Source: Candidatus Poribacteria bacterium (GTDB lineage Bacteria; Poribacteria; WGA-4E; WGA-3G). Taken from it: a stretch of DNA of 64,000 nt. The notes under the pieces are model-generated. The model searched no databases. It was not told where the DNA came from and worked only from the letters and a program-made list of their open reading frames with translations. Both the position numbers and the translations under genes were made by a program. The DNA lies in NCBI GenBank assembly GCA_028820635.1, contig JAPPIG010000116.1, positions 6,041-70,040 on the forward strand, in the 5' to 3' direction. Of this stretch, positions 1-64,000 are shown in pieces; the stretch's first letter is position 1, and every line of letters begins with the position of its first letter.

Positions 1-8
1 GCCTACTA

Positions 9-1163
9 TTATGGATCAATTTGCTGATAAAACTGCTTTTCTCCATCTTTAATAGTAAAGATCACAGCACTTTTGGTGGGTTGACGGTTTTCGTTATAAC
101 GAGCAATGTTTGTCGCACCAATATAGTTTTCTGTGGCAGCGAGTTGCTCGCGTATCGCATCTGGTTCAAGACTGCCTGCGCGTTCTATCGCTTCAAAAAG
201 CAATTTGACCGCATCATAACTTACAGCAACGCCCCCTGTCGGTGTAGATTCATAAACAGACATGTAAGTGTCAACGAAAGCGCGGGCATTCGGTTCGTTT
301 GTATCCGGCGAAAAGTGACCACTGAAGTAACTACCTTCTATTTCAGCACTTTCATCGTTAAACAGTAAGGTACTGTCCCACGAATCTGCGCCGAGAAAAA
401 CTGTGGGTTCACCAGCGGCGTTTTGCAACGGAATTGCCCGTGCCTGTTGTGTAATATCTGCAATGTCTTGAACAAAACCGGCTGTGAAAAGTGCATCAGG
501 TTTCATTTCTGCGATTTGTGTCAACTGCTCTGAGAAATCGGTTGTCCCGCTATCAAAGGATGCTTGTGCAACCACATTTCCACCAAGTGAAGTAAAATTA
601 GACGCAAAAAATTCGGATATCCCTTCTGTATAGAGGTCACCGCTTCGTGTTATGATGGCAGCGGTTGAAATACCGAGTTCCATTTTCGCAAATTGTGCCA
701 TAACAGCACCTTGAAAACTGTCCGTGAAGGATGCCATAAACACAAAGTCACCTGCTTGTGTAACATTTGGATTCGTTGCAGTTGTGGTAACCATCGGTAT
801 CCGATGTTTTTGTGCGACTGGACCTACCACAGCAGCGTGAGATGAACGGTTCGGTCCAATCAAAGCGACGATTTCATCTTCAACAATCAGCGACTCAGCA
901 AGTTGGACAGAGACTTCTGGGACAGCCTCTTTGTTAATATGACCAATCAATTCAACTTGCATCCCAAATAGTCCGCCTTGCTGGTTAATTTCTGTTACCG
1001 CCATTTCCGCACCGTTCGGATAGGTGACACGTTGTCCAGCAACGATAAAACCGATTTTCACAGTTGGCTCTGGCGTGGGGGCAAGAACCCTTTTGACGTT
1101 ATCACATCCAATGAATGTTAATACTAACAAACTTAAACATAATGTTGCTATTGATTTCTGCAT
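9..1163 (-). CDS. Branched-chain amino acid ABC transporter substrate-binding lipoprotein (LivJ/LivK-like)
   Basis: Lipobox-like FIGC; KIGFI, AVTEIN-x-x-GG, ALIGP, TDFSEQLTQI and SYDAV motifs of the Peripla_BP_6 fold. Confidence 0.85.
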   Translation of the reverse strand: MQKSIATLCLSLLVLTFIGCDNVKRVLAPTPEPTVKIGFIVAGQRVTYPNGAEMAVTEINQQGGLFGMQVELIGHINKEAVPEVSVQLAESLIVEDEIVALIGPNRSSHAAVVGPVAQKHRIPMVTTTATNPNVTQAGDFVFMASFTDSFQGAVMAQFAKMELGISTAAIITRSGDLYTEGISEFFASNFTSLGGNVVAQASFDSGTTDFSEQLTQIAEMKPDALFTAGFVQDIADITQQARAIPLQNAAGEPTVFLGADSWDSTLLFNDESAEIEGSYFSGHFSPDTNEPNARAFVDTYMSVYESTPTGGVAVSYDAVKLLFEAIERAGSLEPDAIREQLAATENYIGATNIARYNENRQPTKSAVIFTIKDGEKQFYQQIDP

Positions 1164-1213
1164 ATAAAGTTCCTTTATTACGACATAGGAGAATGTATAC
1201 TCCTTTAAATGTC

Positions 1214-1330
1214 CTGAGTAATTTAGTTTTAGCGTTTTTTGGCATTTGCTCGGAAGTCGCGAGCTGGAACTCGCTCCTACAGAAGAGTTTTGAGTAAAAG
1301 TTTAAACGATAAGAGAACTAAATGACTCTA
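1214..1330. mobile_element. Degenerate MITE carrying one GTAG-REP arm
   Basis: Imperfect TIR CTGAGTAATTTAGTTTT / AGAACTAAATGACTCTA; flanks TTAAATGTC and TCAAATGTA (7/9); internal GTCGCGAGCTGGAACTCGCTCCTAC. Confidence 0.5.
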
Positions 1331-1531
1331 TCAAATGTAAAAATACCTTTTCTTTCTTTCAAATTTTTGTTAAAATGAAAAAACTTATGCTGATGGCACC
1401 CCCACCTCGTGATTCTAAAAATCAGTAACGAGGATACCGCCTATCCAAGCACAATGAACTTTTAATTAATATCATTAATTTATGAAAATAAGCAAGTATT
1501 TTCTACGAATGTTGTATAGGTCTACAAATTT

Positions 1532-2269
1532 ATGGAAATTTTAATCACTGTGATTGGTCGTGGGCATTCTGGGACGCGTGCCATTTCACATACGTTGTAC
1601 GCCAGCGGCGTTTTTATGGGTAGCCAACTAAATCCCTCTGGCGACAAGATTCCGCCGCACGCAATGTACGATGCATGTCGAGTAATGGCAAAATATGTCA
1701 AATGGAAGGGTGGTTTATCGTGGAATTTCGATCCGTTGTTCACAATGCCGATTGACCCAGAGTTTGAGCAGCTTATCAATACCTATTTATCGGATGTACT
1801 GAACGACAAATCCGAAAATAAAGGATGGAAGATACCTGAGACAACCCTTGTTTATCCTTGGATAACGCGTATGTTTCCAGAGATACGCTATATCCATTGG
1901 ATTCGTGATCCAAGGGATTGTATTTTGGGGAGTCACAAAACAGATAATTTACGCGACTTCGGCATCGAATATCAGCAAACGGATGATATTTACGAAAGAC
2001 GTGCGATTTCTTGGTACTATCAATATCAGTTGATGAAAGCCACACCGAAACCGAAACATGTAATTCAAATCCGATTTGAGGATTTCGTGCTGAAACAGGA
2101 GGAGACACTCAAAAGGCTTGAAGCATATTTAGGTATTCCGTTAGGGCGGATTATAGTGCGTCCAGAAGCGGTTGCACGTTGGAAAAGAGTTGACAAGCCT
2201 TGTGAACTCCCTTTTGATTTTTTGCGCGAGGCTATTATTGAAAACGGTTATACATTAACAGCAGATTAA
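1532..2269 (+). CDS. Sulfotransferase family protein
   Basis: N-terminal IGRGHSGT (5'-PSB-like), GWKIP, HWIRDPRD (3'-PB-like), IRFEDF. Confidence 0.8.
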   Translation: MEILITVIGRGHSGTRAISHTLYASGVFMGSQLNPSGDKIPPHAMYDACRVMAKYVKWKGGLSWNFDPLFTMPIDPEFEQLINTYLSDVLNDKSENKGWKIPETTLVYPWITRMFPEIRYIHWIRDPRDCILGSHKTDNLRDFGIEYQQTDDIYERRAISWYYQYQLMKATPKPKHVIQIRFEDFVLKQEETLKRLEAYLGIPLGRIIVRPEAVARWKRVDKPCELPFDFLREAIIENGYTLTAD

Positions 2270-2297
2270 CCATAAAGAAAAACAGTGAGGAACTATT

Positions 2298-3323
2298 ATG
2301 CCCAAAAATGGAATCTACCAAGTTGGATTGGTTGGGACTGGCGGAATTGCTCGTGCCCATGGCGGGGCGTGTCAAGCAGCACCGAGTGCTGAATTAGCGG
2401 CAATCCATGATGTATCGGAAGGCGCATTAGCCGGTTTTGGTGAGCAGTTCGATGTTGCTCCTGAAAATCGTTATACCTCTTTGGAAGAGATGTTGGAATC
2501 TGAAGATTTGGATATTGCGGTCATCTGCACGTGGGGTGCATTTCACGCTGAAGTTGGCATAAAAATATGCGAATCCCGTCAAGTGAAAGCGGTTCTGTGT
2601 GAAAAACCTTTCACATCAACAGCCGCAGAAGCAGAGGCATTCGTTGGCGCAGCGCAAGAGAACGATGTTCTTGTCGCTGAAGCGTTTAAGTTTCGCCATC
2701 ATCCGATGCACATAAAAGCAAAAGAATTGGTCGACTCTGGTGCAATCGGTGAGTTTATGACACTTCGCAGCACTTTCTGCACTGGTGGCGGGGGTGGCGG
2801 TCCCGAAAGCCGTAAACCTGAAGCAAATTGGCGGTTTAACAAAGCAAAGGGGGGTGGTAGTATTTACGATTTGGCATGCTACAATATCCACCACGCACGG
2901 TTTATGTTCGGTGCTGAACCGATTCGAGTGTCGGGAGCGTCTCAAGCTGGATTGGAAGTTGATGATGCTTCCTACTTACTCTTAGTATTCCCCAATGAAA
3001 AAACTGCCCAGATTTCTACCGGTTTCAATTGTGCTGGTGGACAGTATGCTGAAATTACAGGTTTAGGAGGCATGCTTCGAATTGATGCCGCATGGAATAA
3101 TGGAGGTTCTCCTGTTAATATTGTTTTACAGAACAGGGATGGTCGTGAAGTGATTGATATTGATCCTGTTAATCAGTTTGCATTGCAGCTTGAGCACATG
3201 TGTGAATGTTTGAAAACAGGACAACCGCACCGTATCTCACCGGAAAGTTGCGTGAACCAGATGCGCGTCATTGATGCTGCTTTTGAAGCAATGGCAACAG
3301 GACGCACAGTTGAATTAGGATAA
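2298..3323 (+). CDS. Gfo/Idh/MocA family oxidoreductase
   Basis: VGTGGIA Rossmann motif, LCEKP, GGGSIYDLACY. Confidence 0.9.
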   Translation: MPKNGIYQVGLVGTGGIARAHGGACQAAPSAELAAIHDVSEGALAGFGEQFDVAPENRYTSLEEMLESEDLDIAVICTWGAFHAEVGIKICESRQVKAVLCEKPFTSTAAEAEAFVGAAQENDVLVAEAFKFRHHPMHIKAKELVDSGAIGEFMTLRSTFCTGGGGGGPESRKPEANWRFNKAKGGGSIYDLACYNIHHARFMFGAEPIRVSGASQAGLEVDDASYLLLVFPNEKTAQISTGFNCAGGQYAEITGLGGMLRIDAAWNNGGSPVNIVLQNRDGREVIDIDPVNQFALQLEHMCECLKTGQPHRISPESCVNQMRVIDAAFEAMATGRTVELG

Positions 3324-3332
3324 CAGATTTAA

Positions 3333-3425
3333 ATGGCTATCGGTTTTCAGTCTTCGGCTATCAGCAGGAATGGCTATCGGTTGACAACAATTATTCTGAC
3401 TGCTGATGGCTGATGGCTGACTGCT
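3333..3425. repeat. Inverted array of 7-mer repeats (GCTATCG / CTGAYKG)
   Basis: tggctatcgg...ggctatcagc...tggctatcgg facing ctgactgctgatggctgatggctgactgc. Confidence 0.6.
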
Positions 3426-3442
3426 GTAATCCTGGCAATTAT

Positions 3443-4141
3443 ATGGCAAATTTTGTAGACACGAAAGCACTTACCTTTGACTTATTCGGGACAATTTTAG
3501 ATTTAGGCGGCAGTCTTACGCCATTTATCCGCGAATCTTTAGATAATCACGATGCTTCCGATATATTTGCGGGTGATTTTTGGGAACAGTGGCGTTACCG
3601 ACAACGGATAGAGCAGTATCAGGACACAATAATGATGCTTGGGCATAGTGGGTATCTGGAAACGGTACGCCGCGCGCTCCACTACACGTTAAGACGGAAC
3701 GGCATTAATGCTTCAAGTAGTACGGTTGAAGAATTCATGCGGGGATGGCAACACTTGTCGCCTTTTTTAGAGGTTTTACCTGCGCTTGAACGACTGCAAT
3801 CTCGGTATCAGTTAGTAGTATTGTCCAACGGGGATCCAGATTTTTTAGAATATCTTGTTACAGAACGGGTTGCATGGGATTTTGACGATGTTATCTCAGT
3901 TACATCTGTTGGCGCATTTAAGCCGCATCCAGCAGTTTATCGTAGTGCTGCTGGGAAGCTGCGTCTTGAAGTTAGTGAATGTCTGATGGTATCTGCCAAT
4001 TCATTTGACATTATGGGCGCGCGGGCGTGTGGGTATAGAGGGGCATTTGTTAACCGCTATAATCTACCTTATGAGGATACACAGTTTCAACCCGATGTGA
4101 CCGTGAACGATTTTACGGAATTGGCAGATGCATTGCTATAG
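3443..4141 (+). CDS. Haloacid dehalogenase type II (HAD superfamily)
   Basis: FDLFGT, LSNG, FKPHPAVY, VSANSFDIMGA; start moved to ATG 3443 because the upstream ATG lies in the 7-mer repeat. Confidence 0.88.
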   Translation: MANFVDTKALTFDLFGTILDLGGSLTPFIRESLDNHDASDIFAGDFWEQWRYRQRIEQYQDTIMMLGHSGYLETVRRALHYTLRRNGINASSSTVEEFMRGWQHLSPFLEVLPALERLQSRYQLVVLSNGDPDFLEYLVTERVAWDFDDVISVTSVGAFKPHPAVYRSAAGKLRLEVSECLMVSANSFDIMGARACGYRGAFVNRYNLPYEDTQFQPDVTVNDFTELADALL

Positions 4142-4155
4142 GCACTGACATTTTA

Positions 4156-6096
4156 CTATTTTGTGTCATCTGAAGCAGCGGCGATGCTCCATAGAAGTAT
4201 CGTTCCATCCGCACTTCCGCTTACAAGGGTACTTCCATCTGTATTGAAAGTGACACTGTTGACATCCCCTGTATGTCCCTTGAACGTCCAAATGTGTTTA
4301 CCTGTTTCAACATCCCATAGACGGATGGTATTGTCCGCACTCCCACTTGCGAGCGTGCTACCTTCCGGACTGAAAACAACGCTATTGACATTACTTGTAT
4401 GTCCTTTGAGTGTTTGCTTGAGTTTACCCGTCTTCGCATCCCACAATAGAATAGCATCCATCTCTTCACTCCACACTATATGACACCCACCCGCAAGTAT
4501 TTTTCCATCCGGACTAAACGCAACACTATTGATCTCTCCCATATTACCCGGAAGTGTCAGTTTGAGATTACCCGTCCCAACATCCCAAAGATGGATGGCC
4601 TTGTTCCCAAAATTATCCTCTCCATTATACGTTGCTTTGCCTCCACTTGCGATCATCTTCCCATCTGGGCTGAACGCCACACTGTTGACTTGCTCTTCAT
4701 GTCCATGGAGTGTAAGTATGTGTTTACCCGTCACAACATTCCAAAGATGGACGGAAGCATAACTCCCACTTGCTAATGTGCTACCCTCCGGGTTATACGT
4801 TAAGCTGGAAACACTCCCCGAATCTTGAGTAAGTGTCTGCTTGAGTTTTCCCGTAACCACATCCCATAGACGTATAGAACTTTCATAACTTCCACTCGCC
4901 AAAGTGCTACCATCTGGACTAAACACTACACTGCTAATATCACGGTCATGTCCTATTAGTGTGTGCTTGAGTGTTTTTGACTCCACGTCCCACACAAATA
5001 TGATACCACCACCACTCACCATGATATTTTTTTTAGAATTGAACGCTAAACTATTAACTGGGTCAGTAAAACCTGTGAGTGTATGGTTGTTCGTTCTTGT
5101 GGCAACATCCCAGACACGAATAATATTGTCGGAACTTGCACTTGCAAGCATTTCTCCATTCGGACTATAGGTAATACTTATGTTTTGACCAGTGTCTGTA
5201 AGTATGCGTGCCTGTTTACCCGTGGCGGCATCCCATAAACGAATATTATCCCAACCTCCGCTTGCGAACGTATGGTCCTTAGCACGGAACGCAAGACTTC
5301 TGACCGAATGCGTATGTCCTGTGAGTGTGCGTTTCAGTTTACCCGTGTCAACATCCCAGACTCGGATGGTATTGTCACTACTTGCACTTACTACCGTTTC
5401 TTTATCCGGCCCGAATGAAACACTGTTTATCCAATCTGTATGTCCTGCAAGTGTATGTAGTTGTTTACCTGTGTCAGCATCCCATAATTGGACAATATAC
5501 CCGGGCCAAGCCTCACCACTTGCAAATGTTTTACCATCTGGACTAAACGCCAAAGAATTGACCTGTCCTTGTGCTGTGAGTGTGCGTATGTGTTTGCCCG
5601 TAGCGGTATCCCACATTAGGACTTGAGCACCAAATATTTCACCTCCGCCACGTTCTCCAGTACTTCCACTTATAAGTGTACTACCATTTGGATTAAACGC
5701 AATACTGTAAACTCCATGTAGATGCCCTGTGAGTGTGCGCTTATGCTTGCCCGTTTTCACATCCCAAAGTCTTACAGACTTGTCCGCACTCCCACTCGCG
5801 AGCGTGCTACCATCAGGGCTGAAAGCAATACAATTTACGTTCTCCGTATGACCTGTCAGCAGAGCGATTTCTTTATAGGTTGCAGTATCATAAAGCCAAA
5901 TTCCGATAGAACCAGCAACTGCAAAACGTGTGCCATCCGGTGAATATTGTATTTGATTTATAGTGCCTTTACCGAACCGTGCTTTAGCTCCTTCGGGCAA
6001 ACTGAATTGTGTAGAATATTGGGCAAAAGTGTTCGGAAGATATAGTATTAAAAAGAGAAATAGTGTTGAAAAGAGAGGAAATAATAACTTTTTCAT
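4156..6096 (-). CDS. Secreted WD40-repeat protein without C-terminal dockerin/sorting module
   Basis: Signal peptide ending TFA-Q; LPEGAKARFGKG cap; about 14 GH...FSPDG..LASG..D.TIRLWD repeats. Confidence 0.93.
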   Translation of the reverse strand: MKKLLFPLFSTLFLFLILYLPNTFAQYSTQFSLPEGAKARFGKGTINQIQYSPDGTRFAVAGSIGIWLYDTATYKEIALLTGHTENVNCIAFSPDGSTLASGSADKSVRLWDVKTGKHKRTLTGHLHGVYSIAFNPNGSTLISGSTGERGGGEIFGAQVLMWDTATGKHIRTLTAQGQVNSLAFSPDGKTFASGEAWPGYIVQLWDADTGKQLHTLAGHTDWINSVSFGPDKETVVSASSDNTIRVWDVDTGKLKRTLTGHTHSVRSLAFRAKDHTFASGGWDNIRLWDAATGKQARILTDTGQNISITYSPNGEMLASASSDNIIRVWDVATRTNNHTLTGFTDPVNSLAFNSKKNIMVSGGGIIFVWDVESKTLKHTLIGHDRDISSVVFSPDGSTLASGSYESSIRLWDVVTGKLKQTLTQDSGSVSSLTYNPEGSTLASGSYASVHLWNVVTGKHILTLHGHEEQVNSVAFSPDGKMIASGGKATYNGEDNFGNKAIHLWDVGTGNLKLTLPGNMGEINSVAFSPDGKILAGGCHIVWSEEMDAILLWDAKTGKLKQTLKGHTSNVNSVVFSPEGSTLASGSADNTIRLWDVETGKHIWTFKGHTGDVNSVTFNTDGSTLVSGSADGTILLWSIAAASDDTK

Positions 6097-6212
6097 GTAG
6101 TGTTCTCCTTTGTAGGAATTGGCTGTAGTTTACAGAATGCCACATGCAATTTATGTGATTTCTGTTTATGAGTTAAGTATCTCCTAAAGAAGATTAAATG
6201 TCAACTGTCAAT

Positions 6213-6243
6213 AAAAAAAGAGGGCAGACCGAAGTCTGCCCTC
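6213..6243 (-). terminator. Intrinsic terminator of the six-gene WD40 operon
   Basis: GAGGGCAGAC-TTCG-GTCTGCCCTC perfect 10-bp stem with cUUCGg loop followed by T7 on the minus strand, just after the stop at 6260. Confidence 0.9.
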
Positions 6244-6259
6244 AATAAATCTGAATATA

Positions 6260-8797
6260 TTATTTCCGTATCAACATCCTGCGTGTTGCTGTAAAATTAC
6301 CTACTGTTAGCGTATAAAAATAGACGCCACTTGCCACAGGTTCACCAACCTCATTCTTACCGTTCCAATATGCAGCACTATCCCGCTGCTGGTAGAGTCC
6401 TGCAGGCTGGTATCCTACATTTAATGTTCGAATCAACTTCGCATCAGAAGCATAAATCTGGATTGTTACATCTGCTGGTTCTGCCAACTGATACGGTATC
6501 CACGTTTCTGGGTTGAACGGGTTCGGATAGTTCGGGAGAAGTACTGTCTCTTTCGGTGTTAATGTGATCAAGAGTTGTTCAAGAAAACGGATGCCTTTTT
6601 GTGATGTTACATCTGTAAGGTTTAATTGTTGTGCTTGGGCAAGCCACTTTTGCAAATCTTTTGCGTTGAACGCGGTAAGTGTCTTTTGATACAAGGATGG
6701 TGCTCCCGCGTTATCTAACGCTGCTGCTACCTTGATAAGATCCGCAATATCAACCACACCATCACCATTTACATCTGCAGGATTTGGACCTGTTTGTCCG
6801 AAGTTTGCAGCAACAACCACCAAATCGTAGACATCTTCAACACCATCGCCGTTGACATCTGTTTCTAAAGATGGAGGTATAATTATTGTGGTAAAATCCC
6901 ACAGAAGAATGGTACCGTCGCTACTTGCAGTTGCGAGAATACTACCATCAGGACTAAAGGCAACAGTCGGAACACCGCTCTTATGTCCTGGAAGTGTTGC
7001 AATCTGTTCTCCCGTAGCAGGATTCCACAGATGCACTGTTGAGTCACTATAACCACCTCCGCTCACAAGAGTCTTGCCGTCAGGACTAAACGCGATACTT
7101 CTGAAACTGTTAGAAAGACCACTTATTGCGGTGTTAAGTTCCCCAGTAAGAATATCCCAAATTCGGATTTCACGCCCGCCTGCACATGCGAGTGTTCTAC
7201 CATCTGGACTAAAAGCGATGCTTGAAATAGAATAAGGGTGCCGGAAATATGTATCTTGACTATGTCTACTGTTAATATTCCAAAGATGTGTTTTATAGTC
7301 GCTTCCTCCGAAGGCAAGTGTTTCCCCATCGGGACTGAATGCAAGGTTACGAACACTATATCTGTCTCCAGGAAAAGTAACCAGATGATATCCTGTCGCA
7401 ACATCCCATAGGGTTACTCTACTATCAGCACTTCCAGTAGCCAGAATTCGTCCATCAGGGCTGAAGACGACGCTACTAACACTACGATTATGTCCAAGAA
7501 TCGTTGTAATATGTGTTTCAGAGACCGCATCCCACAATTTTACCGTATAATCATCCGAAAAAAATCTGCTGCTGATTGAACTAAAGTTAGCACTACTTGC
7601 AAGAGTTCGTCCATCGGAACTAAAAGCAACTGATTCAATACCGCCCACATGTCCAATTAGAGTCGCTTTGTTTCTACCGTTGGCAGTATCCCAAAGGTAC
7701 AAATTTCTATCCCATCCTCCACTTACAAGGGTACGTCCATCCGGACTGAAGGCTATACTGGAGAAATCCACAATATGTCCATTGATAGTTTTTATTGGTT
7801 CAAAAGTCTTAGCATCCCAGAGTATCACATTACCATCCCAGCTTCCACTTGCAAGGGTGCGTCCATCTGGACTAAACGCAACACTCACAACACCACCTTT
7901 GTGTGCAAACAGAGCTGTCTTGAACCTCTCACTTGCTACATCCCATAGGCATACAACACCATCCTCACCAGCACTGGCGAGTGTGGTTCCATTTGGATTG
8001 AATGCAACGCTTCTGATGCCTTCAGTATGTCCATAGAGGGTTACTTTCAAATCTCCTGTAGCTACATCCCAGAGTCGTACCTTTTCATCTAACCATCCTC
8101 CGGCACTTGCAAGAATCTGTCCATCGGGACTGAATGCGATGTCAGAGACATCGTCTGTATGTCCTATTAGGGTTGTTATGAGTGTTTCCGTAGCCAAATC
8201 CCAGAGTTCAACTGTGTGATCATCGGTTGCTCCGGCACTTGCAAAAAGTTGCCCATTGGAACTATACGTAACAGTAGTAATGTTTCCAACATTTCCAGCT
8301 ATTGAGGATTTGAGGGTTTCTGTTTCAATGTTCCAAAACATTATCGTGTCATCTTTATGTTCTCCACTACTTGCAAGAGTAGTTTCATCGGGACTGAATG
8401 CGATATCAGAGACATCGTCTGTATGCTCTGTTAGGGTTGTTTTAAGATTTCCTGTATCAACATCCCAAAGGAGCACCTCATGAGAACTGCCAGCAGCAAC
8501 GGTACGTCCGTCAGTACTGAAAGCAACACTTGAGATCTCGTCAGAATTACCGGTAAGCAACTTCAGTTCTTTACCAGTGTGTCCATCATAAATCCATACT
8601 CCGATCGAACTTCCAACAGCGAGTAGTGAATTATCTGGAGAGAAGACAATATCGCCGGATATGCTGCCTTTTCCTATACGAAGATATGCTCCCTCAGGCA
8701 ATTTCCATTGATTATAACCTTGCGCAAATGTGGTCGGTAGAAATTGCGTTAAAATGAGCAAGAATATTAAAATCAAAAGTCGCATCGTTTTCATCAA
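6260..8797 (-). CDS. Secreted WD40 + dockerin-like + FlgD/T9SS-A-like C-terminal domain protein, subtype B (B3)
   Basis: Signal peptide, WD40 repeats, two DVNGDGxVD/EDxxDL Ca-binding repeats, LLPNYPNPFNPETWIPYQL...ASGVYFY tail; FSDDY loop. Confidence 0.92.
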   Translation of the reverse strand: MMKTMRLLILIFLLILTQFLPTTFAQGYNQWKLPEGAYLRIGKGSISGDIVFSPDNSLLAVGSSIGVWIYDGHTGKELKLLTGNSDEISSVAFSTDGRTVAAGSSHEVLLWDVDTGNLKTTLTEHTDDVSDIAFSPDETTLASSGEHKDDTIMFWNIETETLKSSIAGNVGNITTVTYSSNGQLFASAGATDDHTVELWDLATETLITTLIGHTDDVSDIAFSPDGQILASAGGWLDEKVRLWDVATGDLKVTLYGHTEGIRSVAFNPNGTTLASAGEDGVVCLWDVASERFKTALFAHKGGVVSVAFSPDGRTLASGSWDGNVILWDAKTFEPIKTINGHIVDFSSIAFSPDGRTLVSGGWDRNLYLWDTANGRNKATLIGHVGGIESVAFSSDGRTLASSANFSSISSRFFSDDYTVKLWDAVSETHITTILGHNRSVSSVVFSPDGRILATGSADSRVTLWDVATGYHLVTFPGDRYSVRNLAFSPDGETLAFGGSDYKTHLWNINSRHSQDTYFRHPYSISSIAFSPDGRTLACAGGREIRIWDILTGELNTAISGLSNSFRSIAFSPDGKTLVSGGGYSDSTVHLWNPATGEQIATLPGHKSGVPTVAFSPDGSILATASSDGTILLWDFTTIIIPPSLETDVNGDGVEDVYDLVVVAANFGQTGPNPADVNGDGVVDIADLIKVAAALDNAGAPSLYQKTLTAFNAKDLQKWLAQAQQLNLTDVTSQKGIRFLEQLLITLTPKETVLLPNYPNPFNPETWIPYQLAEPADVTIQIYASDAKLIRTLNVGYQPAGLYQQRDSAAYWNGKNEVGEPVASGVYFYTLTVGNFTATRRMLIRK

Positions 8798-8805
8798 TTC
8801 TCCTC

Positions 8806-11301
8806 CTATTTACGTATGATCATACGTTTTGTTGCCGAGAACTTTCCGGTAGACAGTGTATAGAAATAGACTCCACTCGCTACGGGTTCACCAAATTCAT
8901 TTTTTCCATCCCAATATGCTGCTCGGTTCCGACTCTGATAAAGTCCCGCAGGTTGATGTCCTAACGATAGTGTCCGAATCAACTTTCCATCTGCAGAATG
9001 TATGTTTATTACCACATCCGTGTTTTCAGCCAGCTGATAAGGTATCCATGTCTCCGGATTGAAAGGATTGGGATAATTATTAAATAGCATCGTCTTTTTT
9101 GGTGTCAACACGGTTAAAAGATGTTCAAGTATAGCAATACCTCTTTGGATAGAAGGAGTTTTGCTGTTAACCTGTCGCGTTTGATTTAGCCATTGTTGCA
9201 CTTCCGCAGCGGTAAGCAATTCTATTGATCGAGAATATCTTGCTGGCGCGCCATTTGCATTCTGAAGTGCGGCTGCAACTGTTAAAATATCTGTAATGTC
9301 AACAACACCGTCTCCGTTTACATCAGCAGCGTTGTCAGTTCCCGACTGCCCGAATTGCGAAGCAACAAAAATAAGATCCTGAAGATCTACTATACCGTCG
9401 TCATTAACATCTTCTGCTAACTTTGGAGTGCCATCTGAAGTTTCAGATGTGAAATCCCATAAAAGCACTGTTCCATCCCTACTTCCGCTGGCAAATATCC
9501 TACCATCAGGACTGAAGGCGATGTCAGTAACACCACTTGTATGCCCAGAGAGGACATCTTGCCTTTGACGCGTTGCAACATCCCAAAGATACACTGTACT
9601 GTCATACCACCAGCCACTACTTGCGAGTGTTTTACCATCCACACTGAATGCTACATTATTCACGCCTTCTGGATGTCCAGTTAGCGTAGCTAATAGTTCC
9701 CCTGTAACAACATCCCACAATATTATTGTACCGTCTTTACTACCACTCGCAAGGATGGTTCCATTAGGACTAAATGCTACACAATGAACTTCATCAGTAT
9801 GTCCGATGAAAGTGTCAATGAGTGTATCAGTCACCACATCCCAGATGCGTACCGAGTGATCATCACTGCCGCTGGCAAGCGTGCGACTGTCGTAACTAAA
9901 ATCAACTGAATTAACAATATCAGTATGTCCCTTGAGTGTGCTTTTGTATATGCGACCAGAATACCAAATTACAATCTGTGCAGATCTATTTGTGCTGGCT
10001 AAATATCTTCCATCTGGACTGAATTCTATTGAAGCGAAATTTGAGGTTGATGCCTCTAAGCCATTAATTCTACCAATTGTGGCTTGATGTATTCCAGTGG
10101 TTAGGTACCAGAAACGGATGTTCGAACCGATGTTGCTTGCGAGATTTTTACCGTCTGGATTAAAAGTTAGGCTCCAATTGTGTGCCCAATCGTCATCAAT
10201 GAATTTAGTTTTGTGCGTGAGTGTGTTGACATCCCAAATGTTTATTTCGCCTCGGCTACCTGTGGCAAGAATGCCATTATCTGGACTAAAAGCAATTGCA
10301 TTTATACTTTTAGTATGTCCAGAAATAGACATTTTCTGTTCACCACTTCTCCAATCCCACAGAAACAATTGATCTGAACCGCAACTCGCAAGCGTCCTTC
10401 CATCAGGACTGAAGGCAACCGATGCAAAACGTGACACATGCCCGGTAAGTTCTGTTTTCAGCGTTCCAGAAGCAACATCCCACAAATACAATCTACCCGA
10501 CAATCCCTTAGTCACAAGAGTTCTACTGTCAGGACTAAACGTAATAGCTGATCCAGAGGGCAAATTTAATGTGCCTTTCGGTTCCCAAGTGTCCACATCC
10601 CAAAATACCACTTTCTTATCGTTAAAACTTGAACTGGCTAATGTCTTTCCATCAGGGCTGAAGGCAATTGAAGAAAGATATTCGGTATACGGCATTAAAG
10701 ATGTTTGATATTCACCTGTGACAGCATCCCACAAGTGAATATTGCCATCCCAACTTGCACTCGCAAATGTAGTTCCATCAGGGTTAAAGGTGAACGAGGT
10801 TATTGCATGATTATGTGCCGTGAGCGTAGCTTTTAGTTCGCCAGTAGCAATATCCCAAAGATATATTTCTTTTCTGGTACTACCAGCAAGCGTGCGATCA
10901 TCCGGACTAAAACTGACAACGCTAATATCTGAGGCATCTCCATTTAGAGTTTTTCTAAGATTTCCATTCGGAAAACTACGGAGCTGCAACGTATTATCTG
11001 AACCTAAACTGGCAGATGTCTGTGTATCTCGACTCAATCCGAGGATGTCAGTGTCATTCTCGGAGATAAAATCCAGTTCAATGCCTGTGTGTGCATCATA
11101 AATCCATATCCCAATAGCACTTCTAACGATTAATCGATTTCCATCGGCGGAATATCTTACACTTTCAAGAGATCCTTTGCCGAGACGGGCTATTGCCCCT
11201 TCAGGTAAATCCCAATTTGAAGGGTCTTGCCCAAAGGCACTTGGAAGCAAAAAGGTTAACATGAACAAGAATATTAAAAACGGAAGTCGTATTGTTTTCA
11301 T
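8806..11301 (-). CDS. Secreted WD40 + dockerin-like + FlgD/T9SS-A-like protein, subtype A (A3)
   Basis: Same architecture; GNRLIV..IGIW, WYSGRIY and LAEDVN...DLQDLIFVASQFGQ subtype-A signatures. Confidence 0.92.
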   Translation of the reverse strand: MKTIRLPFLIFLFMLTFLLPSAFGQDPSNWDLPEGAIARLGKGSLESVRYSADGNRLIVRSAIGIWIYDAHTGIELDFISENDTDILGLSRDTQTSASLGSDNTLQLRSFPNGNLRKTLNGDASDISVVSFSPDDRTLAGSTRKEIYLWDIATGELKATLTAHNHAITSFTFNPDGTTFASASWDGNIHLWDAVTGEYQTSLMPYTEYLSSIAFSPDGKTLASSSFNDKKVVFWDVDTWEPKGTLNLPSGSAITFSPDSRTLVTKGLSGRLYLWDVASGTLKTELTGHVSRFASVAFSPDGRTLASCGSDQLFLWDWRSGEQKMSISGHTKSINAIAFSPDNGILATGSRGEINIWDVNTLTHKTKFIDDDWAHNWSLTFNPDGKNLASNIGSNIRFWYLTTGIHQATIGRINGLEASTSNFASIEFSPDGRYLASTNRSAQIVIWYSGRIYKSTLKGHTDIVNSVDFSYDSRTLASGSDDHSVRIWDVVTDTLIDTFIGHTDEVHCVAFSPNGTILASGSKDGTIILWDVVTGELLATLTGHPEGVNNVAFSVDGKTLASSGWWYDSTVYLWDVATRQRQDVLSGHTSGVTDIAFSPDGRIFASGSRDGTVLLWDFTSETSDGTPKLAEDVNDDGIVDLQDLIFVASQFGQSGTDNAADVNGDGVVDITDILTVAAALQNANGAPARYSRSIELLTAAEVQQWLNQTRQVNSKTPSIQRGIAILEHLLTVLTPKKTMLFNNYPNPFNPETWIPYQLAENTDVVINIHSADGKLIRTLSLGHQPAGLYQSRNRAAYWDGKNEFGEPVASGVYFYTLSTGKFSATKRMIIRK

Positions 11302-11312
11302 TTTTTTATCTC

Positions 11313-13862
11313 CTATTTTTGTATGACCATGCGCCGCGTTGCTGTGATCTGTCCAGCAGAGAGTGTATAGAAATAGACTCCACTTGCGACAGGTTCACCA
11401 AATTCATTTTTACCATCCCAATATGCCGCACGATTCTGCTGCTGATAGAGTCCTGCAGACTGATTTCCTACATCTAATATCCGAATTAACTTACCATCTG
11501 AAGAATAGATATAGATTGTTACATCTGTAGCCTCTGCCAACTGATACGGTATCCATGTCTCTGGGTTGAAAGGGTTCGGATAGTTTGGGAGAAGTGCCGT
11601 CTTTTTCGGTGTCAACGCTACTAATAACTGTTCAAGGAAACGGATACCCTTTTGTGATGTTATATCTGTAAGGTTCAATTGTTGTACTTGGGTAAGCCAT
11701 TTCTGTACATCTGCTCTTGTAGGAGCGAACTTTTGATTGAGATTTACTGCCAAGGGTGCAGCTGCAGCGTTTTCTATGGCTCCTGCCACTTTGATAAGAT
11801 CCGCAATATTAACAATTCCGTCGCCATTCACATCCGCAGGATTTCGACCTGTTTGTCCGAAGTTTGCAGCAACAACGACTAAATCGAAAACATCAACCAC
11901 ACCATCTCCATTTACATCTGCTTCATGAGTTGATGGGTTGATTAAGGAAGCATAGTCCCACAATAGTATTGTCCCGCCACTTCCCATTGTTGCCAGAGTA
12001 TTGCCATCGGGACTAAACGCAAGGTTAAAAACACCATCAGGTGTTCCCATCAGCGTTAATTTGAGTTCGCCACTTTCTGGATCCCAGAACCGCATGGTGC
12101 CATCTTCCCAATACCCTGTAGTTACAAGCGTTTGCCCATCCGGGCTGAAGATAATATTCTTAAACCTTCCAACATGCCCAGTGATAATTGTGTTTTTCTT
12201 ACCAGTGTAAACATCCCACAAATGCACTTCCTGTCCACTGCCTCCAGTCGCAATGGTGTTCCCATCCGGACCGAATACAATATTGCTGGATTCGGATATA
12301 AAACCAGTAAAAGTTCTAATGAGTTTCCTGCTTGCGATATCATACAAATGTATTCCGGTATTATCTTCATATACGAACTTGCGACTATCCGGACTGAATG
12401 TAATACGCGAAACACCTTGCCCATTTCTGATGATCGTCCAAAGCGGGTGACCTGTGGCAGCATCCCAAAATATAGTTTTTTTATCTCCACTACTACTTAC
12501 GAGAAAGCGTCCATCTGGACTGAAGGTGACATAATAGATGCCACGCTCATGACCCAACAAAATTGCTTTTTCCTTACCAGAGTTTACATCCCATAGTCTT
12601 ACCGAGTAATCATCAGCGAACCATAGATTATCCGTCATTGTGCCGCCGCTACTGGCTATAGTGCGTCCATCTGGACTAAAGGCAACCCATTCAACAGGTC
12701 CTATATGTCCTATGAAAGTCTTTATGTTTTTGCCGCTTGCCGTATCCCAGAGTCGCACTGTTTTATCTCTACTACCGCTTACTATTGTGCGACCATCTGG
12801 ACGAAACGCTATATTGGAAAAATTTTGCACATGCCCGACTATTGTTGCTCTTTGCACAAGACTTTTCGTATCCCACAGAATGATAGTTCCATCCTTACTT
12901 CCACTCACCAAAGTAGTCCCGTCCGGACTAAACGCAACATTTGTGATTTCGTTAGAATGTTCAATAAGGGTTGTTTTGTAGCTACCTGTAGAAGCATCCC
13001 ACAGACACACTGTCTTATCTGTGCTACCAGTCGCAAGGGTGCTGCCATCCGGACTAAACGCGACACTATTGACACCCCCCATGTGTCCAATGAGGGCGGT
13101 TTTCAGCGTACCAGTTGCTATATCCCAAAGATGAACTTGGACTTTCCATACACCGCCGCAACTTGCTATTGTACTACCGTCTGGGCTGAATACGATATTA
13201 GCATCGTAAGGAGACCTATCTTCTGCTAATCTAATCGTTGCTTTAAGTTCACCAGTAGCAGCATCCCATAATTTCATCGCAGTTTCATCGTCCTCATAAC
13301 CACAACTAACAAGAATGGTGCCATCTGGACTGAAGGCAACGGTATCAACACCGTACTCATGACCCATCAATGTGGTTTTTAGCACGCCAGTTGAAACATC
13401 CCATAGTTTTACAGTTCTGTCTTCCGATTCACTACCAGTCGCAACCGTCTTTCCATCTGGACTAAAAGCAATACTTGTAATATAGCCTATGTTTCCTGAA
13501 ACAGTGCGTTGTAGATCGCCAGTGGCAACATCCCATAGATGAAATTTAGTGTAACCGCTGCTTGCGAGTGTTTTACCATCAGGACTGAACGCCACACTTG
13601 AGGGATAGCCTGTGTTATTTGTAAGTAAAGTGAGTTCTTTACCTGTATAACCATCGTAAATCCAAATCCCGATAGAACTTGCAACTGCGAGAAGAGAACT
13701 ATCTGGTGAAAAAGTGATATTGCCATATATCTCCCCTTTCCCTAAGCGCATTTTGGCACCCTCAGGCAGCCCCCATTGCAGGTAATCTTGGGAAAACGCA
13801 CTCGGTAAAGACCAAATTGAAATAAGAAATAGAATCAGAATCGAAAGTCGTATGATTTTCAT
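11313..13862 (-). CDS. Secreted WD40 + dockerin-like + FlgD/T9SS-A-like protein, subtype B (B2)
   Basis: GNITFSPDSSLLAV, WFADDY, DLVVVAANFGQTG subtype-B signatures. Confidence 0.92.
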   Translation of the reverse strand: MKIIRLSILILFLISIWSLPSAFSQDYLQWGLPEGAKMRLGKGEIYGNITFSPDSSLLAVASSIGIWIYDGYTGKELTLLTNNTGYPSSVAFSPDGKTLASSGYTKFHLWDVATGDLQRTVSGNIGYITSIAFSPDGKTVATGSESEDRTVKLWDVSTGVLKTTLMGHEYGVDTVAFSPDGTILVSCGYEDDETAMKLWDAATGELKATIRLAEDRSPYDANIVFSPDGSTIASCGGVWKVQVHLWDIATGTLKTALIGHMGGVNSVAFSPDGSTLATGSTDKTVCLWDASTGSYKTTLIEHSNEITNVAFSPDGTTLVSGSKDGTIILWDTKSLVQRATIVGHVQNFSNIAFRPDGRTIVSGSRDKTVRLWDTASGKNIKTFIGHIGPVEWVAFSPDGRTIASSGGTMTDNLWFADDYSVRLWDVNSGKEKAILLGHERGIYYVTFSPDGRFLVSSSGDKKTIFWDAATGHPLWTIIRNGQGVSRITFSPDSRKFVYEDNTGIHLYDIASRKLIRTFTGFISESSNIVFGPDGNTIATGGSGQEVHLWDVYTGKKNTIITGHVGRFKNIIFSPDGQTLVTTGYWEDGTMRFWDPESGELKLTLMGTPDGVFNLAFSPDGNTLATMGSGGTILLWDYASLINPSTHEADVNGDGVVDVFDLVVVAANFGQTGRNPADVNGDGIVNIADLIKVAGAIENAAAAPLAVNLNQKFAPTRADVQKWLTQVQQLNLTDITSQKGIRFLEQLLVALTPKKTALLPNYPNPFNPETWIPYQLAEATDVTIYIYSSDGKLIRILDVGNQSAGLYQQQNRAAYWDGKNEFGEPVASGVYFYTLSAGQITATRRMVIQK

Positions 13863-13874
13863 GAGTTTGGTCTC

Positions 13875-16382
13875 CTATTTTCGTATAACCATTCGTCGTG
13901 TTGCAGTGAAGTTTCCAGCAGAGAGTGTATAAAAGTAGACACCGCTCGCGATGGGTTCACCAAGTTCATTTTTTCCATCCCAATATGCTGCCCTACTTCG
14001 CTTTTGATATATCCCCGGAGATTGATTACCCAACACCAATGTCCGAACCAAATGTCCATCTGTGGAATAGATATGAAGTGTAACATCTGCTGAGTTTGCT
14101 AATTGATAAGGTATCCAAGTTTCTGGGTTGAAAGGGTTCGGATAGTTAGATAAAAGCATCGTCTTTTTTGGTGTTAACGTTACTAAGAGTTGTTCAAGCA
14201 CTGCGATGCCTTTATAGAATGCTGGTATTTTGCTGTTAACTTGTGCCGTTTTATTTAACCACTGTTGTACTTCTGCAGCTGTGAGTAAGTCTATTGATTG
14301 TGGATATCTTGATGGTGCGCCATTTACATTTTCCAGAGCAGCAGCAACTAACAAAATATCAGCGATGTTGATAACACCATCCCCGTTCACATCAGCTGCA
14401 TTTCCATCTCCTGGCTGTCCAAAATGGGACGCTACAAAGATTAAGTCTTGCAGGTCCACACTACCATCAAGGTTCGTATCCTCAGCAAGTTGTTGTATTT
14501 CATTTTTAGTGCCTAAAAAGGCAGTGTAATCCCATAAGAGAACCGTTCCATCCCAACTTCCAGTAGCAAGGATGCTACCATCAGGATTAAAATTTATGTT
14601 GTAAACACTACTCGTATGGTCTGTGAGGGTAGCTTTTAGTGCTCCAGTAGCAACATCCCAAATCTGTACTGTAGAGTTACGCCATTCTCCACTACTACTC
14701 ACAAGTGTGTTACCATCAACACTGAATGCAAGGCTACGTACCCCTTTGGTATAATCTGTATGGATCACCCTTGATTCTTCAGTAGCAACATCCCATAAAA
14801 TAATGGTATTATCCTCGCTACCACTGGCAACGATGCTCGCGTCAGCATTAACAGCAACACTTAACACTTTTTCCGTATGACCTGTGAAAGTTGCTAAGTT
14901 TGAACCAGTAGCGAAGTCCCACAAACGCACCGTGTGGTCATTACTTCCACTAACAAGGAGACGGTTATCACGACTAAACGCTATTGAAGTTACTTCTTCT
15001 GTATGTCCTATAAGCGCGTTTATATAGGTGCGGCCCCTATACCATAAATGTACAGTTTTATCATTATTTCCTGCGGCGAAGATCTGACCATCTGGACTGA
15101 ATGCAATGGAAGTATAGCCTGCAGTTAAAGAGCTGCCTCCTCCTCCTCCATACCACTTATAGAGTGCAGCAGTATGAGTTGCACTTGTAATGTCCCAAAG
15201 ATGTATTTGCAACCCTTCTAAACTTGCGAGTGTGTTGCCATCCGGATTGAACGCTAAATCAGAAATCAATGACCAATCCCCCACATATATCAGCTTTCTG
15301 TATTCACCTGTGGGAACATCCCAAAGATGAATTTTATGTCGACTCGAAGTAGCCAAGATATTGCCATCGGGACTTAACGCCATTCCTGCAACGCCCCTTG
15401 TATGACCAAAAATAGACATTTTACGCGCACCACTTTCAACATCCCACAGAAACAACTCGTCTCCTCCCCCACTCGCGAGGGTGCTACCGTCAGGACTGTA
15501 TGCTACAGAATTTATTCCCCACCGATGATGTCCACTGAGTACCGCCTTGAGAGTGCCAGTAGCAAGTTCCCATAGATATAAACCGTCAAAACCACCAGTT
15601 GCAATTGTTTTCCCATCCGGACTTATAGCAAAACTATTGACGGATAGAGTGTTGAAATCTTTTATCTTCTCTCCAGAATTAATATCCCATACCTTTATTT
15701 TTTCGGACGAATTCCCAGATATTAGCGTGTTTCCATCTGGACTGAACACGAAATTTCTGAGGCGTGCACGCTTGGACAAAGTACTTATATGTGAACCTGT
15801 GGTAATATCCCAGAATTGTAACAAACCCTCTGCATTTGAACTAAGAAGTCTCTTACCATCAGGACTGAATTCAACAAACTCTATACTATCTGTTTCTAAT
15901 TGGATTGTAATTGTTTGTTCTCCAGTAGAAATATCCCAGATACTAATTACATTACCAATGTCAGTCGCGAGTACGTTCTTATCAGGACTAAAGATGACAT
16001 AGCGGATATCTAATGTGTCACCCTTTAGTGTGCTTTTTACAGTGCCATCTGACATGTTTCGTACACTTGCTATGTTGTCTTTATTGATACTAACAAAGAT
16101 ATCGGCATAAGGACTTATACCCAATAAATTTGCAGGATTCTCAGCAATTAAATTCAATTCCGCACTTGTGTGTGTATCATATACCCAAATTCCTATGGAA
16201 CTTTCAACGATCAAATGATCGCCATCGGGCGAAAACTTGATATTACTAACACTTCCCTTGCCAAGACGTAATTTAGCCCCTTCAGGTAAATCCCATCGTG
16301 TATAGTCCTGCGCAAAACTGTTTGATGGAAAAGCCATCATAACTAACAGTAGCGTTAAAAGTGAGAGTTGCATCCTTTTCAT
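13875..16382 (-). CDS. Secreted WD40 + dockerin-like + FlgD/T9SS-A-like protein, subtype A (A2)
   Basis: LIVESSIG, WYRGRTY, DLQDLIFVASHFGQ. Confidence 0.92.
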   Translation of the reverse strand: MKRMQLSLLTLLLVMMAFPSNSFAQDYTRWDLPEGAKLRLGKGSVSNIKFSPDGDHLIVESSIGIWVYDTHTSAELNLIAENPANLLGISPYADIFVSINKDNIASVRNMSDGTVKSTLKGDTLDIRYVIFSPDKNVLATDIGNVISIWDISTGEQTITIQLETDSIEFVEFSPDGKRLLSSNAEGLLQFWDITTGSHISTLSKRARLRNFVFSPDGNTLISGNSSEKIKVWDINSGEKIKDFNTLSVNSFAISPDGKTIATGGFDGLYLWELATGTLKAVLSGHHRWGINSVAYSPDGSTLASGGGDELFLWDVESGARKMSIFGHTRGVAGMALSPDGNILATSSRHKIHLWDVPTGEYRKLIYVGDWSLISDLAFNPDGNTLASLEGLQIHLWDITSATHTAALYKWYGGGGGSSLTAGYTSIAFSPDGQIFAAGNNDKTVHLWYRGRTYINALIGHTEEVTSIAFSRDNRLLVSGSNDHTVRLWDFATGSNLATFTGHTEKVLSVAVNADASIVASGSEDNTIILWDVATEESRVIHTDYTKGVRSLAFSVDGNTLVSSSGEWRNSTVQIWDVATGALKATLTDHTSSVYNINFNPDGSILATGSWDGTVLLWDYTAFLGTKNEIQQLAEDTNLDGSVDLQDLIFVASHFGQPGDGNAADVNGDGVINIADILLVAAALENVNGAPSRYPQSIDLLTAAEVQQWLNKTAQVNSKIPAFYKGIAVLEQLLVTLTPKKTMLLSNYPNPFNPETWIPYQLANSADVTLHIYSTDGHLVRTLVLGNQSPGIYQKRSRAAYWDGKNELGEPIASGVYFYTLSAGNFTATRRMVIRK

Positions 16383-16392
16383 TGTTTTTCTC

Positions 16393-18939
16393 CTATTTCA
16401 GTATTACCATGCGCCGCGTTGCTGTGAACTGTCCAGCAGAGAGTTTGTAGAAATAGACTCCACTTGCAACAGGTTCACCGACCTCATTCTTACCGTTCCA
16501 ATACGTAGCACGATTCCGCTGCTGATAAAGTCCTGCAGGCTGATGTCCCATATCTAAAGTGCGAATCAACTGTCCATCGGAAGCATAAATCTGGATTTTT
16601 ATATCTGCAGCCTCTGCCAATTGATACGGTATCCAAGTTTCTGGGTTGAATGGGTTCGGATAATTAGGTAACAGAATTGTCTTTTTCGGTGTTAATGTAA
16701 GCAAGAGTTGCTCAAGAAAACGGATACCTTTTTGTGATGTTACATCTGTCAGGTTGAGCTGCTGTGCCTGTATGAGCCATTGTTGCAAATCTTTTGCGTT
16801 GAACGCGGTAAGTGTCTTTTGATACAAGGATGGTGCTCCCGCGTTATCTAACGCTGCAGCTACCTTGATAAGATCGGCAATATTAACAACACCATCTCCA
16901 TTTACATCTGCAGAATTTGGACCTGTTTGTCCAAAGTTTGCAGCAACTACGACCAAATCGGAAACATCAACAATACCATCACCATTTACATCTGTTTCAT
17001 GAGTTGATGGATTGATTAAGGAAGCATAGTCCCACAATAGTATAATTCCCGTATCGACCGATAGGGCAAGTGTCTTACCATCGGGGCTAATCGCAAGATG
17101 ATATTCACCATCTGGTATATCCTTGAGCATTAGTTTGAGTGCACCACTTTCTGGATCCCAAAACCGCAATGTTCCATCTTCCCAAAAACTTGTAGTTACG
17201 AGCGTCTGCCCATCAGGACTGAAAAGGACATGTTTAAACTCGCCAACATGCCCAGTGATAATTGTGTTTCTCTCGCCAGTGTAGACATTCCACAAATGTA
17301 CTTCCTGACCACTCCCACCAGCCGCAATTGTGTTCCCATCCGGACTGAATACGATTTTACTGGTTTTGGGTATGAAACCAGTATACGTTTTAATTAGTTT
17401 TCTACTTGCGAAATCCCACAAATGGATTCCGGTACTATCTCCATATATGAACTTAAGACTATCCGGACTGGACGTAATGTCCCCAACTCCTTTCTCAATT
17501 CCAGTGAACGTCCAAAGAAGATCACCTGTGGCAGCATCCCAAAAAATGGGTTTTAGATTAGAAGCGTAAGTTGTGAGAACCCGTCCATCCGGGCTAAAGG
17601 TGACACGATGGATGTCATGTTTATGTCCAATAATTGTTGCTTTCTGGGATCCGGAGTGAACATCCCATAACCTTATCGGGTAGTCATCAGCAAACCATCT
17701 ATCCTCATAAATTACGCCACCGCTACTGGCTATAGTGCGTCCATCTGGACTAAAGGCAACCGATATAACTGGACCGAGGTGTCCTATCAAGGTTTTTTGG
17801 TTTTTGCCAGTTGTCGTATCCCACAGTCGCACCTTTGTATCCCTACTTCCACTCACAATTGTGTGTCCATCTGGACTGAACGCTATCTGTGAGAACCCTG
17901 ATATATGTCCTGTGATGGTAGTTCTTCGCTCAAGCTTCTCCGCATCCCACAGAATGATAGTGCCATCCTTACTATAACTTGCAAGAGTAGTTCCATCTGG
18001 ACTATATGCAACGCTCGCGACATCATCAGTATGTGCTATCAGCGTTGTCTTATAATTACCTGTAGCAACATCCCACAGACACACCGTATTATCCAGACTA
18101 CCACTCGCAAGTGTACGGCTATCCGGACTAAAAACTACATCGTTGACGCCGCCTACGTGTCCTATAAGGGTGTTTTTCAGGGTGCCACTTGCTATATCCC
18201 AAAGATAGATATGTGCGGCATATCGACTACCACAAATTGCTATTGTGCTGCTGTCTGGACTAAATGCGATATTCGCGTCGTACGCCCTCCTATCTTCTGT
18301 TAATAGAAAAGTTGCTCTGAGTTCACCAGTAGCAACATCCCATAATTTCATTGTAGTGTCTTCCCCTTCATAACCACCACTAACGAGAAATGTTCCATCT
18401 GGACTGAAGGCGATGGTATCAACACCCCTCTGATGCACCGTAAGGGAGTTTTTTAGTTCTCCGCTTGAAACATCCCAAAACTTGACTGTTCCATCTTTAT
18501 AATACCCGCTACTTGTCGCGATCGTTTTTCCATTAGGGTTGAATACTATACTTGAGATAGATCTGGTGTGCGCAGATATAGTTAGCTTGAGATTACCAGT
18601 GTCAACATCCCACAAAAAAAGTTCGGAAGAATCATTACATGCAAGTGTTTTACCATCAGAACTGAATGCTATTTTGGAGTAATAGTCTAAATTACTTGAT
18701 AGCAAATTGAGTGCCTTCCCAGTGAAGCCATCGTAAATCCAAATCCCAATTGGAGTGGTAACTGCAAGTAGAGAACTATCTGGCGAAAAAGTGATATTGC
18801 CAGTTATCTCTCCTTTCCCGATACGCATTTTTGCCCCTTCAGGCAAGCCCCATTGCATGTAATCTTGCGAAGAAGCATTTGGTGAAAAGTGAATTGAAAT
18901 AAGAGCAAGCAGTAAAATGGTGGATCGTATCGTCTTCAT
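16393..18939 (-). CDS. Secreted WD40 + dockerin-like + FlgD/T9SS-A-like protein, subtype B (B1)
   Basis: GNITFSPDSSLLAV, WFADDY, DLVVVAANFGQTG. Confidence 0.92.
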   Translation of the reverse strand: MKTIRSTILLLALISIHFSPNASSQDYMQWGLPEGAKMRIGKGEITGNITFSPDSSLLAVTTPIGIWIYDGFTGKALNLLSSNLDYYSKIAFSSDGKTLACNDSSELFLWDVDTGNLKLTISAHTRSISSIVFNPNGKTIATSSGYYKDGTVKFWDVSSGELKNSLTVHQRGVDTIAFSPDGTFLVSGGYEGEDTTMKLWDVATGELRATFLLTEDRRAYDANIAFSPDSSTIAICGSRYAAHIYLWDIASGTLKNTLIGHVGGVNDVVFSPDSRTLASGSLDNTVCLWDVATGNYKTTLIAHTDDVASVAYSPDGTTLASYSKDGTIILWDAEKLERRTTITGHISGFSQIAFSPDGHTIVSGSRDTKVRLWDTTTGKNQKTLIGHLGPVISVAFSPDGRTIASSGGVIYEDRWFADDYPIRLWDVHSGSQKATIIGHKHDIHRVTFSPDGRVLTTYASNLKPIFWDAATGDLLWTFTGIEKGVGDITSSPDSLKFIYGDSTGIHLWDFASRKLIKTYTGFIPKTSKIVFSPDGNTIAAGGSGQEVHLWNVYTGERNTIITGHVGEFKHVLFSPDGQTLVTTSFWEDGTLRFWDPESGALKLMLKDIPDGEYHLAISPDGKTLALSVDTGIILLWDYASLINPSTHETDVNGDGIVDVSDLVVVAANFGQTGPNSADVNGDGVVNIADLIKVAAALDNAGAPSLYQKTLTAFNAKDLQQWLIQAQQLNLTDVTSQKGIRFLEQLLLTLTPKKTILLPNYPNPFNPETWIPYQLAEAADIKIQIYASDGQLIRTLDMGHQPAGLYQQRNRATYWNGKNEVGEPVASGVYFYKLSAGQFTATRRMVILK

Positions 18940-18950
18940 TTTTTAGTCTC

Positions 18951-21536
18951 CTATTTTCGTATGACCATGCGCCGTGTTGCAGTGAAGTTTCCAGCAGAGA
19001 GGGTATAAAAGTAGATACCGCTCGCGACGGGTTCACCAAACTCATTTTTACCGTCCCAATATGCTGCCTTATCTCGATTCTGATAGTTTCCCGCAGGTTG
19101 ATTGCCTAATAGCAATGTCCGTACCAGCTGTCCATCTGTAGCATAGATGCGAAGTGTGACATCTGAAGGCTTTGCCAACTGATACGGTATCCAAGTTTCA
19201 GGATTAAACGGGTTCGGGTAGTTGGATAATAGCATCGTCTTTTTTGGAGTCAATACTGCTAAGAGTCCTTCAAGCATTGCGATGCCTTTCCGGTATTTTA
19301 GTATATTGGTGTTGACTTGCCACGTTTGACTTAACCACTGTTCTACTTCTGTAGCGGAGATCAATTCTATAGATGCCGGTTCTAATGACGGAGCACCATT
19401 CTCATTAGCAAGCGCAGCAGCAACTAATAAGATATCCGCGATGTTGATAACACCATCTCCGTTCACATCGGCGGCACTATCATTTCCTGACTGCCCAAAT
19501 TGTGACGCTACAAAAATTAGATCCCGTAGATCTACACTACCATCACGATTCACATCCTCAGCGAGTTGTTCTGTTTCATTTTCAGTGCCTATAATTGCAG
19601 GGTAATCCCATAAAAGAATCGTTCCGTCCCCACTTCCACTGATAAGTGTTCTGCCATCAGGACTAAAGACAACAATGGGACCACCACGCGTATGTGCTGT
19701 AATGTTAGTTATCAATTCACCCGTAGCAACATCCCATATCTGTATGATTGGATCTTCCCAATTCCCACAACTTAAGAGTGTTTTACCATCATTACTGAAT
19801 GTAAGTTGATGTATCCCGTTGGTGTGTTCAGTATGGATAATCCGCGGATTACCAGTCGTAACATCCCACAGAATAATCGTGTTATCCTCACTTCCACTGG
19901 CAACTATGCTTTCATCCGGTTTAAATGCGACACTATGGACTTTGTCTGTATGTCCGGAGAAAGTTTTTATATTTGATCGGGAAGTAAAATCCCAGAGGCG
20001 CACTGTACCATCATAACTTCCACTGACAAGGGTACGGTTATCACGACTAAAAGCAATTGAAGTTACCTCATCTGTGTGTCCTTTAAGCGCGTCTATATAG
20101 GTGCGTCCCTTATACCACAAATGTACTGTTGAATCCTCATGTGCTGCAGCGAGGAGATTGCCATCTGGACTGAAAGCAATAGACCTATATTTTTGAGATG
20201 CCGTTGTGGTGTTTGCTATCCCATGACCGTACCACTTATAAATAACAGTAATTTGTGCGGTACTGGAAACGTCCCAAAGATGAATTGCCCAAAAAGCTAA
20301 ACTTGCAAGCGTGTTTCCATCCGGACTGAAAACTAAATCCCTATGATATGAAAGTCTTCCTCGTCCATATATAAACTTTTTGTATTCGCCTGTATTAGGA
20401 TCCCATAAATGGATATTGTGCGAATTCGAAGTGGCAAGGAGATTACCATTTGGACTGATTGCCATTCCAGCAACACCGCTTGTATGTCCAGTAATAGACA
20501 ATTTGCGCTCACCACTTTCAACGTCCCACAGATATAGTTCATCGATGCCTCCACTCGCGAGCGTGCTACCATCCGGACTGAACGCTACTGAAAATACCCA
20601 TGAAAAACTTCTACCAAGTTCAGCTATGTGCGTTCCCGTAGCAACATTCCACAGATGCAAGCCTGAATAACCGCCGGTTGCAAGCGTGTTACCATCCGGA
20701 CTTATAGCTATACACCGGAGCGATAGTGCGTCAAATTCAATTATCCTCTTTCCAGTGTTAACATCCCACACCTGTACGTTATAGTTCGTATCTCCACTTA
20801 TGAGCGTGCTCCCATCTGAACTGAAGGCAAGATAACGTATTCCTCGCGTATACTTGGATAAAGTAACTTTGTGTGTAGCAGTCGCAACATCCCATAGTCG
20901 TAGGGTGCGATCCGAACTTACACTTGCAAGTGTCGAACCATCGAGGCTAAAGACAATAGATCCTACCCATTTAGTATGTCCTTCAAGAGTCGCATTCTGT
21001 TCTCCAGTATTAAGATTCCAAAGATGGATATCTTCATTACTGGCACCTGCAAGCACCTGAACATCCGAACTAAAGGCAATACGGTGAATATCCTCCGTAT
21101 CCCCTTTTAGGGTTACCTTAACGCTACCATCTGTTAAGTCCCGCAATTGTATTGTATCGTCTGCTCCCTTACTAACATACATACTGGCATCCGGACTCAC
21201 ACCGAGTACGTTCGAAGGATTCTCAGCAACAAAATCCAATTCCACACCTGTGTGTGTATCATATACCCACATACCTATGGAACTTTCAACGATCAAACGG
21301 TTGCCATCGGGTGAAAACGTGAGATTACCAACACTTCCCTTGCCAAGACGCATCTTAGCCCCGTCAGGTAAATTCCATCGTGTATAGTCCTGGGCAAAGG
21401 TATTCTGTAGAAATAGGGTTGAAATTACAAACAGTAGTAAAATCGGATTCTTAATTAAAAATTGCAAAAAACCCTTGTGCCGTAACTTATTTTTTTCGCT
21501 TTTTGTCTGAATGTTCTGGAATTTAGTAGATGTCAT
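18951..21536 (-). CDS. Secreted WD40 + dockerin-like + FlgD/T9SS-A-like protein, subtype A (A1)
   Basis: LIVESSIG, WYKGRTY, DLRDLIFVASQFGQ; long basic n-region signal peptide; AGGAG RBS upstream. Confidence 0.92.
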   Translation of the reverse strand: MTSTKFQNIQTKSEKNKLRHKGFLQFLIKNPILLLFVISTLFLQNTFAQDYTRWNLPDGAKMRLGKGSVGNLTFSPDGNRLIVESSIGMWVYDTHTGVELDFVAENPSNVLGVSPDASMYVSKGADDTIQLRDLTDGSVKVTLKGDTEDIHRIAFSSDVQVLAGASNEDIHLWNLNTGEQNATLEGHTKWVGSIVFSLDGSTLASVSSDRTLRLWDVATATHKVTLSKYTRGIRYLAFSSDGSTLISGDTNYNVQVWDVNTGKRIIEFDALSLRCIAISPDGNTLATGGYSGLHLWNVATGTHIAELGRSFSWVFSVAFSPDGSTLASGGIDELYLWDVESGERKLSITGHTSGVAGMAISPNGNLLATSNSHNIHLWDPNTGEYKKFIYGRGRLSYHRDLVFSPDGNTLASLAFWAIHLWDVSSTAQITVIYKWYGHGIANTTTASQKYRSIAFSPDGNLLAAAHEDSTVHLWYKGRTYIDALKGHTDEVTSIAFSRDNRTLVSGSYDGTVRLWDFTSRSNIKTFSGHTDKVHSVAFKPDESIVASGSEDNTIILWDVTTGNPRIIHTEHTNGIHQLTFSNDGKTLLSCGNWEDPIIQIWDVATGELITNITAHTRGGPIVVFSPDGRTLISGSGDGTILLWDYPAIIGTENETEQLAEDVNRDGSVDLRDLIFVASQFGQSGNDSAADVNGDGVINIADILLVAAALANENGAPSLEPASIELISATEVEQWLSQTWQVNTNILKYRKGIAMLEGLLAVLTPKKTMLLSNYPNPFNPETWIPYQLAKPSDVTLRIYATDGQLVRTLLLGNQPAGNYQNRDKAAYWDGKNEFGEPVASGIYFYTLSAGNFTATRRMVIRK

Positions 21537-21582
21537 AGGTTTGGACTCCTATCTATTTTGTTTCCTACTACAGAAACATATT

Positions 21583-21598
21583 AGCAAATCTGATGCCA
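21583..21598 (-). promoter_or_regulatory. Sigma-54 (-24/-12) type promoter
   Basis: Minus strand TGGCATCAGATTTGCT = GG-N10-GC, close to consensus TGGCAC-N5-TTGCW, about 47 nt upstream of the A1 start. Confidence 0.7.
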
Positions 21599-21925
21599 AT
21601 TAGTGCGCCTGTTAACAACATAAAAATGTATCGTTTGATAGGAAATTGAACATGGAAATTAGGTTATATTGTCAAAAAGTAACATCATTGTCCATAATTT
21701 GAACACTCACAGCGTTATATTCAAATAGTTCAGGTGTTTAGTGTCAAAAGACAATCTGCACGAAAATGCACAATTGTTTTTCATGTGCACATTTTAGGGC
21801 AGATAAAGGCAGAGGATTTTATACAGTTAATGTGGTATGAGAATTTTGCTATTTGGGAAATGCCAAAAATGTGGGTAAATGCAAAGGGTTTAATGGAATT
21901 TGGGAGGGTATGAGAAAAGGATGAT

Positions 21926-22060
21926 TATAGTAAATTATATAGAAAAGTTTACATATATTCTGTACGAGCGATCTCCGAATCGCGACGAAACCACTAATAG
22001 TCGGGAATCGGAGTTCCCTTCTACAGATCAGATGTAAAGTTAATTGTAGAATTCACTATA
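21926..22060. mobile_element. TA-flanked MITE enclosing a GTAG-type REP doublet (REPIN-like)
   Basis: Imperfect TIR TATAGTAAATT...GTTTACAT / ATGTAAAG...AATTCACTATA; core 21961-22025 is a near reverse complement of the core at 42404-42468. Confidence 0.7.
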
Positions 22061-22082
22061 AAAACCCAAAAACCATGAGGAA

Positions 22083-22136
22083 CGTAGGGCAAGAGGGTTT
22101 TTAGTCCCTTTACGGCGGTATTGTACTTGCCCTACG
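22083..22136. repeat. GTAG-type palindrome downstream of the cohesin-WD40 gene
   Basis: CGTAGGGCAAG...CTTGCCCTACG perfect 11-bp inverted repeat. Confidence 0.7.
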
Positions 22137-22149
22137 ATATGATTATAGA

Positions 22150-25038
22150 TTATTTCAGGATGAGCATTTTCCGTGTGGCTGTAAACTCTGCTGCTTTTAA
22201 GGTATAGAAGTAGATTCCAGTTGCAACCGGTTCACCCATTTCATTTTTCCCGTCCCAGTACGCAGCACTATCTTTGTACTGGTAAAGTCCTGCAGACTGA
22301 TGTCCTAAAACTAATGTTCTAACTAATTTAGCATCTGAAGAATATATATGGATTGACACATCCGCAGCTTTTGCCAACTGATACGGTATCCAAGTTTCAG
22401 GGTTGAATGGATTTGGGTAGTTTGGAAAAAGAGCAGTTTCTTTTGGAGTCAGCGCTGCCAATAGTTGTTCCAAGACCAAGATGCCGCGTTGGAAAGCAGG
22501 ATCGGTAAGTGCAAGTTGTTTAGCATCCAGCAGCCACTGTTGCACCTCCGCTTTTGTCGGAGCATTTTTAAGGTCGTAACTCCAAATTGCAGGCGCTGCA
22601 CTTGAAGAATTTGCCATAGCAGCTGCCACCAACGTTAGGTCTACGATATTGACAATTCCATCACCATTCACATCAGCGAGATTTTCGCCTTCCTGTGTAA
22701 AGTTAGATGCGACTAAAGTCAAATCTTGTATATTTACAACACCATCGCCATTCAAGTCCTCTTGTTGACGTACAGGTTCTGCTACCTCCCCGGCTCTAAC
22801 GCGCGCATAAGAAACGTTACCAGTGCTATCAGTCAATCGCACATTAGACACAGTTAGCGTAGATGCCTTAGGAGCAACAACTTCAAAGGTGATGTTTGCC
22901 AGTGTTCCTGCCCCAAACCCATCTCCAGCAAGAGATGTCGCAGCAAGTGTAACAGTATTTTCCTTAAGAATTGGCTGCACGGAAAATGCTCCCATTGGTA
23001 AAAAATCCGCATTCGTGCTATCAATATAGCGGAGTGCTGAGGTATCATACCGAATAGTTGCTTGATATCCGGCTACGCTACCTGCGTCTGCAATGTCAAG
23101 TGAGAACATAATCTGCCCATCTATAGCAGGAGACTGCTGAGAAGATGGAGAAAGACTCACTGTCGCATAAGTGTTGATTGGAGGCGTAAAATTCCATAGA
23201 AGTGTTGTGCCATCTGAGCTGCTACTGGCAAGCGTACTTGCATCCGGACTGAACGCGATGTCAAGGATGCCGCCTGTATGCCCAGAAAACATTTGTATCT
23301 GCTGACCTGATACCGTATCCCATAAACGGAGAGTACGATCACCACTGGCACTTGCAAGTGTTTCACCATTGTTGCTAAAAGCGACACTCCAGACTAAATC
23401 TGTATGTTCAGTAAAAGTCTGGAGTTCTACGCCAAAGACAGTGTCCCAGATTTTTACAGTACTATCGTCACTACCACTCGCAAGCATATCACCATTTGGA
23501 CTAAACGCAACACTCCTCACAAAATCCGTGTGTCCAATAAGTGTCTGCTTTTGTTTACCTGAATCGGCATCCCATAGTATGATAGTATCATCTGCACTAC
23601 CACTGGCAATCGTGGACCCATCTGAACTGAAAGCAACACCCAGAACAGCGTTTGTGTGTCCATCAAGTGTTCTCAGTTCTGCTGCAAGAGCGGTATCCCA
23701 TAATTTGACAGTGCCGTCTTCACTGCCGCTCACAATCTTGGATCCGTCAGAATTGAATGCAATGCTCCAGACCCAATCCGTATGTCCAATAAGTGTATCA
23801 ACGTGCTCGCCGGTAAATGCATTCCATAATCGGATAGTCCCATCGTCACTACTACTTGCCAGTGTATTTCCATCAGGACTGAAGGCAATACTCCAGATCC
23901 AATCCTCATGCCCGATCAACATCTGTTGGTGTTGCCCTGTAGCAGCATCCCATAGATTAATCGCATTGTCTGCACCACCTGTTGCTACTATGTTTCCATG
24001 AGTGTTGAAGGCAACGCTTAAAATATAATTTGTATATCCAGTCAGGACCTGCCGCTGTCCACCAAAGATAGGATCCCACAATCGGATAGTTCCATCGGCA
24101 CTACCGCTTGCAATCGTGCCTCCACTTGAATTGTACGCTACACTCAAAACAACATTTGTATGCCCAGGAAGTTCCTGCTGAGGCTGTCCAGTAACAGCAT
24201 CCCATAAAAGAATAGTCCCATCCGCACTGCCACTTGCAATCGTATTTCCATTTGGACTAAACGCAACACTATAGACAGGACCCAGATGTCCGGGTAGAGT
24301 CTGCTTAGGTATACCGAAGGCTGTAAACCAAAGCTTAACAGTGCCATCACGGCTGCCACTCGCGAGTGTTCCATCATTTGGACTGAACGCTACACTGTAA
24401 ACAGAATCTTCATGCCCAGTCAGGATGTGTTGTTGTTCACCAGTTGTAACATCCCATAGTTGGACAGATGTATCTAAACTCCCACTCGCCAAAGCTCCTC
24501 CACTTGGACTAAATGCCACGCTCGTAACAGCATCAAAATGCCCAGGAAGTGTTTGTTGGTGTTCACGAGTAATATAATTCCAAAGTTGGACAGTACTGTC
24601 ACTACTTCCACTGGCAAGAGTTTGACCATCCGAACTAAATGCTAAACTCAAGACCACATCTGTGTGTCCTATAAGATCGCCTTGATGTTCGCCAGTTGTT
24701 GCATTCCAGAGTTTAATTGTGCCATCACCATGACCACTGGCAAGAGTTTGACCATCCGAACTAAACGCAGCACTGTAAACAGTTTGTATATCTTCAGTGA
24801 GCAATCTTATTTCTTCATAGGTTTGTGCATTATAGAGCCAAATACCGATGGAACTGACTACTGCAAAATGTGTGCCATCTCGCGAATATGTAAGTTCACT
24901 TATCCTACCTTTACCAAGACGTGCTCTTGCATTTTCGGGTAAATTGAATTGTGAGGCGTTTTGAGCAAAGGTTTGGGTTAGAAAAAGTGACAGAACAAAA
25001 AATTGGATTAAAAAAATGAAAGATAACGTTTTTTTCAT
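22150..25038 (-). CDS. Secreted WD40 + cohesin-like + dockerin-like + FlgD/T9SS-A-like protein
   Basis: Regular WD40 repeats; VAGYQATIRYD...GAGTLANITFEVV...LTVSNVRL cohesin-like domain; DLNGDGVVNIQDL/DVNGDGIVNIVDL; NYPNPFNPETW tail. Confidence 0.9.
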   Translation of the reverse strand: MKKTLSFIFLIQFFVLSLFLTQTFAQNASQFNLPENARARLGKGRISELTYSRDGTHFAVVSSIGIWLYNAQTYEEIRLLTEDIQTVYSAAFSSDGQTLASGHGDGTIKLWNATTGEHQGDLIGHTDVVLSLAFSSDGQTLASGSSDSTVQLWNYITREHQQTLPGHFDAVTSVAFSPSGGALASGSLDTSVQLWDVTTGEQQHILTGHEDSVYSVAFSPNDGTLASGSRDGTVKLWFTAFGIPKQTLPGHLGPVYSVAFSPNGNTIASGSADGTILLWDAVTGQPQQELPGHTNVVLSVAYNSSGGTIASGSADGTIRLWDPIFGGQRQVLTGYTNYILSVAFNTHGNIVATGGADNAINLWDAATGQHQQMLIGHEDWIWSIAFSPDGNTLASSSDDGTIRLWNAFTGEHVDTLIGHTDWVWSIAFNSDGSKIVSGSEDGTVKLWDTALAAELRTLDGHTNAVLGVAFSSDGSTIASGSADDTIILWDADSGKQKQTLIGHTDFVRSVAFSPNGDMLASGSDDSTVKIWDTVFGVELQTFTEHTDLVWSVAFSNNGETLASASGDRTLRLWDTVSGQQIQMFSGHTGGILDIAFSPDASTLASSSSDGTTLLWNFTPPINTYATVSLSPSSQQSPAIDGQIMFSLDIADAGSVAGYQATIRYDTSALRYIDSTNADFLPMGAFSVQPILKENTVTLAATSLAGDGFGAGTLANITFEVVAPKASTLTVSNVRLTDSTGNVSYARVRAGEVAEPVRQQEDLNGDGVVNIQDLTLVASNFTQEGENLADVNGDGIVNIVDLTLVAAAMANSSSAAPAIWSYDLKNAPTKAEVQQWLLDAKQLALTDPAFQRGILVLEQLLAALTPKETALFPNYPNPFNPETWIPYQLAKAADVSIHIYSSDAKLVRTLVLGHQSAGLYQYKDSAAYWDGKNEMGEPVATGIYFYTLKAAEFTATRKMLILK

Positions 25039-25114
25039 TGGAAGATACTCCTTATTTAAAAGGTAATTGGCTGCTATATGTTACATGCAAACAATTTGAT
25101 TAATGTCTTTTCAA

Positions 25115-25144
25115 AGTATACCACAAAGAAGGTGAAAATGCCAA
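25115..25144 (-). promoter_or_regulatory. Putative sigma-70 promoter of the cohesin-WD40 gene
   Basis: Minus strand TTGGCA-N18-TATACT with extended -10 TG. Confidence 0.5.
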
Positions 25145-25166
25145 TTTTACGTGGGAGTGTAGTGTA

Positions 25167-25314
25167 ACGTGAGTTTGATAATAAGATGTGAGTTTGTTCT
25201 AAACACTTTTCAAGCCTAAAAAAGCACTGTTTTTGTAGCATAACCTGTTAGGTTGTGCCGTTTTTGCCAAAGATAACAGAGAATGCTGCGAGTGAAACTT
25301 TTTCAAACTCACGT
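25167..25314. mobile_element. MITE with 7-bp TSD carrying a GTAG-REP
   Basis: Perfect TIR ACGTGAGTTTGA; direct repeat TAGTGTA at 25160-25166 and 25315-25321; internal GTAGCATAACCTGTTAGGTTGTGC. Confidence 0.85.
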
Positions 25315-25377
25315 TAGTGTAGGTTAGGATATTGGTAGGCATCAAATTCCAAATGCTTTGGTTGTTTGATGTAGTAA

Positions 25378-25593
25378 TACTATTTCTAAATGATAATGTA
25401 GTATTCTTTCGTAGGTCGGGTAGAAGCGGTAGCGAAACCCGACAAATCATGGCGAATACCACACGCGTATTCGCCCAAGCGCATTTGGCGTTGATTTGGA
25501 CACGCATGATTTTAGATAAGGTTTTCATGTCGGGTTTCGCAAGCTCTACCAGACCTACAGTTAATTATGACAATTTGTCAATTAGAAATGGTA
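25378..25593. mobile_element. MITE with TAA duplication enclosing a GTAGGTCGGGTAG REP doublet
   Basis: TIR TACTATTTCTAAATGA / TCAATTAGAAATGGTA; TAA on both sides; GTAGGTCGGGTAG...ACCCGACA and TGTCGGGT...GACCTAC. Confidence 0.75.
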
Positions 25594-25599
25594 TAAAAA

Positions 25600-26436
25600 C
25601 TATGACCAGACAAACACTTCATCGTCGTCTGGGGAATATCCGATGAATACTGCTAAAACTATTCTGGCACGCGTGCCTTGAACAGGTGGGACTTCGTGGA
25701 TACAACGCGTATTAAAAAAGTAAAGGTCTCCTTGTTCCAAATTGACCTGACAGTTCTCTATTCCGTTCTCAGCTGCGTAGCTATCAAACGTTTCTGCTGC
25801 AATATGTGGTTGAACGTCTTCAGACCAAAGACATCGGTGTAGGATAGCTTGTGTTCCTTTTCCGGTTTCGTCCGCATTTTGCACACACAACACACCTGCA
25901 AACTGATGTTCAAAGCGGTAAACAGCGTAATCGGTACGTTGTTCACGGTATTTGACACTATCAATGTGCGGCTTGTAACTATGTGTTTCGTAGTGAACAC
26001 GGAAGATAGCTGGACCATAAAGTGCACCGTCAGGTTCTCGTGCAACTTTAACCTCTTTTCCGGGAGAAAGCGCAGCAAGGGATTCATAAATCAAGTCAAC
26101 AGGATTACCATATCCATCAAATAGAAATTGAAATAGATGATGTGTTGCTTCAGCATGCGCTAAAAAACGGGTTTTTTCGCTACCACGATTTCCGAGACTT
26201 GTGCCGATGTCAATACGAGTACGCTTATCAGCAGAGTTGGTATCCGCTTCGTCGCGCATCAATCCCATATTGGTGAATCTATTGATGAGTCCCTGACATT
26301 GTGCGGGGGAATAGGCATTCCGTAAAATAATGGCGGGAATTTCCGCTTGTGAGAGCGAATAGATAGGGTCCCTATATTTTTCGCAAATCGCATTTAGATC
26401 AGGTTCTGCTGGAAGCCAATTTGTGTTATTTTGCAT
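25600..26436 (-). CDS. Putative Fe(II)/2-oxoglutarate-dependent oxygenase
   Basis: HID...GDLYFF..CIHEV...R facial-triad pattern of the DSBH fold. Confidence 0.7.
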   Translation of the reverse strand: MQNNTNWLPAEPDLNAICEKYRDPIYSLSQAEIPAIILRNAYSPAQCQGLINRFTNMGLMRDEADTNSADKRTRIDIGTSLGNRGSEKTRFLAHAEATHHLFQFLFDGYGNPVDLIYESLAALSPGKEVKVAREPDGALYGPAIFRVHYETHSYKPHIDSVKYREQRTDYAVYRFEHQFAGVLCVQNADETGKGTQAILHRCLWSEDVQPHIAAETFDSYAAENGIENCQVNLEQGDLYFFNTRCIHEVPPVQGTRARIVLAVFIGYSPDDDEVFVWS

Positions 26437-26495
26437 GAGATACTCACTTTTGTAAATTCGCGTGATTCATTTATGAACAATTTTTACGCAGCGAT

Positions 26496-27323
26496 TTAGA
26501 ATTTTGGATTAAAGAGATAGTCATCCATTTTTTCGTCTATAAATTCTGCATTGTGGTCAAGTTCACTGTTTTCAAAAGCGGCTTCACATCCGGTTTGATA
26601 CTTCAGTCGCCTGCCAGAACGGAGCCAACGGATGCGATGGATCATCGCTATCATGTGACGTGGTTCGTCGGACAAGTTCGGCACACCACGATGCCAGAGC
26701 CGCATATCTCGGATCAAAACACTCCCTTTTTTCGCGTTCCCCCGAATAGGTGGTGCTATTTCGCGACGCTCCGCTTCATGTTCTTCGTCTATATGTCGAT
26801 CGCTAACGTCCAAATGGGAACCGGGCCAGAGTTCTACGCTACCGTTCTCTTCTGTTGTGTCCTCCGGTGAGATATTGACAACCACTTCAGCGGCTGGGTG
26901 AGCAACTTCCTGATTTAACCACAGATGGTCGCCGTCTCTGTGGAGCGGTTGTGTGCCACTGCCAGGGCAGTTGGTGTTGCCATTATAGAAATTATTGTAG
27001 ACTCCAGCACCGAGCAGTCCCTTTGTTACCTGCACGACGTAAGGGTTCGCAACGATGTCGCTGAAGATATAAGGTGCAAACGGTGGTGGTCCCTGCTGAA
27101 GATGTCCTTTGAGCATTCCTGCACCACCCCATTTTTCCGCTTTAATCAACTTTCGCGAATCAGCATCCATCCGTTCACGTAATATATCCAAATGTTCATG
27201 CTTGATAATGTTTTCTATGACGACACATCCATCAACACGGATCGCTTCAATTGCTTTTTTGAGATGCGTTTCTGTGAGTTTACCAGCGGCTAATTCTTTA
27301 GCTTGAGCTACTACGACTACCAT
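26496..27323 (-). CDS. Phytanoyl-CoA dioxygenase (PhyH) family protein
   Basis: DGCVVIEN, QPLHRD, ENGSVELWPGSH, GSVLIRDMRLWHRG. Confidence 0.9.
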   Translation of the reverse strand: MVVVVAQAKELAAGKLTETHLKKAIEAIRVDGCVVIENIIKHEHLDILRERMDADSRKLIKAEKWGGAGMLKGHLQQGPPPFAPYIFSDIVANPYVVQVTKGLLGAGVYNNFYNGNTNCPGSGTQPLHRDGDHLWLNQEVAHPAAEVVVNISPEDTTEENGSVELWPGSHLDVSDRHIDEEHEAERREIAPPIRGNAKKGSVLIRDMRLWHRGVPNLSDEPRHMIAMIHRIRWLRSGRRLKYQTGCEAAFENSELDHNAEFIDEKMDDYLFNPKF

Positions 27324-36998: not shown

Positions 36999-37634
36999 TT
37001 ATAGTTCTATTTGCCAATTTCTCTCTGTTGCTATACGGCGAAGCTCCCGATCAGGATTTACCGCAACTGGATATCCAAACAATTCCAGTTTATAAACATC
37101 TGAATGGTGGTTACCATACGCATAAGAAGTACTTAAGTCAAATCCATGCGTCGTTGCAAGTTCTTGTGCAAGGGCAGCTTTGTTCTGTGCATAAGGACGT
37201 ATCCCAACGCGCCCACCAGTAAACTTCCCGTTAGCCACCTCCAGCTCATCTGCGACCATGATGTCAGTCTGAAAATGCTCATGAAAAAGTTCAACTAAAA
37301 ACGATAACGAACCTGACATCAAAATTACCGTTCGTCCCTCATCGCGATGGGTGTCTATTAGTGTTGAAATTTGAGGTGTAATACTATCACGAAGTGAATC
37401 AACAAAACAATCTCGAGCGAGTTCACAAAGATGGTGCTGCTCTAAACCGGAAAGATGAATTTTGTTCGATTTTGCTTCAGTATACGATCTGATTTTCAAA
37501 AAATGGGATGTCCACGCAAGCAAATTTGAAATTGGAATTTCACCATGTTTCAGCAAATGTTTAAGGAAAACTTTCTCTGAAGATTGACGGATGAGTGTCC
37601 CATCAAGGTCGAAAATAGCACATGTATTTTTCAT
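36999..37634 (-). CDS. HAD-IB family hydrolase
   Basis: FDLDGTL, LMSGS, K, AYGNHHSD, PVAVNPD. Confidence 0.85.
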   Translation of the reverse strand: MKNTCAIFDLDGTLIRQSSEKVFLKHLLKHGEIPISNLLAWTSHFLKIRSYTEAKSNKIHLSGLEQHHLCELARDCFVDSLRDSITPQISTLIDTHRDEGRTVILMSGSLSFLVELFHEHFQTDIMVADELEVANGKFTGGRVGIRPYAQNKAALAQELATTHGFDLSTSYAYGNHHSDVYKLELFGYPVAVNPDRELRRIATERNWQIEL

Positions 37635-38383
37635 TATATATTCTGTCCTAACGCCTTCCGGTATGCTTTGACAGCAGCTTCCAACCCGATATAGAGAGCA
37701 TCAGCCATCAAATGGTGTCCAATAGAAACTTCAAGTAGCCCAGGCAATTGCTGCATCAGAGGAAGATTGTCAAGATTGAGGTCATGCCCCGCATTAGTGC
37801 CAAGACCTAAGTCAAGTGCCTTCTCACCAGCGTTCTTCAAGAGCGTAAATTCTCGCGAAATTTCCGCTTCTGACTGTGCCATTGCATAAGGTGCTGTATA
37901 AAGTTCAATTCTATCTGCACCAATGTCACGCGTCCGTTTTATCTGTTCCAGATCAGTTCCGCTAAACAGGCTAACACGGATACCAGCATTCTTCAAAGAG
38001 GTTATTATAGGTTTCAACATGCCTCCATCTTGTTGGATATCCCATACGGTGTGACTGGTGATCTCTCCACTGACTACAGGGACAAGTGTGCATTGTGTTG
38101 GGCACACATCCAGCACCATTTCAAGAAGTTCTGGACGCGGATCACCTTCAATGTTATATTCAATGTTATTGTTATTTTTAGAGTTTATATCTTTTAACCG
38201 TTGGGCTACTTCATACACATCTGCCGGTCTGATGTGACGTTGATCTTCGCGGGGATGCACTGTAATGCCTTGCGCACCTGCATCAATACAGGTATCAACA
38301 GCAGTAAGGACATCCGGAATGTCACCTCCTCTCGAATTTCGTAATGTTGCGACTTTGTTTACGTTAACGCTCAGACAGATCAT
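37634..38383 (-). CDS. pdxJ: Pyridoxine 5'-phosphate synthase
   Basis: LSVNVNKVATLRN, ITVHPREDQRHI, NAGHDL, EVSIGH; start set at ATG 38383 after AAGGAG. Confidence 0.95.
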   Translation of the reverse strand: MICLSVNVNKVATLRNSRGGDIPDVLTAVDTCIDAGAQGITVHPREDQRHIRPADVYEVAQRLKDINSKNNNNIEYNIEGDPRPELLEMVLDVCPTQCTLVPVVSGEITSHTVWDIQQDGGMLKPIITSLKNAGIRVSLFSGTDLEQIKRTRDIGADRIELYTAPYAMAQSEAEISREFTLLKNAGEKALDLGLGTNAGHDLNLDNLPLMQQLPGLLEVSIGHHLMADALYIGLEAAVKAYRKALGQNI

Positions 38384-38424
38384 TTTTTCTCCTTTATAGT
38401 AAATCTGAAAATGCAATGCGCGTA

Positions 38425-38451
38425 GTAGGCGCGGTTTCAAACCGCGCCTAC
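38425..38451. repeat. GTAG...CTAC palindrome
   Basis: GTAGGCGCGGTT-TCA-AACCGCGCCTAC; relatives at 29096 and 53328. Confidence 0.85.
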
Positions 38452-38459
38452 AAATAGAA

Positions 38460-39875
38460 CTATGGAAAAATGCCAAGTTGCATATAGGATTGTGCAATTT
38501 TATGAATAGCACTGATAAACGCTGCTGTTCTGCTATCTACTACATCTTTTCCGTGTTTCAATCGAATTTCGCGAATTTCTTGATACGCGTTTACCATCGT
38601 ATCTTGAAGTCCTGAGTTGACCAAATCCGTTTCATCGGCACCGTGTAAAGGTCCGCGTTCATCATCGGAAAATTGATATCCGGTAGCTTGTTCAATAAAG
38701 AGAAGCATAGCATTATACGCGGTTTCTTCATACCGTCTGGCAAGCCTTCCGAATCCGACGTGTGAGAGATTGCGAAGCCATTCAAAATAGGAAACGGTTA
38801 CACCGCCAGCATTTAGAAAAGTATCAGGAATAATCAGTGCACCACGTTTTTGGAGTATCTCATCGGCTTTGGTCGTTGTAGGACCATTTGCTGCTTCGGC
38901 AATTATGTGTGCTTTGATACGCGGCGCGTTCTCCGCAGTTAACTGATTTTCAAGTGCGGCTGGGATAAGGATATCGCATTCTAACTCCAAAACGTCGTTC
39001 GGATTCTCAATAAATGTCGCGTCTGAACAATGCCGAATTGAACCGGTTTCAGCACGAAACGTGGATACTTTTTCAATATCAATTCCTTTTGGATTATAGA
39101 TAGCACCATCTGACTCGGCAATGCCAATAACTATCGCCTCAGCTTCAGTTAAGTATTTTGCGGCAGGATATCCGACTTTCCCAAAGCCTTGAAGGACAAC
39201 GGTTTTTCCCCGCAGACCGGGATGAAGTCCAATCTGTTTCATATCATCTTCATAACTACAAACCTCTTCCAACCCGAACACAACACCGCGCCCAGTCGCC
39301 TCTTTTCGTCCATGTATACCGTTTTGATCAATCGGTTTTCCTGTTACACAAGCGATAGCATCAAGTTTGTCTTGGGACATTGTGAGGTATGTATCAAGAA
39401 TCCATGCCATTTCGTTTTCACCGGTGCCGAAGTCCGGGGCAGGCACATCAACACCGGGACCGATATAGTTTTTCTGAATCAGTTCATAGGTATAGCGGCG
39501 GGTGATTCGTTCCAATTCGCTCTCAGAGTACTCATTTCTGTTAAGTTGGATACCGCCTTTAGCACCACCAAACGGCACGTCTACCAGCGCGCATTTATAG
39601 GTCATCAACGCAGCAAGTGCCACTATCTCGTCTTCGTTAACAAGTGTGCTGTAGCGGATACCTCCTTTCGTTGGAAGTTTATGGTGACTATGTTCAGCAC
39701 GCCATCCGTGAATCGTTTGAATGGTACCGTCATCCCGTTTAATCGGAAAGGTGAAATGGCAAGAGTTGTTACAAATTTTTATCTGGTCCAAAAGCCCCTG
39801 CGGATATTCTGTGAACTGTGCTGCTTTGTCAAAATTCTTGTTCACTTTTTCAAAAAACGAGAGGTTTTCTGCCAT
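38460..39875 (-). CDS. gdhA: Glutamate dehydrogenase (Glu/Leu/Phe/Val family)
   Basis: KGGIRY, PFGGAKGG, DVPAPD, VTGKP, ATGRG, QGFGKVG, NAGGVTVSYFEW; start at MAENLSFF. Confidence 0.92.
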   Translation of the reverse strand: MAENLSFFEKVNKNFDKAAQFTEYPQGLLDQIKICNNSCHFTFPIKRDDGTIQTIHGWRAEHSHHKLPTKGGIRYSTLVNEDEIVALAALMTYKCALVDVPFGGAKGGIQLNRNEYSESELERITRRYTYELIQKNYIGPGVDVPAPDFGTGENEMAWILDTYLTMSQDKLDAIACVTGKPIDQNGIHGRKEATGRGVVFGLEEVCSYEDDMKQIGLHPGLRGKTVVLQGFGKVGYPAAKYLTEAEAIVIGIAESDGAIYNPKGIDIEKVSTFRAETGSIRHCSDATFIENPNDVLELECDILIPAALENQLTAENAPRIKAHIIAEAANGPTTTKADEILQKRGALIIPDTFLNAGGVTVSYFEWLRNLSHVGFGRLARRYEETAYNAMLLFIEQATGYQFSDDERGPLHGADETDLVNSGLQDTMVNAYQEIREIRLKHGKDVVDSRTAAFISAIHKIAQSYMQLGIFP

Positions 39876-40029
39876 TTGTATTAACCTTTCAGAGAATTTG
39901 TGGCGTTTGTAGTCGCGCAATTCATTGCCAAATCAACGCCAAGCACTTATGGCACTTGTCGCCTCTTACATTCACAATAAGGTATTTGAGTCGCCACAGA
40001 AACCAAATATATCAATAACAGTGAAATGA

Positions 40030-40902
40030 TTACCGTTGCCTAATGTATTTTTGTAACCTTGCGTCCGCTTGGACTTCTCCAACGTAAATGTCACCGTGCG
40101 AATCAACCCAGATACCGTGTGGGCAAGCGAGAAATTCACCGGGAACAGTACTACCGCGCTCACTACCCCATTGGGAAACTACTTCCCCATCTAAAGTCAT
40201 GATTGAGATTCGTTGATCCAGCTCCGCAATATAGACCAATTCGTCTTCGTCAATAAAAATCGTGTCGGGTTGCAGCAGATCACCCCATTCCTCAATGTAT
40301 TCTCCATCTAAGGTGAAAAACTGAATCCGATTGTTTTCTCGGTCTGCCACCATAAGTCGATTGCGTGGATCAACTCTAACACAGTGCGGCAGATCAAATT
40401 CCCCTGGACCCGTTCCCGGCTTTCCCCAAGACTTAATCAACTCTCCATCGGGTGAATATTTATGAACACGTGCGTTGCCATAGCCATCACTAATATACAT
40501 CTCACCATCAGGACCAAGTGCAAAATCCGTTGGTAGATTGAAGGGTTCGCCCTCCGCACCGGCTTCATCTGGCGTGCCGAGTGTCATCAAGAGTTCACCT
40601 TCCGTGGTGAACTTGCGCATAACGTGCGTTTCACGTTCAACACAGTAGATATTATCATCGGCATCTATAAAGATTCCGTGTGCATCCTTGAGAATGTCAT
40701 CACCCCAAGAGGTTAGGAAATTACCATCACGATCAAAGACTACCATCGGGTGTTCGCTGCGGCTATAAACATAGACGCGGTCCTGAGAATCAACAGCGAC
40801 AGCAGGAATCCATCCAAATTCCCAGCCATCTGGTAGTGTCCACCAATTTTCCTGCACCGTATACTGATGCGTTCCTTGTCCAAAAATCATTAGGGTCTCC
40901 AA
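40030..40902 (-). CDS. NHL-repeat beta-propeller protein (PAL-like)
   Basis: FNLPTDFA, YISDGYGNARVHK, FDLPH, ADRENNRIQ, PHGIWVD; start uncertain. Confidence 0.88.
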   Translation of the reverse strand: METLMIFGQGTHQYTVQENWWTLPDGWEFGWIPAVAVDSQDRVYVYSRSEHPMVVFDRDGNFLTSWGDDILKDAHGIFIDADDNIYCVERETHVMRKFTTEGELLMTLGTPDEAGAEGEPFNLPTDFALGPDGEMYISDGYGNARVHKYSPDGELIKSWGKPGTGPGEFDLPHCVRVDPRNRLMVADRENNRIQFFTLDGEYIEEWGDLLQPDTIFIDEDELVYIAELDQRISIMTLDGEVVSQWGSERGSTVPGEFLACPHGIWVDSHGDIYVGEVQADARLQKYIRQR

Positions 40903-41078
40903 TTTTAAATGAATTGTGAGTCATTTTAACAGATAGGTTGCCATATATCAAGGGAATTTAACTTGAGAACTTGCACAATGTCAATAAACAATGATATAAT
41001 TTGTGATTATAGAAGAATCCAAAAACAGTAGAATAGGGGATTCTGTTTAGAGACCTCTAAACAGAGAAAGGGGAGAAC

Positions 41079-41864
41079 ATGAAACAGATTTTAACAATTG
41101 CAGGTTCAGATTCAGGTGGGGGTGCTGGGATACAAGCGGATATTAAGGCGATCTCGGCAAACGGTGGTTTCGCTATGTCCGCAATAACCTCCGTAACAGC
41201 ACAGAATACCGTTGCTGTCACGGACGCCTTTGACCTGCCTATTCCGCTGATTGAAGCGCAGCTGGATGCAGTCTTTTCGGACTTTGACGTAGCCAGCGTT
41301 AAAACAGGGATGCTTTCATCGTCAACGATTGTGGAAACGGTGGCACAAAAGTTACGTGAATATACGCCTCAGGCAATTGTGGTTGACCCTGTAATGATTT
41401 CTAAAAGTAAGTTTCCACTGTTGAAAGCAGAGGCTATCAACAGTCTACGACACACATTAATTCCGATTGCCACGCTAATCACACCAAATGTTTATGAGGC
41501 AGAACTGCTTGCAGAACAAGAGATCCAAACTATTGATGATGCAAAAATAGCGGCAGAAACTATTGCTAACCTCGGTTGTCAGGCTGTACTTGTCAAAGGC
41601 GGGCATCTTGACAATGAAAAGGCGATAGATGTGCTTTATTACAATGACGATTGGTCTTTCTTTGACGCGGAACGGGTTGAAACAAAAAACACACACGGCA
41701 CAGGATGTACCTACTCCGCTGCGATTGCAACACATCTGGCACTTGGAAAGGATTTAATTGCGGCAATTCGGGCTGCAAAAAAATATATTACGAATGCTAT
41801 TCAACACGCATTGGATATCGGCAAAGGACATGGACCGACAAATCATTTCTATTTTTTAACTTAA
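41079..41864 (+). CDS. thiD: Hydroxymethylpyrimidine/phosphomethylpyrimidine kinase
   Basis: [38 protein letters not shown]. Confidence 0.95.
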
Positions 41865-42245
41865 TTACAAAGGCTTTCTTCCTGCAAAACCGCTCTCAAT
41901 CTCATGCCAATAACGAATCTCCTTTTCACCAAACCGCCAACAGAGATAAACTTCTTTCCCATCGCGCATGTGTGGAAAATCAATTAAGGCTGGATCAAGT
42001 CCTTTGAGATGGCAGCCAAGACGTTGGATCCGTTCAACGATCTCTCTAAACTGATCTCCGGTTTGCATTAGCAAAAGTGCGTTTTTACTGCCGCCGTTAG
42101 ATGGAATGACCTCTAAGAAAGGTGTGAGTTCGGCGTGTAGTTTTTCCAATTCCTCTTTCAGTTCAAGTAGTGCCGAAATGTCTGTAATCAATTCTGGAAT
42201 GCATTCATTTGCTTCTTCAACCGTAAAATATCTCTTTTCCTGCAT
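41865..42245 (-). CDS. DUF2203-like protein
   Basis: RYFTVEEAN, LIDFP, VYLCW..GE..I.YWH...GFAGRKPL. Confidence 0.85.
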   Translation of the reverse strand: MQEKRYFTVEEANECIPELITDISALLELKEELEKLHAELTPFLEVIPSNGGSKNALLLMQTGDQFREIVERIQRLGCHLKGLDPALIDFPHMRDGKEVYLCWRFGEKEIRYWHEIESGFAGRKPL

Positions 42246-42362
42246 GAGTAGGTCTCCTTGTTCATCTTGCTATAAATTTATACGAATTCAGAGAAGATGT
42301 CAAGCATCAAATCAATTAAGAGAAATTTGATACCTGTCAACACTTACTGAAAATAGTATTTA

Positions 42363-42520
42363 CAGAGCCATTCAATTGTCGAGTTTCTCCCAATTAATTA
42401 TATTGTAGGAGGGAACTCCGATTCCCGACTGTCAATGAGGTTCGTCGCGATTCGGAGATCGCTCCTACAAGAAAAGACTTATGATAAAATGTGAAATTAC
42501 TGGAGAATTGAATGCCTCTG
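42363..42520. mobile_element. MITE with 10-bp TSD enclosing a GTAG REP doublet
   Basis: TIR CAGAGCCATTCAATTGTCGAGT / ACTGGAGAATTGAATGCCTCTG; perfect direct repeat ATAGTATTTA at 42353-42362 and 42521-42530. Confidence 0.88.
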
Positions 42521-42584
42521 ATAGTATTTACCTTTAATCTTGATTTGTTACCGATGACTGACAACTGAAAACTGAAAACTAACT

Positions 42585-44222
42585 ATGGCAGAAAATGAAA
42601 CACAATCTGCTGAGGAGCAGAATCAAAACGCCACCCGTGCTGCAGGAATAGTCAGCCTCGCTGTGATGGGGTCGAGAATACTGGGACTTGCTCGTGAAAC
42701 AGCGATTGGCTACTACTTTCGTTCAACGACCAGTGCGGATACTTTCTACCTCGCTTTCCGCATCCCAAACTTTCTACGCGATATGTTTGGCGAAGGTATT
42801 TTAAGCAAGGCTTTTATTACCACTTTCGTAACGACAGAAGCCGAAGATGGAGAAGAAGCGGCATGGAATTTGGCAAACCGCATCTTTAATTTGACGTCTC
42901 TCATCCTAATTGGCATTACTGGGTTAGGTATTGTTTTTGCGCCTGCCATTGTTGATGTTTTGGCACAACACAATTTCGACAAAGATTTAGACACTGTTGA
43001 GCATCAAGGATTTACCAGTAAAATTGAACTGGCAATCTATCTCACTCAATTGATGTTTCCCTACCTGCTATTTGTTTCGCTTGCTGCAATTGCGATGGGA
43101 TTATTGAACAGCAAGGGAAAATTCGGTATACCAGCATGTGCGTCTACCTTCTTTAACCTGAGTTCACTCCTTATTGGGATAAGTGGCTACTATTTATTTC
43201 CATTAGCAGGAATTCATCCCGTAACAGGTATGGCTGTCGGTGTAATCGTTGGAGGGATTGCTCAATTTCTAATTCAGGTACCGTCTATGTATCGCGTCGG
43301 TTTTCGGTACCGCCCGCTCTTGAGTTTGCGAGATCCCAGAGTACTTCAAGTTATACATCTAATTGGACCTGCTGTGTTAGGTGTCGCAGTGGTACAGGTA
43401 AATCAATTTACCAATACGTTCTTTATTACCTCAGATTCTGGATGGTTGACGTGGATTAGTAGGGCATACCGTGTTGTGCATCTCCCTATTGGGATTTTTG
43501 GTGTTGCAATTTCAACGGTGGCACTCCCGCAACTTGCAAAATTCGCAACTACAGGAGATACTGAAAATTTTCGCAATTCGCTCTCTTATGCTCTCCGTCT
43601 TTTACTTACCGTGACAATTCCTGCCGCAATTGGGCTTATGATGCTATCTGAACCTATATGTCGACTGCTCTTTGAATGGGGCGTCACTATTGAGGAGGAT
43701 ACAATCCAAACAGGAGGGCTTCTGTTCGTCTATGCATACGGGTTATGCGGATTTTCTACTCTCAAAATCGTTACCGATGGTTTTTACGCATACAAAGATA
43801 TTCGCGCCCCTGTCATCGTCAGCATCTGTGCGGTTGTGCTTAACATCTGTCTCAATTACCTATTTATCTTCCGTGAACTTTTTTTAGACCCGCGTGCAGT
43901 GGTGTTCTCAACTGTGCTGACTGTGACACTGAATAGTACGGTTTTATTACTACTACTCCGCCGCAAAGTTGGACGGTTAGGACTCCGGGCGGTCATTCCG
44001 TTGGTATTCAAAATCTTAGTTGCTTCTGCAGTAATGGGCGTTGTGTGCTGGGTCACAAACGGTTTTATTGAACAAGATTTGCTTGGTACTGAAGGTATCG
44101 TTCCACGTATTGCCAACGTGTTTGTGCCGATCATATTCAGCGTGTTGGCACTCACGGGTATGTATAAAATCTTAAAAGTCACTGAATTTGATGATATTTT
44201 GAACATATTTAAAAAATTCTAA
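42585..44222 (+). CDS. murJ: Lipid II flippase
   Basis: SRILGLARE, AFRIPNFLR..FGEG, LPIGIFGVAIST, many TM helices. Confidence 0.95.
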   Translation: MAENETQSAEEQNQNATRAAGIVSLAVMGSRILGLARETAIGYYFRSTTSADTFYLAFRIPNFLRDMFGEGILSKAFITTFVTTEAEDGEEAAWNLANRIFNLTSLILIGITGLGIVFAPAIVDVLAQHNFDKDLDTVEHQGFTSKIELAIYLTQLMFPYLLFVSLAAIAMGLLNSKGKFGIPACASTFFNLSSLLIGISGYYLFPLAGIHPVTGMAVGVIVGGIAQFLIQVPSMYRVGFRYRPLLSLRDPRVLQVIHLIGPAVLGVAVVQVNQFTNTFFITSDSGWLTWISRAYRVVHLPIGIFGVAISTVALPQLAKFATTGDTENFRNSLSYALRLLLTVTIPAAIGLMMLSEPICRLLFEWGVTIEEDTIQTGGLLFVYAYGLCGFSTLKIVTDGFYAYKDIRAPVIVSICAVVLNICLNYLFIFRELFLDPRAVVFSTVLTVTLNSTVLLLLLRRKVGRLGLRAVIPLVFKILVASAVMGVVCWVTNGFIEQDLLGTEGIVPRIANVFVPIIFSVLALTGMYKILKVTEFDDILNIFKKF

Positions 44223-44388
44223 AAGCACCTAAATTTCTTCAATTTCCTGCAAAAATTGTTCTTTTTTGAAAATTCTGCAATCTTTTTAAATATTTTAAAC
44301 GAATTTGCCTTTTTCCACGTCTTGTAACACGAAAATTGGATGTTCTAATGTGAAATATGGAATATCTTATCGTGAAATGAGGTTCAAA

Positions 44389-44934
44389 ATGCAATCTTTT
44401 CCCTTAGATTCTACCTTGCTAAAACAGATTCAAAACGGTAATTTTGATGCTGTTGATGTACTTGTCCTGAAATATACTCCCTTATTAAGATCGATCATAC
44501 GTAATGAGGTAAACAATGTTGATGCAGCCGACGATGTGTATGGCGATATCTGTCTTGCAATTGTCCGTCGGTTTCGTCGCAAAGGTACTGCAGACATCAA
44601 CGCCGTTGACAAATGGATCAAACAAGTTGTTCGTAGCAAATGCCAAGAATACTTACGACATGAGAAAAAACATCGTGATATAACAGCAGTTGCCCAAGAA
44701 CAACATGCGGCTGCCTTAAAGCAAGAATTATGTAGAGAGCTGCGTCGAAACGAAGTATCTGAGGTAATTGATGAGATGAGTCCCATTTGCAGATATGTCG
44801 CTGAATTGTGGTTGGAGGGATGGACATCCGCTGAGATTGGTGAGCAGTTGGGCATCCCCGAAGGTACAGTGAAGACTCGGAAACGGACGATTGTTAACCG
44901 GTTACGTGAGCACTTCAATATCCACACCGCTTAA
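44389..44934 (+). CDS. ECF-type RNA polymerase sigma factor
   Basis: Region 2 (AADDV...KWI..VVR..C..YLR) and region 4 (EG.T.AEIGE.LGIPEGTVKTR); start at ATG 44389 after GAGG. Confidence 0.85.
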   Translation: MQSFPLDSTLLKQIQNGNFDAVDVLVLKYTPLLRSIIRNEVNNVDAADDVYGDICLAIVRRFRRKGTADINAVDKWIKQVVRSKCQEYLRHEKKHRDITAVAQEQHAAALKQELCRELRRNEVSEVIDEMSPICRYVAELWLEGWTSAEIGEQLGIPEGTVKTRKRTIVNRLREHFNIHTA

Positions 44935-45054
44935 AAACAAAATTGCGGTTAATACCGCTTCAACGACGTGTTATCTATATTGTTTACACAGTAACGGAGG
45001 CGCGCTATAATAGATGCGTCTCCTTAGGATATATTACAAAAAAGGAGAAAAATT

Positions 45055-45594
45055 GTGAAAAATTTAGTTCTGATAGCCTTCATCGGGTTAATAGGATTGA
45101 CATGTTTTGTTACAACAGATGTCTACGCATCTTCGGATACGGATGCTCGGATGAGCGAAGTTCCGCTCATGACGTTTGTATACGGATATGCCTATGTAGG
45201 ATATTCCTACACATTCCCAGTGGTCAGTAGTAGTCATGGTGCATATATTGCTAACGATTCCGGTAATCATCCAGATTGGCCAAGAAAAGTGCCTGTACGC
45301 TATTACATAGACTTTGAGAGCACGCTAATCGGGAAATTTAAGGACTGGTTTAATCCGTCCCAGAATTGGGGTGAAAAAGGTTGGGTGGCTGGCTGGGACA
45401 CTTATGGGGTAGGTCGTAGTTTCAGTTTCGACCTCTCAGAAGTAGTCTGGCAAAAAATTACTATCCAAGCAGAATCGAGATTTACTGTGAAAGTTGATCA
45501 CGATGGAAATGGTGTTTGGGATGCAAGTGATTCTTGGGGGGCATCAATTAATGAGAAGTTTGATCACAAGAACGTGCCTCTCGGTGTAGAATAG
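45055..45594 (+). CDS. Secreted hypothetical protein
   Basis: AAGGAG RBS, signal peptide ending VYA, beta-rich and aromatic, DHDGNGVWD Ca-loop-like motif. Confidence 0.75.
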   Translation: MKNLVLIAFIGLIGLTCFVTTDVYASSDTDARMSEVPLMTFVYGYAYVGYSYTFPVVSSSHGAYIANDSGNHPDWPRKVPVRYYIDFESTLIGKFKDWFNPSQNWGEKGWVAGWDTYGVGRSFSFDLSEVVWQKITIQAESRFTVKVDHDGNGVWDASDSWGASINEKFDHKNVPLGVE

Positions 45595-45710
45595 GTGATC
45601 TTCGCGCCCAAAGTACGTATTTAGCGGATTATAACTTTTCTTACCGGCTCGCGCGCTGATGCGTGCGAGCCTTACCGTCAAATATGCTTAGGGTATTAAG
45701 GAGTTACAAC

Positions 45711-46805
45711 ATGGGACGATTTTTAAACAAAAATAAAATAACATATATACTTTCGCAGATGTTTGTCTATACAGTATGCTTTTGTTTGTTTGTGCTATTT
45801 TCCCCAAGCGGCGTGAATGCCAAAATCGTGTTTGTCTATAATGGCAGTATTTATGTGATGAACGATGGAGGCACCGGTATCCGCAGATTGACAGACAATC
45901 AGTTTTGGGAGGATCTCCCGCGTTGGTCCCCAGATGGCACCCAAATCGCTTTTGAGAGGAACCTTGAGAAAGATATACAAAAGTATCAAATGTTTATTAT
46001 GAACGCTGATGGCACGAACCAACAACAACTCACATATAACGAACAAGGGAATAGAAATGGCGATCCGACCTGGTCACCGGATGGAAGATACCTGGCGTTT
46101 ACAAGCAACCGGAGTGGAAAAACTGAGATCCATGTTATGGACTTAATGGATCATACAGTGAAACAGTTGACAGGCAGGGAGGAACCGCACCGTGCAGGAT
46201 CTCCTGATTGGTCACCTGATGGCAAAGAAATTCTTTATGAAAAAAGCATATTAAGAGGGGCCGGCATAGCAAATAAGAATATTTGGGTTATGTCAGCAGA
46301 TGGAACAAACCAGCGTCCCCTTTTGCCGGATCAAGACCCTGGACAGCAGCTGTCGTTCAGAGTTTACCCTAAATGGTCATCAGATGGGCAGCAGATACTG
46401 TACCTTAAATCAGCAGGCGGTCTACAAGGAGATTTTCCAATAAAACGATTCGTTATTATGCGTCCCAACGGTGCGAAAAAGGAAATTGATGTGAATGAGA
46501 AGATAGGTGGAGAGTGGGTTGGCTCTGGATTGTGTTCGATGGATCATGGAGGGGCATTTCTCTTTTCTGCGGGGTTACTTGAAGTGCCGCGTGAAAAGCG
46601 GTTTCATGACATCTATCGGTATGAGATTGCAACCGGTAAACTCAGACGCTTAACACGCCATCGATATGACGACATTCGACCGCATTGGGTAGAAGGTGCA
46701 CTGTCTGTATCTCCGCAGGAAAAATTGCCTACGCAATGGGGTGAAATGAAAGCGGTATATGGTATTGAGACATCTATGGAAAATGAAAAGTATACGTCTC
46801 CATGA
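45711..46805 (+). CDS. TolB-like PD40 beta-propeller protein
   Basis: Repeated P.WSPDG..IAF and MNADG; C-terminal VSPQEKLPTQWGEMK; start at ATG 45711 after AAGGAG. Confidence 0.88.
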   Translation: MGRFLNKNKITYILSQMFVYTVCFCLFVLFSPSGVNAKIVFVYNGSIYVMNDGGTGIRRLTDNQFWEDLPRWSPDGTQIAFERNLEKDIQKYQMFIMNADGTNQQQLTYNEQGNRNGDPTWSPDGRYLAFTSNRSGKTEIHVMDLMDHTVKQLTGREEPHRAGSPDWSPDGKEILYEKSILRGAGIANKNIWVMSADGTNQRPLLPDQDPGQQLSFRVYPKWSSDGQQILYLKSAGGLQGDFPIKRFVIMRPNGAKKEIDVNEKIGGEWVGSGLCSMDHGGAFLFSAGLLEVPREKRFHDIYRYEIATGKLRRLTRHRYDDIRPHWVEGALSVSPQEKLPTQWGEMKAVYGIETSMENEKYTSP

Positions 46806-46891
46806 TTTATTTTAAGGGTAATATCTAACTCCCAGACCTCTATACTTTCCATGCGACTTGCTCAGATAGTAGAATCGAAAAAAGGAGATAT

Positions 46892-47671
46892 ATGTTAACA
46901 AAACGAATAATACCATGTTTAGACGTACGTGCTGGAAAGGTCACCAAAGGTATCGCGTTCAAAGGCAATGTTGACGTAGGTGACCCTGTTGAAATGGCGC
47001 GTTTTTATTATGAAGGTGGTGCAGACGAACTCGTCTTTTACGACATCACCGCCAGCAATGAACGGCGCGACATTATGATTGATGTTGTCTCTGCTGTCGC
47101 CGCAGAAATCTTTATCCCGTTTTCTGTCGGTGGTGGGTTACGCACACTGGAGGATATGCGGCGCGTCTTGCTTGCTGGTGCAGAAAAGGTTAGTATAGAT
47201 TCAGGTGCAGTACGAAATCCTGGTATTATCTCTGAAGGCGCGCGTGCATTCGGTAGTCAATGTGTTGTGTTAAGCATGCAGGTGAAAAAGGTTTCTAAAA
47301 GTGAACAGATTCCAAGCGGTTATGAAATCTATATTGATGGTGGACGGAAACCTGTTGGATGGGATGCATTGGAATGGTCTGCTCGGGGTGTGGACTTAGG
47401 TGCAGGCGAGATTGTGGTCAATAGCATTGATGCCGATGGCACGAAGGCAGGTTACGAATTGGAGTTAACAGGGGCAATCGCTGACCTCGTGCCGATCCCA
47501 GTAATTGCTTCTGGAGGAGCAGGAAATCCGCAACACCTTCGCGATGTTTTTGTTGAGAGCAATGCCGATGCTGCGATTGTCGCCTCTATCACACACTACG
47601 GCGAATTCACGATTGAGGGCATCAAAACCTATCTGGCAGATGAAGGTGTGAGTGTGCGGGATACTTGGTAA
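46892..47671 (+). CDS. hisF: Imidazole glycerol phosphate synthase cyclase subunit
   Basis: [42 protein letters not shown]. Confidence 0.96.
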
Positions 47672-47699
47672 TGATAAATGGTGCGATTAGGAAACGCAC

Positions 47700-47963
47700 C
47701 ATAGGCATCAATTTAGGATATTTCTTCTTGTTGGAGGGCTTTGTAAGCCCGATATTGCGCTATACACATTTCGCACCGCTGGTGCTTGGGTCTTTGTTGT
47801 ATCAATTCTATACACATTCCGCACCGCTGGTGCTGAGACATACTTTGCTAAAGCCTCGGAGAGGCGATAGGTGTATAGTAAACGTTGATCTCGCCAATAA
47901 CAAGCCCCAGAGGGGCGACAGGTGTATGAGATGCTAACGTTCTTTGCTAAATTGACGCTTATG
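47700..47963. mobile_element. MITE-like element containing four short REP-like units
   Basis: TIR CATAGGCATCAATTTAG / CTAAATTGACGCTTATG (15/17); two TATACACATT.CGCACCGCTGGTGCT facing two AG.GGCGA.AGGTGTAT units; no clear TSD. Confidence 0.65.
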
Positions 47964-48050
47964 GGTATGTCAGAATACGCGTATGGTATTCTGAATTGGT
48001 TAGGAAACCGCACCTACCTGTGAATGGTTATTTATATTTACCTATGAATC

Positions 48051-48857
48051 CTACCCACTTCGCTTTAGTCGCCCCACACGTTTAGCATATCTTTCCGCGA
48101 TATGGAAAACCCAAAATCCAAGCGGAATAAGCACAATACCGATAACGAGCAACAGCAACAGATTACCTGCTTGGCTTTCAACCGATGCGTTTTCCAACAT
48201 TGCTGCACGGATAGATCTAAGCGTATAGGTTGCAGGTGAAATCTTTGAGAAAGGTTGAAGCCAGTCAGGTAAGACCTCTATCTCATAATAAATACCAGAA
48301 ATCAACAGCAGCACAGATTGGAGAATCCCTGTCGCTGCTTGTCCTTTTTCGGGTGAAAGCAGTGGAAAAATAGCAGCCATCAAACCGATACCGATAAAGG
48401 ATAAACTTGAAACAGCAACGGTCACTGCCATTGTCAACCAATTCGCACTCCCTAAATCAATGTGTTCACCGAAAAAGAGCGGCATTATCGCCAAAACTAA
48501 GCCTGTCCGCAACAGTCCGTATAGGATTGCAAAGAGACAAGAACCTACGAGGTGCGTGATGCGGTAAATCGGTGCCATGAACGTATATTCAATTGTACCT
48601 TCCCATCGTTCCCATGTAATCGCATCGCTGACTTCACGCATCATAATAGAGAGAAATCCCCAGATTAACGCACCAATTACAAGGTAAAGCACATCTTGGC
48701 TACTTCCACGTCCAACCATAATTAAGCCGATTGTTAGCGCATTGACAATAGAGTAGCTAAAAAACAGAATTTCCCAATTCAGGTATCGCTTCAGCAGGTT
48801 AAAGTTCCGCTCAATAAAAGCGTAAGAAATAATAGTTTCTCGCCTGATATTCAGCAT
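48051..48857 (-). CDS. ABC-2 type transporter permease
   Basis: ERWEGTIE....P, SGIYY....LP.WLQ, six hydrophobic segments. Confidence 0.9.
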   Translation of the reverse strand: MLNIRRETIISYAFIERNFNLLKRYLNWEILFFSYSIVNALTIGLIMVGRGSSQDVLYLVIGALIWGFLSIMMREVSDAITWERWEGTIEYTFMAPIYRITHLVGSCLFAILYGLLRTGLVLAIMPLFFGEHIDLGSANWLTMAVTVAVSSLSFIGIGLMAAIFPLLSPEKGQAATGILQSVLLLISGIYYEIEVLPDWLQPFSKISPATYTLRSIRAAMLENASVESQAGNLLLLLVIGIVLIPLGFWVFHIAERYAKRVGRLKRSG

Positions 48858-48861
48858 CGTT

Positions 48862-49761
48862 TTATTCTTCTCCTTCCTCTAAGTCTTTTCCTGTCAATGC
48901 GATGAACACATCTTCAAGCGTAACAGGTGCAGCGTCATTTGGTGGCACTTTGGCAATCAGCTCTTTCACAGTGCCTTCAGCAATAAACTTACCGTTGTCA
49001 ATAATAGCGATCCTATCGCACAGCTTTTCTGCTTCTACCATATCATGTGTCGTTAGCACAATAACAGCGTTTCGTTCGTTTCGGATCTCCTCAATGAATG
49101 CCTGTACATCACGTTTAGATTTCGGATCAAGTCCCGTTGTCGGTTCATCAAGTAATAAAAGCATTGGCGTAGTTAAAAGCGCACGCGCAATCGCTACTTT
49201 TTGCTGCATTCCGCGCGAGAGTTGTTCCATCTCTCCATCCATCCGTTTCGCTTCAAAACCGAGTCTCTCTAAAATGTTGCGCGCTTTTTTATTTGCTTCT
49301 GCTGCCGAGATCCCGTAAAGACGCGCGGCGTATATCAGGTTTTCTGCTGAAGAAAGACGTTTAAAAAAGGACGCTTCAACAGAGACACGGTTCATGACAC
49401 GTCGCACCTTCATACTGTTGGTAACGACATCATCTCCGAAAACGTGGATACTCCCAGCATCTGGCAAAAGAAGCGTTGATATAAGACGGATAAGGGTTGA
49501 TTTGCCAGAACCGTTAGCACCTAAAATACCGTATATTTCACCGATACTAACATCAAGGGAGATACCATCAACAGCCCGAATCGTTTCCTTTTCACGCTTT
49601 AACCAATGCCGAATCTTCTGATGAAAACGTAGTTTTTCTTCAGGTTTTTTTGTTCTGTGAAAATGTTTCTTAACACCGCGGACAGTTAGTCCATATACAG
49701 GTTGTTTAATCTTTTCTCCTACCACTAAACTCAACAGCCTCCAAAACTCTTGACATTTCAA
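48862..49761 (-). CDS. ABC transporter ATP-binding protein
   Basis: GANGSGKST, LSRGMQQK, LLLDEPT, TTH; start uncertain. Confidence 0.93.
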   Translation of the reverse strand: MKCQEFWRLLSLVVGEKIKQPVYGLTVRGVKKHFHRTKKPEEKLRFHQKIRHWLKREKETIRAVDGISLDVSIGEIYGILGANGSGKSTLIRLISTLLLPDAGSIHVFGDDVVTNSMKVRRVMNRVSVEASFFKRLSSAENLIYAARLYGISAAEANKKARNILERLGFEAKRMDGEMEQLSRGMQQKVAIARALLTTPMLLLLDEPTTGLDPKSKRDVQAFIEEIRNERNAVIVLTTHDMVEAEKLCDRIAIIDNGKFIAEGTVKELIAKVPPNDAAPVTLEDVFIALTGKDLEEGEE

Positions 49762-49906
49762 GGTTACTTTTATATATTATACTCAATATACGTGAACATT
49801 TGCTAATTGATTTCATAGATTTAAACCTGAGTGGAGTGGTCTACGATAACACTCACAGCACTTATATTGTTGGGGTTTATAACACGGATATAAAAGTGGA
49901 GGAACA

Positions 49907-50959
49907 ATGCCGATAATCAAAGGTCCAGCTATCTTTCTCGCCCAATTCATGCGGGACGATGCACCATACGATACTATAGAAAATATTGGGAAATGGGTTG
50001 CAAGTTTAGGTTACAAAGGCGTTCAACTTCCCGGATGGGACGATCGCGTTATTGACCTTGGAAAAGCAGCCGAGTCCAAAACCTATTGCGATGAATTCAA
50101 AGGAATGCTTAACGAGATGGGAATTGCAGCTACAGAGGTGGCAGGTTACCTTGCAGGGCAGGTCTTAGCTGTTCATCCCGCGTACGAAGTGATGTTCGAG
50201 GCGTTTCATCCACCCGGTCTGCGCGGCACAGAAAGGACAGCATGGGCAACAGGCGAATTAACCAAATGTATCCACGCTTCAGTCAACATGGGACTGGATG
50301 TTATCCCCGTACTTTCAGGAGGTTTCGCGTGGCACACCGTCTACCCATGGCCCCAACGTCCCGATGGAATCATTGAGGAAGCATTCAAAGAACTTGCCGC
50401 ACGGTGGCTGCCTCTTTTGAATATGGCACACGAGAACGGTCAGGTCTTCGCCTACGAACTCCATCCGGGTTCGGACATCTACGATGGCGCGACTTATGAG
50501 ATGTTTTTAGATTACACAGACGACCATCCCGCCGCCTGCCTCAATTACGATCCAAGCCATTTTCTACTTCAACAACTCGACTATATCGACTTCATTCGAC
50601 TTTACAGGGAACGTATCAAGGGATTTCATGTTAAGGATGCTGAATTCCGTCCGACAGGTCGGGTTGGGGTTTACGGTGGTTATCAGTCATGGGCAGGTCG
50701 CGCGGGAAGATTCCGTTCGCTGGGTGATGGGCAGGTAGATTTTACACAAGTGTTCACACTGCTTACCGAAGCAGCCTACGACAGTTGGGCAGTGCTGGAA
50801 TGGGAATGTTGTGTCAAAAGTCCAGAGCAGGGCGCGGCAGAAGGCGCACCGTTTATCGCTAAACACATCATTGAGACAACTGATGTCGCCTTTGATGACT
50901 TTGCTGGCGGTGAGACGGACGTGGAACGGAATAGAGACATTCTTGGTTTGAATTCTTGA
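49907..50959 (+). CDS. Sugar phosphate isomerase/epimerase (IolE-like TIM barrel)
   Basis: YELHPG, NYDPSH, FHVKDAEF, GRFRSLGDGQVDF, LEWE. Confidence 0.9.
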   Translation: MPIIKGPAIFLAQFMRDDAPYDTIENIGKWVASLGYKGVQLPGWDDRVIDLGKAAESKTYCDEFKGMLNEMGIAATEVAGYLAGQVLAVHPAYEVMFEAFHPPGLRGTERTAWATGELTKCIHASVNMGLDVIPVLSGGFAWHTVYPWPQRPDGIIEEAFKELAARWLPLLNMAHENGQVFAYELHPGSDIYDGATYEMFLDYTDDHPAACLNYDPSHFLLQQLDYIDFIRLYRERIKGFHVKDAEFRPTGRVGVYGGYQSWAGRAGRFRSLGDGQVDFTQVFTLLTEAAYDSWAVLEWECCVKSPEQGAAEGAPFIAKHIIETTDVAFDDFAGGETDVERNRDILGLNS

Positions 50960-50975
50960 CAACTAAATTGGAGTA

Positions 50976-52142
50976 ATGACTATGGAATCTTGGAAACGAA
51001 AATTACGAATGGGTATGGTAGGTGGTGGACAAGGAGCGTTTATAGGTGGTGTTCACCGTGTCGCTGCCACGCTCGATCAGCAGATTGAAGTTGTCGCTGG
51101 GTGTTTCTCGCGCGACCCCGAAAACACGCGAATTACAGGTGACGAGTTGTATCTTGACCCAAATCGCTGCTATGACAGTTACGCAGAGATGGCAGCAGCC
51201 GAAGCCGCACTCTCCGAAGATGAACGAATTGACTTTGTGAGCATTGTCACACCAAATATTTCCCATTTTGACATCGCGAAGACCTTTTTGGATGCAGGTT
51301 TCCACGTTGTTTGCGATAAACCGATGACTTACAGTCTTGATGAAGCAGAGGCACTTGTCCAACTCGTTGAAGATTCTGGGCTTGTTTTTGCGCTGACACA
51401 CAACTATACAGGGCATCCGCTCGTACGACATGCGCGTGATCTGTTCGCCGAGGGTTCAATGGGACAAATCCGTAAAGTTATCGTCGAATACCTCCAGGAT
51501 TTCCTGATGGTGCCACACGAGAAACTCGGTCAGAAACAAGCGGCGTGGCGTGTGGATCCAGCACAGTCAGGTATCGGCGGCACGATGGGTGATGTCGGTA
51601 CGCACTGCGTTAACCTACTTGAATATGTCACCAATGATCCGATTACCGAACTCTGCGCTGATAAAAGCACTTTCCTTCCCGACAGGGTACTTGATGAGGA
51701 TGTCAACGCATTACTCCGTTTCAAAGGTGGTGGTAAAGGCGTTTTAAGCATAAGTCAGGTTGCCACCGGGGAAGAAAACGGACTCACACTCCGCGTTTAC
51801 GCTGAACAAGGCGCAGTGAAATGGGCGCAAGAAAATCCGAATTATCTTGAACTCTATCGTTATGGTGAACCGAGGCAAACGCTTACCCGCGGTCAGGGTT
51901 ATCTCTCTGATGCAGCGGCTGCAGGCGCGCGTATCCCGACTGGACATCCCGAAGGATACTTGGAAGCGTTTGCGACTATTTATGTAGGTGTTGTTGAAGC
52001 CATCCGGAGACACATTGACGGCGACCCGATGGAAACCGAGTCGTATGATTTTCCAACAGTCTATGATGGACTTAGGGGGATGCAGTTCATTTACAAAGCG
52101 GTTGAGTCTTGTGAAAACGGCTCAACTTGGGTTTCAATGTAA
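50976..52142 (+). CDS. Gfo/Idh/MocA family oxidoreductase
   Basis: GMVGGGQGAFIG.VHR, IVTPN..H, CDKP, GDVGTH, GHPEGYLEAFA. Confidence 0.92.
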   Translation: MTMESWKRKLRMGMVGGGQGAFIGGVHRVAATLDQQIEVVAGCFSRDPENTRITGDELYLDPNRCYDSYAEMAAAEAALSEDERIDFVSIVTPNISHFDIAKTFLDAGFHVVCDKPMTYSLDEAEALVQLVEDSGLVFALTHNYTGHPLVRHARDLFAEGSMGQIRKVIVEYLQDFLMVPHEKLGQKQAAWRVDPAQSGIGGTMGDVGTHCVNLLEYVTNDPITELCADKSTFLPDRVLDEDVNALLRFKGGGKGVLSISQVATGEENGLTLRVYAEQGAVKWAQENPNYLELYRYGEPRQTLTRGQGYLSDAAAAGARIPTGHPEGYLEAFATIYVGVVEAIRRHIDGDPMETESYDFPTVYDGLRGMQFIYKAVESCENGSTWVSM

Positions 52143-52146
52143 TAAA

Positions 52147-52238
52147 AGTCATCAGTTGTCAGTTATCAGTGAAGGAGGATTTGATGTATACCAGACACCT
52201 CTTTTAACTGACAACCGAGAACTGAAGACTGAGAACTA
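52147..52238. repeat. Inverted array of 7-mer repeats
   Basis: (TCAGTTR)n-AAGGAGG...CCTCTTTT-(ACTGAVA)n. Confidence 0.75.
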
Positions 52239-52253
52239 TAAAAGGAGACAACC

Positions 52254-53288
52254 ATGCAAGCACCTAACACTGAACCTTTCCGCGTTGGATTTCTTAACGT
52301 TGATTCTTATTCGCATATGCCGTTGTGGGCACCAGCCATAAATCCAAGAGTCGGTCAGAAAGATACACCGTTCACTGGAATGCGTATTACGCACTGTTGG
52401 GATATTGAATATGAGAAGGCAAAAGCGATTGCTGAATCTTACGGATGCGAAGTGGTAAAGAATTTTGATGATATGTTAGGAAAGGTAGATGGCGTAATTT
52501 CTGGCGGTTACTACAATCATCCGTGGAACCATATTCTACACGAACCCTATCTTGAAGCGGGTCTACCGAACCTTATCAACCGTCCATTTGCGAACTCCCT
52601 TGCTAAAGCGCGAAAAATGATAGAGTTGGCGGAAAAACACGGTGCAACAATCATCGCGCCATCAAGCCACGAACATAACGAGCCAATCTCACGTGCTAAA
52701 GCATGGGCAAGCGATAAACAAATCGTCTGCTACACAGCCACCAACTCATTTGACGACTATCCTACACACGGTATTCACGGTGTCTATATGGTCTGCAAAG
52801 CAATTGTAGAGGCAGGGAACCCTGTTGTGTCCGTAGCATATCGGGCGGATAGTTGGCATAGTCCTCCCGGAGTCATCACGCTTGAGCACGTTAATGGCGA
52901 GGGACACCAATTTTATGGAACACTTCATCAGGTAAGCGGTTCATGGGGCACCGTGCAGATTCACACGCGGGAATCTTACGGTGGCGAGAATTTTAGAATC
53001 CATACTGGCACAGGCTATCCTTATGATAAGACAGAAATCTGGGTACCGACAATCTGGGCATTCCAGAATATGGCACTACACAACGAAATGCCGCAATCCT
53101 TTGGGCAGCTTCAGCATAAGACTAACGTCTTCCTTGCGGGGTGGAAATCAATTTTGGAAAACGATGGGAAACCTGTAAAACTGACAGATGTTCCCGAAGA
53201 ATGGGAGTCTCCCGCTGAACTACCGAATCACCCTGATCATGACACGATATCGCTGTTCCAGAAGAAGTTTGGGGACGGTTCAATATAG
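52254..53288 (+). CDS. Divergent Gfo/Idh/MocA-like oxidoreductase
   Basis: N-terminal Rossmann-like region (DDMLGKVDGVI, AGLP.LINRPFA), YPTHGIHG. Confidence 0.65.
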   Translation: MQAPNTEPFRVGFLNVDSYSHMPLWAPAINPRVGQKDTPFTGMRITHCWDIEYEKAKAIAESYGCEVVKNFDDMLGKVDGVISGGYYNHPWNHILHEPYLEAGLPNLINRPFANSLAKARKMIELAEKHGATIIAPSSHEHNEPISRAKAWASDKQIVCYTATNSFDDYPTHGIHGVYMVCKAIVEAGNPVVSVAYRADSWHSPPGVITLEHVNGEGHQFYGTLHQVSGSWGTVQIHTRESYGGENFRIHTGTGYPYDKTEIWVPTIWAFQNMALHNEMPQSFGQLQHKTNVFLAGWKSILENDGKPVKLTDVPEEWESPAELPNHPDHDTISLFQKKFGDGSI

Positions 53289-53327
53289 GAATCAGTAGTC
53301 CTTCCTGAATCCTCAACCAAAAACAAT

Positions 53328-53354
53328 ATAGGCGTGGTTTGCAACCACGCCTAC
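53328..53354. repeat. REP palindrome between convergent genes
   Basis: TAGGCGTGGTT-TGC-AACCACGCCTA. Confidence 0.8.
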
Positions 53355-53415
53355 AGATGATTTGCATATAACATAAATGTGTCTATATCGTGATTTCATC
53401 AAACGTGGATGAAAT

Positions 53416-54171
53416 CTAATTCGATCTTTTCACATTAGCCCAGGTGGTAGTAAGTTTGCCGTTTGCGTCAACAGATGCAGCGCCGGGTTCCATGCTCTGC
53501 TCAATTTCTGCTTCCGACAAAGCACGTTCCCACACCATCACTTCATCAATGAGACCGTTGAACTTTTGACCGGTGTTTCCCCAGGAGCCTACCATCGTAT
53601 TGCCAGCAGTTCCCTTGTAAAGGGATTTGTCTTTATCTTCAGCTTTCTGCTCACCGTTAATATAGATTCTTCGGGTTTTCTTATCTGCATCCAGCCAGAA
53701 ACAGATATGTGCCCACTCGTCTTTTTTAACTGCAGCGGCAGCGTCAAGGTCATTGCCATAAAATCCCATGCGAACGGTGCCATTGTTGTAAATACGATAA
53801 TGAAGGCTTGTGTTTCCAGCATTCACTTGTGTCTGCGAAAAAACACACTGTTGGTCACCACCTGTCAACATCGGTTTCGCCCATAGTGTCACCGTAAAAC
53901 TCTTGTCGTTCAGTGCAATATGAGGTGCCTTAACCTCTGCATTTTGGCTGAACTTTAGAGCCTGTCCTACTTTACCATCAACAAATTCGGCGCCTCCGAC
54001 GATTTCACCATCGTTCCCATGTGGCGATAAATCTTCTACCGCATTCCCTTTGTCATCGTCAAAAGAAAAGTAAAGCAGTAGTTCCTTATCCTTTAATTTA
54101 AACGCCTCAGCGTGAAATGGGACAATCATTAACCCGATAATGATTAAAAAAGAAAATATAATCCGATACAT
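53416..54171 (-). CDS. Secreted LamG/concanavalin-like domain protein
   Basis: Signal peptide, LYFSFD, GKVGQALKF, WAHI, IYING, FNGLIDEV.VW..ALS..EI; C-terminal VDANGKLTTTWANVK. Confidence 0.9.
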   Translation of the reverse strand: MYRIIFSFLIIIGLMIVPFHAEAFKLKDKELLLYFSFDDDKGNAVEDLSPHGNDGEIVGGAEFVDGKVGQALKFSQNAEVKAPHIALNDKSFTVTLWAKPMLTGGDQQCVFSQTQVNAGNTSLHYRIYNNGTVRMGFYGNDLDAAAAVKKDEWAHICFWLDADKKTRRIYINGEQKAEDKDKSLYKGTAGNTMVGSWGNTGQKFNGLIDEVMVWERALSEAEIEQSMEPGAASVDANGKLTTTWANVKRSN

Positions 54172-54393
54172 AATATAACCTCCTATATAAAATAAAGTTC
54201 ATTCTCACTGTCAAACATAACATAAAGTAGAAAAATAGTCAAGTGTTTAAAAACAAAAAAGCCGCTATAGATTGCGCGACTACGAAACCGTCAAACACCA
54301 CATATTTGGCATTGATTCACGGGACTAAAGAGCGATACTTTAAAGCTACGTTTTCATAAATTGATGTCTATGATTTGTGTTTATAGAAATACT

Positions 54394-54999
54394 TCACGCC
54401 TTTTGCTCTACCATGCTTGAGAGGATACCGAGAATTTTGTCACACCCATGAATTGAGTAGAATTCTGTATCAATATGGAGTTTCTGCCCATCCAATTTGA
54501 GAAATCGCCAATCCGCTCCAGTCGTGCTAACGCCATAAATGTAAGGGATGCTGTTCGCTCTTTCGGCATTAAATTGCTGTGCGGCGATCATCTCTGCAAC
54601 ACACTGACCGATTCCCTCCAATAAGTCATCCTTTTTTGCCTCAACCAGCACGATAATAGGCGCCTCCAAGACAAATGACACCGGTGACAGACTCACCAGA
54701 AAGTCACACACCCCAGTTAATCCTTTCTCTGCATCAACGTTAAAGTCAATACCTGAAAAGAGGCTAATACGCCGATCGAAGTGTTCCCGCAGTTCCAAGA
54801 GCACATCACCAACAATCATCTCTGATTTTGCTTTTTCTGTCCCGATGGCAAGTGCTACTGGTACATTGCGTTCCAATTCTGTTTTCAGATGTGCGCTCGG
54901 TGCCACAGGTGCTATATCACAAAAAAGGTTAGTGGGAACATCGATTTCAAGTTCAAATGCAGTTTTTACGCTATCTAAAGTAAAGCTGCTATATGACAT
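54394..54999 (-). CDS. Hypothetical PD-(D/E)XK / HsdR-N-like protein, copy 2
   Basis: TEKAKSE, GVCDF, VEAKK, GQC.AEM.AA, GxSTTG..W.FL. Confidence 0.7.
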   Translation of the reverse strand: MSYSSFTLDSVKTAFELEIDVPTNLFCDIAPVAPSAHLKTELERNVPVALAIGTEKAKSEMIVGDVLLELREHFDRRISLFSGIDFNVDAEKGLTGVCDFLVSLSPVSFVLEAPIIVLVEAKKDDLLEGIGQCVAEMIAAQQFNAERANSIPYIYGVSTTGADWRFLKLDGQKLHIDTEFYSIHGCDKILGILSSMVEQKA

Positions 55000-55029
55000 T
55001 ATGTGAGAGCCTCCTGTAACAAAAATGCT

Positions 55030-55635
55030 TCACGCCTTTTGCTCTACCATACTTGAGAGGACACCGAGGATTTTGTCACACTGCCCAATTGAATAGGGTG
55101 CTTTATCAATATAGAGCTGCTGCCCTTCCAATTTAAGGAATTGCCAAACTGTGCCTGTTGTAGATGCACCATAGATGACAGGGATATCGTTACCTTTTTG
55201 GGTATTAAAGTGTTGGGCGGCGAGCATTTCTGCGATGCACTGTCCGAAACCTGTGGTTGGTTCATCCTTCTTTGCCTCTACAAGAATAATGATGGGTGCC
55301 TCTAAGTAATATTGCACGGGTGAGAGACTTACCAGAAAATCACACACGCCAGTTAAACCCTTTTCAACATCAACACTGAAGTCGATTCCAGAAAAGAGGC
55401 TAATACGCTGTTCAAACTTTTCTCGGAGTTCAACAAGTACATTGGTAACAATAAGTTCGGACTTCGCCTTTTCTGTTCCGATAGCAAGGGCTAATGGGAC
55501 ATTGCGTGACAAAGTTGTAGTGAGATGCTCGCTTGGAATTATCGACTCTATGTCAGAAGAGATGTCTGCTGCTTCATCCGTTTCTAACTGAAACGCTTTA
55601 ATTACTTCTTCAATGGTGAAATTGCTATAAGCCAT
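55030..55635 (-). CDS. Hypothetical PD-(D/E)XK / HsdR-N-like protein, copy 1
   Basis: Same length (201 aa) and motifs as its neighbour. Confidence 0.7.
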   Translation of the reverse strand: MAYSNFTIEEVIKAFQLETDEAADISSDIESIIPSEHLTTTLSRNVPLALAIGTEKAKSELIVTNVLVELREKFEQRISLFSGIDFSVDVEKGLTGVCDFLVSLSPVQYYLEAPIIILVEAKKDEPTTGFGQCIAEMLAAQHFNTQKGNDIPVIYGASTTGTVWQFLKLEGQQLYIDKAPYSIGQCDKILGVLSSMVEQKA

Positions 55636-55784
55636 TACTATAGTGCCTCCTTTACGTCAAATTTTTCTTCCCTTCCAACACATTAAAGTTATATTAAATG
55701 TATCATGTAAACTCCCTTTTACCAATCTAAACTCAACAGATGTTAAGTGAGATGAAAGATCAGAGCACATAGCTTGGTTTTTGA

Positions 55785-56138
55785 TTATTGTCGTTGACGA
55801 ATTCTGACTCTTCCAGCAGAAATAACACTGAAAGCTTCCAGCAATTGGAGACCTTGATTTACAAAAACATTTGAAATACTTTTTGCTTTGGCTTGCTTTG
55901 ATAGACCATCAAGGCGTATGAGAACAACTCCTGTGTGGATTCGCCCTTGACGGAAAACAAGTTCACCAAAGTCCTTATCTTCCGTAATCAAAAGCGCACC
56001 ATTTTGGTTAGCTTGCTCTAATACAGTTTCATCGTCAATACTCGGTGCAAACTCAGCAACGTATAAAACATTATGTCCATCCTGTCGAAGGGTTTCTACA
56101 ATAAGTTTATCAACGTTTTCGTCTGCTATGAGATTCAT
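55785..56138 (-). CDS. DUF5615 PIN-like toxin
   Basis: LIADENV, D..VL..A, LITEDKDFGEL. Confidence 0.88.
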   Translation of the reverse strand: MNLIADENVDKLIVETLRQDGHNVLYVAEFAPSIDDETVLEQANQNGALLITEDKDFGELVFRQGRIHTGVVLIRLDGLSKQAKAKSISNVFVNQGLQLLEAFSVISAGRVRIRQRQ

Positions 56139-56386
56139 GAGGTTTGTCCCGAAGTAGGATAAACGACATCAGCGCGAAGTGCTTGTGCTGCAAAACGAAA
56201 AGCTGCACGGATACTCTCTTCAGTTAGGCGCGGATATGCCTCAAGCAATTGTTCAATCGTTTCGCCTGCTGCGAATTTTTCCAAAATCAATTCGACAGGA
56301 ATGCGGGTCCCGGCAATAACAGGTTTTCCCATCATAATAGACGGATTCGATTGGATCCATTTCGTATCCATTTTTACATCCTCCAT
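56135..56386 (-). CDS. DUF433 family antitoxin
   Basis: P.IMMGKPVIAGTRIPV, G.T.E.LL..YP.L; 4-nt overlap with the PIN gene. Confidence 0.9.
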   Translation of the reverse strand: MEDVKMDTKWIQSNPSIMMGKPVIAGTRIPVELILEKFAAGETIEQLLEAYPRLTEESIRAAFRFAAQALRADVVYPTSGQTS

Positions 56387-56446
56387 TGACTTTCAATTAA
56401 TATTATACCACTATTAACATCAGAATTCAGAGAAATAAAGATTATG

Positions 56447-57229
56447 CTATTTTCCCTGCACAGCACTAATCTCATCTTCAGAGATTTTGTGGACACTCTT
56501 CGGATTGAACGTCTGTGTTGTTCCGACGCGCAAAGCAACCTCTATTCTGCCACCCGTCAACACAAAAAATTGGATTAGAAATCCACCACCTTGCATCGAT
56601 TCAACCTGATATTCCGCTGTATCAAGGTCACCAATCCACTCTGGGAGCGCATCAGCAAATTTTGGATGTGCCATGACGTTCTCTGGCAATGCAATAATCA
56701 AGGTGCCAGGTTCATCGCCAATTGCATCGCCGATAACCTCTCGTTTTTGGACCATAAACGGCACAACGCGGCATGCATATTCAAAATCGTCTGCGGTGGT
56801 GCGTTCTGGTGGAACAAGCCCCCACGTCAAGTGATGGATGAACGGATTACCATACCCTTGTCCAAGCATGTGTTCAAGTGCTGCTTTGTCCACAGGATGC
56901 ACAACGGCGACGTAGTCAAACCATCCATCATCGTGTGCTGGACTATCCGCAGACAACTGGGCAGATACGTTAATATAGTCACATCCATCAACAGGCGATG
57001 GATAACACCGTGCATCCCATCCATTCACATAACCGAGTTGTTTCAAACCGTCTGCGACAAGATGCGGCGGGTCACAGAAAATGGCGGCATGATCCATATT
57101 CGGATAGATTTGGACACCTGCACCCGTGATATGTTTTGCAACGTCGGTTGCTTCCGTAAAACGTAGCTCAGCGTTTTCAATTTGTAAGTAATCAGCGAAA
57201 TTTGTGGGCAATTTAATTTTGTTTTCCAT
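56447..57229 (-). CDS. Hypothetical protein, possibly VOC/HPPD-like metalloenzyme
   Basis: MDHAAI, IHHLTW, LIQFF...IEVALR...F; GGAGG RBS. Confidence 0.55.
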   Translation of the reverse strand: MENKIKLPTNFADYLQIENAELRFTEATDVAKHITGAGVQIYPNMDHAAIFCDPPHLVADGLKQLGYVNGWDARCYPSPVDGCDYINVSAQLSADSPAHDDGWFDYVAVVHPVDKAALEHMLGQGYGNPFIHHLTWGLVPPERTTADDFEYACRVVPFMVQKREVIGDAIGDEPGTLIIALPENVMAHPKFADALPEWIGDLDTAEYQVESMQGGGFLIQFFVLTGGRIEVALRVGTTQTFNPKSVHKISEDEISAVQGK

Positions 57230-57401
57230 GAGATTCCTCCGTCCTGTCCCAAGTTGCGATGCAGTATCAGTTTAACAGACTTGCGGTCACAAGTAAACGT
57301 TATTTTGGCGTTGAAAAAAGTACGGAATCCTGTTAAGATAGGTGCGTTTAGAAGCCGAAAAACCGCAATTGTAGATTGTTCTTACAATACAAAGAGGAAA
57401 A

Positions 57402-58193
57402 TTGATGAGAAAAAATACCTTTCGAGAATTACTGAATGCTGACAAACCAACCGTTGGCACGCACATCCATACGACTTGGCCCTCCATCGTTGAAGCGATT
57501 GGCCACACGGGAATGTATGACTATGTTGAATTTGTGGGGGAATACGGTCCGTTTGACCTGCACGACTTGGATAATTTGTGCCGCGCAGCGGAATTACACA
57601 ACATCTCTACAATGATAAAGGTTGACCAAGAGCCGCGCGGTTTCATCGCCCAACGCGCAATCGGTTCTGGTTTCCAAAGTGTGCTTTATGCTGATTGCCA
57701 AAATGTTGAAGATGTGAAAGAGTGTGTTAAGATTACCCGTGCAGATACGCCTGAAGATGCCGGTAGTTATGGCGTGGCGACCCGCCGGTTTTCCTATATG
57801 GGATACGGGGGTGGACCTGAATACGTTCAAGCACTGCGTGATGTTGTCGTTGTGATTATGATTGAGAAAAAAGGAACAGTTGAAAATTTGGAAGAGGTCC
57901 TATCTGTTGAAGGTGTTGACATGATCCAGTGGGGTGGATCAGATTATTCTATGAGTATCGGGAAGGTTGGTCAAAGTGGATCCCCTGAAGTACGCGAAGC
58001 ACAAGAAAAGGTGTTCAAAACTGCTATAAAGATGGGGGTGCCGCCGCGCGCTGAAATTGGGAGTGCAGATGGCGCAAAACGTTTCCTTGATATGGGGGTG
58101 CGGCATTTCTGCATTGGCACTGATATTTCAATTCTCTACGGTTGGTGGCGTGAGCATGGAGATGGATTACGTAAGGCACTTGAGGGACATTAG
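57402..58193 (+). CDS. HpcH/HpaI aldolase family protein
   Basis: YDYVEFVGEY, IMIE, EEVLSVEGVD....G.SDYSMS.G. Confidence 0.88.
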   Translation: MMRKNTFRELLNADKPTVGTHIHTTWPSIVEAIGHTGMYDYVEFVGEYGPFDLHDLDNLCRAAELHNISTMIKVDQEPRGFIAQRAIGSGFQSVLYADCQNVEDVKECVKITRADTPEDAGSYGVATRRFSYMGYGGGPEYVQALRDVVVVIMIEKKGTVENLEEVLSVEGVDMIQWGGSDYSMSIGKVGQSGSPEVREAQEKVFKTAIKMGVPPRAEIGSADGAKRFLDMGVRHFCIGTDISILYGWWREHGDGLRKALEGH

Positions 58194-58195
58194 AA

Positions 58196-64000: not shown

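Follow-up and report, generated by a model that had tools for sequence, protein, structure and literature searches.

The role of the many eukaryote-like repeat proteins of sponge symbionts is an open question, and these proteins are usually reported as domain counts only. Surface systems built from a two-gene unit are known in Bacteroidota, where the SusC and SusD genes are adjacent, keep one order and are multiplied as a unit, and where the two products work as a complex on the outer surface. Paralogous double propellers are known to assemble in the UTP-B complex, whose members form hetero-oligomers and thereby offer a precedent for the pairing of paralogs. In Poribacteria themselves, proteins combining WD40 repeats with a Por secretion C-terminal sorting domain have already been reported (Kamke et al. 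2014, PMC3909097); in the portions of that paper considered here, Por structural genes were not found and the secretion route was left unsettled.

The locus described here belongs to a metagenome-assembled genome of a sponge-associated Candidatus Poribacteria bacterium, which agrees with the sponge-symbiont setting proposed in an initial, sequence-only reading of the same DNA. Within the window (the whole stretch of 64,000 nucleotides that was analysed), six co-oriented open reading frames occupy positions 6260-21536 of the minus strand, their subtypes alternating A-B-A-B-A-B. The A genes are g1 (18951-21536, 861 aa), g3 (13875-16382, 835 aa) and g5 (8806-11301, 831 aa), and the B genes are g2 (16393-18939, 848 aa), g4 (11313-13862, 849 aa) and g6 (6260-8797, 845 aa counted from TTG). 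For g6 the likelier start is the ATG one codon past the TTG, which is positioned 8 nt after AGGAGG. Protein identity reaches 52-62% among A and 55-69% among B, and falls to 41-46% between A and B. The DNA repeat period of 5059-5082 nt equals the length of a two-gene unit, and together these values back the original description of the array as three copies of such a unit. The six subtype motifs from that description were all found again in place, each in the three proteins of its own subtype and in none of the five other WD40 proteins of the region; two of them, DLIFVAS.FGQ and DLVVVAANFGQTG, fall within the dockerin. The part of the array that holds g5 and g6 (~6.6-11.3 kb) has low cover at 90% likeness in the contigs of four sequencing runs, a gap in the contig data.

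Since the spacers within the array measure 8-12 nt, with TAGGAG ahead of the ATG at every junction, an operon is the natural reading, and all six genes would be carried on a single transcript. The gap from A to B is as short as that from B to A (median ~11 nt each), which gives no sign of a special A-B coupling. A strong terminator-like hairpin, with 10 pairs of which 7 are G-C and a T run behind it, lies 17 nt past the g6 stop (6243-6220, minus strand). Ahead of g1, a 613-nt spacer (21537-22149) with a multi-copy repeat element at ~21916-22060 appears to be the only gap in the array region roomy enough for a promoter; its match to the promoter consensus (21843-21816) is weak, and promoter-like matches are rarer in the region than in shuffles (34 vs 43.5). 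The array had been credited with one promoter and one terminator: the hairpin after g6 supports the terminator, and the weak, under-represented matches fail to support the promoter.

Two further WD40 genes border the array on the minus strand. The upstream gene, up (22150-25038, 962 aa), encodes a signal-peptide-like N-terminus, a WD40 double propeller, a cohesin, a dockerin and a T9SS-type C-terminal domain. The product of the downstream gene, dn (4156-6096, 646 aa), has just two parts, a signal-peptide-like N-terminus and a WD40 double propeller, and lacks both dockerin and C-terminal sorting domain; dn is probably transcribed separately because it has its own Shine-Dalgarno sequence and lies past the terminator. 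Other flanking genes code for an aspartate-kinase-type protein, PhyH and WelO5-like oxygenases, a HAD hydrolase, an oxidoreductase, a sulfotransferase and a periplasmic binding protein, a gene content on which a mobile-island or defence context for the array was rejected.

Each array protein begins with a signal-peptide-like N-terminus and ends in a T9SS-type C-terminal sorting domain; between them lie 14 WD40 blades that make up two 7-bladed propellers. In all six N-termini, inspection of sequences and models revealed a basic segment together with a hydrophobic helix and an F[AGS]-Q-type site. WD40 matches were obtained for all eight proteins of the region, with PF00400 scores of 256-386 bits in the six array proteins. 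The AF2 models of g5 and g6 (mean pLDDT 81.2 and 86.2) each contain 56 strands, that is, 14 blades, and the best Foldseek match was a solved 14-repeat double propeller, 2ymu_A (E 2e-52, 35% identity over 601 columns). Profiles, models and structural matches thus identify WD40 repeat beta-propellers, with four-stranded blades and closed propellers. In g5, the WD40 strands run from aa 36 to aa 616 (9454-11196); next come the dockerin at aa 630-679 (9265-9414), a pair of helices at aa 698-732 in the AF2 model, and a C-terminal beta-sandwich at aa 743-831 (8809-9075).

The dockerin and the T9SS-type C-terminal domain had gone unnamed in the sequence-only reading. In the Pfam scan of separate C-termini, which covered g1, g2, g5 and g6, a type I dockerin (Dockerin_1, PF00404, cut-off 22.9) was detected in three of the four proteins (g1 39.1, g2 31.9 and g5 33.0 bits), g6 scoring just below the cut-off at 22.5 bits. 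Two D.N.DG loops are present in all six array proteins, and the dockerin sequences are subtype-specific. The same four proteins match FlgD_ig at 31-38 bits (above 27; g5 35.5, g6 31.0) and Por_Secre_tail at 19-26 bits (under the cut-off of 27). A T9SS type A C-terminal sorting domain, as recognised by TIGR04183 or PF18962, was found through TIGR04183 (cut-off 23) in g1 (38.3 bits) and g2 (35.2 bits), the two of the six proteins compared with NCBIfam. The product of up matches cohesin at 26.6 bits (cut-off 24.1), Dockerin_1 at 35.4 and FlgD_ig at 40.3. Genome-wide, there are 16 cohesin matches, four of them within one ORF, and 47 ORFs with a C-terminal sorting motif, 35 of which have dockerin-like loops. 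From this inventory of modules, Poribacteria may possess a surface network of cohesins and dockerins that is non-cellulolytic. Genome matches to the T9SS machinery include a PorU-like ORF (307 bits, cut-off 420), a PorV-like ORF (98.7, cut-off 250) and a SprA-like ORF (61.6 bits for its best segment, cut-off 200); GldK matches span only the FGE-like half of the model, and GldM was not found in a search that was silent in control genomes too, so that a canonical T9SS is not demonstrated in this genome.

In related genomes, A and B were assigned from trees and best-hit lists instead of HMM score differences, a classifier that was rejected because consensus-like paralogs (e.g. C49:95677-97572) score high on both models. 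The separate A and B clades that had been expected were recovered in three trees with supports of 98-100. A tree of 101 rows placed 36 rows in each clade (support 100 for A, 99 for B); with 33 further paralogs from the same genome the supports were 99 and 100, and an IQ-TREE analysis of 33 rows gave 99 and 98. In 31 of the 36 A rows B lies directly downstream, the other five being at locus or contig ends or next to a frameshifted partner, and A was directly 5' of B wherever both were seen in relatives. Three further A-B pairs occur in G007, in G015 and at a second locus in G001. Both co-occurrence and adjacency of the partners are therefore conserved, and the unit number ranges from 1 to 4, as the sequence-only reading had anticipated for related genomes. 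Among 18 genomes of the same genus, 13 hold both A and B and none was seen with only one; in the remaining five (G003, G006, G009, G011 and G012), B was not found at E <= 1e-100 in a search with query P0002 that scored 63-150 candidates per genome, without a positive control. Nine single-unit genomes keep both genes (G001, G007, G008, G015, G018, L039, L057, L059 and L060). The more distant L057, L059 and L060 have a single pair at the syntenic locus, where the flanks are 76-87% identical and A and B ~40-46%. One partner is broken and the other intact in G002 (A) and L042 (B), which may reflect decay or assembly error. The up gene adjoins the array in nine of the 14 genomes in which the upstream side was seen (G000, G002, G005, G007, G010, G014, G015, G017 and L039); no ortholog of it lies upstream of the array in the other five (G001, G008, G013, G016 and L057).

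One long loop per subtype, at a fixed blade and differing between copies, had been noticed from the sequence, and all six loops were found where they had been placed. In A, it is the D-A loop of repeat 10 (g1 20187-20237, g3 15114-15158, g5 10036-10071, minus strand); in B, it is the B-C turn of repeat 9, with a conserved W[FY]ADDY (g2 17680-17721, g4 12606-12647, g6 7547-7591, minus strand). The AF2 models of g5 and g6 show exactly one 15-residue loop per subtype, the remaining top loops having at most 9 residues. In the usual WD40 geometry the top face is the usual binding face, and by that geometry both long loops are predicted to lie on it. Variability within the proteins is highest in the predicted top-face loops (entropy 1.9-2.0 bits vs 0.8-1.0 for the A-B loops). 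A and B also evolve faster than three flanking genes, with dN/dS of 0.15-0.40 vs 0.04-0.07. When dN/dS was computed by structural class, as had been suggested for the propeller faces, it stayed below 1 in every class (0.30-0.36 in the top loops), which at this resolution gives no hint of an arms race. The variable loops of the sequence-only reading accordingly differ between copies and are not hypervariable between close orthologs, the g2 loop being identical in five of five. Two patterns were set aside. Complementary top-loop conservation (A blades 11, 12 and 14; B blades 6-9), weighed as a sign of an interface, was dropped because those blades keep canonical GH/WD motifs. Loop-length co-variation, with an insert-less B beside a short-loop A in four lineages, is broken by the g5/g6 lineage and involves too few independent events.

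Divergence in the A tree closely tracks that in the B tree (r = 0.934 over 31 pairs), a value reached by none of 2000 partner shuffles within genomes; co-duplication alone would also yield mirror trees and a 1:1 ratio. Linkage, clades and co-divergence argue that A and B form a long-established cassette kept together, whose products are binding proteins probably displayed at the surface. With a confidence only a little above even, we favour the reading that three diverged copies of this two-gene cassette make up the array as one operon, and that their exported double propellers would serve as non-redundant A and B partners in one surface assembly. Each protein would be exported through Sec by its N-terminal signal peptide and fold into two 7-bladed propellers, and the T9SS-type sorting domain, preceded in this genus by a type I dockerin and a two-helix linker, would bring it to the cell surface or release it. 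The propellers would act as binding modules, the top-face loops, including the long subtype-specific loop near blade 9, forming the likely ligand surface for what is probably a host or matrix protein. A and B would be required together, in keeping with their joint inheritance, duplication, relocation and loss, always with A ahead of B. Unequal recombination of same-subtype genes would create and remove units, leaving 1-4 of different specificity per species.

Much of this pattern could also arise as a neutral by-product, a possible though less probable account in which A and B are old neighbouring paralogs of an exported WD40 family that work independently, and the array changes only by whole 5.07-kb A-B units. 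As A and B are only ~55% identical in DNA, recombination would be confined to genes of the same subtype; the array would then grow and shrink by whole units, and unequal crossover would preserve the A-B alternation even if pairing were not selected for. The 5059-5082 nt period and the uniform junctions fit this account, as do the unit orders, which differ between G000/L035 and G016/G013, and the 111 ORFs of the genome that match A or B propeller models at E <= 1e-30, alongside other tandem arrays of sorting-domain proteins. Recombination between same-subtype genes is moreover visible as an approximate gene-conversion tract covering the second half of the dockerin and the linker of g2 (16690-16989, minus strand), common to g6 (~6548-6847), where a sliding window gives 87-96% DNA identity vs ~55% in the propeller part; dS in the C-terminal modules of B is several-fold higher than in the WD part. 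What neutrality leaves unexplained is that every single-unit genome retains both genes even where A and B are down to ~40-46% identity, that the pair moved jointly to a second locus in G001, and that five same-genus genomes yielded neither gene and none just one.

Among accounts that do assume joint action, the antibody-like mixing originally proposed, in which any A pairs with any B so that three A and three B make nine surface receptors in heavy/light style, now seems highly unlikely. Several copies of both subtypes with differing top-face loops would allow it, but duplication by strictly cognate units, mirrored partner trees (r = 0.934), the many species with a single unit, and loops that are stable within ortholog groups (five of five for g2) all run against it. 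If the chains pair at all, their strict duplication by whole units speaks for cognate partners. We also regard as improbable, though less so, that A and B have no mutual contact and are gathered by their subtype-specific dockerins on cohesin-bearing surface proteins such as up, in a cellulosome-like, non-enzymatic assembly. The Dockerin_1 matches of g1, g2 and g5 (31.9-39.1 bits), the cohesin (26.6 bits, cut-off 24.1) encoded directly upstream, and the 16 cohesin matches (four in one ORF) and 35 ORFs with dockerin-like loops and sorting motif are in keeping with such a scaffold. Dockerins are however missing from both L057 partners and from the A partner of G007 and G014, and hence cannot be essential to the pair, and the up cohesin gene is absent at the arrays of G001, G008, G013 and G016.

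The most likely interpretation is that A and B work as cognate partners within a single surface assembly. A physical heterodimer is plausible; a complex prediction with the second propeller of g5 (aa 318-625) and the whole propeller part of g6 (aa 28-640) scored 0.31, with the mark at 0.32 and one unrelated control at 0.42, and is not taken as evidence in either direction. The further idea of a cognate heterodimeric four-propeller surface receptor, each unit recognising its own ligand from the sponge host or matrix by way of variable top faces, and unit gain, loss and reshuffling by recombination tuning the lineage to its host, is doubtful at present. The locus is likely a host-contact locus, and offers something concrete to study: an operon of exported double propellers that is syntenic between genomes, evolves fast, varies in copy number and follows a strict two-partner rule. 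Should the partners bind one another as well as a host ligand, they would constitute a defined host-recognition system in an uncultivated phylum and a rare bacterial example of WD40 receptors working outside the cell; if they do so as heterodimers, the array would amount to a bacterial, WD40-based, cassette-encoded receptor repertoire.

No paired WD40 cassette or cohesin-dockerin system in Poribacteria was found among the literature matches listed, as judged by titles and abstract openings. The proteins of Kamke et al. (2014, PMC3909097) resemble those of the array in phylum and in joining WD40 repeats to a TIGR04183-type tail; in the portions considered, that paper gives domain counts, without A/B subtypes, a two-gene unit, a tandem array, a dockerin/cohesin link or rates, so that within these bounds the paired A-B cassette appears new and the Poribacterial WD40 proteins with a Por tail are not. 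The T9SS cargo of Bacteroidota with a type A C-terminal domain shares with the array an N-terminal Sec signal (putative here) and a C-terminal beta-sandwich, with TIGR04183 above cut-off and the sandwich seen in AF2 models; here, in contrast, the organism lies outside Bacteroidota, the PorU-, PorV- and SprA-like ORFs are under cut-offs, and GldM was not found, with controls silent too. PDB 2ymu ("highly repetitive propeller structure"), from a cyanobacterium, likewise has two 7-bladed propellers in one chain, but its match listing shows neither a signal peptide nor a dockerin or sorting domain. Double 7-bladed propellers also occur in eukaryotic proteins of the UTP-B complex (90S pre-ribosome chains), in Aip1 and in EML-type proteins (Foldseek E 1e-33 to 1e-42), which differ in being intracellular and only 15-21% identical, without export signals and with unrelated C-terminal parts. 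SusC/SusD pairs comprise a TonB-dependent transporter and a lipoprotein of unrelated folds and function, their units being scattered rather than joined in one tandem operon; they nevertheless share with this array the two-gene unit, its fixed order and its multiplication as a unit, and their complex would find its counterpart in the one proposed here for A and B.

The array comprises six co-oriented ORFs on the minus strand (g1 to g6; 6260-21536 in the window), each coding for a protein of 831-861 aa. Protein identity reaches 52-62% among g1, g3 and g5 (subtype A) and 55-69% among g2, g4 and g6 (subtype B), but only 41-46% between A and B, which defines two alternating subtypes. The subtype motifs quoted in the sequence-only reading each occur in all three members of their own subtype and in none of the five other WD40 proteins of the region, and the six subtype loops are found no more than a few bases from the positions assigned to them. 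Long DNA repeats of 63-84% identity have a period of 5059-5082 nt, which matches an A-B unit in length. Because the genes are separated by gaps of 8-12 nt with TAGGAG just 5' of each ATG, and because a hairpin of 10 pairs with a T run lies 3' of the last gene (6243-6220), an operon is the natural reading of this layout. The hairpin agrees with the single terminator claimed earlier; the single promoter claimed with it would lie within the 613-nt spacer upstream of the array. At 21916-22060 this spacer also carries a multi-copy element, about 100-150 nt long, that contains an inverted repeat and resembles repeats of the MITE or REP type. A blastn search of the spacer against its own genome returned 352 HSPs, a maximum of 267 of which overlap at 21957-21996, and the bin containing the element (21928-22591) reaches about 24-57x the depth of neighbouring bins in four public runs.

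Examination of the encoded proteins revealed a common order of parts: a basic-hydrophobic N-terminus terminating in an F[AGS]-Q-type site, a WD40 region, a type I dockerin, and two helices with a C-terminal beta-sandwich. In AlphaFold2 models of g5 and g6 (mean pLDDT 81.2 and 86.2), the WD40 region consists of 56 strands, that is 14 blades forming two 7-bladed propellers. In a separate scan of g1, g2, g5 and g6, the dockerin reaches 31.9-39.1 bits in the first three and 22.5 bits in g6, against a cut-off of 22.9. The beta-sandwich matches the T9SS type A sorting domain (TIGR04183, 38.3 and 35.2 bits, cut-off 23) as well as FlgD_ig (31-38 bits). Judging from this domain set, the array proteins are probably displayed on the surface and bind a ligand. 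The WD40 gene directly upstream (22150-25038) has an array-like layout plus a cohesin domain (26.6 bits, cut-off 24.1), and the one downstream (4156-6096) codes for a double propeller alone. Just 5' of the WD40 genes, at 25600-27323, are genes for a PhyH dioxygenase and a WelO5-like 2OG-dependent halogenase/oxygenase (91 bits). This pair is syntenic with the array in the relatives with a compared upstream flank (loci L033, L035, L039, L057, L059 and L060), and its 278-aa gene also in genome G017 and locus L038.

Arrays were compared in 11 same-genus genomes and in further loci from the genome collection, the related loci originating from Candidatus Poribacteria MAGs. A is followed by B on one strand at every array or locus fetched. 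The expected A-B adjacency holds in 31 of 36 A rows, where B lies directly 3' of A; the other five A rows, and five B rows without an upstream A, reflect locus or contig ends, the motif filter or a frameshift in the partner gene (A of G002, B of L042). Unit number is indeed variable, with one unit in G001, G008, G018 and L039, two in G002, G005, G010 and G014, three in G016 and in the genome of the window (G000), and four in G004 and G017. Three additional A-B pairs were found in G007, G015 and a second G001 locus. The order g1-g2-g3-g4-g5-g6 of G000 and L035 is replaced by g1-g2-g5-g6-g3-g4 in G016 (L017/L018) and G013 (L015), through either whole-unit reshuffling or an error in one assembly. 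The last-unit A genes of the four-unit arrays (L023 12300-14825 in G017; L025 11383-13899 in G004) are full-length (838-841 aa) but have no NPFNP sorting motif, and G004 carries a 550-aa A fragment between units. The public runs that match this DNA best are sponge metagenomes; in four runs, each from a different study, contigs span parts of 11940-21552 and differ from it at a few per cent of letters.

In a tree of 101 proteins, built on their propeller parts, A and B separate, as predicted, into two clades of 36 rows each (support 100 and 99), with one row labelled B by BLAST placed outside the B clade; an IQ-TREE analysis of 33 rows gave supports of 99 and 98. None of 33 own-genome paralogs, the best-scoring of 104 other matching ORFs, falls inside either clade. 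Pairwise distances among A proteins follow those of their B partners (r = 0.934, 31 pairs), a value reached by none of 2000 partner shuffles within genomes.

These data firmly identify A-B as an ancient cassette, inherited and duplicated as one, that codes for double-propeller proteins which are probably exported. That A and B are functionally coupled gains support from their co-retention in single-unit genomes, their joint relocation and their joint absence; physical contact between them would be plausible. At L057, L059 and L060 a lone dockerin-less pair occupies the syntenic locus, where the flanking genes share 76-87% identity with their counterparts in the window and A and B only about 40-46%. 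Neither A nor B was found in five same-genus genomes (G003, G006, G009, G011, G012), the B search having yielded nothing at E <= 1e-100 among 63-150 scored candidates per genome, without a positive control. A neutral explanation has substantial weight, since recombination by unit can by itself hold the alternation in arrays. Same-subtype recombination within the array follows from a 300-nt gene-conversion tract in the dockerin-linker of g2 (about 16690-16989) and g6 (about 6548-6847), which shows 87-96% DNA identity against about 55% for the propellers and the rest of the two genes; the ortholog dS of B C-terminal modules (0.65-1.28), several-fold above that of B propellers, fits such a tract. 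Dockerins may possibly assemble A and B through a scaffold in the array genus, but the pair cannot rest on such an assembly: dockerins are absent from both partners at L057 and from the A protein of G007 and of G014. Free, antibody-like mixing of A with B chains, proposed from the sequence alone, finds no support.

In the models, the A insertion joins strand D to strand A at repeat 10 and the B insertion strand B to C at repeat 9, both with low pLDDT. In the usual WD40 geometry, D-A and B-C loops form the top face, which would put both long loops next to blade 9, on the top side of the second propeller. The A site is enlarged in all 36 A proteins, within a length range of 7 residues, and the B insert carries a conserved W[FY]ADDY in most B proteins, being absent from the L057 type and three paralog lineages. 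Among orthologs, the loops range from stable to moderately variable: that of g2 is identical in 5/5 and that of g3 shows at most one residue change, 3-9 of 17 positions differ in the g1 loop, and the g5 loop is strongly different. Over the 14 repeats, variability peaks in the top-face loops (1.9-2.0 bits versus 0.8-1.0 for A-B loops). Orthologous propellers have dN/dS values of 0.15-0.40; the upstream gene stands at 0.15 and three flanking genes at 0.04-0.07. Pooled per structural class, dN/dS is 0.30-0.36 in top loops and 0.15-0.22 in strands. The array proteins are therefore fast-evolving, chiefly on the binding face, with no evidence of positive selection at the resolution of ortholog and structural-class dN/dS.

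The genome itself (5.97 Mb, 136 contigs) contains 111 ORFs matching the A or B double-propeller models at E <= 1e-30, mostly of about 620-650 aa without sorting domain, which is a very large WD40 expansion for 6 Mb. Its 47 ORFs with a terminal sorting motif (35 also have dockerin-like loops) and its 16 cohesin matches, four in a single ORF, suggest a cohesin-dockerin surface network unlinked to cellulose degradation. That ORF is scaffoldin-like (838 aa, C34:364801-367317), combining the four cohesins with a dockerin and a sorting domain; eleven further ORFs harbor cohesins. Other tandem arrays of three genes each (C1:59321-66109, C1:76725-82974, C118:83624-98597, C62:98377-108055) share the dockerin-plus-sorting-domain end, their N-terminal parts being non-WD40 or different.

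Kamke et al. 2014 (PMC3909097) describe many poribacterial WD40 genes with a TIGR04183-type tail and report no Por structural genes in Poribacteria. PorU-like (307 bits), PorV-like (98.7 bits) and SprA-like (61.6 bits) matches, every one under its family cut-off, hint at a possible divergent T9SS-like export system. These giant PorU- and SprA-like ORFs and smaller PorV-like ORFs lie at C134:112361-117877, C34:377094-382214, C117:95008-98958, C122:48741-49718 and C9:130472-131425. GldM gave no match in this genome in a search whose controls were also silent. A PorV-like match adjoins a PorU-tail-like match on both C9 and C118.

Poribacterial WD40 proteins with a Por tail are thus already known, and the array genes may stand in the supplementary tables of Kamke et al. 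2014 (PMC3909097). Among the literature matches listed, we found no paper on the A/B subtypes, on the conserved unit that their two genes form, on how this unit varies in copy number and order, on its raised rate of evolution, or on the cohesin-dockerin context. The closest structural match to the array proteins is 2ymu_A, a solved double propeller with 14 repeats (35% identity), and the next are eukaryotic tandem propellers, from the 90S pre-ribosome, Aip1 and EML-type proteins.
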